A DNA stretch of 64,000 nucleotides from Pecten maximus. Taxonomy: Eukaryota. Below the pieces are notes generated by a model. That model had not been told where the DNA came from. It made no database searches and saw nothing but the letters and a program-made list of their open reading frames with translations. Both the position numbers and the translations under genes were made by a program. Below, piece after piece: positions 1-64,000 of this stretch (positions within the stretch are counted from its first letter, which is position 1; each line of letters begins with the position of its first letter). Where the stretch lies: assembly GCF_902652985.1 (NCBI RefSeq), contig NC_047022.1, positions 9,114,001-9,178,000 on the forward strand, in the 5' to 3' direction.

Positions 1-1357
1 TTCGGAAATTATATAGGATCATTGTTAGCATATAATGATGTACACCTAGGTCATAGGATCACTATACCGGGATTACGTTTGAATACTGAGGAACAATGTT
101 CTGTCATTCCTTTATACATTAATGTTAAAGGAATAACACTAACTGGTAATACACTCGAATCTGAAAGGCCTTGGGTGGCGAGATATTTCAACAACTACAC
201 CGTAATGAATGAAGATGGCAGCGTTATGAGACATATAGTGGATGCACGAGATCTGTTATGTAAGACAAATGTTTCCGTTCGTAACCCGTTATATCTCCAG
301 GAGATGATTAACGTTGACAATGATTTACCCTGCTCAGCAGTCAAACTAGAGAATAGCGGAAACGAATCTGACAGTAAAGGCGAGACAAAGAACTCATTAC
401 TTTCTTACTTCCATCTTCAAGGAATTGTTATTTCCCAATTGGATGTTGTGTTCGCGAACGGAGACTATTTTTTGTGTATCGATACGTTTTTATCGAAATA
501 TCAACTGAATTATCAACAGTACGATATTATGGACAGCTACAGAAGTTATATCAACACAGCATGTGCGTCTATATCAATAATCTGCATGGTGTATTGTCTG
601 CTTCAGTATTGTGCCATTCCAATTTTCCGAGACGGAAAGTCCGACATGTTAATTGTCCTGATATTGTTCTTACTTCTTGCCCAAACATGCTTTTTCATTT
701 TTTCTCATTTTGAAATCCCAAGCTATGTTTGTGAGTGGGTTGGGCTAATTCATCATTTTACATGGTTATGTGCCATTGTTTTCATGTTTCTCTGTCCATA
801 TCGCTTAAATACTGAGATAAGAGATCTTCAAACCTACAGCAGATCGGGAAGAAGGATAACTACATTTAAATACATGTTAGTTGGTATTTCTTTACCTTTA
901 GTTGTCATTATTGGCATCAAAACTGCGAACTTACTTTTAGCACCTACAGAGAAATGGTATGGTGGACGTCTCTGCTTTATTTCACAAACATTCGTCATGT
1001 TATTTGGTTTCGTGGTCCCAGTATTTGTGATTTTGTGTGGAAACACCATTTTGTTGATTTTCATTATTCATTATATGACCTCTACATCTATTGCCGCCAA
1101 ATTCAAGCAGGTCTAACGTGATGGTATTCATCAAAATATCAACAATTATGGGGTTTAGTTGGATTATCGGCATTGTAGCGATTCTGTCTCAGTCCGATGT
1201 ACTTCTTTTAGTTTTCGAAGTCCTGTCTAATATGCAGGGAACTTTTATTACAATTTCTTTTTCGTGCTCAAGCCGTGTCAAGACATTTTACAAGGGCTGT
1301 TTTGAGCAGATGAAAAGGAAGTCTTCAGCAGAACATGCTACGCCTTGCACTAACTGA
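1..1357 (+). pseudogene. 3' exon of a family-B/adhesion-like (7tm_2) GPCR, copy 1; 5' part lies outside the window; +1 frameshift near 1100
   Basis: Near-identical to 6619-7980. ORFs 22-1116 and 1091-1357 together encode TM1-7. Copy 1 reads gccaaattc where copy 2 reads gccaattc (one extra A), which breaks the frame before TM6. It may be a true pseudogene or a homopolymer sequencing error. Confidence 0.75.
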
Positions 1358-2972
1358 ACTGTTTCGGGTGAGATGTGCTGAACATGTCGTCTCACATGTA
1401 TACGATATTTTCTTCGCATCGAGGAAGGTATAGCATATTGAAAGCTATCTCTACAACCCACTGCGAATTCCCAGAAATATTGAGATGCATTCAAGTATGT
1501 CACTTCCTCTGACGTAATCACACTTGTGTGATACAATCATTTGTGGTCATAATGTTTAGACACTGCTGATGGATTTTAGTCATGTAACATACATACCACA
1601 TTTTTAATTCATTTCAATAATGACAAAATTTCATTCTATTGAACCGCACCTCTTTTTCTGTGTTCTGACGATATTTTGGCATTTTACATTTTTTTTTTGT
1701 CCATATTTTAATTGATGATTATACTTTTACATCATTGAAGATATTTTAATCATTATCTTGTGTCTGGTGAAGATTACAAGAAGTTCTATTATTCGCTGAT
1801 AACTGGTAAAATCAAACGGTCAGGAAAACACATAGTAAGATATTCCAATTGATGGTAAGCTGAGCAATTTTTATGAATCTTGAACCATTGGTCAGTTATA
1901 CTTTCAAATTATTAGTGTGTATATTCAAAAAAGTACTTGTGACACTCGTTTGATTTTGTTTTCATTTTACATTGCATATAGATATTAAAAAACTAAAATA
2001 CCTGCATGCCTTCAGTCTCAATTGTTTATGTATAGTTATTAATCCTTTTAATTGCATTTAGTAAACAGCGCCACCTTACGTGCGTTAGTAGAACAATGCC
2101 CAATTATTATGTTCGAACATCCGGATCTCTTTGATTTAATCATTCAGACAGGGTTACTATATGGGATGAGCTTTAAACACAGCAAAAACACAGATATCAC
2201 TAATTATTAAAGTCATAAAACAAAAAGTTCAAACAGATTTACCAACAGGGAGGTCAAACGGTCATATTCACGGGGAGGTCAAAGTGCAAAAGTCATAATA
2301 AAGCAGAGTAGATACATTGTAAATGTCTTGGTAGTTTTATCTTAGGACCGTACAGCGGAGATTGAGTTATGTAACGTAGTTCGTGTATATGACTAAAGGG
2401 ATGTAACTCTATTATGATATTTGACATTGAGAGCTCATATCAACGAACAATATCCTCGTACACAAACAGCTAAATAACTGACATCCTGGGATATGCTTAA
2501 GCAGACCACATGTCTACTTGACAAGAAAGCAGATGCAAAATACACTTTTATATGATAAGAGCTCCAAAGGTTTATTTATTCAATTTCATAGATATATATA
2601 TCTCATCTCATAGGACTTTGTAGATCATTAATATCTTGTTTCTTGTTGTCGTTAACTGGACAATGGCATCTTGGTCGCAGTTTATGTGTTATATATTTTC
2701 TTTGATATGCATATCCGATATTTACTGCTCACTTTATGACTGTCCCATATGGCTTCCTCAGCCAAAGCACGTGGATTATTCAAATAATAATTTACTGGAA
2801 GTTAATATAAATACGAGAAGGAAACATTTCTTTTCACTTACAACTACAAAAGTGATATCAACATACCTATACTATATTCGTTGCTCATGCTGCAGTGAAG
2901 ACCAATATCGTTCGTACCCAATTGAAAAGTAACATTAAGATAGCTTTGTAAATCTTAGGTTTTTTTTTGAAA

Positions 2973-5900
2973 ATGAGATTGTTATTGCTTTATTGCTTGT
3001 TTTGGATTATCTGCATGTCTATGACATTTTGTGTGTGTCAAGACACCGACTATTTTCTATATAATCTTGGCATTTGTCGGCGAACATTTCAATCGTGTGA
3101 AAGTGGATCAAAGAATATCTACTGTAGTTGTGACTGGATGTGTATTTACTATGATAACTGTTGTTATGATGCTGCAGCTATCAAAGGGGATCAGAAAGAA
3201 ATGAGTGAAGATGATCAACACCGACAATACCTTCAAATGACAACATGTGAACTAACAGCTTTCAGAAAAAAAGAGTTCCTAGGGCGGAAGGGGGCGTTTA
3301 TGATATCATCCTGCCCTTTGTCATGGGAGAATGGCATGGATACCAGGCAAGCCTCTGAACGGTATGAGGACGCTGATGTCCGCGACATATTGCCCGTTGT
3401 TGATATGAGCACTAATTTAACGTTTAAAAACCGTCATTATGCCGAATGTCACGGTGTCCAAAATTATATACCATGGCTATTAGAGATCAAATGTTTAACA
3501 GAAATGCTACCTCCATCACGTTCTTTTACTGCGGGAGTGATGACTAAACTCCACAGTGACCTTTGTAGTTACCGCTACACACCACCTAATCATGTTACAG
3601 TACATTACTGCTATCAGGAATTCGAGTACACGATAATATCAAACATTTCTGAAAGAGACCCCAACTCAACCTGTCGAAACCGAGTGTTTAGTCCAGTTGT
3701 GTTTGTGCAAGGGAGAGATAAGTACCGTTATTTCAGAACTTTGCAGTGTCTTATTGCTAATGAAGGCCCGAAGTATACGGATATTTTGAATAAGACTTTT
3801 TGTGATTTACTTTTATCCTCCCAAGATGAGTTGGGGACACCATTAACCCTGAGCAACCTCATTGATTTCTCCTCAGTCCTTCGAAAAAGAGTGATGAAAT
3901 GTAAAGACGACGAAATTCAATTATCTGCTGTCGAGGTAAGTATTTTGTATATTAGATGTGCTTCTATCAGTTATTTATGTACTGTGTAATGATTATATTG
4001 GTGTTTTATACATGTTTCAGTACATTGAAATCCACGTTGAACTTTGTAAAGAATATTCCTCACATTATGTTTCCCGTAGTTTAATTTTTCAGTTTGAAAT
4101 CCAAAACACGTTAAATAAATCCTACGCATCTGGTTTTTTAAAACATTATATCGTCTTTTCAAGCAAAACATTTGATTTTTCCACACTTTATACAGAGATT
4201 ATCAAATTAGTTAACACATTTTGCGTGTTTTCGTTTTCATTCTGTTTTCATTCCGTTTATGAAGTGTTTTCATTTATTTTATTTCAGATATAGACTTCGT
4301 TCCGTGTTAGTCATATACAGTTCTTCTATTGCCCTTACATTTCATTCAATTCCGACCATCCTCTGTGACGTTTGTTGGGTTTGATTTCTTTCATTTCGTT
4401 TCATGCCGTACGTTCTACAGTGAGGGCTTCTGATCTCGAACGTTGTTTACATAAAAGGCAGCGATGAGAGCCGAGTTGATTTGTTAAACTCTGCAGCTAA
4501 ATTTCTGTTATCAATATGCATGCTTTATATTTTGTCAAACATTTGATTCCATCATACTTTATCGATTTTAAATGTTGAAATACTAAGAATTTCTTGTAAT
4601 AGTGCGTTTTAGCGGAAACTTTGATAGTGGGTCTGACCTTTAACTGAGATTGACGATACGTTCGTTCCTTTTAAATATACAATAATGTACTTGAATTGCA
4701 CATCTGCACCAAGTTCCTCACATATAGAATAACTCGCACATTATATTGGATTATCAATATCACATAGAAGAAAACAAGACATGTAGCAAATACTATTACT
4801 TGAATAATCAATGATACAGATAATATAAGTCATACCAAAAATGTACATATCAATATAGTCGTAGGGCTTATTCGTCTGGATTTTGAACCTTGAGAAGACA
4901 GTTACCCTTATACACATCCAAGCATTAATTTATATCATTTAAATTAATATTAGATAACTATTTTCAATATCATAGTAATATAATGAAGTAGGAAGTGAAC
5001 TCACAATTATATATACAGATGTAGCAGAGTAAATATTAATAGATATGATGTGCAAATTAATAGTGTTAAGTTTAAGTCTCGTATCGTCCTTTTGCAGCCT
5101 CATACTAAACATCAACATCCCATATCAATGCTCCATTTTAAATATATGTAAGTCATGCTTGTTAGTTTATTACAGGCTCTCCCAGCCCATACAAATACAA
5201 GTGCACAGTGTCTTACATACAAATGCATTTTTTAAGGACAAATCATTATCATTATGTACATGCATCATAAAACAATAATGTTAAAGACACATGTCTGTCA
5301 AGTTCTAATGTATGGAAATATCGGTTACCCTCCGCTAGGGACATACATTGACATTGGTAGTGAAATGACGTTATTTCTCCAAGAATATAAAATGAAGAAA
5401 TGAAGTAAAATAAAAGCAGATGAAGTTATTCAAACGACCAGAACACTCCGCCAACACATATAGAGGATATCTAACAGTGTCTTCAGTAATACCAAATATA
5501 TTTCACGAGTGGGGCTAATATTTTGATATTTTTCACGAGTGCACAGCACGAGTGAAAAATATCAAAATATTAGCCCCACGAGTGAAATATATTTGGTTTT
5601 ACTGAAGACACTGTTAGATATTCTGTTTATTACATTTTTTATCAACAAAAACCCTACCCCGTATGCTAACTAGGACTACAGCGATAATTTGTAAACAAAA
5701 AAAGTAGTTTTCCCTGTCCAGGTGCTGACATATATGTCGGGCTTTCTGATTGGTCAATTATTTTGGTATTTTCTAATCATTAGTTTGATTGGTCAAATCA
5801 GCAAAAGTGATATTTTTCACTAGTGAAAAATATGATATTCTTCACTAGTGAAAAATATCACTTTTATAGAATGAATAATTTTTGATATTTCACTGGTAAA

Positions 5901-7980
5901 AATGTAATAAATATCTTTCTATGTTTTATTGATCTAAACTTCTCTGTGCCTCCAGTCTACACCAGTAAAGAATACGTAAAGTCACGTTGATACTTGTAAA
6001 TTAATATGTATCTCTTCATCTATATTTGAATCGCTTCATTCAATATACCAATATAAATTCCGAGAATGTCCCTAATTGATGGTTTCATTCTGACAAAAAG
6101 GGATCAGTGTGGCATGTGCAGGTCATATTCCATATGTATTGTGCACTGTATCTCGAAAAGTTTAAGGAATATGAGATACGAAATCTAATCAGCGCTTAGA
6201 GAATTACGCCGAGATGAAAGATTTCTTTTGTTTTGTTTTTTCGTGTAAAATGCGTTATATTAGTTTGTCTACTAAAATTTTTACTACAAACTACTGGATT
6301 TTTTCCTCTTTATTTCCGGGTACATTTCCACAAGAAACGCAATTAGAGAGACTTTTTTTTAAAATACGTACATGATAAGAATATATCACAAAACGTCATT
6401 TAAAACTATAATGATGTTCTTTTCATTTTCAACAGGATGACTGTCATCGTTTGTACTGCCCCGCCCATTCAGAACCAGTCGGTGGAGAATGTGTTGATAT
6501 ACAATATACAAGTGACGCCTTCATTCTAGATCTGCTGTTTGAAGCGAATATACATTTAAAAACTGGTAAAGCTATGCGTCAAATTTTTAACCGTGTATTA
6601 GGCAGCTTCGTGAAAGATTTCGGAAAGTATATAGGATCATTGTTAGCATATAATGATATACACCTAAGTCATAGGATCACTATACCGGGATTACTTTTGA
6701 ATACTGAGGAACAATGTTCTGTCATTCCTATATACATAAATGTCGAAGGAATAACACTAACTGGTAATACACTCGAATCTGAAAGGCCTTGGGTGGCGAG
6801 ATATTTCAACAACTACACCATAATGAATGAAGATGGCAGCGTTATGAGACATATAGTGGATGTACGAGATCTGTTATGTAAGACGAATGTTTCCGTTCGT
6901 AGCCCGTTATATCTCCAGGAGATGATTAACGTTGACAATGATTTACCCTGCTCAGCAGTCAAACTAGAGAATAGCGGAAACGAATCTGACAGTAAAGGCG
7001 AGACAAAGAACTCATTACTTTCTTACTTCCATCTTCAAGGAATTGTTATTTCCCAACTGGATGTTGTGTTCGCGAACGGAGACTATTTTTTGTGTATCGA
7101 TACGTTTTTATCGAAATATCAACTGAATTATCAACAGTACGATATTATGGACAGCTACAGAAGGTATATCAACACAGCATGTGCGTCTATATCAATAATC
7201 TGCATGGTGTATTGTCTGATTCAGTATTGTGCCATTCCAATTTTCCGAGACGGAAAGTCCGACATGTTAATTGTCCTGATATTGTTCTTACTTCTTGCCC
7301 AAACATGCTTCTTCATTTTTTCTCAGTCTCATCTTGAAATCCCAAGCTATGTTTGTGAGTGGGTTGGGCTAGTTCATCATTTTACATGGTTATGTGCATT
7401 TGTTTTCATGTTTCTCTGTCCATATCGCTTAAATACTGAGATAAGAGATCTTCGAACCTACAGCAGATCGGGAAGAAGGATGGCTACAGTAAAATACATG
7501 TTAGTTGGCATTTCTTTACCTTTAGTTGTCATTATCGGCATCAAAACTGCGAACTTACTTTTGGCACCTACAGAGAAATGGTATGGTGGACGTCTCTGTT
7601 TTATTTCACAAACATTCGTCATGCTATTTGGTTTCGTGGTCCCAGTATTTGTGATTTTGTGTGGAAACGTCATTTTGTTGATTTTCATTATTCATTATAT
7701 GACCTCTACATCTATTGCCGCCAATTCAAGCAGGTCTAACGTGATGGTATTCATCAAAATATCAACAGTCATGGGGTTTAGTTGGATTATCGGCATTGTG
7801 GCAACACTATCTCAGTCCGATGTACTTCTTTTAGTTTTCGAAGTCCTGTCTAATTTGCAGGGAGTTTTTATTACAATTTCTTTTTCGTGCTCAAGCCGTG
7901 TCAAGACATTTTACAAGGACTGTTTTCAGCAGATGAAAAGGAAGTCTTCAGCAGAACATGCTACGCCTTGCACTGACTGA
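2973..7980 (+). CDS. Somatomedin-B-domain adhesion/Methuselah-like 7TM receptor, copy 2; exons 2973-3935 and 6436-7980; ~835 aa
   Basis: Signal peptide MRLLLLYCLFWIIC and SMB-like motif C..CSCDWMCIYYDNCCYD. Donor GAG|gtaag at 3935/3936 and acceptor caacag|GAT at 6435/6436 are both phase 0, giving ...LSAVE-DDCHRLYCP.... Seven hydrophobic segments carry 7tm_2-type motifs (CEWVGLVHHFTWL, YGGRLCFIS, MGFSWIIG, SNLQGVFI). Stop TGA ends at 7980. Confidence 0.88.
5460..5910. mobile_element. Palindromic non-autonomous DNA element in the receptor intron
   Basis: ~155-bp near-perfect hairpin at 5467-5621 (atatctaacagtgtcttcagtaa...ttactgaagacactgttagatat) and a second palindrome at ~5803-5865 (aaaagtgatatttttcactagtgaa...ttcactagtgaaaaatatcactttt). 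Confidence 0.6.
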
Positions 7981-10684
7981 ACTGTTTCGGATGAGATGTG
8001 ATGAAGAACATGTCGTCTCACATGTATACGATATTTTCTTCGGATCGAGGAAGGTTTAGCATAATGAAAGCTATCTCTATAACCCACTGCAAATTCCCAG
8101 AAATATTGAGATGCATTCAAGTATGTTACTTCCTCTGACGTAATCAGACTTGTGTGATACAATCATTTGTGGTCATAATGTTTGGACACTGCTGGTGGAT
8201 TTTAGTCATGTAACATACATACCACATTTTTAATTCATTTCAATAATGACACATTTCATTCTATTGAACCGCACCTCTTTTTCTGTGTTCTGACGATATT
8301 TTGGCATTTAAATTTTTTTGTTGTCCATATTTTAATTTCTGATTATACTTTTACATCGTTGAAGATATTTTAATCATTATCTTGTGTCTGGTGAAGATTA
8401 CAAGAAGTTTTATTATTCGCTGATAACTGGTAAAATCAAACGGTCAGGAAAACACATAGTAAGATATTCCAATTGATGGTAAGCTGAGCAATTTTCTAAA
8501 CTGCAGACGACAGAATCACAATAGCAAAAAAGTATCGAGGTTGATATTTATGTTAGAAGAGAGTCACGAACAGTAAGATGGAAAACCATATACGTCAAGT
8601 GAAATGGACTAATGATATAATCTGAAACTTGAATGAGAATACGGATTTTGAAAAAAAAAAAATCTTTATATTAAATATGAAGGTCAATCGTGTAATGGTG
8701 TAAAACATTTTAATGGATGTCCAAAAAGTGATATGAAAGATGAAATCACCAGGTAGTGATGGCTTCACAGTGGCATTTTTTCAAAAGACTTCAATGCAGA
8801 TATGACCCTATCAATTAGAAAATAACTCTTTTTTCTTTATTTGGATTATTTGTACATGATTTTGTAAAAGGCAACTTAATTTAGCAAACAATATTCCTTT
8901 TTCTCTCTAGCACAGAACTGACGCTTGTGTATATGCCACCTAGCAAGTGGTAGGTGACTATTTATACCGTGTTATTCTTAGACGTTTCCAAAGTTTGATA
9001 CATTTGATTTGATCTTTATAACATCAAGAAATACATATATTATTCCCTTGGGTATAATGCTTTTCATATATTTTAAATTTTGTAGCAGAGTTCTTAAGAT
9101 AATACATGATCAAAGACATATTTTACGCATGCTTACTCACACATATGCTTTACTATAGACGTATTCACACCTGGACTTGATACCACAACTGCCTTAACAG
9201 ACATCACACCCCTATCAATACTTAGCAGCCATCAGCTATGTCAGTCGAAACAGGCCAGTTCCTCCCCACACGTGTGTGTACAATCTAATCCTAAGGGGTT
9301 AAGTCTACATGTTATTGTTACTTACTATGACTTACATTTTTCTGTTTTAAATGTAGTATTATTATCGTTACCCAAGCAAAATTATCAAAATGTATAATTT
9401 GAAATTGCTTTTCACCTAAACCAATCAATGAATAACATTTAATACTATTTCGATTGTTGTATTCTAAAGACGTAGATTTTCGGCCAAAATATTCTAATAA
9501 CTCAAACAACAAACACAACCACGTCAGCAGTACATCACATGTTTTGTATCAAGGGTATGTTATTTCTATTTAAGAAATCTGAAGCCCAGTTGTATTTTTG
9601 TAATACGTTCTATCATTGACCACCTTGTTATGATATAATACAGAATTGGTCTTTTGAATAGGAAGATCATATCGGTTAAATAAACTCGTTTGTTTATTTT
9701 CTGTTCGCTGACTACGTAGCATTTCATATCCAATGCTATTTGGTTTCAGATAAAGATACTTATACGATGAGTTGTTTATCTAAAAAGAAAAAGAGGAACA
9801 CCTCCCCCCCCCTCCCCCCCCCCCCCCCAAAAAAATAAATAAAAACCAACAAAACATTTTAGATAAAGTTACATTATTACCAAATATATAATATGTCATT
9901 TAGAAATATCTATATAACATAAGTGTGATACTGATAGCTGAGTTCAGTTTTACAATATGACCTGAGTTCGTGGACTATCAATATCTCATATTTCTATTTG
10001 AGTTCAACAGCTCCAGATATTATTGGTTATACCTGTAATAACGCGCTCAATACAGGAACATTTACAGCTATCGAGTTATTCGTCTAAAGCCATTCGATTG
10101 CAATAATTATACCCATTTTAACATTAATAGTTTAACATGAATTACTTTTTATTACCTTTCAGTACATAAAGAGGCAATTCCTTTTGATATTTTGATAGAA
10201 AATAGCAATATACAAAAACTAGCACATAATTTTTTCTAATTGTTATAATTCAATGAACTCGAGAGTTTCAGAGTCTCCTGTGTCCACATTAGATGTTATA
10301 CAAATCTTATTCTGAAATTCTATAAACACAGGAACCATAAAACATAATATAATGTTTTATGATACATATTGACCCGTTATAAAAATTATGAGTTTCGAAA
10401 GAGGAATAAGAACATTTGCGTTGACTGGCCATTTTTTGTCGAGCATTCTGTATTTTGTAATGTTCCGTAGAGGACGACTATGCCTGTACAATGACTGTGT
10501 TGTTTACCTCCTGTAAGTGGACATATTGCGATGTTAAGCTTGATACATTGATATATTGTATATATTTCATTGAGAATCGCCAATGTAAAAACACGACAGC
10601 CTCGGGACGTGTTGTATTCAGGCATTGTGCGATACATATTATTATTGTATACGGATATTGTGAGAAGTGTAATGTTGTATGCGG

Positions 10685-11240
10685 AAAATTTGTTATATAT
10701 ATTGATATTGTAAACGGATAATTTGTTATATATATATTGATATTGTAAACGGATAATTTGTTATATATATATTGATATTGTAAACGGATAATTTGTTATT
10801 TATATATTGATATTGTAAACGGATAATTTGTTATATATATTGATATTGTAAACGGATAATTTGTTATATATATTGATATTGTAAACGGAAAATTTGTTAT
10901 ATATATTGATATTGTAAACGGATAATTTGTTATATATATATTGATATTGTAAACGGATAATTTGTTATATATATATTGATATAGTAAACGGATAATTTGT
11001 TATATATATTGATATTGTAAACGGATAATTTGTTAAATATATATTGATATTGTAAACGGATAATTTGTTATATATATATTGATATTGTAAACGACTAATT
11101 TGTTATATATATTGATATGGTAAACGGATAATTTGTTAGATATATATTGATATTGTATACGGATATTTTGTTATATATATTGATATTGTATACGGATATT
11201 TTGTTATATATATTGATATTGTATACGGATATTTTGCTTT
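10685..11240. repeat. AT-rich minisatellite, ~33-37 bp unit (atttgttatatatattgatattgtaaacggata)
   Basis: About 15 tandem copies; unit length varies with the internal (TA)n. Confidence 0.95.
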
Positions 11241-12634
11241 ATATTGTATATATTGATGATATATTGATATCCTTACACGTATGTTAAACGATCTTTAGAC
11301 TATATGGTTTATTTTTGATATGATGTCAATGCATGAAATCCGAAGGTAGAGATGTAAATGAGAAGTTTTCACGACCTGTATATTTTATGAGATCCTCGTT
11401 ATCACGGCAACAGGCTATGGCCCTCAGGGACAAACAAGAGCCTTGTGAAGTTTTGTTGGATCGCTAGTTTAAGAGATACCAGTATATCTTATATAATTAA
11501 GCTTGTGGGAAATTATATGAAAAGGGACATCCATTTGTGGTGTGTGTGATATGCGCGTGGCAATGACTAGGGAGAACATTGTGTTGTGGTTATAATCTTT
11601 CAACATTTGTCTGTTCTTTTTCATGTTTACATAACTAATTGTATATTCCCTCCATGTTTGCTGTTGAATTGTGGTCATTCATATTTGCCTAGCATCGACC
11701 ATTATTAGTATTAGCCCTCTTACTTAATGTATTCTCTTAAATATTGTGTCATGAGTAAGAATGCATATTAATAGCAAAACGGATAATACCAACATTCAAG
11801 TACAACCGCAGATTTATGTTGTCATTGATAAAGGCATGACAAAGTAAGACCACGCTCTCCTGGAGAGTTAGCGTCATCTGCTGCATCAGCGACACCCGCC
11901 TTTTGTTCGATCCCAAAATAACCAACATAATACAATTAACGAAATGTAATGGGTACGACAAGTTGTCCATTTAACAATGGAAATACATACTGTATATCTA
12001 GAATTTTGTTTTGACTACCTATCTGGCTGCTGATATTGCCAACGGTCTGATTTCCATCAGTGGTAAACGAAATAGTGAATCTAAACTCTTAACACCTTAA
12101 AATTACACACAACTATACTGATAAACAAATGTGTCTCTATGTTATGATATTAAACTTCATCATTCAAGTCAGATTGGTGTCAGAAGATAATTTTATCGCC
12201 CTGCGTTATACGACTTGGTCCAGCAATCAGTGCTTAATGATAGGGTCAAACAGGGGTTGACAATAAAGTTGAATTTGTCTCCAACGCAAATATATTATTT
12301 ATATCCCCTAGGTCGTTTGCATGAATCCAATAGCATGTTTGTTCTGTAATATGATAGTATTGTTGTTTTGTGTTAAGTGTATGTTTATAGCAATTATGTG
12401 AACAGAAAAAAAACATTAAATATTGACATAAATTGAATATCTGCTATCACGCCATTCATATCATATGTTCAATGATATTGATCTGCGTTCTATAAATCAT
12501 CAATTTATTACCACAGTTAGATGTAAAATCACGATATATGATGCCGAGGGATGTTAGATCGCCAGGCAAAAACCTCTTTATTCTTGTAATAAATAAGTAT
12601 TAAAACCGACGATCTTATTGCAATTGATAAGTTA

Positions 12635-13278
12635 TATGAATCTGTGAACCATTGGTCAATCTATACTTTCAAATTATTAGTTGTTGTATATTTCTAAATA
12701 AAAAGTTACATTTGTGACACTCGTTTGATTTTTGTTTTCATTTTACATTGCATATAGATATTAAAAAAACTAAAATACCTGCATGCCTTCAGTCTCAATT
12801 GTTTATGTATAGTTATTAATCCTTTTAATTGCATTTAGTAAACAGCGCCACCTTGCGTGCGTTAGTAGAACAATGCCCAATTATTATGTTCGAACATCCG
12901 GATCTCTTTGATTTAATCATTCAGACAGGGTTACTATATGGGATGAGCTTTAAACACAGCAAAAACACAGATATCACTAATTATTAAAGTCATAAAACAA
13001 AAAGTTCAAACAGATTTACTAACAGGGAGGTCAAACGGTCATATTCACGGGGAGGTCAAAGTGCAAAAGTCATAATAAAGCAGAGTAGATACATTGTAAA
13101 TGTCTTGGTAGTTTTATCTTAGGACCGTACAGCGGAGATGGAGTTATGTAACGTAGTTTGTGTATATGACTAAAGGGATGTAACTCTATTATGATATTTG
13201 ACATTGAGAGCTCATATCAACGAACACTATCCTCGTACACAAACAGCTAAATAACTGACATCCTGGGATATGCTTAAG
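12635..13278 (+). repeat. Second copy of 1873-2501 (region upstream of the receptor gene), cut off at 13278
   Basis: atgaatct..tgaaccattggtca...acatcctgggatatgcttaag is shared almost base for base with 1873-2501. Confidence 0.9.
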
Positions 13279-13299
13279 TGTTTATAACACATGGTGTAA

Positions 13300-26835: not shown

Positions 26836-29800
26836 ATGGCGTGGACATTGATGGCGACAGTGACTGTTTTCCTAGGCCTCGTCTCTGGAACTGTAGAAGG
26901 TAAGTCTGTAAATCATATATGTATCAGTAACGTACGGCCCAGTATGGTATGAATGTGATGGGGTTTTCAAGCTCGTTTTCATTATTAAACTAGTTATATT
27001 TCACATTTGATTCTGTGAAATTCCCCCAGTATAAAATATGCTTACGGTTTGAAGGTTTTTTTTTGATAATTTAGAAACAAAGCCGTATTCACAATAACAT
27101 TACAAGCCTTACTATATCAATATAGGGGTTAAATGTCAGTAGCAATATATATATAAGTTTTTTGTTTTGCTTTTGTTTGTTTGTTTGTTTGTTGTTTTTT
27201 TTACTTAGTATGTGTTTTGTAACAATAACATTTCATTTCGGTTTTCTCTGTACTTACGTCTTTGTAATTTTCAAGTGTGTAAATGATACATGATTTAATT
27301 CTTTTCTTATGAATTAAACCAGATAGTAGACAAAAGGATTAAAAAAAATATTGTGTTTTAAAATAAATAAGCACTATTAGCCTGACAATCAGATTACCGT
27401 ATGAATGTATTATTTATACCAGTGTTATAAAGGGAAAGGTAAGTATGTCCTTATACTCCGAGACGAAGGTTACAGATTAAGTAAAGGTATTCTTTAACAT
27501 TAAGGTAACACTAAGTTCATTCGTCGAATTATCTAATTCTGTATCACGGTCAAATGAATTATCCTCCTGAATGTTAGAGTAATGTTTCACAGTAAATATC
27601 TTCAAAATTAAATAATATTCATTGTCTCCAACGTTTCAGTCAATAGGATGTGAACATGAACTCATATTCCACTATTATGGCAGACTGAATTAATGAACGG
27701 ATTGATAAAATATTTCCCTGCCCTGAGGGTGTGACAGATAAATCGCCATCCCGAGGGGTAATATTCTTGGCCGAGTGGTGATATTCTTGGCCGAGTGGTG
27801 ATATTCTTGGCCGAGCGGTGATATTCTTGGCCGAGTGGTGATATTCTTGGCCGAGTGGTGATATTCTTGGCCGAGTGGTGATATTCTTGGCCGAGTGGTG
27901 ATATTCTTGGCCGAGTGGTGATATTCTTGGCCGAGCGGTAATATTCTTGGCCGAGCGGTGATATTCTTGGCCGAGCGGTAATATTCTTGGCCGAGTGGTG
28001 ATATTCTTGGCCGAGCGGTGATATTCTTGGCCGAGCGGTAATATTCTTGGCCGAGTGGTGATATTCTTGGCCGAGCGGTAATATTCTTGGCCGAGCGGTA
28101 ATATTCTTGGCCGAGTGGTGATATTCTTGGCCGAGCGGTGATATTCTTGGCCGAGCGGTAATATTCTTGGCCGAGTGGTGATATTCTTGGCCGAGTGGTG
28201 ATATTCTTGGCCGAGTGGTGATATTCTTGGCCGAGCGGTAATATTCTTGGCCGAGCGGTGATATTCTTGGCCGAGCGGTAATATTCTTGGCCGAGTGGTG
28301 ATATTCTTGGCCGAGCGGTGATATTCTTGGCCGAGCGGTAATATTCTTGGCCGAGTGGTGATATTCTTGGCCGAGCGGTGATATTCTTGGCCGAGCGGTA
28401 ATATTCTTGACTGAGCGGTGATAGTCTCTGCCGAGCGGTGATATTCTTGACACGAGGGGTAATATTCTTGGCCGAGCGGTGATATTCTTGACACGAGGGG
28501 TAATATTCTTTGCCGAGCGGTGATATTCTTGGCCGAGCGGGGATATTCTTGGCCGAGCGGTAATATTCTTGGTCGAGGTGGGGTATTCTTTGCCGAGCGG
28601 TGATATTCTTGACCTAGCGGTGATATTCTTGACACGAGGGGCGATATTCGAGGCTTTGCCGAAAACACATCCCAATGGTGGGATATATCTATGTCACGTC
28701 CTCAAAAACCGTAACCCCATATTACACTGTACATTTATTTTCATAATTTACGCAATTGTGAACGATGAGAGAAAATAACATAAATGAATGAACGACGTAA
28801 AAACCGTTAATGAATGAAATGAGTGAATGAAAATAAAAAAGGAATAAATTTGGATAATCGATGAATTGAATCAAATGAGGATCGAATATGAAATGAATTC
28901 AGGTCATAAGTAGGTGCGCAGACCCCAAAACTAACATTTTTACAATGTGACTATTGCAAAGCACAAATACACATATTCTATGTCATAGAATGTGGTTTTG
29001 CTATACCCCTCATCGAAACTGAAAATAGCAAGATGCGTGTGTAGATTTATTGGCCTGGAATATTTTAAGGATATGTAAGATATATCCCTTGATGCCGTTA
29101 ACCAACTGATCAATTATTGGATTCTTTCACTTTTAAAGTATTTAGATTAATGCAAAAGATAATTGCTTCTTTATAATTGCAGGCCAAAGAATCGGAAATG
29201 GAAACGAAACGAAAGTCACACATCACGTGACGTCCAAGAATTTTCCACAGCCTTATCCCCGGAACTCCCATCAGCAATGGAACTTCAGTATGGAACACGG
29301 TCAGTGGAAAGTCATTTTCAGGACAGTGGACATCGAAAAGTCACGTCGCTGTCAAAAGGACTATCTTCACATTTACGACGGAGAAAACTCAAAACAGTGA
29401 GTCGTATTCAAGCGTATCGAAATAAAATATTTAGAAAGATTGTACAAAATACATGTGATGTATAGACATCCTTCAAAACACATACTGTAAACGTGGTTAT
29501 TTTCACGGGGTTAATTTCGCGATTTCGATATTTAAAATATACGCGTTGGGGGTAATTTTCGCGATCGATCCACCTTCGTTTGTAGTTCGAGATTATGCAA
29601 ATTGATATCAACATAATATGTGTGAGAGAAATTTTCGCGATCAAAAGGACTCCGGGTAATTAGCGTAAATTCCTCCCTCGCGTAAATTTCCACGTTTACA
29701 GTACGATACAATTCGATAATTTCATATTTTTGAGATATTTCTTTTCAAAAGAACGTTCAATACACGTGCAAATTTTAAAAGGTGCCAGAAGTATTTTTGA

Positions 29801-32800
29801 TAAGAAAAAATATTGTAGACAAGTCGACCATAAAAAGGTTGTTGTTAATTTTATATAAACATACAATTCATACACGTGCTATAAACAATGCGTTTTGATT
29901 GGCTGATGTTATAACTTTTGACAGGGAATACTTTTTAATCACGTGATTCATAATGTTTTAATGACCGTCATATATATGACGACCGTTCTACGTGATTGCG
30001 GAAATCATAACGCACAAAAAGTAGTTTGCACTTAGTTTTGTGAAAATTGTTTTTGATATAGATTTCTGCCAATTTGATCCTTTCAGGATAATATTTGTCA
30101 GTTACTTATTTGATTTGCAATAATTTAGAATATTTTCACAAATTGTCAGTCTCGCATATTAAATAGCGAACTTTTACGCCCGAAAAAAAAACAAAAAAAC
30201 ACAGGGCACAAGTCGTCCTCGGAATTGTTTTGCTATTGTGGTAGAAACAAGTCAAGCAAACTAGTGTTTTCTGTATCTGACATTTCTTTCACTCTCGTTA
30301 TTTTTTTAAAGGTTCAGAAAAACACGCTGAAGCTCGTGCTTTTATCCCCCTGCCCCACAAAGTTGACGGGGAACATACTTATCGGCTCCGTCCGTCCGAA
30401 TTCGCATTCCGGAACATATCTTTTCAAGGAATGATACGATTTTGATGAAACTAACTTGGTAAACTTATTACCTAAATCCCTTGCTCACGTTCGATTAACG
30501 GCATATTTCGCGCATATTTAATGAGGCTGCTGTTATCTGGTTGACTGATTGCTTTCCGCACGATGTAATGATTCTTAATGCTATGTAATGTGTTTCATGG
30601 TCTTTTTTCTTCTGAAATGTTAACATTAACAAAATCAAGAACTATTTTAAAAGCTGCTGATCTCCATCACAAGATTTAAGATTTTTACACAAACTCCAAA
30701 TGGTATCACAGACTTTCATTTTCATATACCGTAATATGGCCTCAATATATTTGGCGAGTGTGATGATTTTAACTTCCTGTAATCAATTCATCCTTAGAGC
30801 ATTCATGTCTGACCCAAATTCCCGGGGCCGCGGTGGTTAAGTTGTACCGACACTTTATCACTAGCCCTCCACCACTGGGTTGCGAGTTCGAAACCTACGT
30901 GGGGCAGTTGCCAGGTACTGACCGTAGGCCGGTGGTTTTTCTCCGGGTACTCCGGCTTTCCTCCACCTCCAAAACCTGGCACGTCCTTAAATGACCCTGG
31001 CTGTTAATAGGACGTTAAACAAAAACAAACAAACAAACAAACCTACATTCCCAGTTATATATTTCCTCATTAGTAATTTCTATTTGACCCAACTATACTA
31101 TTTATTTGACATAGTTAATATAATGTTCACGGGATTTTGAATCATAACACAAGTTCTATAATGGATGTTTGATAGCCGAACAATAAGCAATCTTTTGGCA
31201 AATACAGTATATGAGACCATCTTCTGTAATTAACAAATATACTTAGATCTTCTCTTATTTGTAGCCGAAATTGTTGATGTACAATGTTTTCCAACTGTTT
31301 TGAAATGTAACTGATGCAGCAAATGCATTTATTTTAAAAATGACTATCAAATCTCGCTATCTAGATGGATATAAATCTTTTTCCCATTTATATATAATTT
31401 TCACCTGAAATAACGAAGCTAATAACCTTGTGTATGAGGGCTATCAAGCCATCGAAGGAAGCTAAAGTGAAAGACATTGCACATGATACATTGTAGTTCT
31501 CCATTAATCAGGACCATCGAACTGTCATATTGTGATAAATCGATGGTGACCTACTTCTTACGACTTGGCAGGGGGCACTTTGAGTACCACATGCGGGACA
31601 ATTACCGATTGTCATTCAGAACTATTCTGCTTTCGTTCTATTAGGTTTCATTTTCCTACTAGTTTCCATTTTTATAGGAATACTCGTTGATTACCAACAC
31701 AAAGACAGTTCAAACTGCTCTTAACACAACTCCTGAACAATACAATGTCAATAGATAATCTATGTAAACTTTATTTATTTTACAACAATTGCGAAACAAG
31801 TTATATTAACTTATATTAATCACACTTGTTGGCCCGGATTAAAGCGCGCGAGGGATCTTTCTGTGGGAGAAAACCGGAGTACCCGGGGAAAACCCACGTG
31901 GTCGGGCAGGCGAACCCAAACCTTTTCACGTCCGATCGGGGAATCGAACCCCGGCCGCCTAGGTGAGAAGCAAGTGTGTTACCACTGTGCCACCCGACCA
32001 CCCAAGATAATCTAGCCGTACATATACTGTATAGAGGTTTCACAACGAGTGGTTGCTGGATATAGAAAATTCATTTCACTCGAGTAAATTATTATTTAAA
32101 AAGTTACAAAAGACACGAGCTTTTTGCAAGCTCGTGACTTTTGTAACTTAAAAAAACCATACGCGAAATAAGACTTGGCCACGTTTCCCTTTGATTCAAG
32201 CCGATATTATTGTAGTAGAAACAAGTCACTTGACTCGTGATTTTTAGATATAGAATGTATTTACACTCGCTAAAGCTCGTGTCTTTAAAAAATAACTTAT
32301 TCAAGTAAAACTAATTCCATATCCAACAACCACTCGTTGTATAACCTCTATTTGCACTCTTCCAGTACATGTATATACTATTGTTCTAATCGTTCCTATT
32401 GTATAGCGTATCCTGTTGTTATATGTATGAATATATGTGTACTTCCCTATTGTGTATCATATCTATCGTATATCTAAAACAAATTGCAATTATTATTGTG
32501 TTTCCTCTTTGATCAGAAATGTCACTTCGTCTGTAGTGAATCATCCAATTGTCAGTTAGTGCAATAGATAACGCACGCGCTGGTTGTCATTTTGAAGGCC
32601 GGGGATGGGATTTGTCCCCACGATTTGAAATATGTCATAGTGGAGATGTCGCTGAATCAGAACCGGGTCATGTTTACAATCAAGTTAAACTTGTCCTCTT
32701 AATGGGATATCAACGGTGATATTAGTACGTTGTATGCCCTATTTTTTCACAGACCTTTTTATCTAGTTGTCAGTTTCTTAGTTTATGACATCACCGAAAC

Positions 32801-34888
32801 ATCGTTAAATATACACGAAAGCTTTATGACGTTATGTGATTGTTTCGTCATGCTACTAGTATATTAACCCCTTGACAAAATGCTAAGAGAAGTTGCCACC
32901 AAACGCCTTTAACACCTAGTACCTCAGGTTATAACACCCAGTTGGTGTAGGAATAAAAAAAATGGCGCCCGACCGCATCACTTTCCGCGAATATGACGTC
33001 ACGCGATTTTGCAATTCACAGGGAAATAGTTCTGCTATAGATTATCAATTTTAAAATGTTGTTTGTTTATGATTAACGTCAAATACACGGAAATTAAACG
33101 TTGAAAGAAATTAAAAGTGTTGGTTATTATCGTCATCTCCGCAGATTTTCTCCCGCTGAATGTTCAGTTATGTGAAAATTAAAAAAGGCGGTGTTTTTTG
33201 GTTGTTCAACTTAAAAAAATGAGAAAAAAAGTAAGGCAATTTAAATATAAGTATCAAACAGTAGCTTTAATGTTGTTATAGTCGATATGGCAGCAAGACA
33301 TATTTTGGGCAAATGAAGCCTGGAAACCCTATTTTTTAATGTTTTTTGACGTAGGCCGTTGTTTTTGGTAAACCTTAAAATATACCTTATCAAAGAACCA
33401 GAATTTATTTCATGTTGCAGCCCTGAGAAAATATTATGTGACAAACTTGAAAATATGGCAGACTATGAGACGACACATTCTTCCATTCGGATCGTTTTCC
33501 ATTCTGACGGAGCTGGCCAAGCCCAAGGATTCGACATGCAAGTTGTTCACATTCCAAATGAAGGTAAACAATTTTAGTTTATGATCTTGGATTCAAAACT
33601 ACATGTAATAATTATACATACTATATGATCAGATCATGATCACAAATACTATGGATCATATGACGGTTTCTACGTATTATGTCTATAGCATGTGCTCACT
33701 TTGTTACAAAATGTTTTTTGGGTTAAATCGAAAATGTCATTGGAATTCTTCATATAGTTCAGGAATCATTCTCATACGGCTATTCAAATAAAGAAATAGC
33801 ATTTTACCATTTGGAGTGGGACGACTGGTTCGCCCGTTGTCAGTATAATGTGACCGGGTGGGGTGTGATGCTGGGTGTCTTCGGCAGTATGCTTCACTGA
33901 GGTAGCACTTTAAATCGGCAAAAGTTCCGGCCTATCACAAGCAGACTTAACACGAACATAACGCAGCCTCCCAAAACACACATACGCACTCACCACACGC
34001 ATGCATGTCGCACGTAGGGAGGCCGTCCTTAAATGACCTTAGCTGTTAATAGGACGTTAAACAAAATAAACCAAACCAAAGCTTTTCTCATTGAATGTAA
34101 TAGCCATGTTTAATTATTACATGAGAACATTGGTATGATGTATTGTGATTTTAGATTACTTCACTCAACTTTTGCTGAAGAGACATGCCCAAGGTAAGGG
34201 AGACAACTCAATCAAGTGAAAAAGGTGAAGCTGCAATGTTTGAAAAAAAAAAAAAAAATGTGTAAGATAATAAATACTGCATGTGGTGACATTAAAGTTG
34301 TAATTTAAATTCGATGTTAATTTCATGTTTCCACGTAAATAAAAGAACTGAGATAGGCTGATCTTTCTTTCATTCATAAGTGAAACAATACAAAAAGTGC
34401 AACCTTCCGTCAGATATGAATTCATGATATTTCTATTTTTTATTTAGTATATTTTGGTCTATCATGACAGAATCAGTACTAAGACAAAACAAAACAACAA
34501 AAAACCCCAACCATTTCGATAAAACAATTATTTTTATTGTATTTGTCTTACCCGGTAACAAAATTGAAATTATTTCGTTCTAATTTCAGCTGCCAAGATA
34601 TCGTTCGTTCAAGTACATTCAAGAAATCCCCCAGTCCTGCACGTTCCTCTGACGGTTACATTAGCGATCTTGTTTTTAGTCCTGGTCGCCTTGGCCGTGT
34701 ATTTCGTCATTAGCCTTAGGCGGAAAACGAGTCAAGCACATGACACAATTTCGGCTATCAAACCACACCGACCTTCGACGACTTCAAGCATTAATTCCGG
34801 TCGGCGATACACGCGCCAACTTAGTGCGGACAGTGACAACTTATCCCATTTCATACCGGCGCCCAACAAACAGGAAGTTCGCAATTAA
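26836..34888 (+). CDS. Single-CUB-domain type I membrane protein; exons 26836-26899, 29183-29396, 33421-33563, 34155-34193, 34590-34888; ~252 aa
   Basis: Signal peptide MAWTLMATVTVFLGLVSG. CUB motifs VTSKNFPQPYPRNSHQQW, FRTVDIEKSRRCQKDYLHIYDG and LCD...IRIVFHSDGAGQAQGF. TM segment LTVTLAILFLVLVALAVYFVISL followed by RRK. All four introns are GT-AG with matching phases (1,2,1,1); total 759 nt. Confidence 0.87.
27757..28650. repeat. 20-bp minisatellite (atattcttggccgagyggtr) in intron 1 of the CUB gene
   Basis: About 44 units, in exact register at 27781-28400, degenerating to 20/21-bp variants at the right end. Confidence 0.97.
29483..29703. mobile_element. MITE with tactgtaaacgtg...cacgtttacagta terminal inverted repeats
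   Basis: TIRs end in TA (Tc1/mariner-like). A related copy lies at 48655-48876. Confidence 0.75.
30823..31041 (+). mobile_element. tRNA-derived SINE with V-domain-like core
   Basis: tRNA head (gcggtggttaag...gagttcgaaacc), core ggtggtttttctccgggtactccggctttcctccacc, tail cgtccttaaatgaccctggctgttaataggacgttaaac followed by (AAAC)n. Confidence 0.85.
31820..32003 (-). mobile_element. tRNA-derived V-type SINE (second family)
   Basis: Minus strand: tggcacagtggtaacaca...ggttcgattccc tRNA head, then gggttttccccgggtactccggttttctcccac core. Confidence 0.75.
32031..32351. mobile_element. Foldback/MITE-like element with ~37-bp TIRs
   Basis: atagaggtttcacaacgagtggttgctggatatag ... catatccaacaaccactcgttgtataacctctat, with nested internal inverted motifs. 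Confidence 0.7.
33808..34080 (+). mobile_element. 5'-truncated Meta-type SINE
   Basis: Matches the 3' half of 43515-44046; ends ...gtccttaaatgaccttagctgttaataggacgttaaacaaaataaacc(aaacc)n. Confidence 0.8.
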
Positions 34889-35440
34889 TATCACCTTAAC
34901 ATTAAATTGATATTGTTTGATTTGACTTAGCGAGGAATCGATTGTGATTAAATCAAGGTTGAAATGTCAAGAGTGGTTTGAAATGACGTCATTTTCAAAC
35001 TTTGAGGTGTGTGTAATTCGATAAACCATGTATGTGCGTTACCAAGGCAACAGCAGCATTTATTGATTTATACGAAACTATCACTGCGTTGTCTGTTCAG
35101 TGGTATTTACAATGTAGCTATATAATGTATTCATAACGCTACTAGTTTTTAGGTAAAAAGTAAATGTATCTATAAACAATTCGGATGTTTCCTAAATGGA
35201 TAAGATGAAAAATATAGTACCTGGATTTTGCTACACCGTAGTTCAGATATGTATAAACCGGAAACAGAGTTTGTTTCCGGTTTTTGAGGAGGAAGGACAA
35301 TTATTCCTTGAAACGGATATAGATTTATTCACTACTTGTGACCAATCATTAGGCCTTTTCTATAATCAGGGATTGGCATAGATAGTCATCCCACCAAAAC
35401 ATCAATCTGACCATGCGGTGGCAAACCATGATTTTTGTTT

Positions 35441-35635
35441 TTCAGTGAGGTAGCACTATAAATCGGCAAAAGTTCCGGTCTATCACAAGGAGACTTAACA
35501 CGAACATACCGCAGCCTCCCAAAACACACATACGCACTCGCCACACGCATGCATGTCGCACCCACGGGAGGCCGTCCTTAAATGACCTTAGCTGTTAATA
35601 GGACGTTAAACAAAATAAACCAAACCAAACCAAAC
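35441..35635 (+). mobile_element. 5'-truncated Meta-type SINE
   Basis: Same 3' segment and tail as 33808-34080 and 43515-44046. Confidence 0.8.
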
Positions 35636-36358
35636 ATCTCGGAAAATAAGCCATGTCTTTCTACAGGGAAAACTATCTCCAAATTAAGACCGATATCTGC
35701 TAGTTTTTATAAAATCGTAGTCTTGGGGGAAACTGCGACATTCATCATATTTATACATATGATGATACATTATACAATGTATGATAAGTGATGTTTGATC
35801 TTTTATAAGCAGCGTTCGGGAAATAAGCAAGGAATCCTTACTTAAGGATAATAAACGGTGGCTTATTTTCATGGCTCGATGATATCTTATAGAATACTAA
35901 CGTATTTGGTATTAGAATTGTTAAAAGTTATTTATGCTAGCGATGCACACCGTTTTATATTTATGTACCTTCAAATAATACTTGAAATTTAGTGTGAGAG
36001 TGCTCTCCCTTTTAACAATGCCTATATATATCTCATAAGGTACAATAGATCAAGATCATTACTACATCAACGTGTGCTTTAATTTCCATCTACATACGTC
36101 ATCAATTCTTGTGTGTCACGTGCATCGAAGATACTAAAATAAAATTTGTCATCAGTTATTATGCACATTTATTTTTGTTACTTCATTCGAGCCTACATTA
36201 CAAAATTACTATGGTAGGATTATGGAAAGAGCTGCATGAAAAGGCAAGACACATGAAGCAATTTTTCAATAAGGTCTAATTCTTCATCCATTGTGCTTTG
36301 TTTTGTTGTTGTGGTATTAAATTGTTGAAAACATTTTAGATTGAAACTGTCCTATTTT

Positions 36359-36740
36359 GAGTACTTAAGGCGGTGGGATCTTTATCAGAATCTGTATACA
36401 CCTCGATAATGATGTAGGGAACATGGAAATTTGTTCAATCCGGTAACCATTTCATTGGTGGACAAAGAACCATGTGTCCACGGTAGCAATGTAACATTCT
36501 TACGGATTGGTGTCGGGTAAAAAGGCGGTTCTGTTATCATTTCTAGAGTACTTAGGACGATCGGATCAGGTCAGAATTCGTGTGCATGTCGAGGCGGATA
36601 GGGTGAACACAGAAATTTGCTCATTACATTAACCATTTTAATGGTGGACAAGAAAACATTTGTCCGCGGCAGCATTGTTACATTCTTAGGAATGGTGCCT
36701 AGGTAAAAGGCGGTTCTGTCATTATTTCTAGAGTACTTGC
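36359..36740. repeat. Diverged ~186-bp tandem duplication
   Basis: gagtactt recurs near 36359, 36546 and 36732; shared blocks taaccattt..tggtggacaa and aaaggcggttctgt..tttctagagtactt. Confidence 0.75.
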
Positions 36741-38664
36741 CCACTATTAGAATGGTTATTGGTCAGTCAAAATGCATTTCTTGAGTTTGGATACAGTCTT
36801 CTGTGCCTCTACAACAGGACAGGGAGGTTTCAAGAATAGATTAATATGTTGTAAGAAACAAAATTAAGTGGCAATCGATACGTTTACTTTGATATAAGAT
36901 TGCTGATGGGTCTTTATCATGGAATATATAATAAGATGGCAAATGTATTTTGTTGAATAAAAGGAATCATTGCTAATTAGAGGTTGCTTATAACTCGTTT
37001 GCATGTCATTATAAACATGTTTATATATATCATACATACATTGACTTAAAACTGATTTAGAAAACGTGTAAAATTTAAGTTTTGTTGGGATTTGCTTTAG
37101 TCGATTTCATGGGATGATTAATTAAGTTGCTCTTAAGACAAATTAAATGAACTGTGAAGGAAATATATTGAAGTGTGGCCCAAACATATAGTAATCGGAT
37201 ATCCAATATCAGTACAACGAAGAAATACGTCTTTTATTATTGTGGCGATGTTTGGTTTCTGCCAGGTTCTGTGGCTAAATCAGAACTGACAAATATAGTA
37301 ACATATCGAGAGAATTAAGAACAACTCATGAAGACGACAAATATGACGTCATTGTATCAATTGGGAAGTTGAAGAAAAGGCACAAAGTGAAATTGTAGGT
37401 GTAAGTGAAGGAAAAGATAAAAAAAAACCCTCAACTTTGATAGTCTAAAATTGAACGAAGGAATGCCCCTTTAAGAATCTAAAAGCAATAACAGATGCAG
37501 AGATAGGAATTTCCAATAACATCGTCCAAATTATCTCAAGATCGGGTGTATGAGAAATCTTTCTGCTAAACTGAGTTACATATTGATAAACAAAATAAAA
37601 AAAAAAAGAAATATATTAAATGAAATAATAATTAAATTCCGTGTTGATATCGAAAGCCAAATATTAACAATTCTATCTATCTCGGTTTTCCTGAAATGTC
37701 CGCGTAGATACAAGTTTCATAATGTAAATTTGTCACAGAGCCAAAACTATCAAGAAAAAGAGTGCATGTATTTAGGTGAGTAACGGTCCCTTACATGTTA
37801 TCATTATATGTAACGGAAGTGGTCTAGTGGTATGGACACGTGGCCGAGTTCCGGCACGGGTTCGTGCGTGTTGTATCCTTGAACAATATGATTTATTCAG
37901 TTTCGGTCCAGAAGACTCAACTGTGAATAAGAACGCCGTAAGGAAGTGCACGAAATGTCGCGTGAAAGCTCCGACGGTATCCTCCCCATGGAGTTAATAA
38001 AGACATCGGCCCCTTATTATAAGCGCCAAATAACCAAGAATAATAATTTGTGAATCGCTTTGAGACGGCTATGTTGCTGTGGTATATAAAATTTCAAATG
38101 ATTGATTATTGATTATCTTAATCGATACGAGATTAAAGTAAGTTGGAATTAAGATAATAGAATTCTACTAAGAGCGGACGGAGACACCAAACTTAGCTTC
38201 TAGACCAGACAAAGTATGAATCTAAGCACTTGTCTAACACCGACGTAACAAGCCGTACGAAGTAAACCATACAGTCTGACAATCTAATTAGAATCAGACT
38301 TGTAACTTCCCCTCCTCTACGATACTCTACGATGAAAAATGTATCATAGAGGAGCGGAAATCACACGTCTTATTTTAATTAGAGTGTACATTCTGATCAA
38401 ACAATGCTAGATTGTCACACACACATCATATACAAAATACATTGGGCTAATAGAAAACTCTTATAATGAAAGTAATCGGGTTGATCAAGATATTAAACCA
38501 AGGGATGGGACCCGATCAAATTGACCCAGTTACGCTAATTGAACTAGGTCAATAACCTGCTCCAGGTATGATTTTATAGCCAGATTTGATCAAATATGTT
38601 CAGAAACGTCAACATAATTGAATTTCAGGAAAAAGAAGGACCAATATGTTTGTATACCAGTGTT

Positions 38665-40330
38665 GGTCTTAGTCAGTAATAACGTATTGACTATACATAA
38701 TACGGTCAGTTTAGTCAGTGATAATGTATTGACTATACATATTACGGTCAGTTTAGTCAGTAATAACGTATATTGACTATACATATTACGGTCAGTTTAG
38801 TCAGTGATAATGTATTGACTATACATATTACGGTCAGTTTAGTCAGTGATAATGTATTGACTATACATATTACGGTCAGTTTAGTCAGTGATAACGTATT
38901 GACTATACATATTACGGTCAGTTTAGTCAGTAATAACGTATTGACTATACATATTACGGTCAGTTTAGTCCGTAATAACGTATATTGACTATACATATTA
39001 CGGTCAGTTTAGTCAGTGATAACGTATTGACTATACATATCACCCTATCGTCATGACTTCATATTACGGCGAGTTTAGTCAGTGATAATGTATTGACTAT
39101 ACATATTACGGTCAGTTTAGTCAGTGATAACGTATTGACTATACATATCACCCTATCGTCATGACTTCATATTACGGCGAGTTTAGTCAGTGATAACGTA
39201 TTGACTATACATATTACGGTCAGTTTAGTCAGTAATAACGTATTGACTATACATATTACGGTCAGTTTAGTCAGTGATAACGTATATTGACTATACATAT
39301 TACGGTCAGTTTAGTCAGTAATATCGTATTGACTATACATATTTCCCCATAGTCATGACGTCATAATACGGTCAGTTTAGTCAGTAATAACGTATTGACT
39401 ATGCATATTACGGTCAGTTTAGTCAGTAATAATGTATTGACTATACATATTACGGTCAGTTTAGTCAGTGATAACGTATTGACTATACATATCACCCTAT
39501 CGTCATGACGTCATAATACGGCCAGTTTAGTCAGTGATAACGTATTGACTATACATATTACGGTCAGTTTAGTCAGTAATAACGTATATTGACTATACAT
39601 ATTACGGTCAGTTTAGTCAGTAATAACGTATTGACTATACATATTACGGTCAGTTTAGTCAGTGATAATGTATTGACTATACATATTACGGTCAGTTTAG
39701 TCAGTGATAACGTATTGACTATACATATTACGGTCAGTTTAGTCAGTAATAACGTATTGACTATACATATTACGGTCAGTTTAGTCAGTAATAACGTATA
39801 TTGACTATACATATTACGGTCAGTTTAGTCAGTGATAACGTATATTGACTATACATATCACCCTATCGTCATGACTTTATATTACGGCGAGTTTAGTCAG
39901 TGATAATGTATTGACTATACATATTACGGTCAGTTTAGTCAGTAATATCGTATTGACTATACATATTTCCCCATAGTCATGACGTCATAATACGGTCAGT
40001 TTAGTCAGTGATAACATATTGACTATACGTATTACGGTCAGTTTAGTCAGTGATAACGTATTGACTATACATATTACGGTCAGTTTAGTCAGTGATAACG
40101 TATTGACTATACATATCACCCTATCGTCATGACTTCATATTACGGCGAGTTTAGTCAGTGATAACATATTGACTATACATATTACGGTCAGTTTAGTCAG
40201 TGATAACGTATTGACTATACATATCACCCTATCGTCATGACTTCATATTACGGTCAGTTTAGTCAGTAATAACGTATTGACTATACATATCTTCCTATAG
40301 TCACGACTTCATATTACGGTCAGTTTAGTC
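38665..40330. repeat. 42-bp minisatellite with 44-bp and ~66-bp variant units
   Basis: Unit gtcagtttagtcagtgataacgtattgactatacatattacg. Some units carry an extra TA or the insert caccctatcgtcatgacttcatat. Confidence 0.95.
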
Positions 40331-40377
40331 ATCATTACTACTTCCCTGTATGTTAGTTTAAATTACTAGTCACCTGT

Positions 40378-40580
40378 GACCGCGGTGGCCGAATGGTTAA
40401 GGTGTCTCGACACTTTATCACTCCACCTCAGGGTTTCGAGTTCGAAACCTACGTGGGGCAGTTGCTTGGTACTTGGTGGTTTTTCTCCGGGTACTCCGGC
40501 TTTCCTACACCTCCAAAACCAGGTACGTCCTTAAAATGACCCTGGCTGTTAATAGGACGTTAAACAAAACAAAACAAAAC
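40378..40580 (+). mobile_element. V-type tRNA SINE, same family as 30823-31041
   Basis: gcggtggccgaatggttaag head, ttctccgggtactccggctttcc core and the same tail. Confidence 0.82.
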
Positions 40581-41329
40581 TAGTCATCTGACCCTAAACG
40601 TTAATCATAATCAAGTGCAATTTATTCATGACTAGGGATTAATGAGAGCTAGACTCATGACGTAAGGATAAACGTTAAGTGGCACTTAGTGGCTCGTACT
40701 TGTCACGAGCATCAGAATTTGAAAAAAAAATATAGTCACGCTCATAATCATATCACGTCACAATGCTACAATTACATGTTTTTTTTGTAAATGGAGAGAT
40801 AGTTTTAAGATTAAATGGCCAAAATTATTCAGCTAACTGCGGGCGTTTAATAAAGCAGAAAAGTAGACAAAATTACATTTTCTTATTTTGTCTATTTTTA
40901 TCTATGTTATCTACTTAATATAAATCATAACATACATGCAATAAATCTGTACTGCGTTTCAAAATGAAGTCTAAATATTTTTATAGCTGTATAAACAATA
41001 GCGTGAGCACGTAGATATGATTATAATTTATCAATCTTTCCTAAGTTGAGAAAGCTAAATTGGCAACCAGTACTATACCATGCCGGTCCCCTGAATAATA
41101 CTTCTAAACAGATATAGGACGTTCTTCTTCTTCTTAATCGTTGGCAAATTCCGTCAAAAATTACGATTACATCGACAATTTTTTGGCAAAAGGGACGTGG
41201 ACAGGGTTATATATACAGTGATTTGTTTTCTATTATTATATTAGTGCAGATAAGATAAAAAAAGGTAAAAGATTTGTTGATTTAGTGTATGGGGACTTCA
41301 ATGGCTACGTAGTAGATATATGCCTTGAA

Positions 41330-42230
41330 GTCCTCATGTGTAGTGCATTGTACTGCTGCTAAAGGAAGGAGGTTCCACTAGTGTGTTATTGTGTGTGGGG
41401 AAAATGAGTATTTGTATGTGTCCTTCGTAGCAGAGATATGTCTTAATGAGTGTGTGCATGTTTAATTTGTTGAATTTGGTTTGTGTTATGGGGTCCCATA
41501 TAGAAGAGCGGTATTCCAGTTTGGGTCTAACTAGTGCTTTGTTCGCAAGTTCTTTTATGTGTGGTGAGTTAATTTTAAGATTGCGTTTCAGAAAACCTAG
41601 TGATCTGTTTGCATTGGAGGTGATGTTGTTGATGTGTTTGTCCCATTTTACGTTGTTTTGTTGTGTGAGCCCTAAATGTTTGCTCGAGTCTTCTTGTGGG
41701 AGTGTGTGATTGTTAAGAGTGCAATCATGGTGTATTTTGGTTCGTTTAGGTGTTATATTTATGACATTGCATTTGCCTGGGTGAAACTTCATCATCCAAT
41801 CGATTTCCCATTGTGCTGCTGCGTGTAGATCTTCTTGTAGATTTAGTGTGTCTTTCTTGTTTTGAATTGCTTTGTATATGATCCTGTCGTCTGCGAATAG
41901 TCTGAGTGCACTGTGTTATAGACGAGGAAAAGGATAGGTCCCAAACAGGTTCCTTGAAGGACTCCTGATGATACGTGTATTGTGTCGGATGTTTTACCCT
42001 CAAGTACTACTGTTTTGTGTGCGTTGTGAGATAAAGTCTGTGACCCTTGCATGTGTGGTTCCTGTTATGCCGTAATATGCGAGTTTGTACTGCATTTAAC
42101 TGCGTTTATGTGGGATTTGTCAAAAGGTGTGGCAAAGTCCATGATGATGATGTCTATCTGTTTGTTATTCTTGTTGTTTTGTGCGAGGTCGTGTATAAAT
42201 GTGGCGAGCTGAGTTTCGCATGACCTATAC
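41330..42230 (-). mobile_element. Decayed LINE reverse-transcriptase fragment (CR1/L2-like clade)
   Basis: Broken-frame motifs SGVLQGTCLGPILFLVY, MKFHPGKCNVI, WDKHINNITSNANRSLGFLKRNL and LVRPKLEYRSSIWDP. Confidence 0.85.
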
Positions 42231-43124
42231 TATCATTGACTACAATGATCATACTCTTATACGCTGCATGACCTCAGTGTATGACCATATCAAACTGTAC
42301 CACCAGTCATGTGCTTGATCACAGCAAATTGCCGAGACAGTCAGTAGCAATAGACGTGATGCAAAATATGTTTCAGGTATAAACGCACTGTCGTTTATGT
42401 GTTATATTACGGTAAATTGACGAGATGCTCTGTAACAGTATACGTGATGTAAACTAGATGTCAGGTATATACACACGGTCGCCAGTTACCTTTGCTTACA
42501 CACTTCCGGTCAGGTGTGATAGTACGGTGAATAGGCATGCTAGACATGTTGTGCCATTTATTGGGGGCATTTAACGTTACATTTTCGAGCTGGTATAATC
42601 AATCATTATTGATATACTCGAGTGAGTGATGTAGTGCACTTGAGGTCAGACAGAACATTTCTAAGCCGTATTTCAATGGTAATGATCTCAATTGCTGAAT
42701 TGTCAATTTTCCATTCCTAGTTAGAAGCCTCCCTGCTTCCTTTCAAATTATCACGTGTTCAGTGACAGCTGTCGACTACTGACGAAACAATTAACAACCT
42801 GGTTATAGAGATGCTGTTATATAAATACCACGGGGAAGGTCTATGGTCAACTTAAAAATCTGATTAGAACAGATTTTTTCTTATTTCTTTTTTGCGAAAT
42901 GAAGTCGGACGCCTTTGTATTGTTTCAGAACTATTTCAGAAGTCTTTTTTTTCACACTTAATCAACAATTTCATATATGTGTATGTATTTCAGGATATTT
43001 TCTTTTCATGAAATAATTTGCTCTCGGTTTATCGTATTCACTCTTCTTATCATCGCTTGTTTGACCCTACAGGCGAAGAGCCGTTGATGTTTGTTCGTTG
43101 GTACCACAGAATGAGATGACCAAA

Positions 43125-46100
43125 ACTAATGCCCCTTTACATACCTACCACTACACCTAATGCTCCTTTACATACCTACCACTGCACATAATGCTCATTT
43201 ACATACCTACCACTAAGCCTAATGCTCCTTTACATACCTACCACTACACGTAATACTCCTTTACATACCTACCACTACACCTAATGCTCCTTTACATAAC
43301 TACCACTAAACCTAATACTCCTTTACATACCTACCACTACACCTAATACTCCTTTACATAGCTACCACTAAACCTAATACTCCTTTACATACTTACCACT
43401 ACACCTAATACTCCTTTCCATAACTACCACTAAACCTAATACTCCTTTACATACCTACCACTACACCTAATACTCCTTTACATACCTACCACTACACCTA
43501 ATACTCCTTTACATGCAATGGGGGCAGCAGGTACAATTCTTACGCCCTACCTGCAAGGCAAGAGGCGACTAAATTTGGGATCTTATCTTTTCACTTCTTC
43601 CTTAACAACTTTCTTCTTCCTAGCGTCTCCCTTGACACTGCCTCACTTTTGGCCTTTAGTTGAGCGTTCGCCCCTGTGAGGAAGGCTTTGGGTTCTGTTC
43701 CCTAGCCGAGACATACCAGAGTCTTTAAAAATGGTAGTTGCTACTCCTGCTTAGCGCTCAGCATATTTGGAGTGGGACGACTGGTTTGCCCGTTGTCAGT
43801 ATAATGTGACCGGGTGGGGTGTGCTGCTGGGTGTCTTCGGCAGTATGCTTCAGTGAGGTAGCACTTTAAATCGGCAAAAACTCCGGCCTATCACAAGGAG
43901 ACTTTACACGAACATACCGCAGCCTCCCAAAACACACATACGCACTCACCACACACACGCATGTCGCACGCACGGGAGGCCGTCCTTAAATGACCTTAGA
44001 TGTTAATAGGACGCTAAACTAAATAAACCAAACCAAACCAAACCAAACTCCTTTACATACCTACCACTACACCTAATGCTCCTTTCCATACCTACCACTA
44101 AACCTAATACTCCTTTCCATACTTACCACTACACCTAATACTCCTTTACATACTTACCACTACACCTAATACTCCCTTCCATACCTACCACTAAACCTAA
44201 TGCTCCTTTCCATACCTACCACTACACCTAATACTCCTTTACATATCTACCACTACACCTAATGCTCCTTTACATACCTACCACTACACCTAATCCTCCT
44301 TTACCTACCTACCACTACACCTAATGCTCCTTTACATACCTACCACTACACCTAATACTCCTTTGCATACCTACCACTACACCTAATACTCCTTTACATA
44401 CCTACCACAAAACCTAATCCTCCTTTACATACCTACCACTACACCTAATGCTCCTTTGCATACCTACCACTACACCTAATACTCCTTTACATACCTACCA
44501 CTACACCTAATACTCCTTTACATACCTACCACTGCACCTAATGCTCCTTTCCATACCTACCACTACACCTAATGCTCCTTTACATATCTACCACTACACC
44601 TACCACTACACCTAATACTCCTTTACATATCTACCACTACACCTAATGCTCCTTTCCATACCTACCACTACACCTAATACTCCTTTACATATCTACCACT
44701 ACACATAATGCTCCTTTACATACCTACCACTACACCTAATACTCATTTACATACCTATCACTACACCTAATACTCCTTTACATACCTACCACTACACCTA
44801 ATGCTCCTTTCCATACCTACCACTACACCTAATACTCCTTTACATATCTACCACTACACATTATGTTCCTTTACATACCTACCACTACACATAATACTCC
44901 TTTACATACCTACCACTACACCTAATGCTCCTTTACATATCTACCACTACACCTACCACTACACCTAATACTCCTTTACATATCTACCACTACACCTAAT
45001 GCTCCTTTACATACCTACCACTACAATTAATACTCCTTTACATACCTACCACTACACCTAATACTCCTTTACATACCTACCACTACACCTAATACTCCTT
45101 TACATGCCTACCACTACACCTAATCCTCCTTTACCTACCTACCACTACACCTAATGCTCCTTTACATACCTACAACTACACCTAATGCTCCTTTACATAC
45201 CTACCACTACACCTAATACTCCTTTACATACCTACCACTACACCTAATGCTCCTTTACATACCTACCACTACACCTAATACTCCTTTACATACCTACCAC
45301 TACACCTAATACTCCTTTACATACCTACCAATACACCTAATACTCCTTTACATACCTACCACTACACCTAATGCTCCTTTACATACCTACCACTACACCT
45401 AATACTCCTTTACATACCTACCACTACACCTAATACTCCTTTACATACCTACCACTACACCTAATCCTCCTTTACATACCTACCACTACACCTAATGTTT
45501 CTTTCCATACTTACCACTACACCTAATGCTCCTTTACATACCTACCACTACACCTAATACTCCTTTCCATACTTACCACTACACCTAATGCTCCTTTACA
45601 TACCTACCACTACACCTAATGCTCCTTTACATACCTACCACTACACCTAATGCTCCTTTACATACCTACCACTACACCTAATGCTCCTTTCCATACCTAC
45701 CACTACACCTAATGCTCCTTTACATACCTACCACTACACCTAATACTCCTTTACATACTTACCACTAAACCTAATACTCCTTTACATACCTACCACTACA
45801 ATTAATGCTCCTTTACATACCTACCACTACACCTAATGCTCCTTTACATACCTACCACTACACCTAATGCTCCTTTACATACCTACCACTAAACCTAATA
45901 CTCCTTTACATACCTACCACTACACCTAATGCTCCTTTACATACCTACCACTACACCTAATGCTTCTTTCCATACTTACCACTACACCTAATACTCCTTT
46001 ACATACCTACCACTGCAACTAATGCTCCTTTACATACCTACCACTACACCTAATACTCCTTTACATACCTACCACTACACCTAATGCTTCTTTCCATACT

Positions 46101-46455
46101 TACCACTACACCTAATACTCCTTTACATACCTACCACTAAACCTAATGCTCCTTTCCATACCTACCACTACACCTAATACTCCTTTACATACCTACCACT
46201 ACACCTAATGCTTCTTTCCATACCTACCACTACAACTAATGCTCCTTTACATACCTACCACTACACCTAATACTCCTTTTACCTATCACTGCATCTAATG
46301 CTCCTTTACATACCTACCACTACACCTAATACTCCTTTTACCTACCACTGCATCTAATGCTCCTTTACATACCTACCACTACACCTAATACTCCTTTTAC
46401 CTACCACTGCATCTAATGCTCCCTTACATACCTACCACTACACATAATGCTCCTT
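43125..46455. repeat. 31-bp satellite (cctaatactcctttacatacctaccactaca), interrupted by a SINE
   Basis: About 90 tandem units with strong C/A versus G/T strand asymmetry. Confidence 0.97.
43515..44046 (+). mobile_element. Long Meta-type SINE insertion with 12-bp target-site duplication
   Basis: TSD actcctttacat at 43503-43514 and 44047-44058; core aaaaatggtagttgctactcctgcttagcgctcagcat; (AAACC)n tail. Confidence 0.85.
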
Positions 46456-48654
46456 AATGGTAAAACAGGTTGTGAACAGAGTGAGGATTTAACTTAATCT
46501 CTCACTTACTTTTTCATGCTTTTAAAAGTCGAATATTGATGACCTAGATATATACAAATATAGATTATAGCTCGTACACGTAACGTGCAGAAATCGCAGA
46601 CATGCGGTGTAACATTTCTTACAATACAGAACAAAAAACATCCTGAGCACGTGAAAATAACATTGAAATGCATGTTATCAGATGCAACTTGACTAGCCAC
46701 AAAAATCATTGATAACAAAAAGAGGAGATATATTGAAACTGTCCATTTATTATCGACAAGAAAATAATTTGATTTCTGAAAATCTTTAAGTGAAGGTTAA
46801 ATATGTATGTTGCTTGCATGATCAAACATAGTCAAGTGAACCTTACGGAAATTAGTTCTCTTGTCAACTGATACAAACAACGAATATAGATAGCTATTTT
46901 CAAAATCGTTCCGCTTGAATGAACACTAATTATAATGTATATAATGAAGATATGCATGTTCTGGTAAATCATCACTTAAAAACCAGATATTACTAGTAAT
47001 CAGTACTACATATTAACATATAATATGTAGAGAATATTGAATGGTTTCAAGATGAATATACATGAAATATATGTAAATTTCACAAGTATGACAAAATATC
47101 AATTTATTATATCATACGAGTGAAATATTTGTTATATTCAACGGGAAACCATTCAATTTACTCTTATTGAATTTTTAAACTACAAACAAAATTAAAAACA
47201 TCGAAAAATTAATAGTATCAAAAAGTGCGGGAATCAGTAACATAACTCATGACGTCGTCTCTTTGTGACGTTTCTCCACATCAACTTGACGGCGCCATTT
47301 TGAAAGGACCTATCAGCTCAATTTAAGCGTTTTCTGCTGTTATCTGTACATGGAAAACTAGCTTTAGGTTAGTATTTTGTCAAAAACTAGTCTGAATATT
47401 TCAGAAATATAGCAAAATAACCCAGGTATCTCTCTTTGCTTCGATTGGAAAAAAATCGGCAAGTTTCAATGATACAAAGGTTTGCTCTGATAGGTCCAAA
47501 ACGAAAGTCTTACATTTCACTGCAAAATCTTATATTTTCACTACTCATCTCTGCAGTGAAAACAAAGTTTTATCAAAATTTCTATATTCCACTTGTAAAA
47601 ATACAATAAAGGTCAATACCACACTTTATTAAATCTTCAAAAAACACAGTTTTAGCGTTCTAGTAAAAGTCAACGAATCGGTTTTGAGTTTCACCTTTCA
47701 AATATTGTACTCAAATATTAAACATTTAATTACACGGTGCAGAATGACCAAAAACGGGCCAAACGCCGATATTTTCATTGTTGATTTGTTGAATATATCA
47801 ATTATAAAATGCATATTCAGTGGGAGGGGAGAAGGCTTTTCACTCCTGTCATCAGATTGAATGTGGTTTGAAAGAAGGTTTTGAGGAAGTGCTTTTCAGA
47901 ATTTTACACCTGATAATCCAATCTTCAAATTCTGCAGGGACGCCCTTTCAGTTGTTTCCCCCAATGAAACCTACTGCGGGGTTTCTCATGTCTCCTTAAC
48001 AGAGCCATCGGGAAAAGGAACCCCAATCCTACAGTATGTAGTATGATATCGGAATTATTTAAAATTGTGCATTACAATTGAATTTAATAAAAATTTCTTA
48101 GAAAATGAAAATACCCGAATAACGAAAAATTCTCGAATGATACAAATCTTACTGATTAATGAAAAATTCTTGAATAATAAAAATATTATTGAATAATGAA
48201 AAATTCTTGAATACTGAAAAATTCCTGAATATCATATTAATGTTGGAATTTATATGTTAATAAACTATGATTTTTAGACAGAAAATGATTTAGATGAAAA
48301 TACCTTGCTCAACGGCAATTGAAATATAAAATAAAAGTATGTTCATGTAGTAAAAGTAAAACCATTTCAAAGTTACTCATCGAAAACTTGCGCCGTTCAT
48401 TGCGATCTAAACACTGTTACCAAGGTACCAGATGAACAATTTATCTAAAATCAATAAATAAACCCGAAATTGAGTAGGCTTATAAAAGGTTTTGTAATAT
48501 ATATACGTTATATGATATAAGCAATATATATATAAAATCATAAAATAAGTTAATAATTCTCAATAACATAACTGTTAATAAACACTGGTAGAAGTCTACG
48601 TAAGTTTAGCTTCCGGGTCCGCTCTAATCATCAACGTGTCGCTTATGTAAAATA

Positions 48655-48876
48655 TACTGTAAACGTGATTATTTTCGCGGGGTGTTAATTTCGCGATTTC
48701 AATATGTAAACTATACGCGTAGGGGTAATTTTCGCGATCGATTCATTTTCGCTTGTAGTTCAAGATTACGCAAATTGATATCAAAATGATACGCATGGGG
48801 GAAATTTTCATGAAGAAAAGGAGCTCGCGTAATTAGCGTAAATTTGCCCCTCTCGAAAATTTCAACGTTTACAGTA
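48655..48876. mobile_element. MITE, same family as 29483-29703
   Basis: tactgtaaacgtgattattttcgcg...aacgtttacagta; the internal sequence is colinear with the other copy. Confidence 0.75.
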
Positions 48877-49386
48877 TACGAAAGTAAAAGTAGGCACAGT
48901 ATTGTAAGTTAACATACTACTAAAATGAATGATAGTCTCGAATAACTGCATATAGTTTCAAGGACATTGGACAATCGATTGAATAGATAGAGAAAAGACA
49001 TTGGTCATCTAAATATAGTAAATGAAGTCAATTTAGACCTCATGAGTTTAAATACAATTTTGTACAAAGGATGGTAAATGTGAGTACGTGTATAACGCTA
49101 CAGAAATATTGGGTAATGAATGAAGTCAGTAGCGAGAGACCGTTGACAATCTATTCATTGTAAAATTGATATTGATTATGACACCAGTTGGTTGAAATGC
49201 TTCCTTGTACTAGAAATCATGTTTGTAACTAAGTGTATGCAGTTTTTAGATCATGCACGGTGTGGATAAATCGAAAATATAATTTATAATAATCTACACC
49301 ACATCATTGACTCAAGTGGTTGAAACATGATCGCATACAAGAAAATGTGTGAGCAAGTGTTTGAAGCACGAGATGACCAACTTATA

Positions 49387-50875
49387 TCAGATACTAGAAA
49401 ATGTCAGCATTTTCCTTGGGATCAGATTCCAGATTCTTGCTTTCCAGAGTATGGCCATAAAGTAGTCACCTGTCTTGAAATAGTACTGTCTTTTGGTTGT
49501 CTGGATAATTAGAACCCAGGAATCTGAAATAAAAGACAATTTTAAGTGTTTCGACAGACTAAGTTTTAAACATGGAACAACTTATATAAACCAATTCTTG
49601 CTTTTTCGATTTTTTCGTTTTACTGTAAATTCGTTCGCTTTGACATGAAAAACCTATCGAAACTGAATCGAAAAATATATCCTTGTTTCGAGATATAAGA
49701 CGTCAAACTTTATTTCTATCTCTGCCTGACATTACCAAATAATTACAGAAGCCATTCGTGGCAATCATCAGATTAAGAGAGGTGACATCAGAGTCGCTTA
49801 CTAATGTGGACGAGACATATGTGTGGTACTAAATAATTGGCTGTTTTGGGAGGCTGTGGGTTTTTTGCTTGTCTTCATGTCATGATAGCGCGCAACTGTT
49901 TCAAATGTTACAACTCTACCTCACTGAGGCAACTCGCCGAAGACACCCCGCAAAGCAAACTAGTCGTCATACTCCCCAGAATGCTGAGCATTTAGCAAGA
50001 GTGCCGTCTTACAAACACTGGTAGGTGACTCTAACAAGGAACGTGATTGCACCCAAACACTCACCTAAATGCTTAAGTAAGAGCAGTATCAACGGGAAAT
50101 AAGCAAACAGAAACTTGTAGGGAAAGATGAGAAAAGAAAACTGACCTCAATTTAGTCGCCTTTAAAAACCGACGATGTGAGAGCAGATGCGATGCTAATG
50201 TTGTAAGTCAAACATAGGAAATCAATTAAAAGCACACTGGCTTTTAAGGTATCAATATTTGATTTTTATGACAATTTGCAAGTGATCTACTGTTCTGTGT
50301 CAGATGCCAAGATTTTCATTTCCGTTCTTGTTGATATAGCTCTAGCAATGAAGACATTTCATATCAAATCAAGACTAATGTCAAATATTATGCAACAATA
50401 TAACCCGATGAGTCATGTGGCGGATGAACGATTCCTAAATCCCATTGGTCGATGCTACATGCGAATGGGACCCAAACCAAATAAAGAAAACATGAAAGGC
50501 CACATGTGTAAACTTGGATATCGGTGCCGAATGGGATCATTTCCTACTGTCCCAATGCAGCGCGATACAGCAAGACGGTCCTGCATTTCCAGTTTTTTTC
50601 AAACATAAAAGACGCCGGGGAAAGGAAACCCCAGGTCCGTTAGCGTCGCCGAAGACAGGCAAACGTCTACATAATGTCATTGCACATCCCAATAAACTTA
50701 CCTTGTACTAAATCCATATCGACACGAAGGACACGAGAAATGGGACATTTTCTCTTCGGTGACGTTCTGTTTCTGTCAATATCTCTCCATTTTAACTGCG
50801 GTACATTGTTCTCAATGCAGACTCTCAACTCAACCAGGTGGTCCCAACCGTTTGAGGTCTCCTTCACAAATCTTC
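49387..50875 (-). CDS. Last two PKS exons, encoding a PH-like domain
   Basis: 50875-50702 + 49523-49387 splice in phase 1 to give GRFVKETSNGWDHLVELRV...LKW...PKRKCPISRVLRV...DSWVLIIQTTKRQYYFKTGDYFMAILWKARIWNLI...*. Confidence 0.75.
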
Positions 50876-53800
50876 CTATAAAAAGTGAATAGGTAACATG
50901 ATAAGAATAGACTATAATAGTTGAAAATAACAAATTTCAATAGTGGTAAAGTTGAACATATAAAACAGGATGACGTTTCATGGCAAACATGTAGGAAGTG
51001 TAAAGAGAAATATGATATTAAGAAGGAAACTATTGTGAAATAACAGAAAATATCTCAAGTTCAGGTGCATCAGACGGACAATACTTGGGGTACAGCAAAC
51101 AAAACTATCTTCCAAAAAGTAGAATGTCTTTTTGTTGGCATGGTAGTTAAAAGTAAACCTGAAATTGTAGGGATCTTGTAGAGACTATGTTTTGTTTCCT
51201 TATTTTCATTTAACACCCATTTCAACTAAACATACATATAAACATATTTCGCATTCATGCTTTTTAGTAATTTTTGGCGTTTTCTGTAATGGTCCGAAGC
51301 ACATTAGCTCCAATATTCTTTTTATATATGCAAACTTGAACGAATTGTTTATCTGTTAATATGAAATATCAGTTGTTTTCAGGAAAAAAAAAAAAACATG
51401 ACCCGATACCCTGCATGCATAGTATGTATTTACCTGATAACAGTTGTGGATCCACTCCGTCCACAGCCTCGGCTGGAGAGCACCGTAAGGGAATGTTGTC
51501 AAGACTTATATCAGAATTCAAGGCATTTACACAGGCCAGTAACAGAAGATCTTCAAGCATATTGTTTGCTGTAGACAAGCTTACGATGGTTGGGTCGTAA
51601 CTTAATACGAAGTCCATCGATCCTGTCTGGGTATCCGTGACGATATTTAAAGCTGTTTCAATGTGGTTCAGAAAGCCAGTGTTATATCCGGAGTGTTTCA
51701 TAGTATGGTTTGGGTACTTCTCGTGTTTGAATGTTTGATTTGATACATATCTGACATTAAAGAAATGGCGAAAAGCGTTGGCCGCATCAGGATTGTTCTG
51801 TTTGATGAGTAGAAAAGGGTACAGACTGTGCGTGCTTGCAAGAGTCATTTGACTTGCACAGATTCTGATACAATCTCCAAGTGTAGCGGGTGTATCGCTA
51901 AACGCTGTTACGATCGGGATATAGTTGGTACCAAGAAATACCATGCTGGTAAACTCTGGTAAGTGTCGTCGCATGTCCACTGTCAGTACAACGGGAGTGA
52001 CAGGTTGACGCGTCATCTTGTGGAGAAGAATTTGGTAGAGACAGAAGACTAGGGTAGGTCCTGTTACACCTTTGTCGTTCTGATTAATTTTGTCTACTAA
52101 CTCTCTTGGAAGGCGAATCGATATCTGTTCCGTCTTTCCAGACAGAGGAACCAATGACTCAGACTTGACGAGAGACGGCACAGTATGAATTCTATCAAGC
52201 TCCCCTTTCCAGAACTCCTGGAGATAAAACCTCTCACCATCAAGACGTTCTTCCATCAGATATGTTACATCAGGGACATCTGCAGTTTCTAAGTTGGTAC
52301 CCGTTCCCATCAGGTATGTCTGTAAGTCCGCCTGGAACTGCGGTATCAGCGTGAAGAAGCTTTGTAAGTCAAATGTGATGTGGCTCATGACAAACCTGAT
52401 GTGATGTTTCCTACCTGTATTGCCATAAATCAACCGCAACGGCGGGTCTGTGGTGATGTCGAATGTGCAGTACTTGACCATATCCTCGTCTGTCCAACCC
52501 TTTTTAATCACAACGGAATCAACCACTCGGAAATCAACTTGGGCATCCTCTGGATCCAAAACATGCTTTTTGATACCGAATCTAAATCGTTCCTTAGTAG
52601 GATGGTACAAAGTCCTAAGTTCTTTATTTCTGATTGTTGCCCATCGCAGGACAGTACGCCAAAGTTCGATATTCGATAGACCGGTTCCCAGTTTGAAATC
52701 TATACTGAACCAAAGACTAGAGTCAACGGGAGAGTCTTCATGCATGTCGATGTAGAATTTTTGCATCCATGTTGGTGATTCACGTATGTCCTCCTTTATT
52801 TCCGAATTGTCATTAGTATTATTATCGATGATGTTTGAATGTACAAAGTCGATAATCATGCCGATAGTATAGTTAGGAGACAGGATGTAAGCAACCGGAA
52901 GTCGACAGCCTGTAGCCTCATGTACAATCTGGATCAATTCCACAGATTTTTGGGACTCCATACCTAGTTCAAGAAGGTTTTGATTTTCTTCCAAGTAATT
53001 TTCATCTAAAGATAACACCGTAGAGAAACACTTTAATAATAAATTAACAAGTGTCTTCCTCTGTTGCTCATGTGATGTCGATTTGAATTCAGCAATGTTA
53101 AGAACAGTGTTAATTTCGCGCCTTCGAATTGCCGACTGATTGAAAATGGTGCTCTCTTCTTGCTTGTCAACGATAGAGGTCCGTATAATAGAAGGGTTTT
53201 TACCGACTACGCTCCAGTCAAACAAACCAAATATGGATTGACATGGATTTCGAGTCAGGCAATCCATAAGGCATTCTTTGATTTTGTCTGTTTCAAGCAG
53301 ATAATGCCCCTGTGCTTCTAGGTTGTTTCTGATGTTCTCATCACTCGCCATTCCCACCGCCAATGCGCCCCAGTTGATCGTCTGTCCAGGTAGGTTGTTG
53401 GCTCTTCTGTAAAAGGCAAAGGCATCCATGAATGAGTTCGCAGCTCCATAATTAGTCTGTCCAGCATTTCCAAAGACAGATGTTGTTGAGGAATGCATGA
53501 CAAAGAAATCCAATTTTAATTCTTTAGAGATAAGGTGTAGGTTCCAGGATCCAAGAACTTTTGGCGCTAAGACTTCTTTGAACTTTTCAATTGTCATGGT
53601 TTCAATACGAGCATCTCTTAGCACTCCAGCTCCCTGGAATATACCTTTGACTGGATGATTTGGAAATTTTAACTTGATTGCAGAAAATACATTTTCCACA
53701 TCAACAAAATTCGCAACATTGCAAGTCATTGGCACAATTTTGTACTTGTGTATATCCATTGCATTTTGGAGTTGATCTTTCATCTGTGGATTGACACCTC

Positions 53801-56800
53801 TCCTTGATAGTGGTACTACAATGCCAGCACCTCTGTGGCCCAGCCATTTGACGATGTCCCATCCAAGGCCTGTCAACCCACCAACAACAACATACGTTGC
53901 ATTACTATGGAAAAGTGTGTCACCTTTCGCTTTTATGGCCACATCCGTGACATCCCCGCATCTTTTGTCAGGGAGATTGATGGTTTTAAGCTGTAATGAC
54001 TTTACTGCATTTGTCATAAGGTCATGTCGTTTTTGTCGTCTTTGCAGCCATCTCGTTACTTTTGGAAATGTTTTAGCAACATTATTTTCCTCAAACACTT
54101 TCGTCTTTGCAATGGTTTGTACTTTTATTCGTTTTGTACTCAGTTGAATTTTCTTATTTGATAGACAGAGTATCACATCATCAAAGCCTACAATGGTATT
54201 CCCCGGCTGTAAAATGCAGTCTATTTTCTGTTGAGGATAAGTTTGCAACAATACAAACACGCAACCCTTTTGTTGATCGTCCTTAATTATGGAGGCGAAT
54301 GATGTAACTCGAACTTTGCTTTGCCTAACAGTCTCAAGCATGTCACAGAGAAGGAAAACTTCCCAATCTTCAGCCGGGTCTGCTTCAGTCACAACACAAA
54401 CTGTAGATCTGCGCCTAATTATCTCAGTGATGGCCCAAATCAACATGGACTTTATGATTAGACCGGGTTTGTACATTGGCAAGCTTGCTATGTCGCATAC
54501 ACATTGTTTTGGAACGCAGATTCTATTGGAAACTCTCGATGGGTAACATGCCACAACACGGCTGGATCTTTGCGCGCTAAGGATGGTGCCTTGAAACTCT
54601 AACGCAATGACTGGATATCCCCCGCTGTATTCTGACCAAAGTGATTTGCTGATACTCGTTTCCAACTCTGTTAGTCGAAAATCTGTTGGCGAGTGAACAC
54701 ATATTTCCTCAACCAAAAGTATGACCTCATTATTTCGAAGTTCACAGTTTCGATCAACAGGTGTCAGAAATGGGCTCTCAATGCTGTCCCAAGTAATAGA
54801 CTGTAGCTCAAGGTCGCTGTTTGTGTCAGTGGATATGACTCTTTTTTCGCTCTGTAATCCATTCTGTGTCCTTTGCTGTAGAAAGTTACTATGCAACTGT
54901 CCATCAACGATGATAAATTCCGTAAATGAAGGAGGGTTGGACGTAAGAACTTCAATAGTTTTGTGCAATATCGCTAATTGCGAGGCAATTGTAGGCTGCA
55001 CATCTATCAGAATCATTCGACATTTCGTTCCTTCCTGTCTTAAAGATCTAGCAAAACCCCATAATTCAGCACCCAATACATTTTTATCAGTAACTGGTTC
55101 AGGAACGTTTGCTTGTGTGTTCTCAGTAATTACTATCACTGGCTTTTCCAAGTCTTTCACCCTTTGAATGGTGTTAAGGAAGGCGTTACAATTTTTGCAA
55201 ACACGACTAAACAGATCGTTTCTACATTCTCTTTGATTGAACGAATCTGGGACAAATATCAAAACATCCGTCTGTTGTAAATCACTGGAGGTTCCCAATA
55301 CAGCGTTGTCTTCCAAATCAAGCAGACTAAATGATTTTCCTATTGGGTATAAACTTCTCAACATTTCGCATATGTTGCTATCGTCGAAGCAGATTGTAAC
55401 GCTTTCCTGCTCTTTATCGTTCACGTTGTTGCTAATCGCAGGGACATCTTCAACCGCCCAGGTAATCTGATAAGCAAGAGCGTTTACTGTTAAGCCATCG
55501 TTCATAATCTTGTGTTCGATTTCCTTAACTTCAGCTAGTACCAGACCGTCAGGTCTAGTTAGAATGATGTTGGTGATAATCCTGTCATAGACTTTCTGTA
55601 TTACTTGTGTATAACATATCATTTGCTTCTCAAGTCTTCGTAATAAGGATACGCTGCCGAGGCGAATCGGATAAATCTTGTTTAAAGATTTATTGTGAAC
55701 GGAAAAGAAATCCAGAGCACTGGAGTGGAGCATGGCATCTAGAACAGCAGGATGGAAGGCAGTCTGGTTAAGTTGTCTTGTTACATCCTCAGTAAGTTGG
55801 ATATATCCAGTATATTCATCTTTGCCGAATGTAACCGATTCCAAAACCTGGACTGGAGCGCCGTATTTGTAGCCATGTTCAGCTAGTTTGCTGTAAATTG
55901 TATCTCGTTCCATTTGTTTCCCAGTAGGTATGCACAATTCATTAATAGGAACGATGTGGTTTTGTGCACGGTTTTTGTTTGTGATAGATCCTTTGACTAC
56001 GGTCGTCGCATTTTTTAAAATAGAGAAAGATACCCTGATAACACCATTACCCTTTTCTGTAATATCAGATATCAAATCGAGACGAAAGGGCTTTCCTTTG
56101 AACAAGGGAATTGATTTGATAATTTCGTACTCTACATGCATGCTTTCAGCTGATATGCCCATGGTACTCATTCCAAGCTCATATGCCACCTCCGCGTAAA
56201 CAGCGCCTGGAATGATGATGGCGTTGTCTATAGCATGATTATATACAAACGGCGTTGCAGTTGGACTAAAGTTGACGTCAAATTTCCCTGCTGCCTCTTG
56301 TTTTGTGATCATAAGGCATTGGTATGAAGAATCATCAACCAATCCTTGTTTCCTGAGGAAGCGGTAGTCTGATTCAATCATCAAGCGTTTGCCATCAAAC
56401 TGGTAGCTGGGAAGGTCTGTCGGGTTGTCTTTATCTACAATATTTTCCCATTTCGGATTCAGTCCAAGCGCATACAAATGTCCAAGAGTATTTCGCACTT
56501 GTGAAGATCCAGTCTCAAATTTCATGGAAGGAAACGCTGCGACATCTTCATCGTTAAATATATCCCGTAAATGCGCTTTCAAAACAGGCTGGGGACCAAT
56601 TTCTAGGAATATGGTAGACTTCTCATCTGCTGATACCTGAAGTGCCTGATGGAACAAAACTGGTCTAGCGACGTTTTGTTGCCAATACTCCGGAGTGCCG
56701 AAGTCGATTGCAATCTTTCCCGTTACAGTGGAGAATATAGGTATGTTCGGTGTATCGGTTTCTATCCCTTCCAAAGCTTCTTTAATGCGCTTGGCTGAGT

Positions 56801-59800
56801 CTTCTACCTTGTAACTGTGGTAAGCGCAATTTGTTTTCAAATCACTGAAATACGGTATTTCATTACTTTTTTCAGCATCTTCTCTTATGATTGTTTTTGC
56901 TTCTTTCACTTTCAGATCGTCACCAGTTAGTGTGCATGCGACGGGACTGCTGTATACTGCGATCCCGACCTGACCAACCTTGTCACATATCTTGGCTACG
57001 TTTGTGGTATCAGCATTCCTAACCACAAGCATTCTCCCTCCCAATACCTCTGCCAATAATTTTGATCTGTAGTAGATAACTTTAACTGCATCATGCAGGG
57101 ACAGTGCCCCACTACAGTAGGCAGCGGCAACCTCTCCAACAGACTGACCGACGGTCGCATCAGGGCATATTCCCCAATGCTTCCAGAGGTTTGACAGTCC
57201 TACTTGGCAGGCAAAAATGCCAATATGACCAATGAATGGGTCTACCATATCTGCACCTTTTCGTATTTTGTCTGTTATTGACCAGCCTGTAAGTGGCATC
57301 AAATGTATATCTATACTTTGCAGAGTGTCAGCGAAAACATGAAAGTCACTTAAAAGTTCCTTGCCCATATGTGTCCATGCAGTTCCAACACCACAGAACA
57401 CGTACACTAATCTGTAGTTCCTGCCTGGTGTAATATTGCTGCTTGATATCGATTCAATTTCATAAGAGCAACTTTTTGTGAGGTCAGCAATTGTTGACAC
57501 GATGAACATCTTTCGATATCTATGGTGATCCCGTCTACACGAAGCGGTGTAGGCTAATTGCTTCAAACTGTATGGTTCGTTTGTCAATCTTGTTAGCAAG
57601 TTCCTCATTGTTTTTTCTAGGCAGATCTGAGATTTAGCTGAAACAGGAACACATATCATCTTCTCAGCATTTTCCGATCTAGACCTAGATTTGTCTGGTA
57701 TCTCAATCCACTGCCTTACAAAAGCGTGGCTGTTTGTGCCACCAAATCCAAAACAGTTGATGCAAGCAGCTCTGGAGCCATCTTGTAGAGCAGGCCATCG
57801 GTACACGGATGCTGGCACATCGAGGGCATAACCCACAAAGTCTATCTTGGGATTCCTTGGAAGAGAATGGAGGGAGGGTACAATTTTCTGATGCTTCATC
57901 ATAAGAAGAGTTTTGATAAGACTTGCAACCCCAGCTCCGGATTCGAGATGTCCAATGTTAGTTTTAACTGATCCAATAAATCGTTGCCCATACAGTATCG
58001 GATGATCTTTGAAGAAGCGACCAAGACTGTTGACTTCAACAGGGTCACCAATGGGTGTACCAGTTCCTATAAAAATGGGAAAAGAGAGGCACCTAATATT
58101 TCCACCGATGAATTTATATAAAATTACCGTTATAAGGATTTAATATATTAATTGACAGTATTATTAAATTCATAATATATCATAATACATGTATTTATAT
58201 AGCAATCACCGCAATATCTTATAAAATACAATTATTAAATGCAAGATACTGTAGACGGAGACATTTAGGTGACGGCAAATTATGACGGTTTCTCATGATG
58301 GTTTTATTTTGGTCTATATTTACCGTTTTCAAAAAACCCGTGTCAAAGTTTGGCTTGTTTCGATATTCATACTACATTACCGATGTCAAATCAAATACTC
58401 TTCATAGTTGAAAGGATCATAAGGAGTTTTACCAAAATTGTGAATTTCCTGACCTTGGGGTCTCACTTTTGCTCCTGGGAAGGGGGTAACCTTAATTTTA
58501 GTTTACATAGGGAAATCACATTTTTAACTATGATTTGTTTGATTTTTATTGGAATTAACTCTAACTTTGTTAACGTCATCGGCATGGGATGACAGCTTGA
58601 TGGTATGCACTTTTGGCTGACCTCCTTGGTTGATGGGCGGGGCCAAAAAGTGTCAACTAAAATATTTCAAAACTCGTTAAGGCCCTCTTGTTTTCAGGTG
58701 CAGATTTTTTCCAATTCAAGAACTATTCCCCGACACAGCCTAGATGTATTCTCGTCAAAAGTCGTCACCCGACCACATTCCTGTTATTCAACGGAATACC
58801 CATTAAGTTTAATACGTATCAATTGCCTATAGATATTGAAATAAGAACAACCCCAATCACGTGATTTAATATGAACCACCTGGTGATGAAATTCAGAAAT
58901 CTGAAATACGTATATTTAGACTCTAATAATTTCGATGAAACTGGGTATAGAGAAGATTTAAAAAAAAAATCTAACCTTTGCGTGTTTGGACCCAACTATT
59001 AGTCCTTTCGATAGTCAGTAAGGGTCAATATGTTCGTACCTTATATACCATATAAGCAAATTCCAATTGATTTCAAAGGAAATAAAAAAGGATGTTTCAA
59101 AATCTGATTGCGCTATATTAACTTCAGATTTTTTTTTACTTCGTCCTCATTGTGGGATTGGGCGATTGGTTCGCCCGTTGTCAGTATAATGTGACTGGGT
59201 GAGGTGTCTTCAGCAGTATACTTTAACTGAAGTAGCACTAAGATTTTGGCGCCAGTTCCACGTTATCACAAGTAGACAATGACGACCATACCACAGCCCC
59301 CCCCCCCCCCCCCCCCCCCCCCAAAAAAAACAACCCCACACATGATGTTGTGAGTGCGTCTCCTTGAGAAGGTCCGGAACTTTTTGTCGATTTATAGTTC
59401 TACCTCACTGAAGCATACTATGACGTAAGTTTTTTTTTCCTAGCAATTTTTGGTTTTTAGCAGAACGTTTTATAATTTCAGTCAATTTGACCTCTTTTTG
59501 CCTCTTCTATCACGCCCGTGGAATGGGGACCATATAATACAAACATTGTGGTTAGCCTTTGGTTATGGAAAGTTTCTGCGGGACACAATTTTATTAGTAG
59601 TTTGTTGAAAGAAGTCGAAAATGTAACTTGTTTACGGACAGACAATGGTGTTGACCATGGATTAAGGATTATAATAATTATATTAATTAGAAATTTCATA
59701 TTAACATTAATACATTTAAGATAGAAATCTAAATTTCTGATTTTTTAAAAGTGCAATCAAATTTTAAATGATAAATTAATATTTGCCTACCGTGTGCTTC

Positions 59801-61654
59801 TATGTACTGGACATGGCTTGGGTCAATGTTGTAGGAATGGTGATATATATCACTAAGAAGCTTCCTCTGTTGGACCTCAGATGGCGCAGTGATGGGTTTT
59901 GCGGTCTTGCCATCTTGGTTACAGCCCGTACGGATAGTCGCCCATATATGTCTGTTATTTTCAAGAGCCTATGAAAACGTGTTACATAATTACATGTTTG
60001 AATCTGGTTTTAATCTTAAATATAAGAATTTATAAGTTTGATATAAAGTTTATTCCGTCGCTGGAAATAATTTGTTTTAGTTTCGACCGCCGTCACTTTA
60101 AAATGTTTATTTTGGTATCGACCAATCAGACCAGTGCTTCCCAGTAGCCATTCTAAAGTTTTAAGCCATCAGGCTTCGTCAAAGTGACGCGATCCAAGCA
60201 ATTTGATTTAGAAAAGGCTATGGATTTTTTTTTAACACACAGTGGGGAAAATAAGAGCTGGCGCCTTTAGTATTGACTTCTTCATCAGCTTAATAAATAT
60301 TACTTTGAATTTCAAAATGGCGCCATAATGACAAACCCAACGGCGTAATAAATTAGTTCCTAATGACAGGTGAAATACATTTCCATACACTTACACTTTT
60401 GTGATGAGTTTAACAGTTAATTGGTTTACTTAATTGGTATTTGCTTATAAACAATTATCAAACCAAGTCGTTCAATTGGGTTTACTCAGACAGAACCCTA
60501 TGCACATGTCCCCTACCAGATATGAACGGTATGGCTGAATGTATCGAAATAACAAAAATGCTTTATGTTAGCACTAATTACTTATTGACTGAATTCCATA
60601 ATAGACCTTGGGATGTCTCGGCTACGAGACAGAACCCAAAGCTTTTGCTTGCTGGGAAAAACGCATAACTAAAAGCCAAAATTGAGACAGTGTCTTCGGA
60701 GATGCTAGGAAGTACACGTTATTTTTAAAGAAAGAAGTACAGAAAAAAAGTTAAGATCCTAAACTGTGTCGCCTCTTTAAAAGCATCCAATGGGATAGAA
60801 GGTACAATTCTTAAGCCCTAACTAGAGGTAATCCATGTGCACAGACCACTTACATCACTGAGCCGCTCAAGTATGACAATGCCGCATCCCTCTCCTCTTG
60901 CGTAACCATCAGCGTTAGCCGAGAAGGCTTGACACTGTCCGGTAGGTGACGCCATCCGGGCCTTCGTCAGAGTGACAAACATATCTGGATATAGAATACT
61001 GTTGACTCCGCCACAAATCGCCATGGATGACTCACCTAGGTAAATATGATATACCTAGTTAAAACGAATAAACAATAAATTGATGTTTTAATTTAGATCG
61101 GAAACAATTATTCCATTATTATTGTGAGCCTAATATTTTGATGATTTGAAACACATTTCTGAAATCTGATTTTGGTTTTTGAGACATCATACACTGTTAT
61201 CGCAAGTGCATGGAAGAAGAAGAAGAAGAAGAAGAAGAAGAAGAAGAAGAAGAAATATCAACGTTCGTTTTGGGTAGACGATTACTTACCTATTATCAAA
61301 GACTGTGTTGCCAGGTTGATTGCCACGAGAGAAGAGGAACATGCGGTATCTATGGTAAGGGAAGGGCCAAGCAGATTGTAGTTGAAGGACACTCGAGCTG
61401 AAATGATGCTGGTGGCGTCTCCAGTCACGGTGTAATTTGTCAACAGTGAATAGTCCCCGTCTTTGGCCGACTTTGCGTCACTGTTCATTGCGCCAATATA
61501 CACGCTCGTTGGCGAGCCGTCCAAATCTGCTTTCGTGATCCCGCCATCTTCCAATGCCATGTGAGTACATTCGAGGACATATCGTTGCTGGGGGTCCATT
61601 TCGGAAGCCTCCTTTTCCGAAATTTCGAAAAATTCGTTGTCCCAGACATCATGT
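49387..61654 (-). CDS. Animal iterative type I polyketide synthase, KS-AT-DH-psiER-KR-ACP-C-PH-like; exons 61654-61290, 61035-60854, 59968-59791, 58066-51434, 50875-50702, 49523-49387; 5' exon(s) outside the window; ~2555 aa in the window
   Basis: KS: MDPQQR, DTACSSS, EAH/GTGT, KTNIGHLE. AT: GQSVGE, AYHS. DH: YNHAIDNAIIIPG, HPAVLD. KR: GGLTGLG, GAGVLRD, GQTNYGAAN. ACP: LGMES. C domain: SHITFD. All introns are GT-AG with consistent phases (1,0,1,1,1). TGA at 49389-49387. Confidence 0.93.
49770..50165 (-). mobile_element. Degenerate Meta-type SINE in the last PKS intron
   Basis: Reverse-complement similarity to 43515-44046 (ctacctcactga, gccgaagacacc, atgctgagc, aatttagtcgcc). Confidence 0.6.
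51434..58066 (-). CDS. PKS 6633-nt exon (KS C-terminus through AT, DH, psiER, KR, ACP and C domain)
   Basis: Contains nearly all of the 2177-aa ORF. Acceptor tttatag|GA completes the HG/TGT motif; donor TCA G|gtaaat at 51434/51433. Confidence 0.93.
61213..61254. repeat. (GAA)n microsatellite in a PKS intron
   Basis: About 14 perfect GAA units; the source of the poly-K and poly-E spurious ORFs. Confidence 0.95.
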
Positions 61655-64000
61655 CTGTAAAAATAATTTGCAAATTGAACGTTTTTTTAATCATCTTTGT
61701 ATAATCTTTAATTTTGTTTTATCATATCTCATCATGTTGGATAGAGTTTGCCCATGTAAGATAGCTTTGTAGGGAAAATCTATCTTATCTTATCATCTAG
61801 CCAGAAATGTTCGCAGCATGTATCACATTCTTAAAAATCAAGACAACCCATGTTTTAGAAAATATTTGTTTCGCGGTGTATCTGACTCATTTTCACATTT
61901 ATGGTCACTTTCACACGTCAGAATTTAGAAGGATATAGATATATTTAAAACTAACATTTTATTTATTTTTTGAAGAAAAAGATAAACATTTCTGGATTAG
62001 TGTTATTATTTTTCTTGCTTGAAATATTTTACGTTGAACATATTTGCACAGTGACATAGTTAAAGTTGAGATCTGAAGACTTTTAACCTAATAATACATT
62101 TTCATTATAAGTAGATATAGCAATAGTTCAATTATACTGACTGTAACGATTGAAAGTTTAAATTATTTTATTTGTACAAAATAGGGAAATATTAACGATT
62201 TTAAACATAGTATACCGTATATCGGGTTTTTTTTTAGCGAGTGTCTAATTTTCACTATTTTCGCGACCAGACTCGGTCGCGAATTTTAAGATATCGCTAA
62301 AATTAATCACATATCACAGTAAGAGTTAGCTCCCTTGTATGGGGTGTTGTCATGAACCGATCACCTGTTTACACGTGCCGTATACAGGTGTGCTCAATTG
62401 GCCGTGACTTATTTAATAAAAAATGAACTCACAGTTGACCATATGTTTTGTCCTTCGTATAGATATATTTAAAATCATATCGAGAGTGACATTGCCAAGT
62501 GAAACATGGCCATGCTACGATTTGTAATCGTTACGCGGAAGGACAAAGGAAATCTGGTCAGGTACAGACCTGAGTTTGCTGAAGCAAACAAAAGTGTAGA
62601 TACATTATCATTACTGTACTTCGATTTTGTTGTATATGAAACATATGAACGCTAAAATTTGAATTACACGTTGTAAAAACGCTAAAAATGAAATACGCTA
62701 AAAATAAAACGTGTCATTTTGTACAGAAAACGCGAAATTTGGCATACGCTATTTACGGTATTTAAAATATCACGATACATTCTTAGTGTCTGTTGCGTTA
62801 CACAAATATATCTCAGGGGGTCATGAAGTACATCGCTCGTGAAAACAAGTGACAAGGCGGTAACGTTGGACAGGTTAACATAACTGAGATACTTTACACT
62901 ATGAGATATTGAGGTCGATGAATAACTATTCTACGCCGAATAGGGGTTATACATATCTGTATGTCGCTACCTGAGGTACCGTTCACCTAACGACCCCCCC
63001 CCCCCCCCCCCCCCCCCCCACCACAACACCTTTACGGTATTGGTAAATTGAACTTGCGTTGACGTCATCAATGTATGTGCATGTGCCTTCAAGCGTTCAA
63101 TATACGTGGACTTGTCACAAAATTTGAACGGACCGCTTTGTGAAGAATGCGCTGTCAATCGAGGTATGTGTTGTCCCGTAATTGGTTTCAAGAAAGTATT
63201 GTATCGTAACAATGTATATTTTCTTCATTTATCTTGACAAAGCAATAGCTATTCGCAATGAATAATGTTTAATTTGATAAGTAATGGTCAGCTAAGAGAT
63301 GCAGCGAGTAAGCTTGTGTTCAAATGGATTTCTTGGCCACCATCCATGAATAATTCTCATTATTTTGACGGACAAATTTCAAGCTCTACGTCTGTCAAAA
63401 GTGATTTACCGGCAACATGATTTATTTAACATGTCTGTCAGAAGATGGTGTATAACATTAAAGACTTGTTGTTATTTATTTCAAGACCATACTTAAAATT
63501 ACAGGAATTTTGATATTTCAGCAATTGTTTTACCATATCGTACTTGCAGCTAAGGTAGGCCAAGTTTGACAGCCATTTACATTTTTATTTATGTTTGTCC
63601 CCCCCCCCCCCCCCCCCCCCCAGGACACACGTACAAAAACACAAACATTAAAAAAGCATGATGGTTTACTAATTAGAAGTCACGTGTTTGGAGAAATAAA
63701 TTTACACATGTTGAGTAATGACATGTAAGTTTAAGACAGGCAAGTGTCTAATTTAAAAAAAAAAAACGGAAATAGTGCTGATATAGGGGAAATTTATATG
63801 TATTAGATACAGGTAAGGCTGTAGTCATTTACCTGTGAAAACTCATGCATGCATATCTTATCAGTGAGGTTATTTTACCGATCGCAACGAAAATGTTTTA
63901 ATTAAAATAACTTAAATTCTGAAGATGAATCATGTTGCTAATAGAATAATAAAACTATAAAATTGAATTTGAATTATGAAACATGTGATAAAATGCATAT

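Follow-up and report, generated by a model that had tools for sequence, protein, structure and literature searches.

How a polyketide might be released from an animal enzyme that carries no thioesterase (TE), and what forms the C-terminal end of such an enzyme, are the questions raised by a gene on the minus strand of a Pecten maximus chromosome. To our knowledge, animal-encoded PKSs are few, and the product or the release mechanism is known for almost none of them. The stretch of DNA analyzed here (the window) comprises 64,000 nucleotides of contig NC_047022.1 (positions 9,114,001 to 9,178,000 of assembly GCF_902652985.1); unless stated otherwise, coordinates are those of the window. A preliminary description, made from the sequence alone, had read this gene as an animal PKS that ends in an NRPS-type condensation (C) domain followed by a PH-like domain.

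The DNA of the window is confirmed to come from a Pecten maximus chromosome, and the gene to be an intron-containing scallop gene, spliced and on the minus strand as had been proposed. Its best database match is LOC117332102 (2603 amino acids [aa]; 99% identity), 6 exons lie inside the window, and every intron is of the GT-AG type. Position 61654, previously taken for the start of the gene, is the boundary of exon 2, and the first coding exon is found beyond the end of the window. The exons and the alternative ends of the gene are as follows:

G000:C8:9183012-9183221, outside the window, approximately 5.0-5.2 kb past its end: exon 1, first coding exon (aa 1-70)
61654-61290, minus strand: exon 2, N-terminal part of the KS, including the active-site Cys motif; begins in phase 1 after AG
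61035-60854, minus strand: exon 3, middle of the KS
59968-59791, minus strand: exon 4, KS; ends in ...YIEAHG, the first half of the EAHGTGT His motif
58066-51434, minus strand: exon 5, a giant exon of 6633 nt encoding the C-terminal part of the KS, linker, AT, DH, structural region, KR, ACP, and C domain
51369-51371, minus strand: stop codon reached by read-through if intron 5 is retained; the product would be without the tail
50875-50702, minus strand: exon 6, first half of the putative PH-like tail, with the pattern FxKxTxxGWxH ... W
50030-49963 (to 49960 with the stop), minus strand: alternative last exon of the NCBI model, 23 aa plus stop, within intron 6
49523-49390, minus strand: exon 7, second half of the putative PH-like tail, with the pattern WxLxIQTxKRxYxFK...W...RI; the family-conserved last exon
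49389-49387, minus strand: stop codon of exon 7

With the conserved last exon, the product would be about 2625 aa long. In the database searches, the exons of the window were used singly, and database paralogues served as proxies for the joined protein. A pseudogene was ruled out, as exon 5 is an open frame of 2210 codons and none of the motifs is disrupted.

The protein is a single-module reducing type I PKS and, because it has a single module, is presumably iterative. The catalytic motifs of KS, AT, DH, KR, and ACP are all intact; they and the domains of the large open reading frame (ORF) are located as follows:

61350-61330, minus strand: KS Cys motif DTACSSS
Split between exons 4 and 5, minus strand: first KS His motif, EAHG in exon 4 and TGT in exon 5
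57953-57942, minus strand: second KS His motif GHLE
56517-57407, minus strand: AT (PF00698, E 1.7e-43), active-site GQSVGE at 57132-57149
55512-56282, minus strand: DH (PF14765, PF21089), HAIDNAIIIPG at 56205-56237 and LDAMLH (DxxxH) at 55725-55742
53898-55505, minus strand: interdomain region between DH and KR, 536 aa, matching no Pfam family
53361-53900, minus strand: KR (PF08659, E 9.9e-53), GGLTGLG at 53862-53882, LRD at 53613-53621, and NYGAAN (catalytic Tyr) at 53436-53453
52842-53042, minus strand: ACP (PF00550, 27.2 bits versus a cutoff of 20.8), phosphopantetheine Ser in LGMESQ at 52950-52964
51471-52784, minus strand: NRPS-type C domain, both lobes (PF00668, E 4.9e-15), motif SHITFD at 52385-52368

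The AT motif has Gln where His is usual, a feature shared by the whole family. The DH contains the H(x8)P and DxxxH motifs, and the KR has its catalytic Lys, Ser, and Tyr in addition to GGLTGLG and LRD. The Pfam scan of the large ORF returned the KS C-terminal extension, Acyl_transf_1, PS-DH, KR, PP-binding, and Condensation families and detected neither TE nor ER; PF00109 and PF02801 are recorded on the full-length protein P0001. The core proposed earlier, with an intact KS triad, AT, DH, KR, and ACP and with no TE, is supported by both motifs and Pfam matches. No Pfam family matched the 536-aa DH-KR region at E≤10, and no remnant of an ER or MT was seen there; a degenerate ER was ruled out, as Pfam shows no trace of one. 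The piece covering the C-terminal part of the KS and the AT reached 180-228 bits with the true PKSs Dictyostelium Pks16, DEBS, and MAS, but its scores were lower with animal FAS (about 106 bits) and with EcPKS1/2, which are FAS-like (103-132 bits); these lower scores, in a comparison that is a rough substitute for a KS tree, and the lack of a TE argue against membership in the animal FAS or AFPK group.

The domain after the ACP is a complete NRPS-type C domain, with a two-lobed, CAT-like fold in the predicted structure, so that this part of the preliminary description holds as well. The PF00668 match scores 55.6 bits (cutoff 30.6) and covers profile positions 110-426 of 456. An AlphaFold2 (AF2) model of the ACP-C piece taken from the window itself, with a mean pLDDT of 87.4, matches solved NRPS C domains with Z scores of 33-35 across approximately 400-420 residues; the best example is 7kvw_A (Z 34.9, rmsd 2.9 Å, 412 residues aligned), and 35 entries reach Z≥26. 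Further matches include SgcC5 (Z 29.0), the CT domain of TqaA (5dij; 27.5), the enacyloxin chain-release C domain (6cgo; 25.3), and PapA2/PapA5 (23-25), and CON domains of the MokA/LovB type match equally well, that of MokA (6ad3) being among the best structural matches (Z 31.4-32.4). A search with the C-domain piece on its own for short relatives (269-856 aa) found none. The active-site sequence SHITFDL departs from the consensus HHxxxDG at the first His and at the Gly and retains the Asp and the second His, which is the catalytic one. The His and Asp are invariant among paralogues that are only 25% identical, and both are retained in the pectinid clade, which includes the window gene. Across the family, the Asp is found in 33 of 33 members and the catalytic His in 20 of the 33. 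Because this second His is replaced in some members (H[SGKA]xxxD in Mercenaria, Sinanodonta, and others), catalysis by the C domain is not universally conserved.

The sequence that follows the C domain may be described as a PH-like domain of approximately 100 aa, encoded by the two small 3' exons, with sequence matches that are specific though weak. The Pfam PH profile hits the orthologue P0005 with an E value of 0.014 (16.4 bits, below the gathering score of 25.1), and a Pfam scan of the window's two tail exons, each alone, gave no match. A profile of the last exon had a sole match in the PDB, the PH domain of SBF1 (1v5u; E 0.012), which covers strands 6 and 7 and the helix, with the Trp aligned; an exon-6 profile had no meaningful match in the PDB. 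The protein-language-model neighbors of the tail are PH families. In an AF2 model of the Mercenaria homologue P0101, the tail folds into seven strands (residues 783-866) and a C-terminal helix (869-882) with pLDDT of 82-93; this fold evidence concerns the tail of the clam protein, whose homology to the scallop tail is established via an iterated HMM. In a fold search with the 900-aa homologue model, the matches listed were all to the C domain, and a complex prediction with the two tail-exon products as separate chains scored 0.08, which is evidence neither for nor against. The two additional in-phase exons noticed earlier are real, conserved, and correctly phased, with a PH match that is weak and below the Pfam cutoff; the Pfam families anticipated for the KS, AT, DH, KR, ACP, and C domains were all recovered, and PH was not recovered on the tail exons of the window.

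Exons 6 and 7 recur only downstream of 7-8 of the C-domain-bearing PKS (PKS-C) paralogues, always in the same order and phases, and a distant paralogue on contig C10 has its tail intron at the same position. Comparison of exon 7 with its counterparts in paralogues gives dN/dS values of 0.15-0.5 at dS of 0.6-0.9, indicative of purifying selection. The iterated tail HMM matches PKS-C proteins of Mytilus, Sinanodonta, Argopecten, and Mercenaria, and the tail is distributed among scallops, mussels, unionids, and one venerid clam. The preliminary description recognized no characterized enzyme with the overall layout; the C-domain portion of this layout had already been reported (PMC10764717), and a literature search found no account of a PKS or NRPS megasynthase with a PH-like domain attached. 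The PH-like ending, which is conserved among bivalves, appears to be previously undescribed. Inspection of the alignment revealed no canonical phosphoinositide motif K-Xn-(K/R)-X-R in the tail: strand 1 has one conserved Lys, strand 2 has one Lys or Arg, and (K/R)-x-R is absent. The earlier suggestion that the enzyme is docked at a membrane is left unsupported.

Whether this particular gene produces the tail depends on the choice of the last exon. The splice signals and phases at junctions 51434/50875 and 50702/49523 are correct, and the first of these is shared by the NCBI model P0001, which then ends in a different last exon (50030-49963; ESPTSV...) that would truncate the PH-like domain. 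The second junction, into exon 7, is placed by conservation alone. The NCBI ending is the argument for a main product that is free of the tail, with an mRNA that ends in 50030-49963 or at the stop at 51369 and with exon 7 as a relic. We regard such a product as unlikely: exon 7 is uninterrupted, with a good acceptor in the right phase, and shows the above signs of purifying selection, whereas nothing corresponding to the NCBI exon is present in the introns of the paralogues, and that exon abuts a dispersed repeat. Moreover, six other family models terminate in the conserved exon 7. Both of the small 3' exons can easily be overlooked, and several public gene models of this family end in unrelated sequence.

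The gene is one of at least nine paralogues in the mollusc "canonical animal PKS" lineage, all of the subtype that has a C domain. The Pecten maximus genome contains 9-10 PKS-C loci over five chromosomes; the paralogues and orthologues are 2600-2680 aa long, and orthologues are found in other scallops, in many bivalves, and in a limpet. The window gene shows the mollusc KS...ACP-C layout and the few N-terminal introns that characterize the class of Lin et al. (PMC10764717). A bacterial source might be suspected, given that the KS is 38-46% identical to the KS of bacterial modular PKSs (in a search swamped by multi-KS bacterial PKSs, which is uninformative on the animal tree) and that the nearest nonmollusc C domains are those of bacterial NRPSs. 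However, the gene has six GT-AG introns and a GC content of approximately 35-43%, as in its surroundings, and lies on a 46-Mb chromosome scaffold; the family occupies five chromosomes and has the broad orthologue distribution just described, and the C domains of molluscs group together in a single clade, separate from those of bacteria. Bacterial contamination or a recent horizontal transfer is thus effectively refuted, with next to no chance of being correct; the preliminary description had likewise argued against contamination. A transfer in the distant past, at the base of the family, is possible.

In the reading that we consider somewhat probable, the gene encodes a C-domain-bearing mollusc PKS that makes an unsaturated chain, releases it through the C domain to a separate acceptor, and carries a PH-like module for targeting or partner binding. 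With the ACP as carrier, the KS, AT, KR, and DH would assemble an acyl chain that is partly reduced and unsaturated (polyene-like). The C domain, with its SHxxxD motif and catalytic second His, could then pass this chain to an amine or hydroxyl group of a separate acceptor, and the PH-like domain would act as the targeting or partner-binding module. The C domain is proposed as the releasing element because the protein contains neither a thioesterase nor a reductase. The analogy with releasing C domains makes acyl transfer to an amine or alcohol plausible, and an ER acting in trans is possible.

The C domain could also be a noncatalytic scaffold, similar to the CON domains of LovB and MokA, that shapes the programming of the PKS or recruits a trans partner (e.g., a trans-ER), with release effected by another enzyme or occurring spontaneously. 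The close structural match to MokA CON, the absence of A or T domains after the C domain, the loss of the second His in a large part of the family, and the loss of the first His and Gly of HHxxxDG in the window gene are all compatible with such a role, but the domain has its full length and both lobes, its catalytic His and Asp are kept in the whole pectinid clade and in paralogues of only 25% identity, and Pfam reveals no alternative releasing domain in the protein; we therefore view a scaffold as an improbable explanation. Intramolecular cyclization to a lactone or lactam, as by the fungal terminal C_T domains of the SHxxxD type, would account for the motif itself, the match to TqaA CT, and the terminal position directly after a carrier protein. 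It seems quite improbable to us, since standard elongating and releasing C domains fit the model better (Z of 33-35 versus 27.5) and a polyene-type chain made without an ER has few internal nucleophiles.

Release by acyl transfer is suggested by the presence of a condensation domain in place of a thioesterase in a family that is conserved in bivalves and expanded in scallops, and a PH-like domain on a megasynthase would imply that the synthase itself provides for localization or partner binding. Should the products be polyene amides or esters, the family would be relevant to the pigmentation of shells and pearls and to chemical defense in molluscs. A far-reaching version of this idea, which we rate as a long shot, is that bivalve enzymes combining PKS, C, and PH-like domains are the source of polyene-type pigments of scallop shells and pearls, with the ER-less PKS making a conjugated polyenoyl chain, the C domain linking it as an amide or ester to a lipid or matrix acceptor, and the PH-like domain coupling the enzyme to membrane export, perhaps via a patched-domain transporter in an ancestral arrangement. 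The hints for a pigment role are circumstantial: no ER was detected in the window gene, PKS genes are upregulated in the colored nacre mantle of a unionid (PMC12652611), the clam Meretrix petechialis expresses its PKS MpES in the mantle (PMC9894158), and patched genes adjoin the paralogues on contig C10.

Among known systems, the closest are the mollusc PKSs of Lin et al. (2024, Nat Commun 15:236, PMC10764717), whose clade includes C-domain members with few, N-terminal introns and has Pecten and Mizuhopecten among its listed holders. Like the window gene, they have KS-AT-DH-KR-ACP followed by an NRPS-type C domain; that study reports the architecture and no product, and neither PH nor pleckstrin domains are mentioned in the text and supplements searched. 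MpES, a type I PKS from the mantle of M. petechialis (Yue et al. 2022, PNAS, PMC9894158), is, judging from its published description, probably a relative of the scallop PKS: it shares the KS-AT-DH-KR-ACP arrangement and a similar transcript size (approximately 10 kb), and no C domain is mentioned in that paper. The homologues of MpES neighbor the patched-domain gene PTCHD3 (PMC9894158), and two distant Pecten paralogues on contig C10 also adjoin a patched-domain gene, the copy at C10:18.05 Mb carrying both a C domain and the PH-like tail; in contrast, no patched gene adjoins the window gene. MpES has been linked to erythromycin (PMC9894158), which is not obviously the product of a single-module layout without an ER.

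With PH domains (PF00169; SBF1, 1v5u), the tail shares a size of approximately 100 aa and, in the homologue model, seven strands and a helix with a conserved Trp, but it scores below the Pfam gathering threshold, has no phosphoinositide motif, and is fused to a megasynthase. SpPks1, MuPKS, EcPKS1/2, and animal FAS have the same animal-encoded, single-module type I KS-AT-DH-KR-ACP core; we know of none among them described with a terminal C domain and a PH-like domain. The enacyloxin C domain (6cgo), SgcC5, and PapA5/PapA2 share the C-domain fold and off-load a carrier-bound acyl or polyketide chain to an external hydroxyl or amine. These enzymes are bacterial, have the full HHxxxDG motif, and come without a PH-like domain, and the C domain of enacyloxin synthesis is a protein in its own right, unlike the C domain fused here after an iterative PKS. 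Finally, LovB and MokA resemble the window gene in being iterative reducing PKSs without a working ER and with a C domain directly after the PKS part. The fungal enzymes, including PKS-NRPS hybrids, have an MT and a pseudo-ER and either continue into A-T-R or stop in a truncated, noncondensing CON domain, whereas the scallop protein has no MT and ends its PKS part in a full-length C domain that retains the catalytic His.

The window DNA is from the great scallop Pecten maximus (assembly G000, contig C8, positions 9,114,001 to 9,178,000). Its minus-strand ORF at 57902-51372 (2177 codons) is contained in a 6633-nt exon and has as its top database match the 2603-aa product of P. maximus LOC117332102 (99% identity), followed by 2600-2680 aa paralogues and orthologues from P. 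maximus, Mizuhopecten, Ylistrum, and Argopecten. Alignment of the LOC117332102 protein to the window, with each junction tested, gave exons 2 to 6 of the following map, with GT-AG at all mapped introns:

61654-61290, minus strand: exon 2 (protein mapping and GT-AG)
61035-60854, minus strand: exon 3 (protein mapping and GT-AG)
59968-59791, minus strand: exon 4 (protein mapping and GT-AG)
58066-51434, minus strand: exon 5 (protein mapping and GT-AG)
50875-50702, minus strand: exon 6 (protein mapping and GT-AG)
49523-49390, minus strand: exon 7 (correct splice sites and phases), with the stop codon at 49389-49387

The preliminary description, which placed the gene at 49387-61654, was right about exons 6 and 7, but its left-hand limit, 61654, is where exon 2 begins. 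The N-terminal 70 residues (MEEVEEIAIVGIGCRFPG...) are encoded at G000:C8:9183012-9183221, 5.0 to 5.2 kb past the window end. LOC117332102 fits the intron pattern described for mollusc PKS genes by Lin et al. 2024 (PMC10764717), in which introns are few and confined to the KS region.

Elsewhere in the window, a tandem pair of near-identical, receptor-like ORFs with multiple hydrophobic segments and an intervening Cys-rich ORF with a signal-like start occupy 22-1116, 2967-3989, and 6451-7980 of the plus strand. Long minisatellite arrays with open frames in several phases lie at 19534-22029, 27640-28675, and 44001-46000 and show strong base skew, with a GC skew of +0.60 between 20 and 22 kb and of -0.91 between 44 and 46 kb. 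An isolated 153-aa ORF (41334-41795, minus strand) is perhaps a retroelement fragment.

In the large ORF, Pfam detects the KS C-terminal extension, AT, PS-DH, KR, PP-binding, and Condensation domains, and neither a thioesterase nor an enoylreductase (ER). The motifs are intact in the KS (DTACSSS, GHLE, and EAHGTGT, the last split by intron 4 after EAHG), AT (GQSVGE), DH (H(x8)P and DxxxH), KR (GGLTGLG, a B-type-like LRD, and the Tyr within NYGAAN), and ACP (LGMESQ). Domains and motifs agree on the thioesterase-less KS-AT-DH-KR-ACP-C layout originally proposed. The 536-aa DH-KR interval, which has no Pfam matches and no visible ER remnant, appears to be only the usual structural region. A direct KS search was dominated by multi-KS bacterial proteins and was uninformative. 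The KS-C/AT piece scores higher against true PKSs (Dictyostelium Pks16, DEBS, CurL, and MAS; 180-228 bits) than against animal FAS (~106 bits) or the FAS-like EcPKS1/2 (103-132 bits), scores that are consistent with membership of the "canonical animal PKS" lineage and not of FAS or AFPK.

The condensation (C) domain scores 55.6 bits in Pfam (threshold, 30.6). The ACP-C piece encoded in the window, when modelled with AlphaFold (mean pLDDT 87.4, pTM 0.76), matches solved NRPS C domains with Z scores of 33-35 over ~400-420 residues (for example 7kvw_A, Z 34.9, rmsd 2.9 Å), as well as SgcC5 (Z 29.0) and PapA2/PapA5 (Z 23-25). In the motif SHITFDL (SHITFD at 52368-52385), HHxxxDG is conserved at its second His and its Asp, and both are unchanged across Pecten paralogues of just 25% identity. 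In the family alignment A5, the Asp is present in 33 of 33 members and the second His in 20. Members with (S/N)HxxxD come from pectinids, Mytilus, Pinctada, and Patella, whereas a clade with Mercenaria, Sinanodonta, and others has H[SGKA]xxxD and has lost the canonical catalytic His. Catalysis therefore appears likely in LOC117332102 but is not a certainty across the family.

With no thioesterase or R domain, chain release is assigned to the C domain: an iterative, ER-less PKS would produce an unsaturated chain, which the C domain would transfer to an external amine or hydroxyl, by analogy with the enacyloxin chain-release C domain (6cgo; Z 25.3 to the model). The high similarity to the CON domain of MokA (6ad3; Z 32.4) is what a purely scaffolding role would lead one to expect; with the His-Asp pair in place, we consider this role unlikely. 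Cyclization of the chain, as by a CT domain, is less likely still; here the structural counterpart is TqaA CT (5dij; Z 27.5). Under the preferred reading, transfer to an external acceptor, the PH-like domain would serve in targeting or partner binding.

This C-terminal tail is encoded by exons 6 and 7, whose splice sites and phases had been correctly predicted. The NCBI model of LOC117332102 has the same exon 6 but another terminal exon, 50030-49963, for which no counterpart was found in paralogues and which adjoins a dispersed repeat; most paralogue and orthologue models terminate in sequence matching exon 7 (49523-49390). Genome-wide, both tail exons are found only downstream of paralogues of this KS-to-C family (PKS-C), in identical order, and the tail intron of a distant C10 paralogue has the same position as in LOC117332102. 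Compared with paralogues, dN/dS is 0.15-0.5 for exon 7 (at dS of 0.6-0.9) and 0.5-0.67 for exon 6. A transcript without the tail, as the NCBI terminal exon might imply, is accordingly improbable next to one that includes it. The repeat (~110 bp, 71% identity) has three copies, at 49842-49952, 33869-33978, and 43825-43934, the one in intron 6 lying just 3' of the stop codon of NCBI's alternative last exon. Several public models of family members, namely P0001 (that of LOC117332102), P0006, P0008, P0010, P0011, and P0012, finish in unrelated sequence instead of the conserved last exon, and the small 3' exon of the family seems to be often misannotated.

A tail HMM matches PKS-C proteins from Mytilus, Sinanodonta, and Argopecten, as well as the C10 paralogue of Pecten and, upon iteration, Mercenaria; the common pattern is FxKxTxxGWxH...W...L...RxYxFK. 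In the AlphaFold model of a 900-aa Mercenaria homologue, the tail, preceded by a disordered linker, forms seven strands and a C-terminal helix (pLDDT 82-93). The exon 7 profile (LOC117332102 and five paralogues) has a single PDB match, the SBF1 PH domain 1v5u, with an E value of 0.012 that does not reach the curated threshold; the alignment runs through strands 6-7 and the helix and takes in the Trp. Likewise, Pfam PH at the tail of the orthologue P0005 (E value 0.014) falls short of its curated threshold, and the language-model neighbours of two tails with 25% mutual identity are PH families. Together, the homologue model and these subthreshold scores point to a PH-like fold. Membrane docking, suggested initially, is unsupported, since no canonical phosphoinositide motif is visible in the tail alignments.

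The P. maximus genome has 9 to 10 PKS-C loci: C8 carries LOC117332102, C19 its closest paralogue, C12 four loci, C17 one locus with an in-frame stop, and C10 two distant ones. In-frame TAA codons within the C domain (G000:C17:27722493-27724046 and G000:C12:32005322-32006788) may mark pseudogenes or assembly errors. In a quick-search, midpoint-rooted C-domain tree, mollusc C domains form one clade, separate from bacterial NRPS domains, and PH-tailed members are spread over three subclades, which makes it probable that bivalves had the tail ancestrally.

The preliminary description knew of no characterized enzyme with the KS-AT-DH-KR-ACP-C-PH layout, of which the KS...ACP-C part has already been published for molluscs (Lin et al. 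2024, PMC10764717). Our literature search found no paper connecting a PH domain with a PKS, and "Pleckstrin" is absent from the supplements of Lin et al. LOC117332102 is thus a member of a known, uncharacterized family with a newly recognized conserved C-terminal domain. As a lead only, PKS genes are up-regulated in unionid mantle with coloured nacre (PMC12652611). Patched-domain (PF02460) genes, at G000:C10:18021125-18031230 and G000:C10:9222041-9223203, lie ~13-35 kb from both C10 paralogues, with none near the C8, C12, C17, and C19 copies. PTCHD3 synteny is also reported for homologues of MpES, a PKS of clam mantle (Yue et al. 2022, PMC9894158), and this patched-gene neighbourhood, shared with the C10 paralogues, suggests that MpES may belong to the PKS-C family.

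What the first reader, a model, noticed from the sequence alone, without database searches (positions are those of the whole stretch)
49387..50875. Hidden PH-like C-terminal domain on the PKS
The ORF track ends the PKS at 51369, but a donor at 51434 splices in frame to two small exons. The ~105-aa product follows the PH pattern: G-x-x-x-K and W on strands 1-2, L-x-W, 'PK..I..V..V', 'LIIQTTKRQYYFK', and a terminal helix with Trp (MAILWKARIWNL). It is rich in basic residues. Inference: it binds phosphoinositides, membranes or a partner protein and localises synthesis, for example to a secretory or pigment organelle.
Basis: partly seen in the sequence, partly recalled or inferred. Interest (0 to 1): 0.8.

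Follow-up and report, generated by a model that had tools for sequence, protein, structure and literature searches.

The report
PH-like tail on scallop PKS
Two small conserved exons give this scallop polyketide synthase a C-terminal pleckstrin-homology-like domain, also found on related enzymes in other bivalves and a brachiopod; it probably docks the enzyme to a membrane or a partner, but that role is untested.

Summary
The genome is Pecten maximus. On the minus strand the PKS exon (AT-DH-KR-ACP-Condensation) has a GT donor after base 51434. Two phase-1 exons follow in frame: 50875-50702 and 49523-49387.

- **Conservation in this genome:** six paralogous PKS genes carry an exon-2 homologue just downstream on the same strand, and five also carry exon 3. 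Splice sites and phases are identical, and dN/dS is below 1.
- **Database models:** RefSeq models of scallop paralogues, a unionid mussel protein and a Lingula (brachiopod) protein end in the same tail.
- **Fold:** AlphaFold2 models of a paralogue tail and the Lingula tail (pLDDT 87.5 and 88.1) show seven strands plus a C-terminal helix. They match solved PH domains at Z 12.8-13.9. Pfam PH hits stay below threshold. A profile search of 1.84 billion proteins found no relatives outside this PKS family.
- **Caveat 1:** the RefSeq model of this gene uses exon 2, then ends in a different last exon inside a dispersed repeat. That ending would truncate the domain. No RNA data could decide between the two.
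- **Caveat 2:** the canonical phosphoinositide motif is absent, so lipid binding is unsupported.

The scan's only other notes are on this same window.

The parts
51434..57902 (-). Large PKS exon: KS C-terminal extension, AT, DH, KR, ACP and Condensation domain. Coding ends at the donor after base 51434.
   Evidence: ORF; Pfam KR 1e-52, Acyl_transf_1 2e-43, Condensation 5e-15, PS-DH, PP-binding; 99-100% identical to RefSeq XP_033746877.1.
50876..51433 (-). Intron 1 (558 nt), GT at 51433-51432 and AG at 50877-50876, phase 1.
   Evidence: Sequence; the same junction is used in RefSeq model P0001.
50702..50875 (-). Exon 2: first part of the PH-like domain (strands beta1-beta5, including the variable basic beta3-beta4 loop).
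   Evidence: Translation; six paralogous copies; conserved splice sites; dN/dS 0.26-0.58; gapless alignment to residues 2-58 of the modelled tail.
49524..50701 (-). Intron 2 (1178 nt), GT at 50701-50700 and AG at 49525-49524, phase 1. It is longer than in the closest paralogues (about 410-620 nt).
   Evidence: paralogue spacing.
49842..50163 (-). Copy of a dispersed repeat inside intron 2. Two matched segments (50163-50056 and 49952-49842) lie in the same order and at similar spacing as in other copies.
   Evidence: At least 55 matches at about 72-78% identity across the genome.
49960..50030 (-). Alternative terminal coding exon used by the RefSeq model of this gene (ESPTSVCK...EYDD, then a stop). 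It lies between the two repeat segments. It would cut the PH-like domain after beta5.
   Evidence: C-terminus of P0001 read against the sequence; acceptor ccttgttag| at 50032-50031.
49387..49523 (-). Exon 3: strands beta6-beta7 and the C-terminal helix with the hallmark Trp, then stop TGA at 49389-49387.
   Evidence: Translation; five paralogous copies at 55-74% identity; conserved acceptor; dN/dS 0.11-0.33 with no rate acceleration on the window branch.

Best explanation
The two exons are genuine, ancestral coding exons of this Pecten maximus type I PKS gene (KS-AT-DH-KR-ACP-C, no thioesterase). Together they encode a roughly 100-residue C-terminal domain with the pleckstrin-homology superfold: seven strands and a C-terminal helix with a conserved Trp. 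The module belongs to the whole gene family. It occurs on all seven scallop paralogues in this genome (one lacks a detectable exon 3), on PKS-C proteins of other Pectinidae, on a unionid mussel PKS-C and on a Lingula (brachiopod) PKS-C. It therefore predates the mollusc-brachiopod split or is at least very old in lophotrochozoans. Shown: gene structure, conservation, purifying selection and fold (on homologues). Inferred: the domain acts as a docking or targeting module next to the chain-releasing condensation domain. It would hold the megasynthase at a membrane surface through its basic face, or bind a partner or acceptor protein. It probably does not act as a classical phosphoinositide reader, because the scallop copies lack that pocket. 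In this gene copy a dispersed repeat in intron 2 offers an alternative last exon, which RefSeq chose. The mRNA may therefore encode either the full domain or a truncated one.
For: Splice sites and frames. Paralogous exon pairs downstream of paralogous PKS exons. Identical splice positions and phases in all copies. dN/dS 0.11-0.33 (exon 3) and 0.26-0.58 (exon 2) in all 16 pairs, with the window branch not accelerated against the C12 outgroup. RefSeq and other models with the complete tail (P0002, P0003, P0004, P0005, P0008, P0009). Tail also in Sinanodonta P0017 and Lingula P0016/P0122 (local hmmsearch E about 3e-8). AlphaFold2: pLDDT 87.5 and pTM 0.77 (scallop paralogue tail); pLDDT 88.1 and pTM 0.78 (Lingula tail); both show 7 strands plus a C-terminal helix. 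Foldseek top hits are almost all PH domains, TM 0.65-0.75. VIA Z 12.8 (rmsd 2.1 A over 89 aa) and Z 13.9 (2.0 A over 95 aa), both against the ARAP3 PH domain. Weak but consistent sequence signals: Pfam PH E 1.7e-4 and 1.4e-3, PH_3, Mcp5_PH; SBF1 and GRK2 PH domains at the top of a PDB profile search; PH clusters in the ESM Atlas at 0.88. The window's exons align without gaps at 56% and 70% identity to the modelled tail.
Against: The window's own spliced product was never folded, because the joined step was left out by rule. No RNA evidence exists: no listed run held the stretch and no contig was laid. The only RefSeq isoform of this gene ends in a different last exon. The window copy has unique residues at three tail positions that are invariant in the six database tails (P to L, R to W, S to P). 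Pfam PH never reaches its gathering score (best 19.6 against 25.1 bits). The functional part is inference only, and the canonical lipid-binding motif is absent.
Confidence: 0.8

Rival explanations
1. In this particular paralogue the PH-like domain is no longer made whole. The repeat insertion in intron 2 supplies the terminal exon actually used, as in RefSeq XP_033746877.1. The protein then ends after beta5, and exon 3 is an unused relic.
For: The only RefSeq isoform ends in ESPTSVCK...EYDD, encoded at 50030..49960. That exon sits inside a dispersed repeat. An AATAAA lies 246 nt after its stop, whereas the nearest canonical signal after exon 3 is about 1300 nt away. The window copy has three unique substitutions at otherwise invariant tail positions.
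Against: Exon 3 is intact and has a good acceptor. It shows dN/dS of 0.19-0.33 against its paralogues, and its branch is not accelerated (pN to the outgroup 0.232, against 0.245 and 0.193 for the paralogues). Hexamer signals are expected by chance about every 400 nt in this AT-rich DNA. Gnomon models can be ab initio at 3' ends. A half PH sandwich would probably not fold.
Confidence: 0.3
2. The tail is a classical phosphoinositide-binding PH domain that recruits the PKS to a PIP-marked organelle.
For: Basic composition, pI 8.8-10.5. The best structural matches include PIP-binding PH domains: ARAP3, DAPP1, TAPP1, Akt. The Lingula tail has a longer, basic beta1-beta2 region, K..PKGIRHKR.
Against: No K-Xn-(K/R)-X-R motif occurs in any scallop tail or in the window's exon 2. 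In the scallop model beta1 and beta2 are joined by a turn of about 2 residues, and E/Q-H-P sits where the basic residues should be. From established knowledge, most PH domains do not bind phosphoinositides specifically. A shared fold does not show function.
Confidence: 0.12
3. The two ORFs are chance open frames or belong to a different downstream gene, not to the PKS.
For: Each exon alone has no Pfam hit. There is no RNA evidence.
Against: Seven-fold synteny with PKS paralogues, conserved splice phases and dN/dS below 1. Independent gene models in four scallop genera, a unionid and a brachiopod place the tail at the PKS C-terminus.
Confidence: 0.02

Closest known systems
Pleckstrin-homology (PH) domains, Pfam PF00169 / PH-like clan (for example the ARAP3, DAPP1, GRK2 and SBF1 PH domains)
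   Same: A seven-stranded sandwich capped by a C-terminal helix with a conserved Trp. Z 12.8-13.9 and rmsd about 2 A over about 90% of the domain. The beta7-plus-helix sequence pattern aligns with the SBF1 and GRK2 PH domains.
   Different: Sequence is below Pfam's gathering score. A profile search found no relatives outside this PKS family among 1.84 billion representatives. The scallop copies have a very short beta1-beta2 turn and no phosphoinositide signature. The domain is attached to a polyketide megasynthase, a context I found in no paper.
Mollusc 'canonical animal PKS' clade with C-terminal condensation domains (Lin et al. 2024, PMC10764717)
   Same: KS-AT-DH-KR-ACP-C architecture, no thioesterase, found in bivalves. 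That paper states that the mollusc PKS clade has forms with and without C domains.
   Different: The paper does not mention a PH or pleckstrin domain (0 occurrences). Here a further folded domain follows the C domain.
RefSeq model XP_033746877.1 (LOC117332102, Pecten maximus)
   Same: The same gene, the same donor at 51434 and the same exon 2.
   Different: It ends in a repeat-derived exon (50030..49960) instead of the conserved exon 3 (49523..49387), so it lacks beta6, beta7 and the C-terminal helix.

Membership tests
PH-like superfold | Seven-stranded antiparallel beta-sandwich closed by a C-terminal alpha-helix | tested here: met
   AlphaFold2 on the tails of paralogue P0002 and of Lingula-type P0016 gives E-E-E-E-E-E-E-H, with pLDDT 87.5 and 88.1. 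The window's exons align to these without gaps. The window's own joined product was not folded.
PH-like superfold | Significant structural similarity to solved PH domains over the whole domain | tested here: met
   VIA Z 12.8 and 13.9, rmsd 2.0-2.1 A, 89-95 residues aligned. Foldseek top 50 hits are almost all PH domains, TM 0.65-0.75.
PH-like superfold | Conserved Trp in the C-terminal helix | tested here: met
   The window has ILWKARI. Trp is present in 5 of 6 scallop tails, in Lingula and in Sinanodonta.
Pfam PH (PF00169) | Score at or above the curated gathering cut-off (25.1 bits) | tested here: not met
   The window's exons alone give no hit. The best tail hits are E 1.7e-4 and 19.6 bits, both below the cut-off.
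Phosphoinositide-binding PH domains | Basic K-Xn-(K/R)-X-R signature on beta1 / loop / beta2 | tested here: not met
   A regex scan found none in the six scallop tails or in the window's exon 2. The beta1-beta2 turn is about 2 residues in the model.
Phosphoinositide-binding PH domains | Measured lipid binding | not testable with these tools
   Needs recombinant protein and lipid assays.
Animal/mollusc type I PKS with terminal condensation domain | KS-AT-DH-KR-ACP-C order and no thioesterase | tested here: met
   Pfam on the window exon. The KS families PF00109 and PF02801 are present and PF00975 is absent in the full RefSeq model P0001. KS exons are visible at 61650-57900.

The most novel reading that the evidence does not exclude
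A sequence-orphan PH-like domain has been a fixed part of lophotrochozoan PKS-condensation megasynthases since before molluscs and brachiopods diverged. It positions the chain-releasing C domain at a membrane or on an acceptor protein. The polyketide would then be off-loaded directly onto a membrane-bound or protein-bound nucleophile. That would be a built-in targeting device not described for any PKS.
Probability: 0.15. Interest if true: 0.75.

Novelty: new variant of a known kind. Interest (0 to 1): 0.55.

Why it matters
Type I PKSs are normally described as soluble assembly lines that end in a thioesterase, reductase or condensation domain. A conserved PH-type module after the releasing domain suggests that where, or onto what, the product is released is built into the enzyme. 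The products of animal PKS-C enzymes are unknown. A targeting or docking domain gives a handle for finding partners, the subcellular site and the acceptor substrate. On the practical side, the PH-like identity is invisible to Pfam at curated thresholds. The RefSeq model of this gene also probably ends in a repeat-derived exon, so annotation of this family needs care.

Tried and rejected
- **Pfam on each window exon alone:** no hits even at E 10.
- **RNA support:** no listed run held the stretch. Contigs of four same-species runs laid nothing. This is not evidence of silence.
- **The look-up of encoding contigs:** I wanted DNA downstream of the Haliotis PKS-C (P0020) and of the ENA relative (P0015).
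- **Word search with the Lingula tail region:** it returned only itself.
- **Big HMMER profile search with the scallop tails:** it returned only family members. The origin of the domain could not be traced.
- **Poly(A) hexamers as a guide to the true last exon:** uninformative at this base composition.
- **Exon 3 of the C12:13.86 Mb paralogue:** not found within 10 kb.
- **Chance ORFs or a separate gene:** rejected on synteny, splice-phase conservation and dN/dS.
- **Joined window exons:** Homologous database tails stood in for them.

Full report
**Observation.** The gene lies on the minus strand.
- The 2177-aa ORF at 57902..51369 carries the KS C-terminal extension, AT, DH, KR, ACP and a Condensation domain (Pfam). 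KS exons lie upstream, up to about 61650.
- Twenty-two codons before the ORF's stop there is a consensus donor, TTATCAG|gtaaat. The last exonic base is 51434 and the phase is 1.
- Exon 2 is 50875..50702, with acceptor tttttatag| and donor |gtaagt, phase 1 at both ends.
- Exon 3 is 49523..49387, with acceptor ttatttcag| and a TGA stop. Both exons continue the frame.

**More than chance.** Six-frame searches of the window's own genome with each exon, kept apart, found six further exon-2 copies. They are 37-59% identical by that search, with E down to 2e-13. Five further exon-3 copies were found at 55-74% identity. The pairs always keep the same order and strand.
- I fetched 10 kb upstream of each copy and ran tblastn with the window's PKS exon. 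Every copy sits directly downstream, on the same strand, of a paralogous PKS exon at 60-73% identity.
- The acceptor of exon 2, the donor of exon 2 and the acceptor of exon 3 fall at the same codon position and phase in all copies.
- Nei-Gojobori dN/dS is 0.26-0.58 for exon 2 and 0.11-0.33 for exon 3, over all 16 pairs. Non-synonymous distance to the C12 outgroup copy is no larger for the window copy than for its sisters, so the window's exon 3 is not decaying detectably.

**Identity of the gene and existing models.** The word search returned Pecten maximus XP_033746877.1 (LOC117332102, 2603 aa, 99-100% identical) and relatives from Pecten, Mizuhopecten, Ylistrum and Argopecten.
It then ends in ESPTSVCK...EYDD.
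- I located that ending at 50030..49960, inside intron 2.
- A DNA search shows this exon lies between two segments (50163-50056 and 49952-49842) of a dispersed repeat. The repeat has at least 55 copies at about 75% identity, and the segments keep the same order and spacing elsewhere.
- RefSeq's last exon is therefore probably repeat-derived. It would end the protein after strand beta5.
- Only one isoform is on record in this collection.

**Fold.** I used tails of database proteins instead.
- An alignment of six scallop tails (A1) gave an AlphaFold2 model of the P0002 tail with mean pLDDT 87.5 and pTM 0.77. It has seven strands followed by a 20-residue C-terminal helix.
- Foldseek's top hits are almost all PH domains (ASK1, GRK2, BTK, DAPP1, PLC-delta, Tfb1), with TM 0.65-0.75 on the query.
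- VIA-align gives Z 12.8 against the ARAP3 PH domain, rmsd 2.1 A over 89 of 99 residues. Hundreds of PH, PTB and FERM-F3 chains score above Z 8.
- A second model, of the Lingula-type tail, has pLDDT 88.1 and pTM 0.78, the same topology, and Z 13.9 with rmsd 2.0 A over 95 of 107 residues.
- The window's exon 2 and exon 3, entered as separate rows, align without gaps to residues 2-58 and 60 onwards of the modelled tail, at 56% and 70% identity. Exon 2 therefore encodes beta1-beta5, and exon 3 encodes beta6, beta7 and the helix with the hallmark Trp.
- Sequence-level signals are weak but all point the same way:
  - Pfam PH at E 1.7e-4 and PH_3 at 0.0034 in scallop tails.
  - Pfam PH at E 0.0014 over positions 4-101 of 105 in Sinanodonta, and PH plus Mcp5_PH in Lingula.
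  - SBF1 and GRK2 PH domains at the top of a PDB profile search, E 0.018 and 0.062.
  - PH clusters in the ESM Atlas at 0.88, which counts as a lead only.
- None of these reaches Pfam's curated cut-off.

**Distribution.** A HMMER profile search of the six tails against 1.84 billion representatives found three proteins at E of 0.001 or better, all members of this PKS family. In sequence terms the domain is an orphan.
- Among more distant PKS relatives fetched by the word search, a local hmmsearch found the tail at the C-terminus of P0017. This is Sinanodonta woodiana KAL3888379.1, which has a C domain.
- It also found the tail in P0016, whose 90% cluster includes Lingula anatina XP_023929979.1 with an identical tail. 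Both score E about 3e-8 in the small database.
- A Mytilus PKS without a C domain (P0019) gives a marginal hit (E 0.003), so I leave it open.
- The Haliotis PKS-C model (P0020) and the fish PKSs show no tail in their models.
- Lin et al. 2024 (PMC10764717) describe mollusc PKSs with and without C domains but do not mention a PH domain. Full-text searches for polyketide synthase together with pleckstrin found no such architecture.

**How it probably works.** The following is shown: the PKS family ends in a conserved, selectively constrained PH-fold domain placed right after the chain-releasing C domain. The rest is inferred.
- The scallop tails are basic, with pI 8.8-10.5 over the first 98 residues.
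- None of the scallop tails has the K-Xn-(K/R)-X-R signature of phosphoinositide-binding PH domains.
- In the model the beta1-beta2 connection is a two-residue turn, with the invariant sequence G-W-x-H-P where the basic residues should be.
- I therefore rate classical PIP reading as unlikely (about 0.12).
- I favour a docking role, either non-specific electrostatic association with an anionic membrane or binding of a partner or acceptor protein. This would place product release.
- The Lingula tail has a longer, more basic beta1-beta2 region and may differ.

**The window's own copy.** Whether this gene's mRNA ends in exon 3 or in the repeat-derived exon is unresolved.
- For exon 3: it is intact, its acceptor is conserved, and its constraint is normal.
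- For the RefSeq ending: it is the only model on record, an AATAAA lies 246 nt after its stop, and none lies within 1.3 kb after exon 3. Such hexamers are expected by chance in this AT-rich DNA.
- No RNA run held the stretch, and nothing was laid.
- I put about 0.3 on the truncation reading for this copy.

**Verdict.** The domain is not truly hidden, since paralogue models contain it. It is, however, unlabelled and, as far as I could search, undescribed. Its function is open. I class it as a new variant of a known kind, with interest 0.55.

Noticed in passing
window 49842-50163 (minus strand, intron 2): A dispersed repeat with at least 55 genomic copies at about 75% identity. The terminal coding exon of RefSeq XP_033746877.1 (50030..49960) lies inside it, so this may be exonisation of a repeat or a gene-model artefact.
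   Followed up: partly
G000:C12:13848600-13860202 (L003, L021): The paralogue at C12:13.86 Mb has a good exon-2 homologue with a conserved donor, but no exon-3 homologue within 10 kb downstream.
   Followed up: partly
G000:C12:31.88-32.07 Mb (L004, L006, L007, L012-L014, L017-L019): Three PKS-C-PH paralogues lie within about 190 kb on contig C12 as a local cluster. Two of them have an intron 2 of about 5 kb.
   Followed up: no
window 50765-50750 region of exon 2, and paralogues (translations): The variable, low-confidence beta3-beta4 loop carries S-P-K-R / S-P-K-K / S-P-R in several copies. This resembles a proline-directed kinase site and could be a regulatory phosphosite.
   Followed up: no
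window 44047-46455: A C-rich minisatellite with a 31/62-nt unit and about 78 copies. It causes the GC skew of -0.91.
   Followed up: partly
window 19618-21950: A G-rich minisatellite with a 66-nt unit, 35.5 copies and 96% matches. It causes the GC skew of +0.60.
   Followed up: partly
window about 61270-61215 and about 59335-59296 (minus strand, KS introns): A (CTT)n microsatellite and a poly-G run of about 35 nt lie inside introns between the KS exons.
   Followed up: no
P0019 (Mytilus galloprovincialis VDI80301.1), residues about 2130-2229: This PKS has no Condensation domain but ends in a stretch with marginal similarity to the tail (local E 0.003, no Pfam hit). The PH-like tail may occur without the C domain.
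   Followed up: partly
window 52400-52380 region (C domain): The condensation-domain motif reads SHITFD rather than HHxxxDG.
   Followed up: no

Follow-up and report, generated by a model that had tools for sequence, protein, structure and literature searches.

What does a condensation (C) domain do at the end of an animal polyketide synthase (PKS) that has no adenylation (A) domain and whose active-site motif departs from the canonical one? We considered this question for a gene of Pecten maximus that lies in a 64,000-nucleotide stretch of contig NC_047022.1 (assembly GCF_902652985.1, positions 9,114,001 to 9,178,000), hereafter the window, in whose numbering all coordinates are given unless another contig is named. 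The C-domain sequence is 100% identical to that of RefSeq LOC117332102 of this species, a gene on the minus strand, and a chain of exons joined at GT-AG sites reproduced the RefSeq model up to residue 2580. The layout comprises one exon beyond the window (exon 1, ~69013-69221 in window numbering), three short ketosynthase (KS) exons, one exon of 6.6 kb and exon 6; four introns fall in the KS region and two at the 3' end, with the 6.6 kb exon between them. Exon 2 (61290-61654, minus strand, as are all exons and domains of the gene) carries the active-site Cys (DTACSSS) and matches Pfam ketoacyl-synt, exon 3 (60854-61035) continues the ketosynthase, and the last residue of exon 4 (59791-59968) is the first catalytic His of the ketosynthase (EAH/GTGT). 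By exon chain and Pfam, exon 5 (51434-58066) holds the end of the KS, followed by the acyltransferase (AT), dehydratase (DH), pseudo-ketoreductase, pseudo-enoylreductase, ketoreductase (KR), acyl carrier protein (ACP) and C domain. Over positions 49000-62000, RNA from 4 of the 23 listed runs covered only small parts of exons 2 and 3, with one exact 184-base contig at depth 5 among them, and nothing of exons 5-7.

The synthase ahead of the C domain has its motifs intact, namely the KS Cys/His/His, the AT Ser, the DH His and Asp, the KR Tyr and the ACP Ser. The AT (56517-57407; Pfam Acyl_transf_1, 149.7 bits) bears GQSVG and AYHS motifs, which suggest a malonyl-like specificity. The DH (55512-56282; Pfam PKS_DH_N and PS-DH) is conserved, with its catalytic His (HxxxxxxxxP) and Asp, and no methyltransferase insertion was seen between the DH and the KR of LOC117332102. 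What lies there, in an AlphaFold2 (AF2) model, is a structural pseudo-KR and then a domain of enoylreductase (ER) fold (53970-55460), which superimposes on the ER domains of JamJ and CurK with Z 15 and rmsd 4.4-4.5 Å over 256-265 aligned residues. The glycine-rich NADPH motif of ER domains, of the GGVG type, is missing from this region here and in all 32 family proteins tested. The KR (53361-53900; Pfam KR, 179 bits) shows GGLTGLG, the B-type-like VLRD and the catalytic Tyr (YGAAN), and the ACP (52842-53042; Pfam PP-binding above cut-off) carries its Ser at 52953-52955 (GMES).

Animal enzymes of comparable build have been described. MuPKS of the parrot and OlPKS of the medaka are, like LOC117332102, iterative KS-AT-DH-KR-ACP synthases with no working ER, and no C or PH domain is listed for OlPKS (PMC6334511, PMC11739604, PMC4604110). 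MuPKS makes a polyene pigment, a product ascribed to its inactive ER, and the same account cautions that products of iterative PKSs cannot be safely predicted from motifs (PMC6334511). Judged by motifs and fold, LOC117332102 has the MuPKS-like profile of an active KR and DH with an inactive ER. With an ER that lacks its NADPH motif, LOC117332102 probably makes an unmethylated polyene. The architecture itself, KS-AT-DH-KR-ACP-C, is already known, as Lin et al. (2024) list mollusc PKSs that include a C domain and have few introns, these at the 5' end; their mollusc PKS-C clade resembles our gene in this domain order, in its N-terminal introns followed by a giant exon and in a GQSVGE AT motif, and Pecten is placed there under clade 6 (PMC10764717). 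Section 8 of that paper gives the architecture alone, with no active-site analysis, product or PH domain (PMC10764717).

The C domain (51450-52802) follows directly on the PP-binding match, and scores 55.5 bits against Pfam Condensation (PF00668; cut-off 30.6). The preliminary description, made from the letters alone, had recognised four C-domain motifs behind the ACP, and all four indeed lie in a single minus-strand frame (51369-58139, 2256 codons): SPTWMQK at 52758-52778, RNKELRTLY at 52605-52631, FDITTDPPLR at 52434-52463 and MSHITFDLQS at 52359-52388. An AF2 model of the domain (pLDDT 87.2) matched NRPS C domains closely (Foldseek E 1e-24; VIA Z 35.1, rmsd 2.8 Å over 404 residues for 7kvw), and its best matches were ordinary elongating NRPS C domains; free acyltransferases fitted less well (PapA5 Z 23, BAHD Z 17). 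Identity to solved C domains is ~15%, and a search of PDB sequences with the single C-domain sequence returned no match at E<=10, so that an alignment profile was needed; with one family alignment the PDB search returned mostly KS-AT matches. The family profile places the active-site loop SHITFDLQS (xHxxxDxxS, 52359-52385) on the HHxxxDG of SrfA-C and LgrA. By profile and predicted fold, then, the terminal domain of LOC117332102 is a true C domain.

Its active site is not canonical. In place of HHxxxDG, LOC117332102 has SHITFDL, in which, as the preliminary description had read it, the second His (H2207, codon 52380-52382) and the Asp (D2211, codon 52368-52370) are retained while the first His and the Gly are changed; Gly follows the Asp in 0 of 65 family rows. 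In the terminal C domains (CT domains) of fungi, too, Ser replaces the first His. Those domains bear the motif HXXXDXXS and release their products by cyclisation or hydrolysis (PMC11546977), and TqaA and IvoA share with our gene the terminal place, the HxxxDxxS form (here HITFDLQS) and the lack of a downstream acceptor module (PMC11546977). They differ in context, NRPS there and animal PKS here, and the structural match to the TqaA CT domain is the weaker one (Z 27.4 vs 35.1). Because HxxxDxxS is known from fungal CT domains, the variant motif is in itself unsurprising; what had been presented as a peculiarity of this gene turns out to be the normal form of its lineage.

We defined the family from a homologue search of 50%-identity representatives (237 matches, of which the best 150 were listed), retaining the 63 of 165 proteins with a profile score >=140, NRPS domains scoring <=123. 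Named members, among 20 proteins looked up, come from scallops, Mytilus, Pinctada, Sinanodonta, Potamilus, Mactra, Liolophura, Patella and Branchiostoma, and the only new named taxon entry from a further homologue search was one more Mactra protein. None of the 63 proteins has an A domain. Likewise, in agreement with the preliminary description, which saw no A domain in the gene or elsewhere in the window, a Pfam scan of 17 of the 31 window ORFs and of the RefSeq LOC117332102 protein returned none, and genome-wide, where 13 of 173 AMP-binding candidates were scored, all 13 matches lie outside the window. No TE domain was found in nine PKS-C proteins scanned with Pfam.

Because the C domain is conserved and all 63 family proteins lack an A domain, release onto a free molecule, as originally proposed, is the leading reading. 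We give about an even chance to the view that the C domain takes the completed chain, likely a polyene, off the ACP and passes it to a free acceptor, probably at a membrane. Malonyl units would be used iteratively, with reduction and dehydration and without enoyl reduction or methylation, yielding an unmethylated polyene as in MuPKS; the C domain, the sole candidate release domain in the protein, would then pass this chain, by means of its retained second His, to water or to an amine or alcohol that is not tethered, and a C-terminal PH domain (see below) would bring the enzyme to a membrane, or to a partner protein, for export. The best functional analogue is TwmB (Hai and Tang 2018), reportedly a fungal reducing iterative PKS whose terminal C domain acylates a free amine; TwmB is fungal and is said to have a canonical-type motif, and we know of no PH tail in it. 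On this reading LOC117332102 would work like TwmB or like a CT domain while being a member of neither group.

The conservation of the motif bears on this reading in two ways. The preliminary description had proposed that the His and Asp be compared among orthologues, and in orthologues and close paralogues both are indeed conserved. The Pecten maximus genome yielded 10 matches at 9 loci, with at least nine KS-AT-DH-KR-ACP-C genes, and the His and Asp of xHxxxD are kept at 9 of 9 loci; the catalytic His is likewise kept in 21 of 21 scallop rows (20 distinct), among paralogues as little as 25% identical in the C domain. Across the family the His fares differently. In an alignment of 66 rows (63 proteins and 3 loci, one being a fragment without the region and one pair being identical), all 65 rows that cover the motif have its Asp, and 36 have the catalytic, second His, leaving 29 without it. 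A first-position His occurs in 22 of 65, alone in 21 and together with the second His in one, from the lancelet; 8 of 65 have neither, and 44 of 65 have Ser at the Ser position of xHxxxDxxS. One example in the supplement of Lin 2024 reads SCVVFD, without the catalytic His (PMC10764717).

These states follow the tree. A C-domain phylogeny, also proposed at the outset, was built by quick IQ-TREE from 87 rows, with 25 NRPS C domains as outgroup and four short fragments left out, and it sets the family apart from the NRPS domains; over this tree and the FastTree analysis below, the support for that separation is 99-100. Within the family are two groups, one of 21 rows, 19 with HxxxxD, and one of 37 rows that includes LOC117332102, 32 with xHxxxD and 5 lacking the catalytic His. 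The split persists with the motif columns dropped (FastTree, supports 95 and 85); there the lancelet sits on a long branch whose basal placement is unsure.

A mechanism that does without the His is the foremost alternative to release by the C domain, and we consider it a serious though less probable one. Here the domain would be a non-canonical C domain like that of LovB, needing the Asp and not the His, which binds or shapes the growing ACP-bound chain (by chain-length control, shielding or cyclisation) while a separate hydrolase releases it. In ClaE, a LovB-like enzyme, the Asp was essential, the residues at both His positions were not, and a separate TE was needed (PMC13492342). LovB and ClaE (HRxxxDG) share with our gene an iterative PKS, a terminal C domain and an invariant Asp (PMC13492342), and the mollusc sister group shows the same HxxxxD pattern; LOC117332102 differs in having kept the second His and lost the first, and in the absence of Gly after the Asp throughout the 65 rows. 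With an Asp that never varies and 29 of 65 rows lacking the His, a ClaE-like pattern, His-dependent transfer is not established, and to this extent the original proposal is weakened. The sorting of the two His states by branch, with the motif columns dropped as well, argues the same way, as does the greater invariance of W2264, H2412, E2448, D2342, R2344 and N2359 compared with the catalytic His.

The lancelet adds a further point on this side. In Branchiostoma floridae protein P0069, residues 2196-3102 run in the order ACP-TE-C-PH, with an intact-looking TE (GHSMG) and an HH motif in the C domain. A TE between the ACP and the C domain speaks against release by the latter, as the C domain need not release the product there. 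Against the LovB-like mechanism stand the 20 of 20 distinct scallop sequences that keep the His even though their paralogues are as divergent as noted above, and the window, where a scan of 17 of its 31 ORFs showed no partner TE gene. H2412 and E2448, moreover, align with residues present in SrfA-C and thus give no proof of a new active site, such as a relocated His-Glu pair that the two might form.

Release onto a free acceptor was one of two options raised at the outset, the other being an acceptor supplied in trans. This would be canonical condensation with an aminoacyl carrier protein from a stand-alone A-T protein, an arrangement suited to a domain whose nearest folds are ordinary elongating NRPS C domains and to a genome that does contain A-T-containing genes. 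A genome-wide search of the kind that had been suggested, in which 17 carrier-domain candidates were scored besides the AMP-binding ones, gave 13 carrier-domain matches: eight PKS-C genes, two FAS-like genes, one broken PKS and two A-T genes, both of which end in a reductase of their own. One of the 13 AMP-binding matches was a formyltransferase-A-T-reductase gene, and the remaining 12 were frames of 510-585 aa that lack a carrier motif. Genome-wide, then, these searches turned up no stand-alone A-T protein, though they are lower bounds, as intron-rich genes can escape them. With the A-T genes so equipped, and with a product that would require an extra release step, we judge supply in trans to be improbable. 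The formyltransferase-A-T-reductase gene (L024/L011, at 5.62 Mb of C3) is intronless, has 1666 codons and resembles the bursatellin NRPS, and the other A-T-reductase gene (L035, at 28.87 Mb of C6) is rich in introns. A stand-alone frame of 511 codons on C16 (L032, 4527-6062, minus strand) carries HHAIADG and is CoA-dependent acyltransferase-like or C-like, below the Pfam cut-off.

That the C domain is a decaying relic, its variant motif a loss of function, is least credible of all: its low identity to solved C domains and the broken frames at some paralogous loci of this assembly would suit a relic, but dN/dS is 0.18-0.31 (15 pairs from 6 loci; dS >1.2 for the distant pairs), the C domain of one paralogue is 82-87% identical among four scallop genera, the predicted fold is confident and full-length, and the domain is retained from lancelet to bivalves. 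As estimated from these codon comparisons, the C domain is under purifying selection; the catalytic His codon alternates between CAC and CAT. The broken frames belong to three loci, L002, L006 and L007/L008 (C12, C17), where they lie in the ACP-C region or close to it; these loci are pseudogenes or assembly errors. A further locus (L036, at 10.79 Mb of C10) is a fragmented PKS-like pseudogene that retains parts of DH, KR and ACP and has an intact paralogue 1.5 Mb away.

The protein does not end with the C domain. Two more exons follow, exon 6 (50875-50702), which is in the RefSeq model and encodes the first part of a PH-like domain, and a predicted exon 7 (49523-49387), which is not, and which encodes, in frame behind an AG acceptor, the last strands of this domain, a C-terminal helix and the stop codon. 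RefSeq instead ends LOC117332102 on a short exon (49963-50031, minus strand) that truncates the PH-like domain. Exon 7 shares 60% identity with the final part of paralogue P0003, and the tail spliced to it scores 125.6 bits over profile positions 3-98, compared with 67.5 bits over positions 3-68 for the RefSeq tail; this predicted splice thus fits the paralogues far better than the RefSeq final exon does, and gives a corrected protein of 2625 residues.

A profile of a 15-row tail alignment matched the PH domain of GRK2 (E 3.4e-6) and further PH domains; at E<=5 it matched 39 PDB sequences in all, ribosomal L38e among them at E>=0.09. Pfam PH was found in 4 of the 15 tail rows (best 1.6e-4) and stayed below the Pfam cut-off in full-length scans, and Atlas assigned the tail to PH clusters (0.89), which we take as a lead only. 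At E<0.01 the tail was detected in 21 of 63 family proteins, 10 of these being seeds of the profile, and those bearing it include mussel, unionid and lancelet members; in the Pecten maximus genome it also stands, as separate exons, behind two distant paralogues. The other 42 of 63 proteins gave no PH match, many of them being single-exon ORF calls, although named models of Pinctada, Liolophura and Mactra, as well as one gene of Ylistrum, also end without PH. The basic phosphoinositide motif of PH domains is KxR. Judged by eye, scallop tails have the Lys of strand 1 and seem to lack the KxR, which looks present in the lancelet. The many family proteins that end without PH, and the scallop tails that seem to lack KxR, count against the leading reading. 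On this profile evidence, a PH-like domain is encoded here that was overlooked by both the preliminary description and RefSeq. We found no description of such a domain behind a PKS C domain in the open-access literature searched, and the word 'pleckstrin' had 0 matches in 11 of the 18 supplement files of Lin 2024 (PMC10764717).

While terminal C domains of PKSs and variant motifs are already known, and the motif alone is ordinary, three things go beyond this: a PH-like tail that follows the C domain in animals from scallop to lancelet, the split of the His between sister groups, and a lead towards polyene pigments. The second is in effect a test, set up by nature, of how the C domain works: the Asp never varies, and each sister group has retained one or the other His. 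The third starts from Raman work that describes many mollusc shell pigments as unmethylated polyenes (bioRxiv 10.1101/2023.05.17.541181). An animal PKS with a dead ER and no methyltransferase would make such polyenes, and is thus a candidate source of shell pigments. In the freshwater pearl mussel, two adjoining PKS transcripts are at 0.16 and 0.00 in white nacre tissue and reach 5.49 and 4.09 where the nacre is purple, and the authors read these genes as makers of naphthoquinones (PMC12652611). For the PKS-C family, we infer from the intact KR and DH that a naphthoquinone product is disfavoured. A scallop-shell study counts against the pigment idea, as it takes its Raman polyenes to be possibly carotenoids (PMC11004421).

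We tentatively suggest that the PKS-C-PH family may be an animal-encoded source of the unmethylated polyene pigments of mollusc shells and pearls: targeted by its PH domain, the enzyme might use its C domain to attach the polyene, at the secretory membrane, to an acceptor that is a lipid, an amine or part of the matrix, and the two sister groups, each keeping a different His of an ancestral HH, might have come to differ in release chemistry. OlPKS is localised apically and yields a secreted lipophilic product for biomineralisation (PMC4604110); LOC117332102 may instead play a similar role in biomineralisation or make a defensive lipid, and the nine Pecten maximus paralogues may differ in role.

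The remainder of the window holds several unrelated features. Tandem repeats occur at 13577-14669 (155-base unit), 19618-21950 (66), 27751-28649 (20) and 43126-46455 (31), and account for long frames in two places, 19.5-22 kb and 27.6-28.7 kb, as well as for swings in GC skew. A stretch at ~41300-42150 (minus strand) resembles by eye a decayed LINE reverse-transcriptase fragment, with no Pfam match in the one frame scanned. A C1q-domain gene lies at 15180-16179 (minus strand), and frames of secretin-family 7TM proteins at 1-1116, 2952-3989 and 6415-7980 (plus strand) form a small GPCR cluster, one of them with a weak somatomedin B match.
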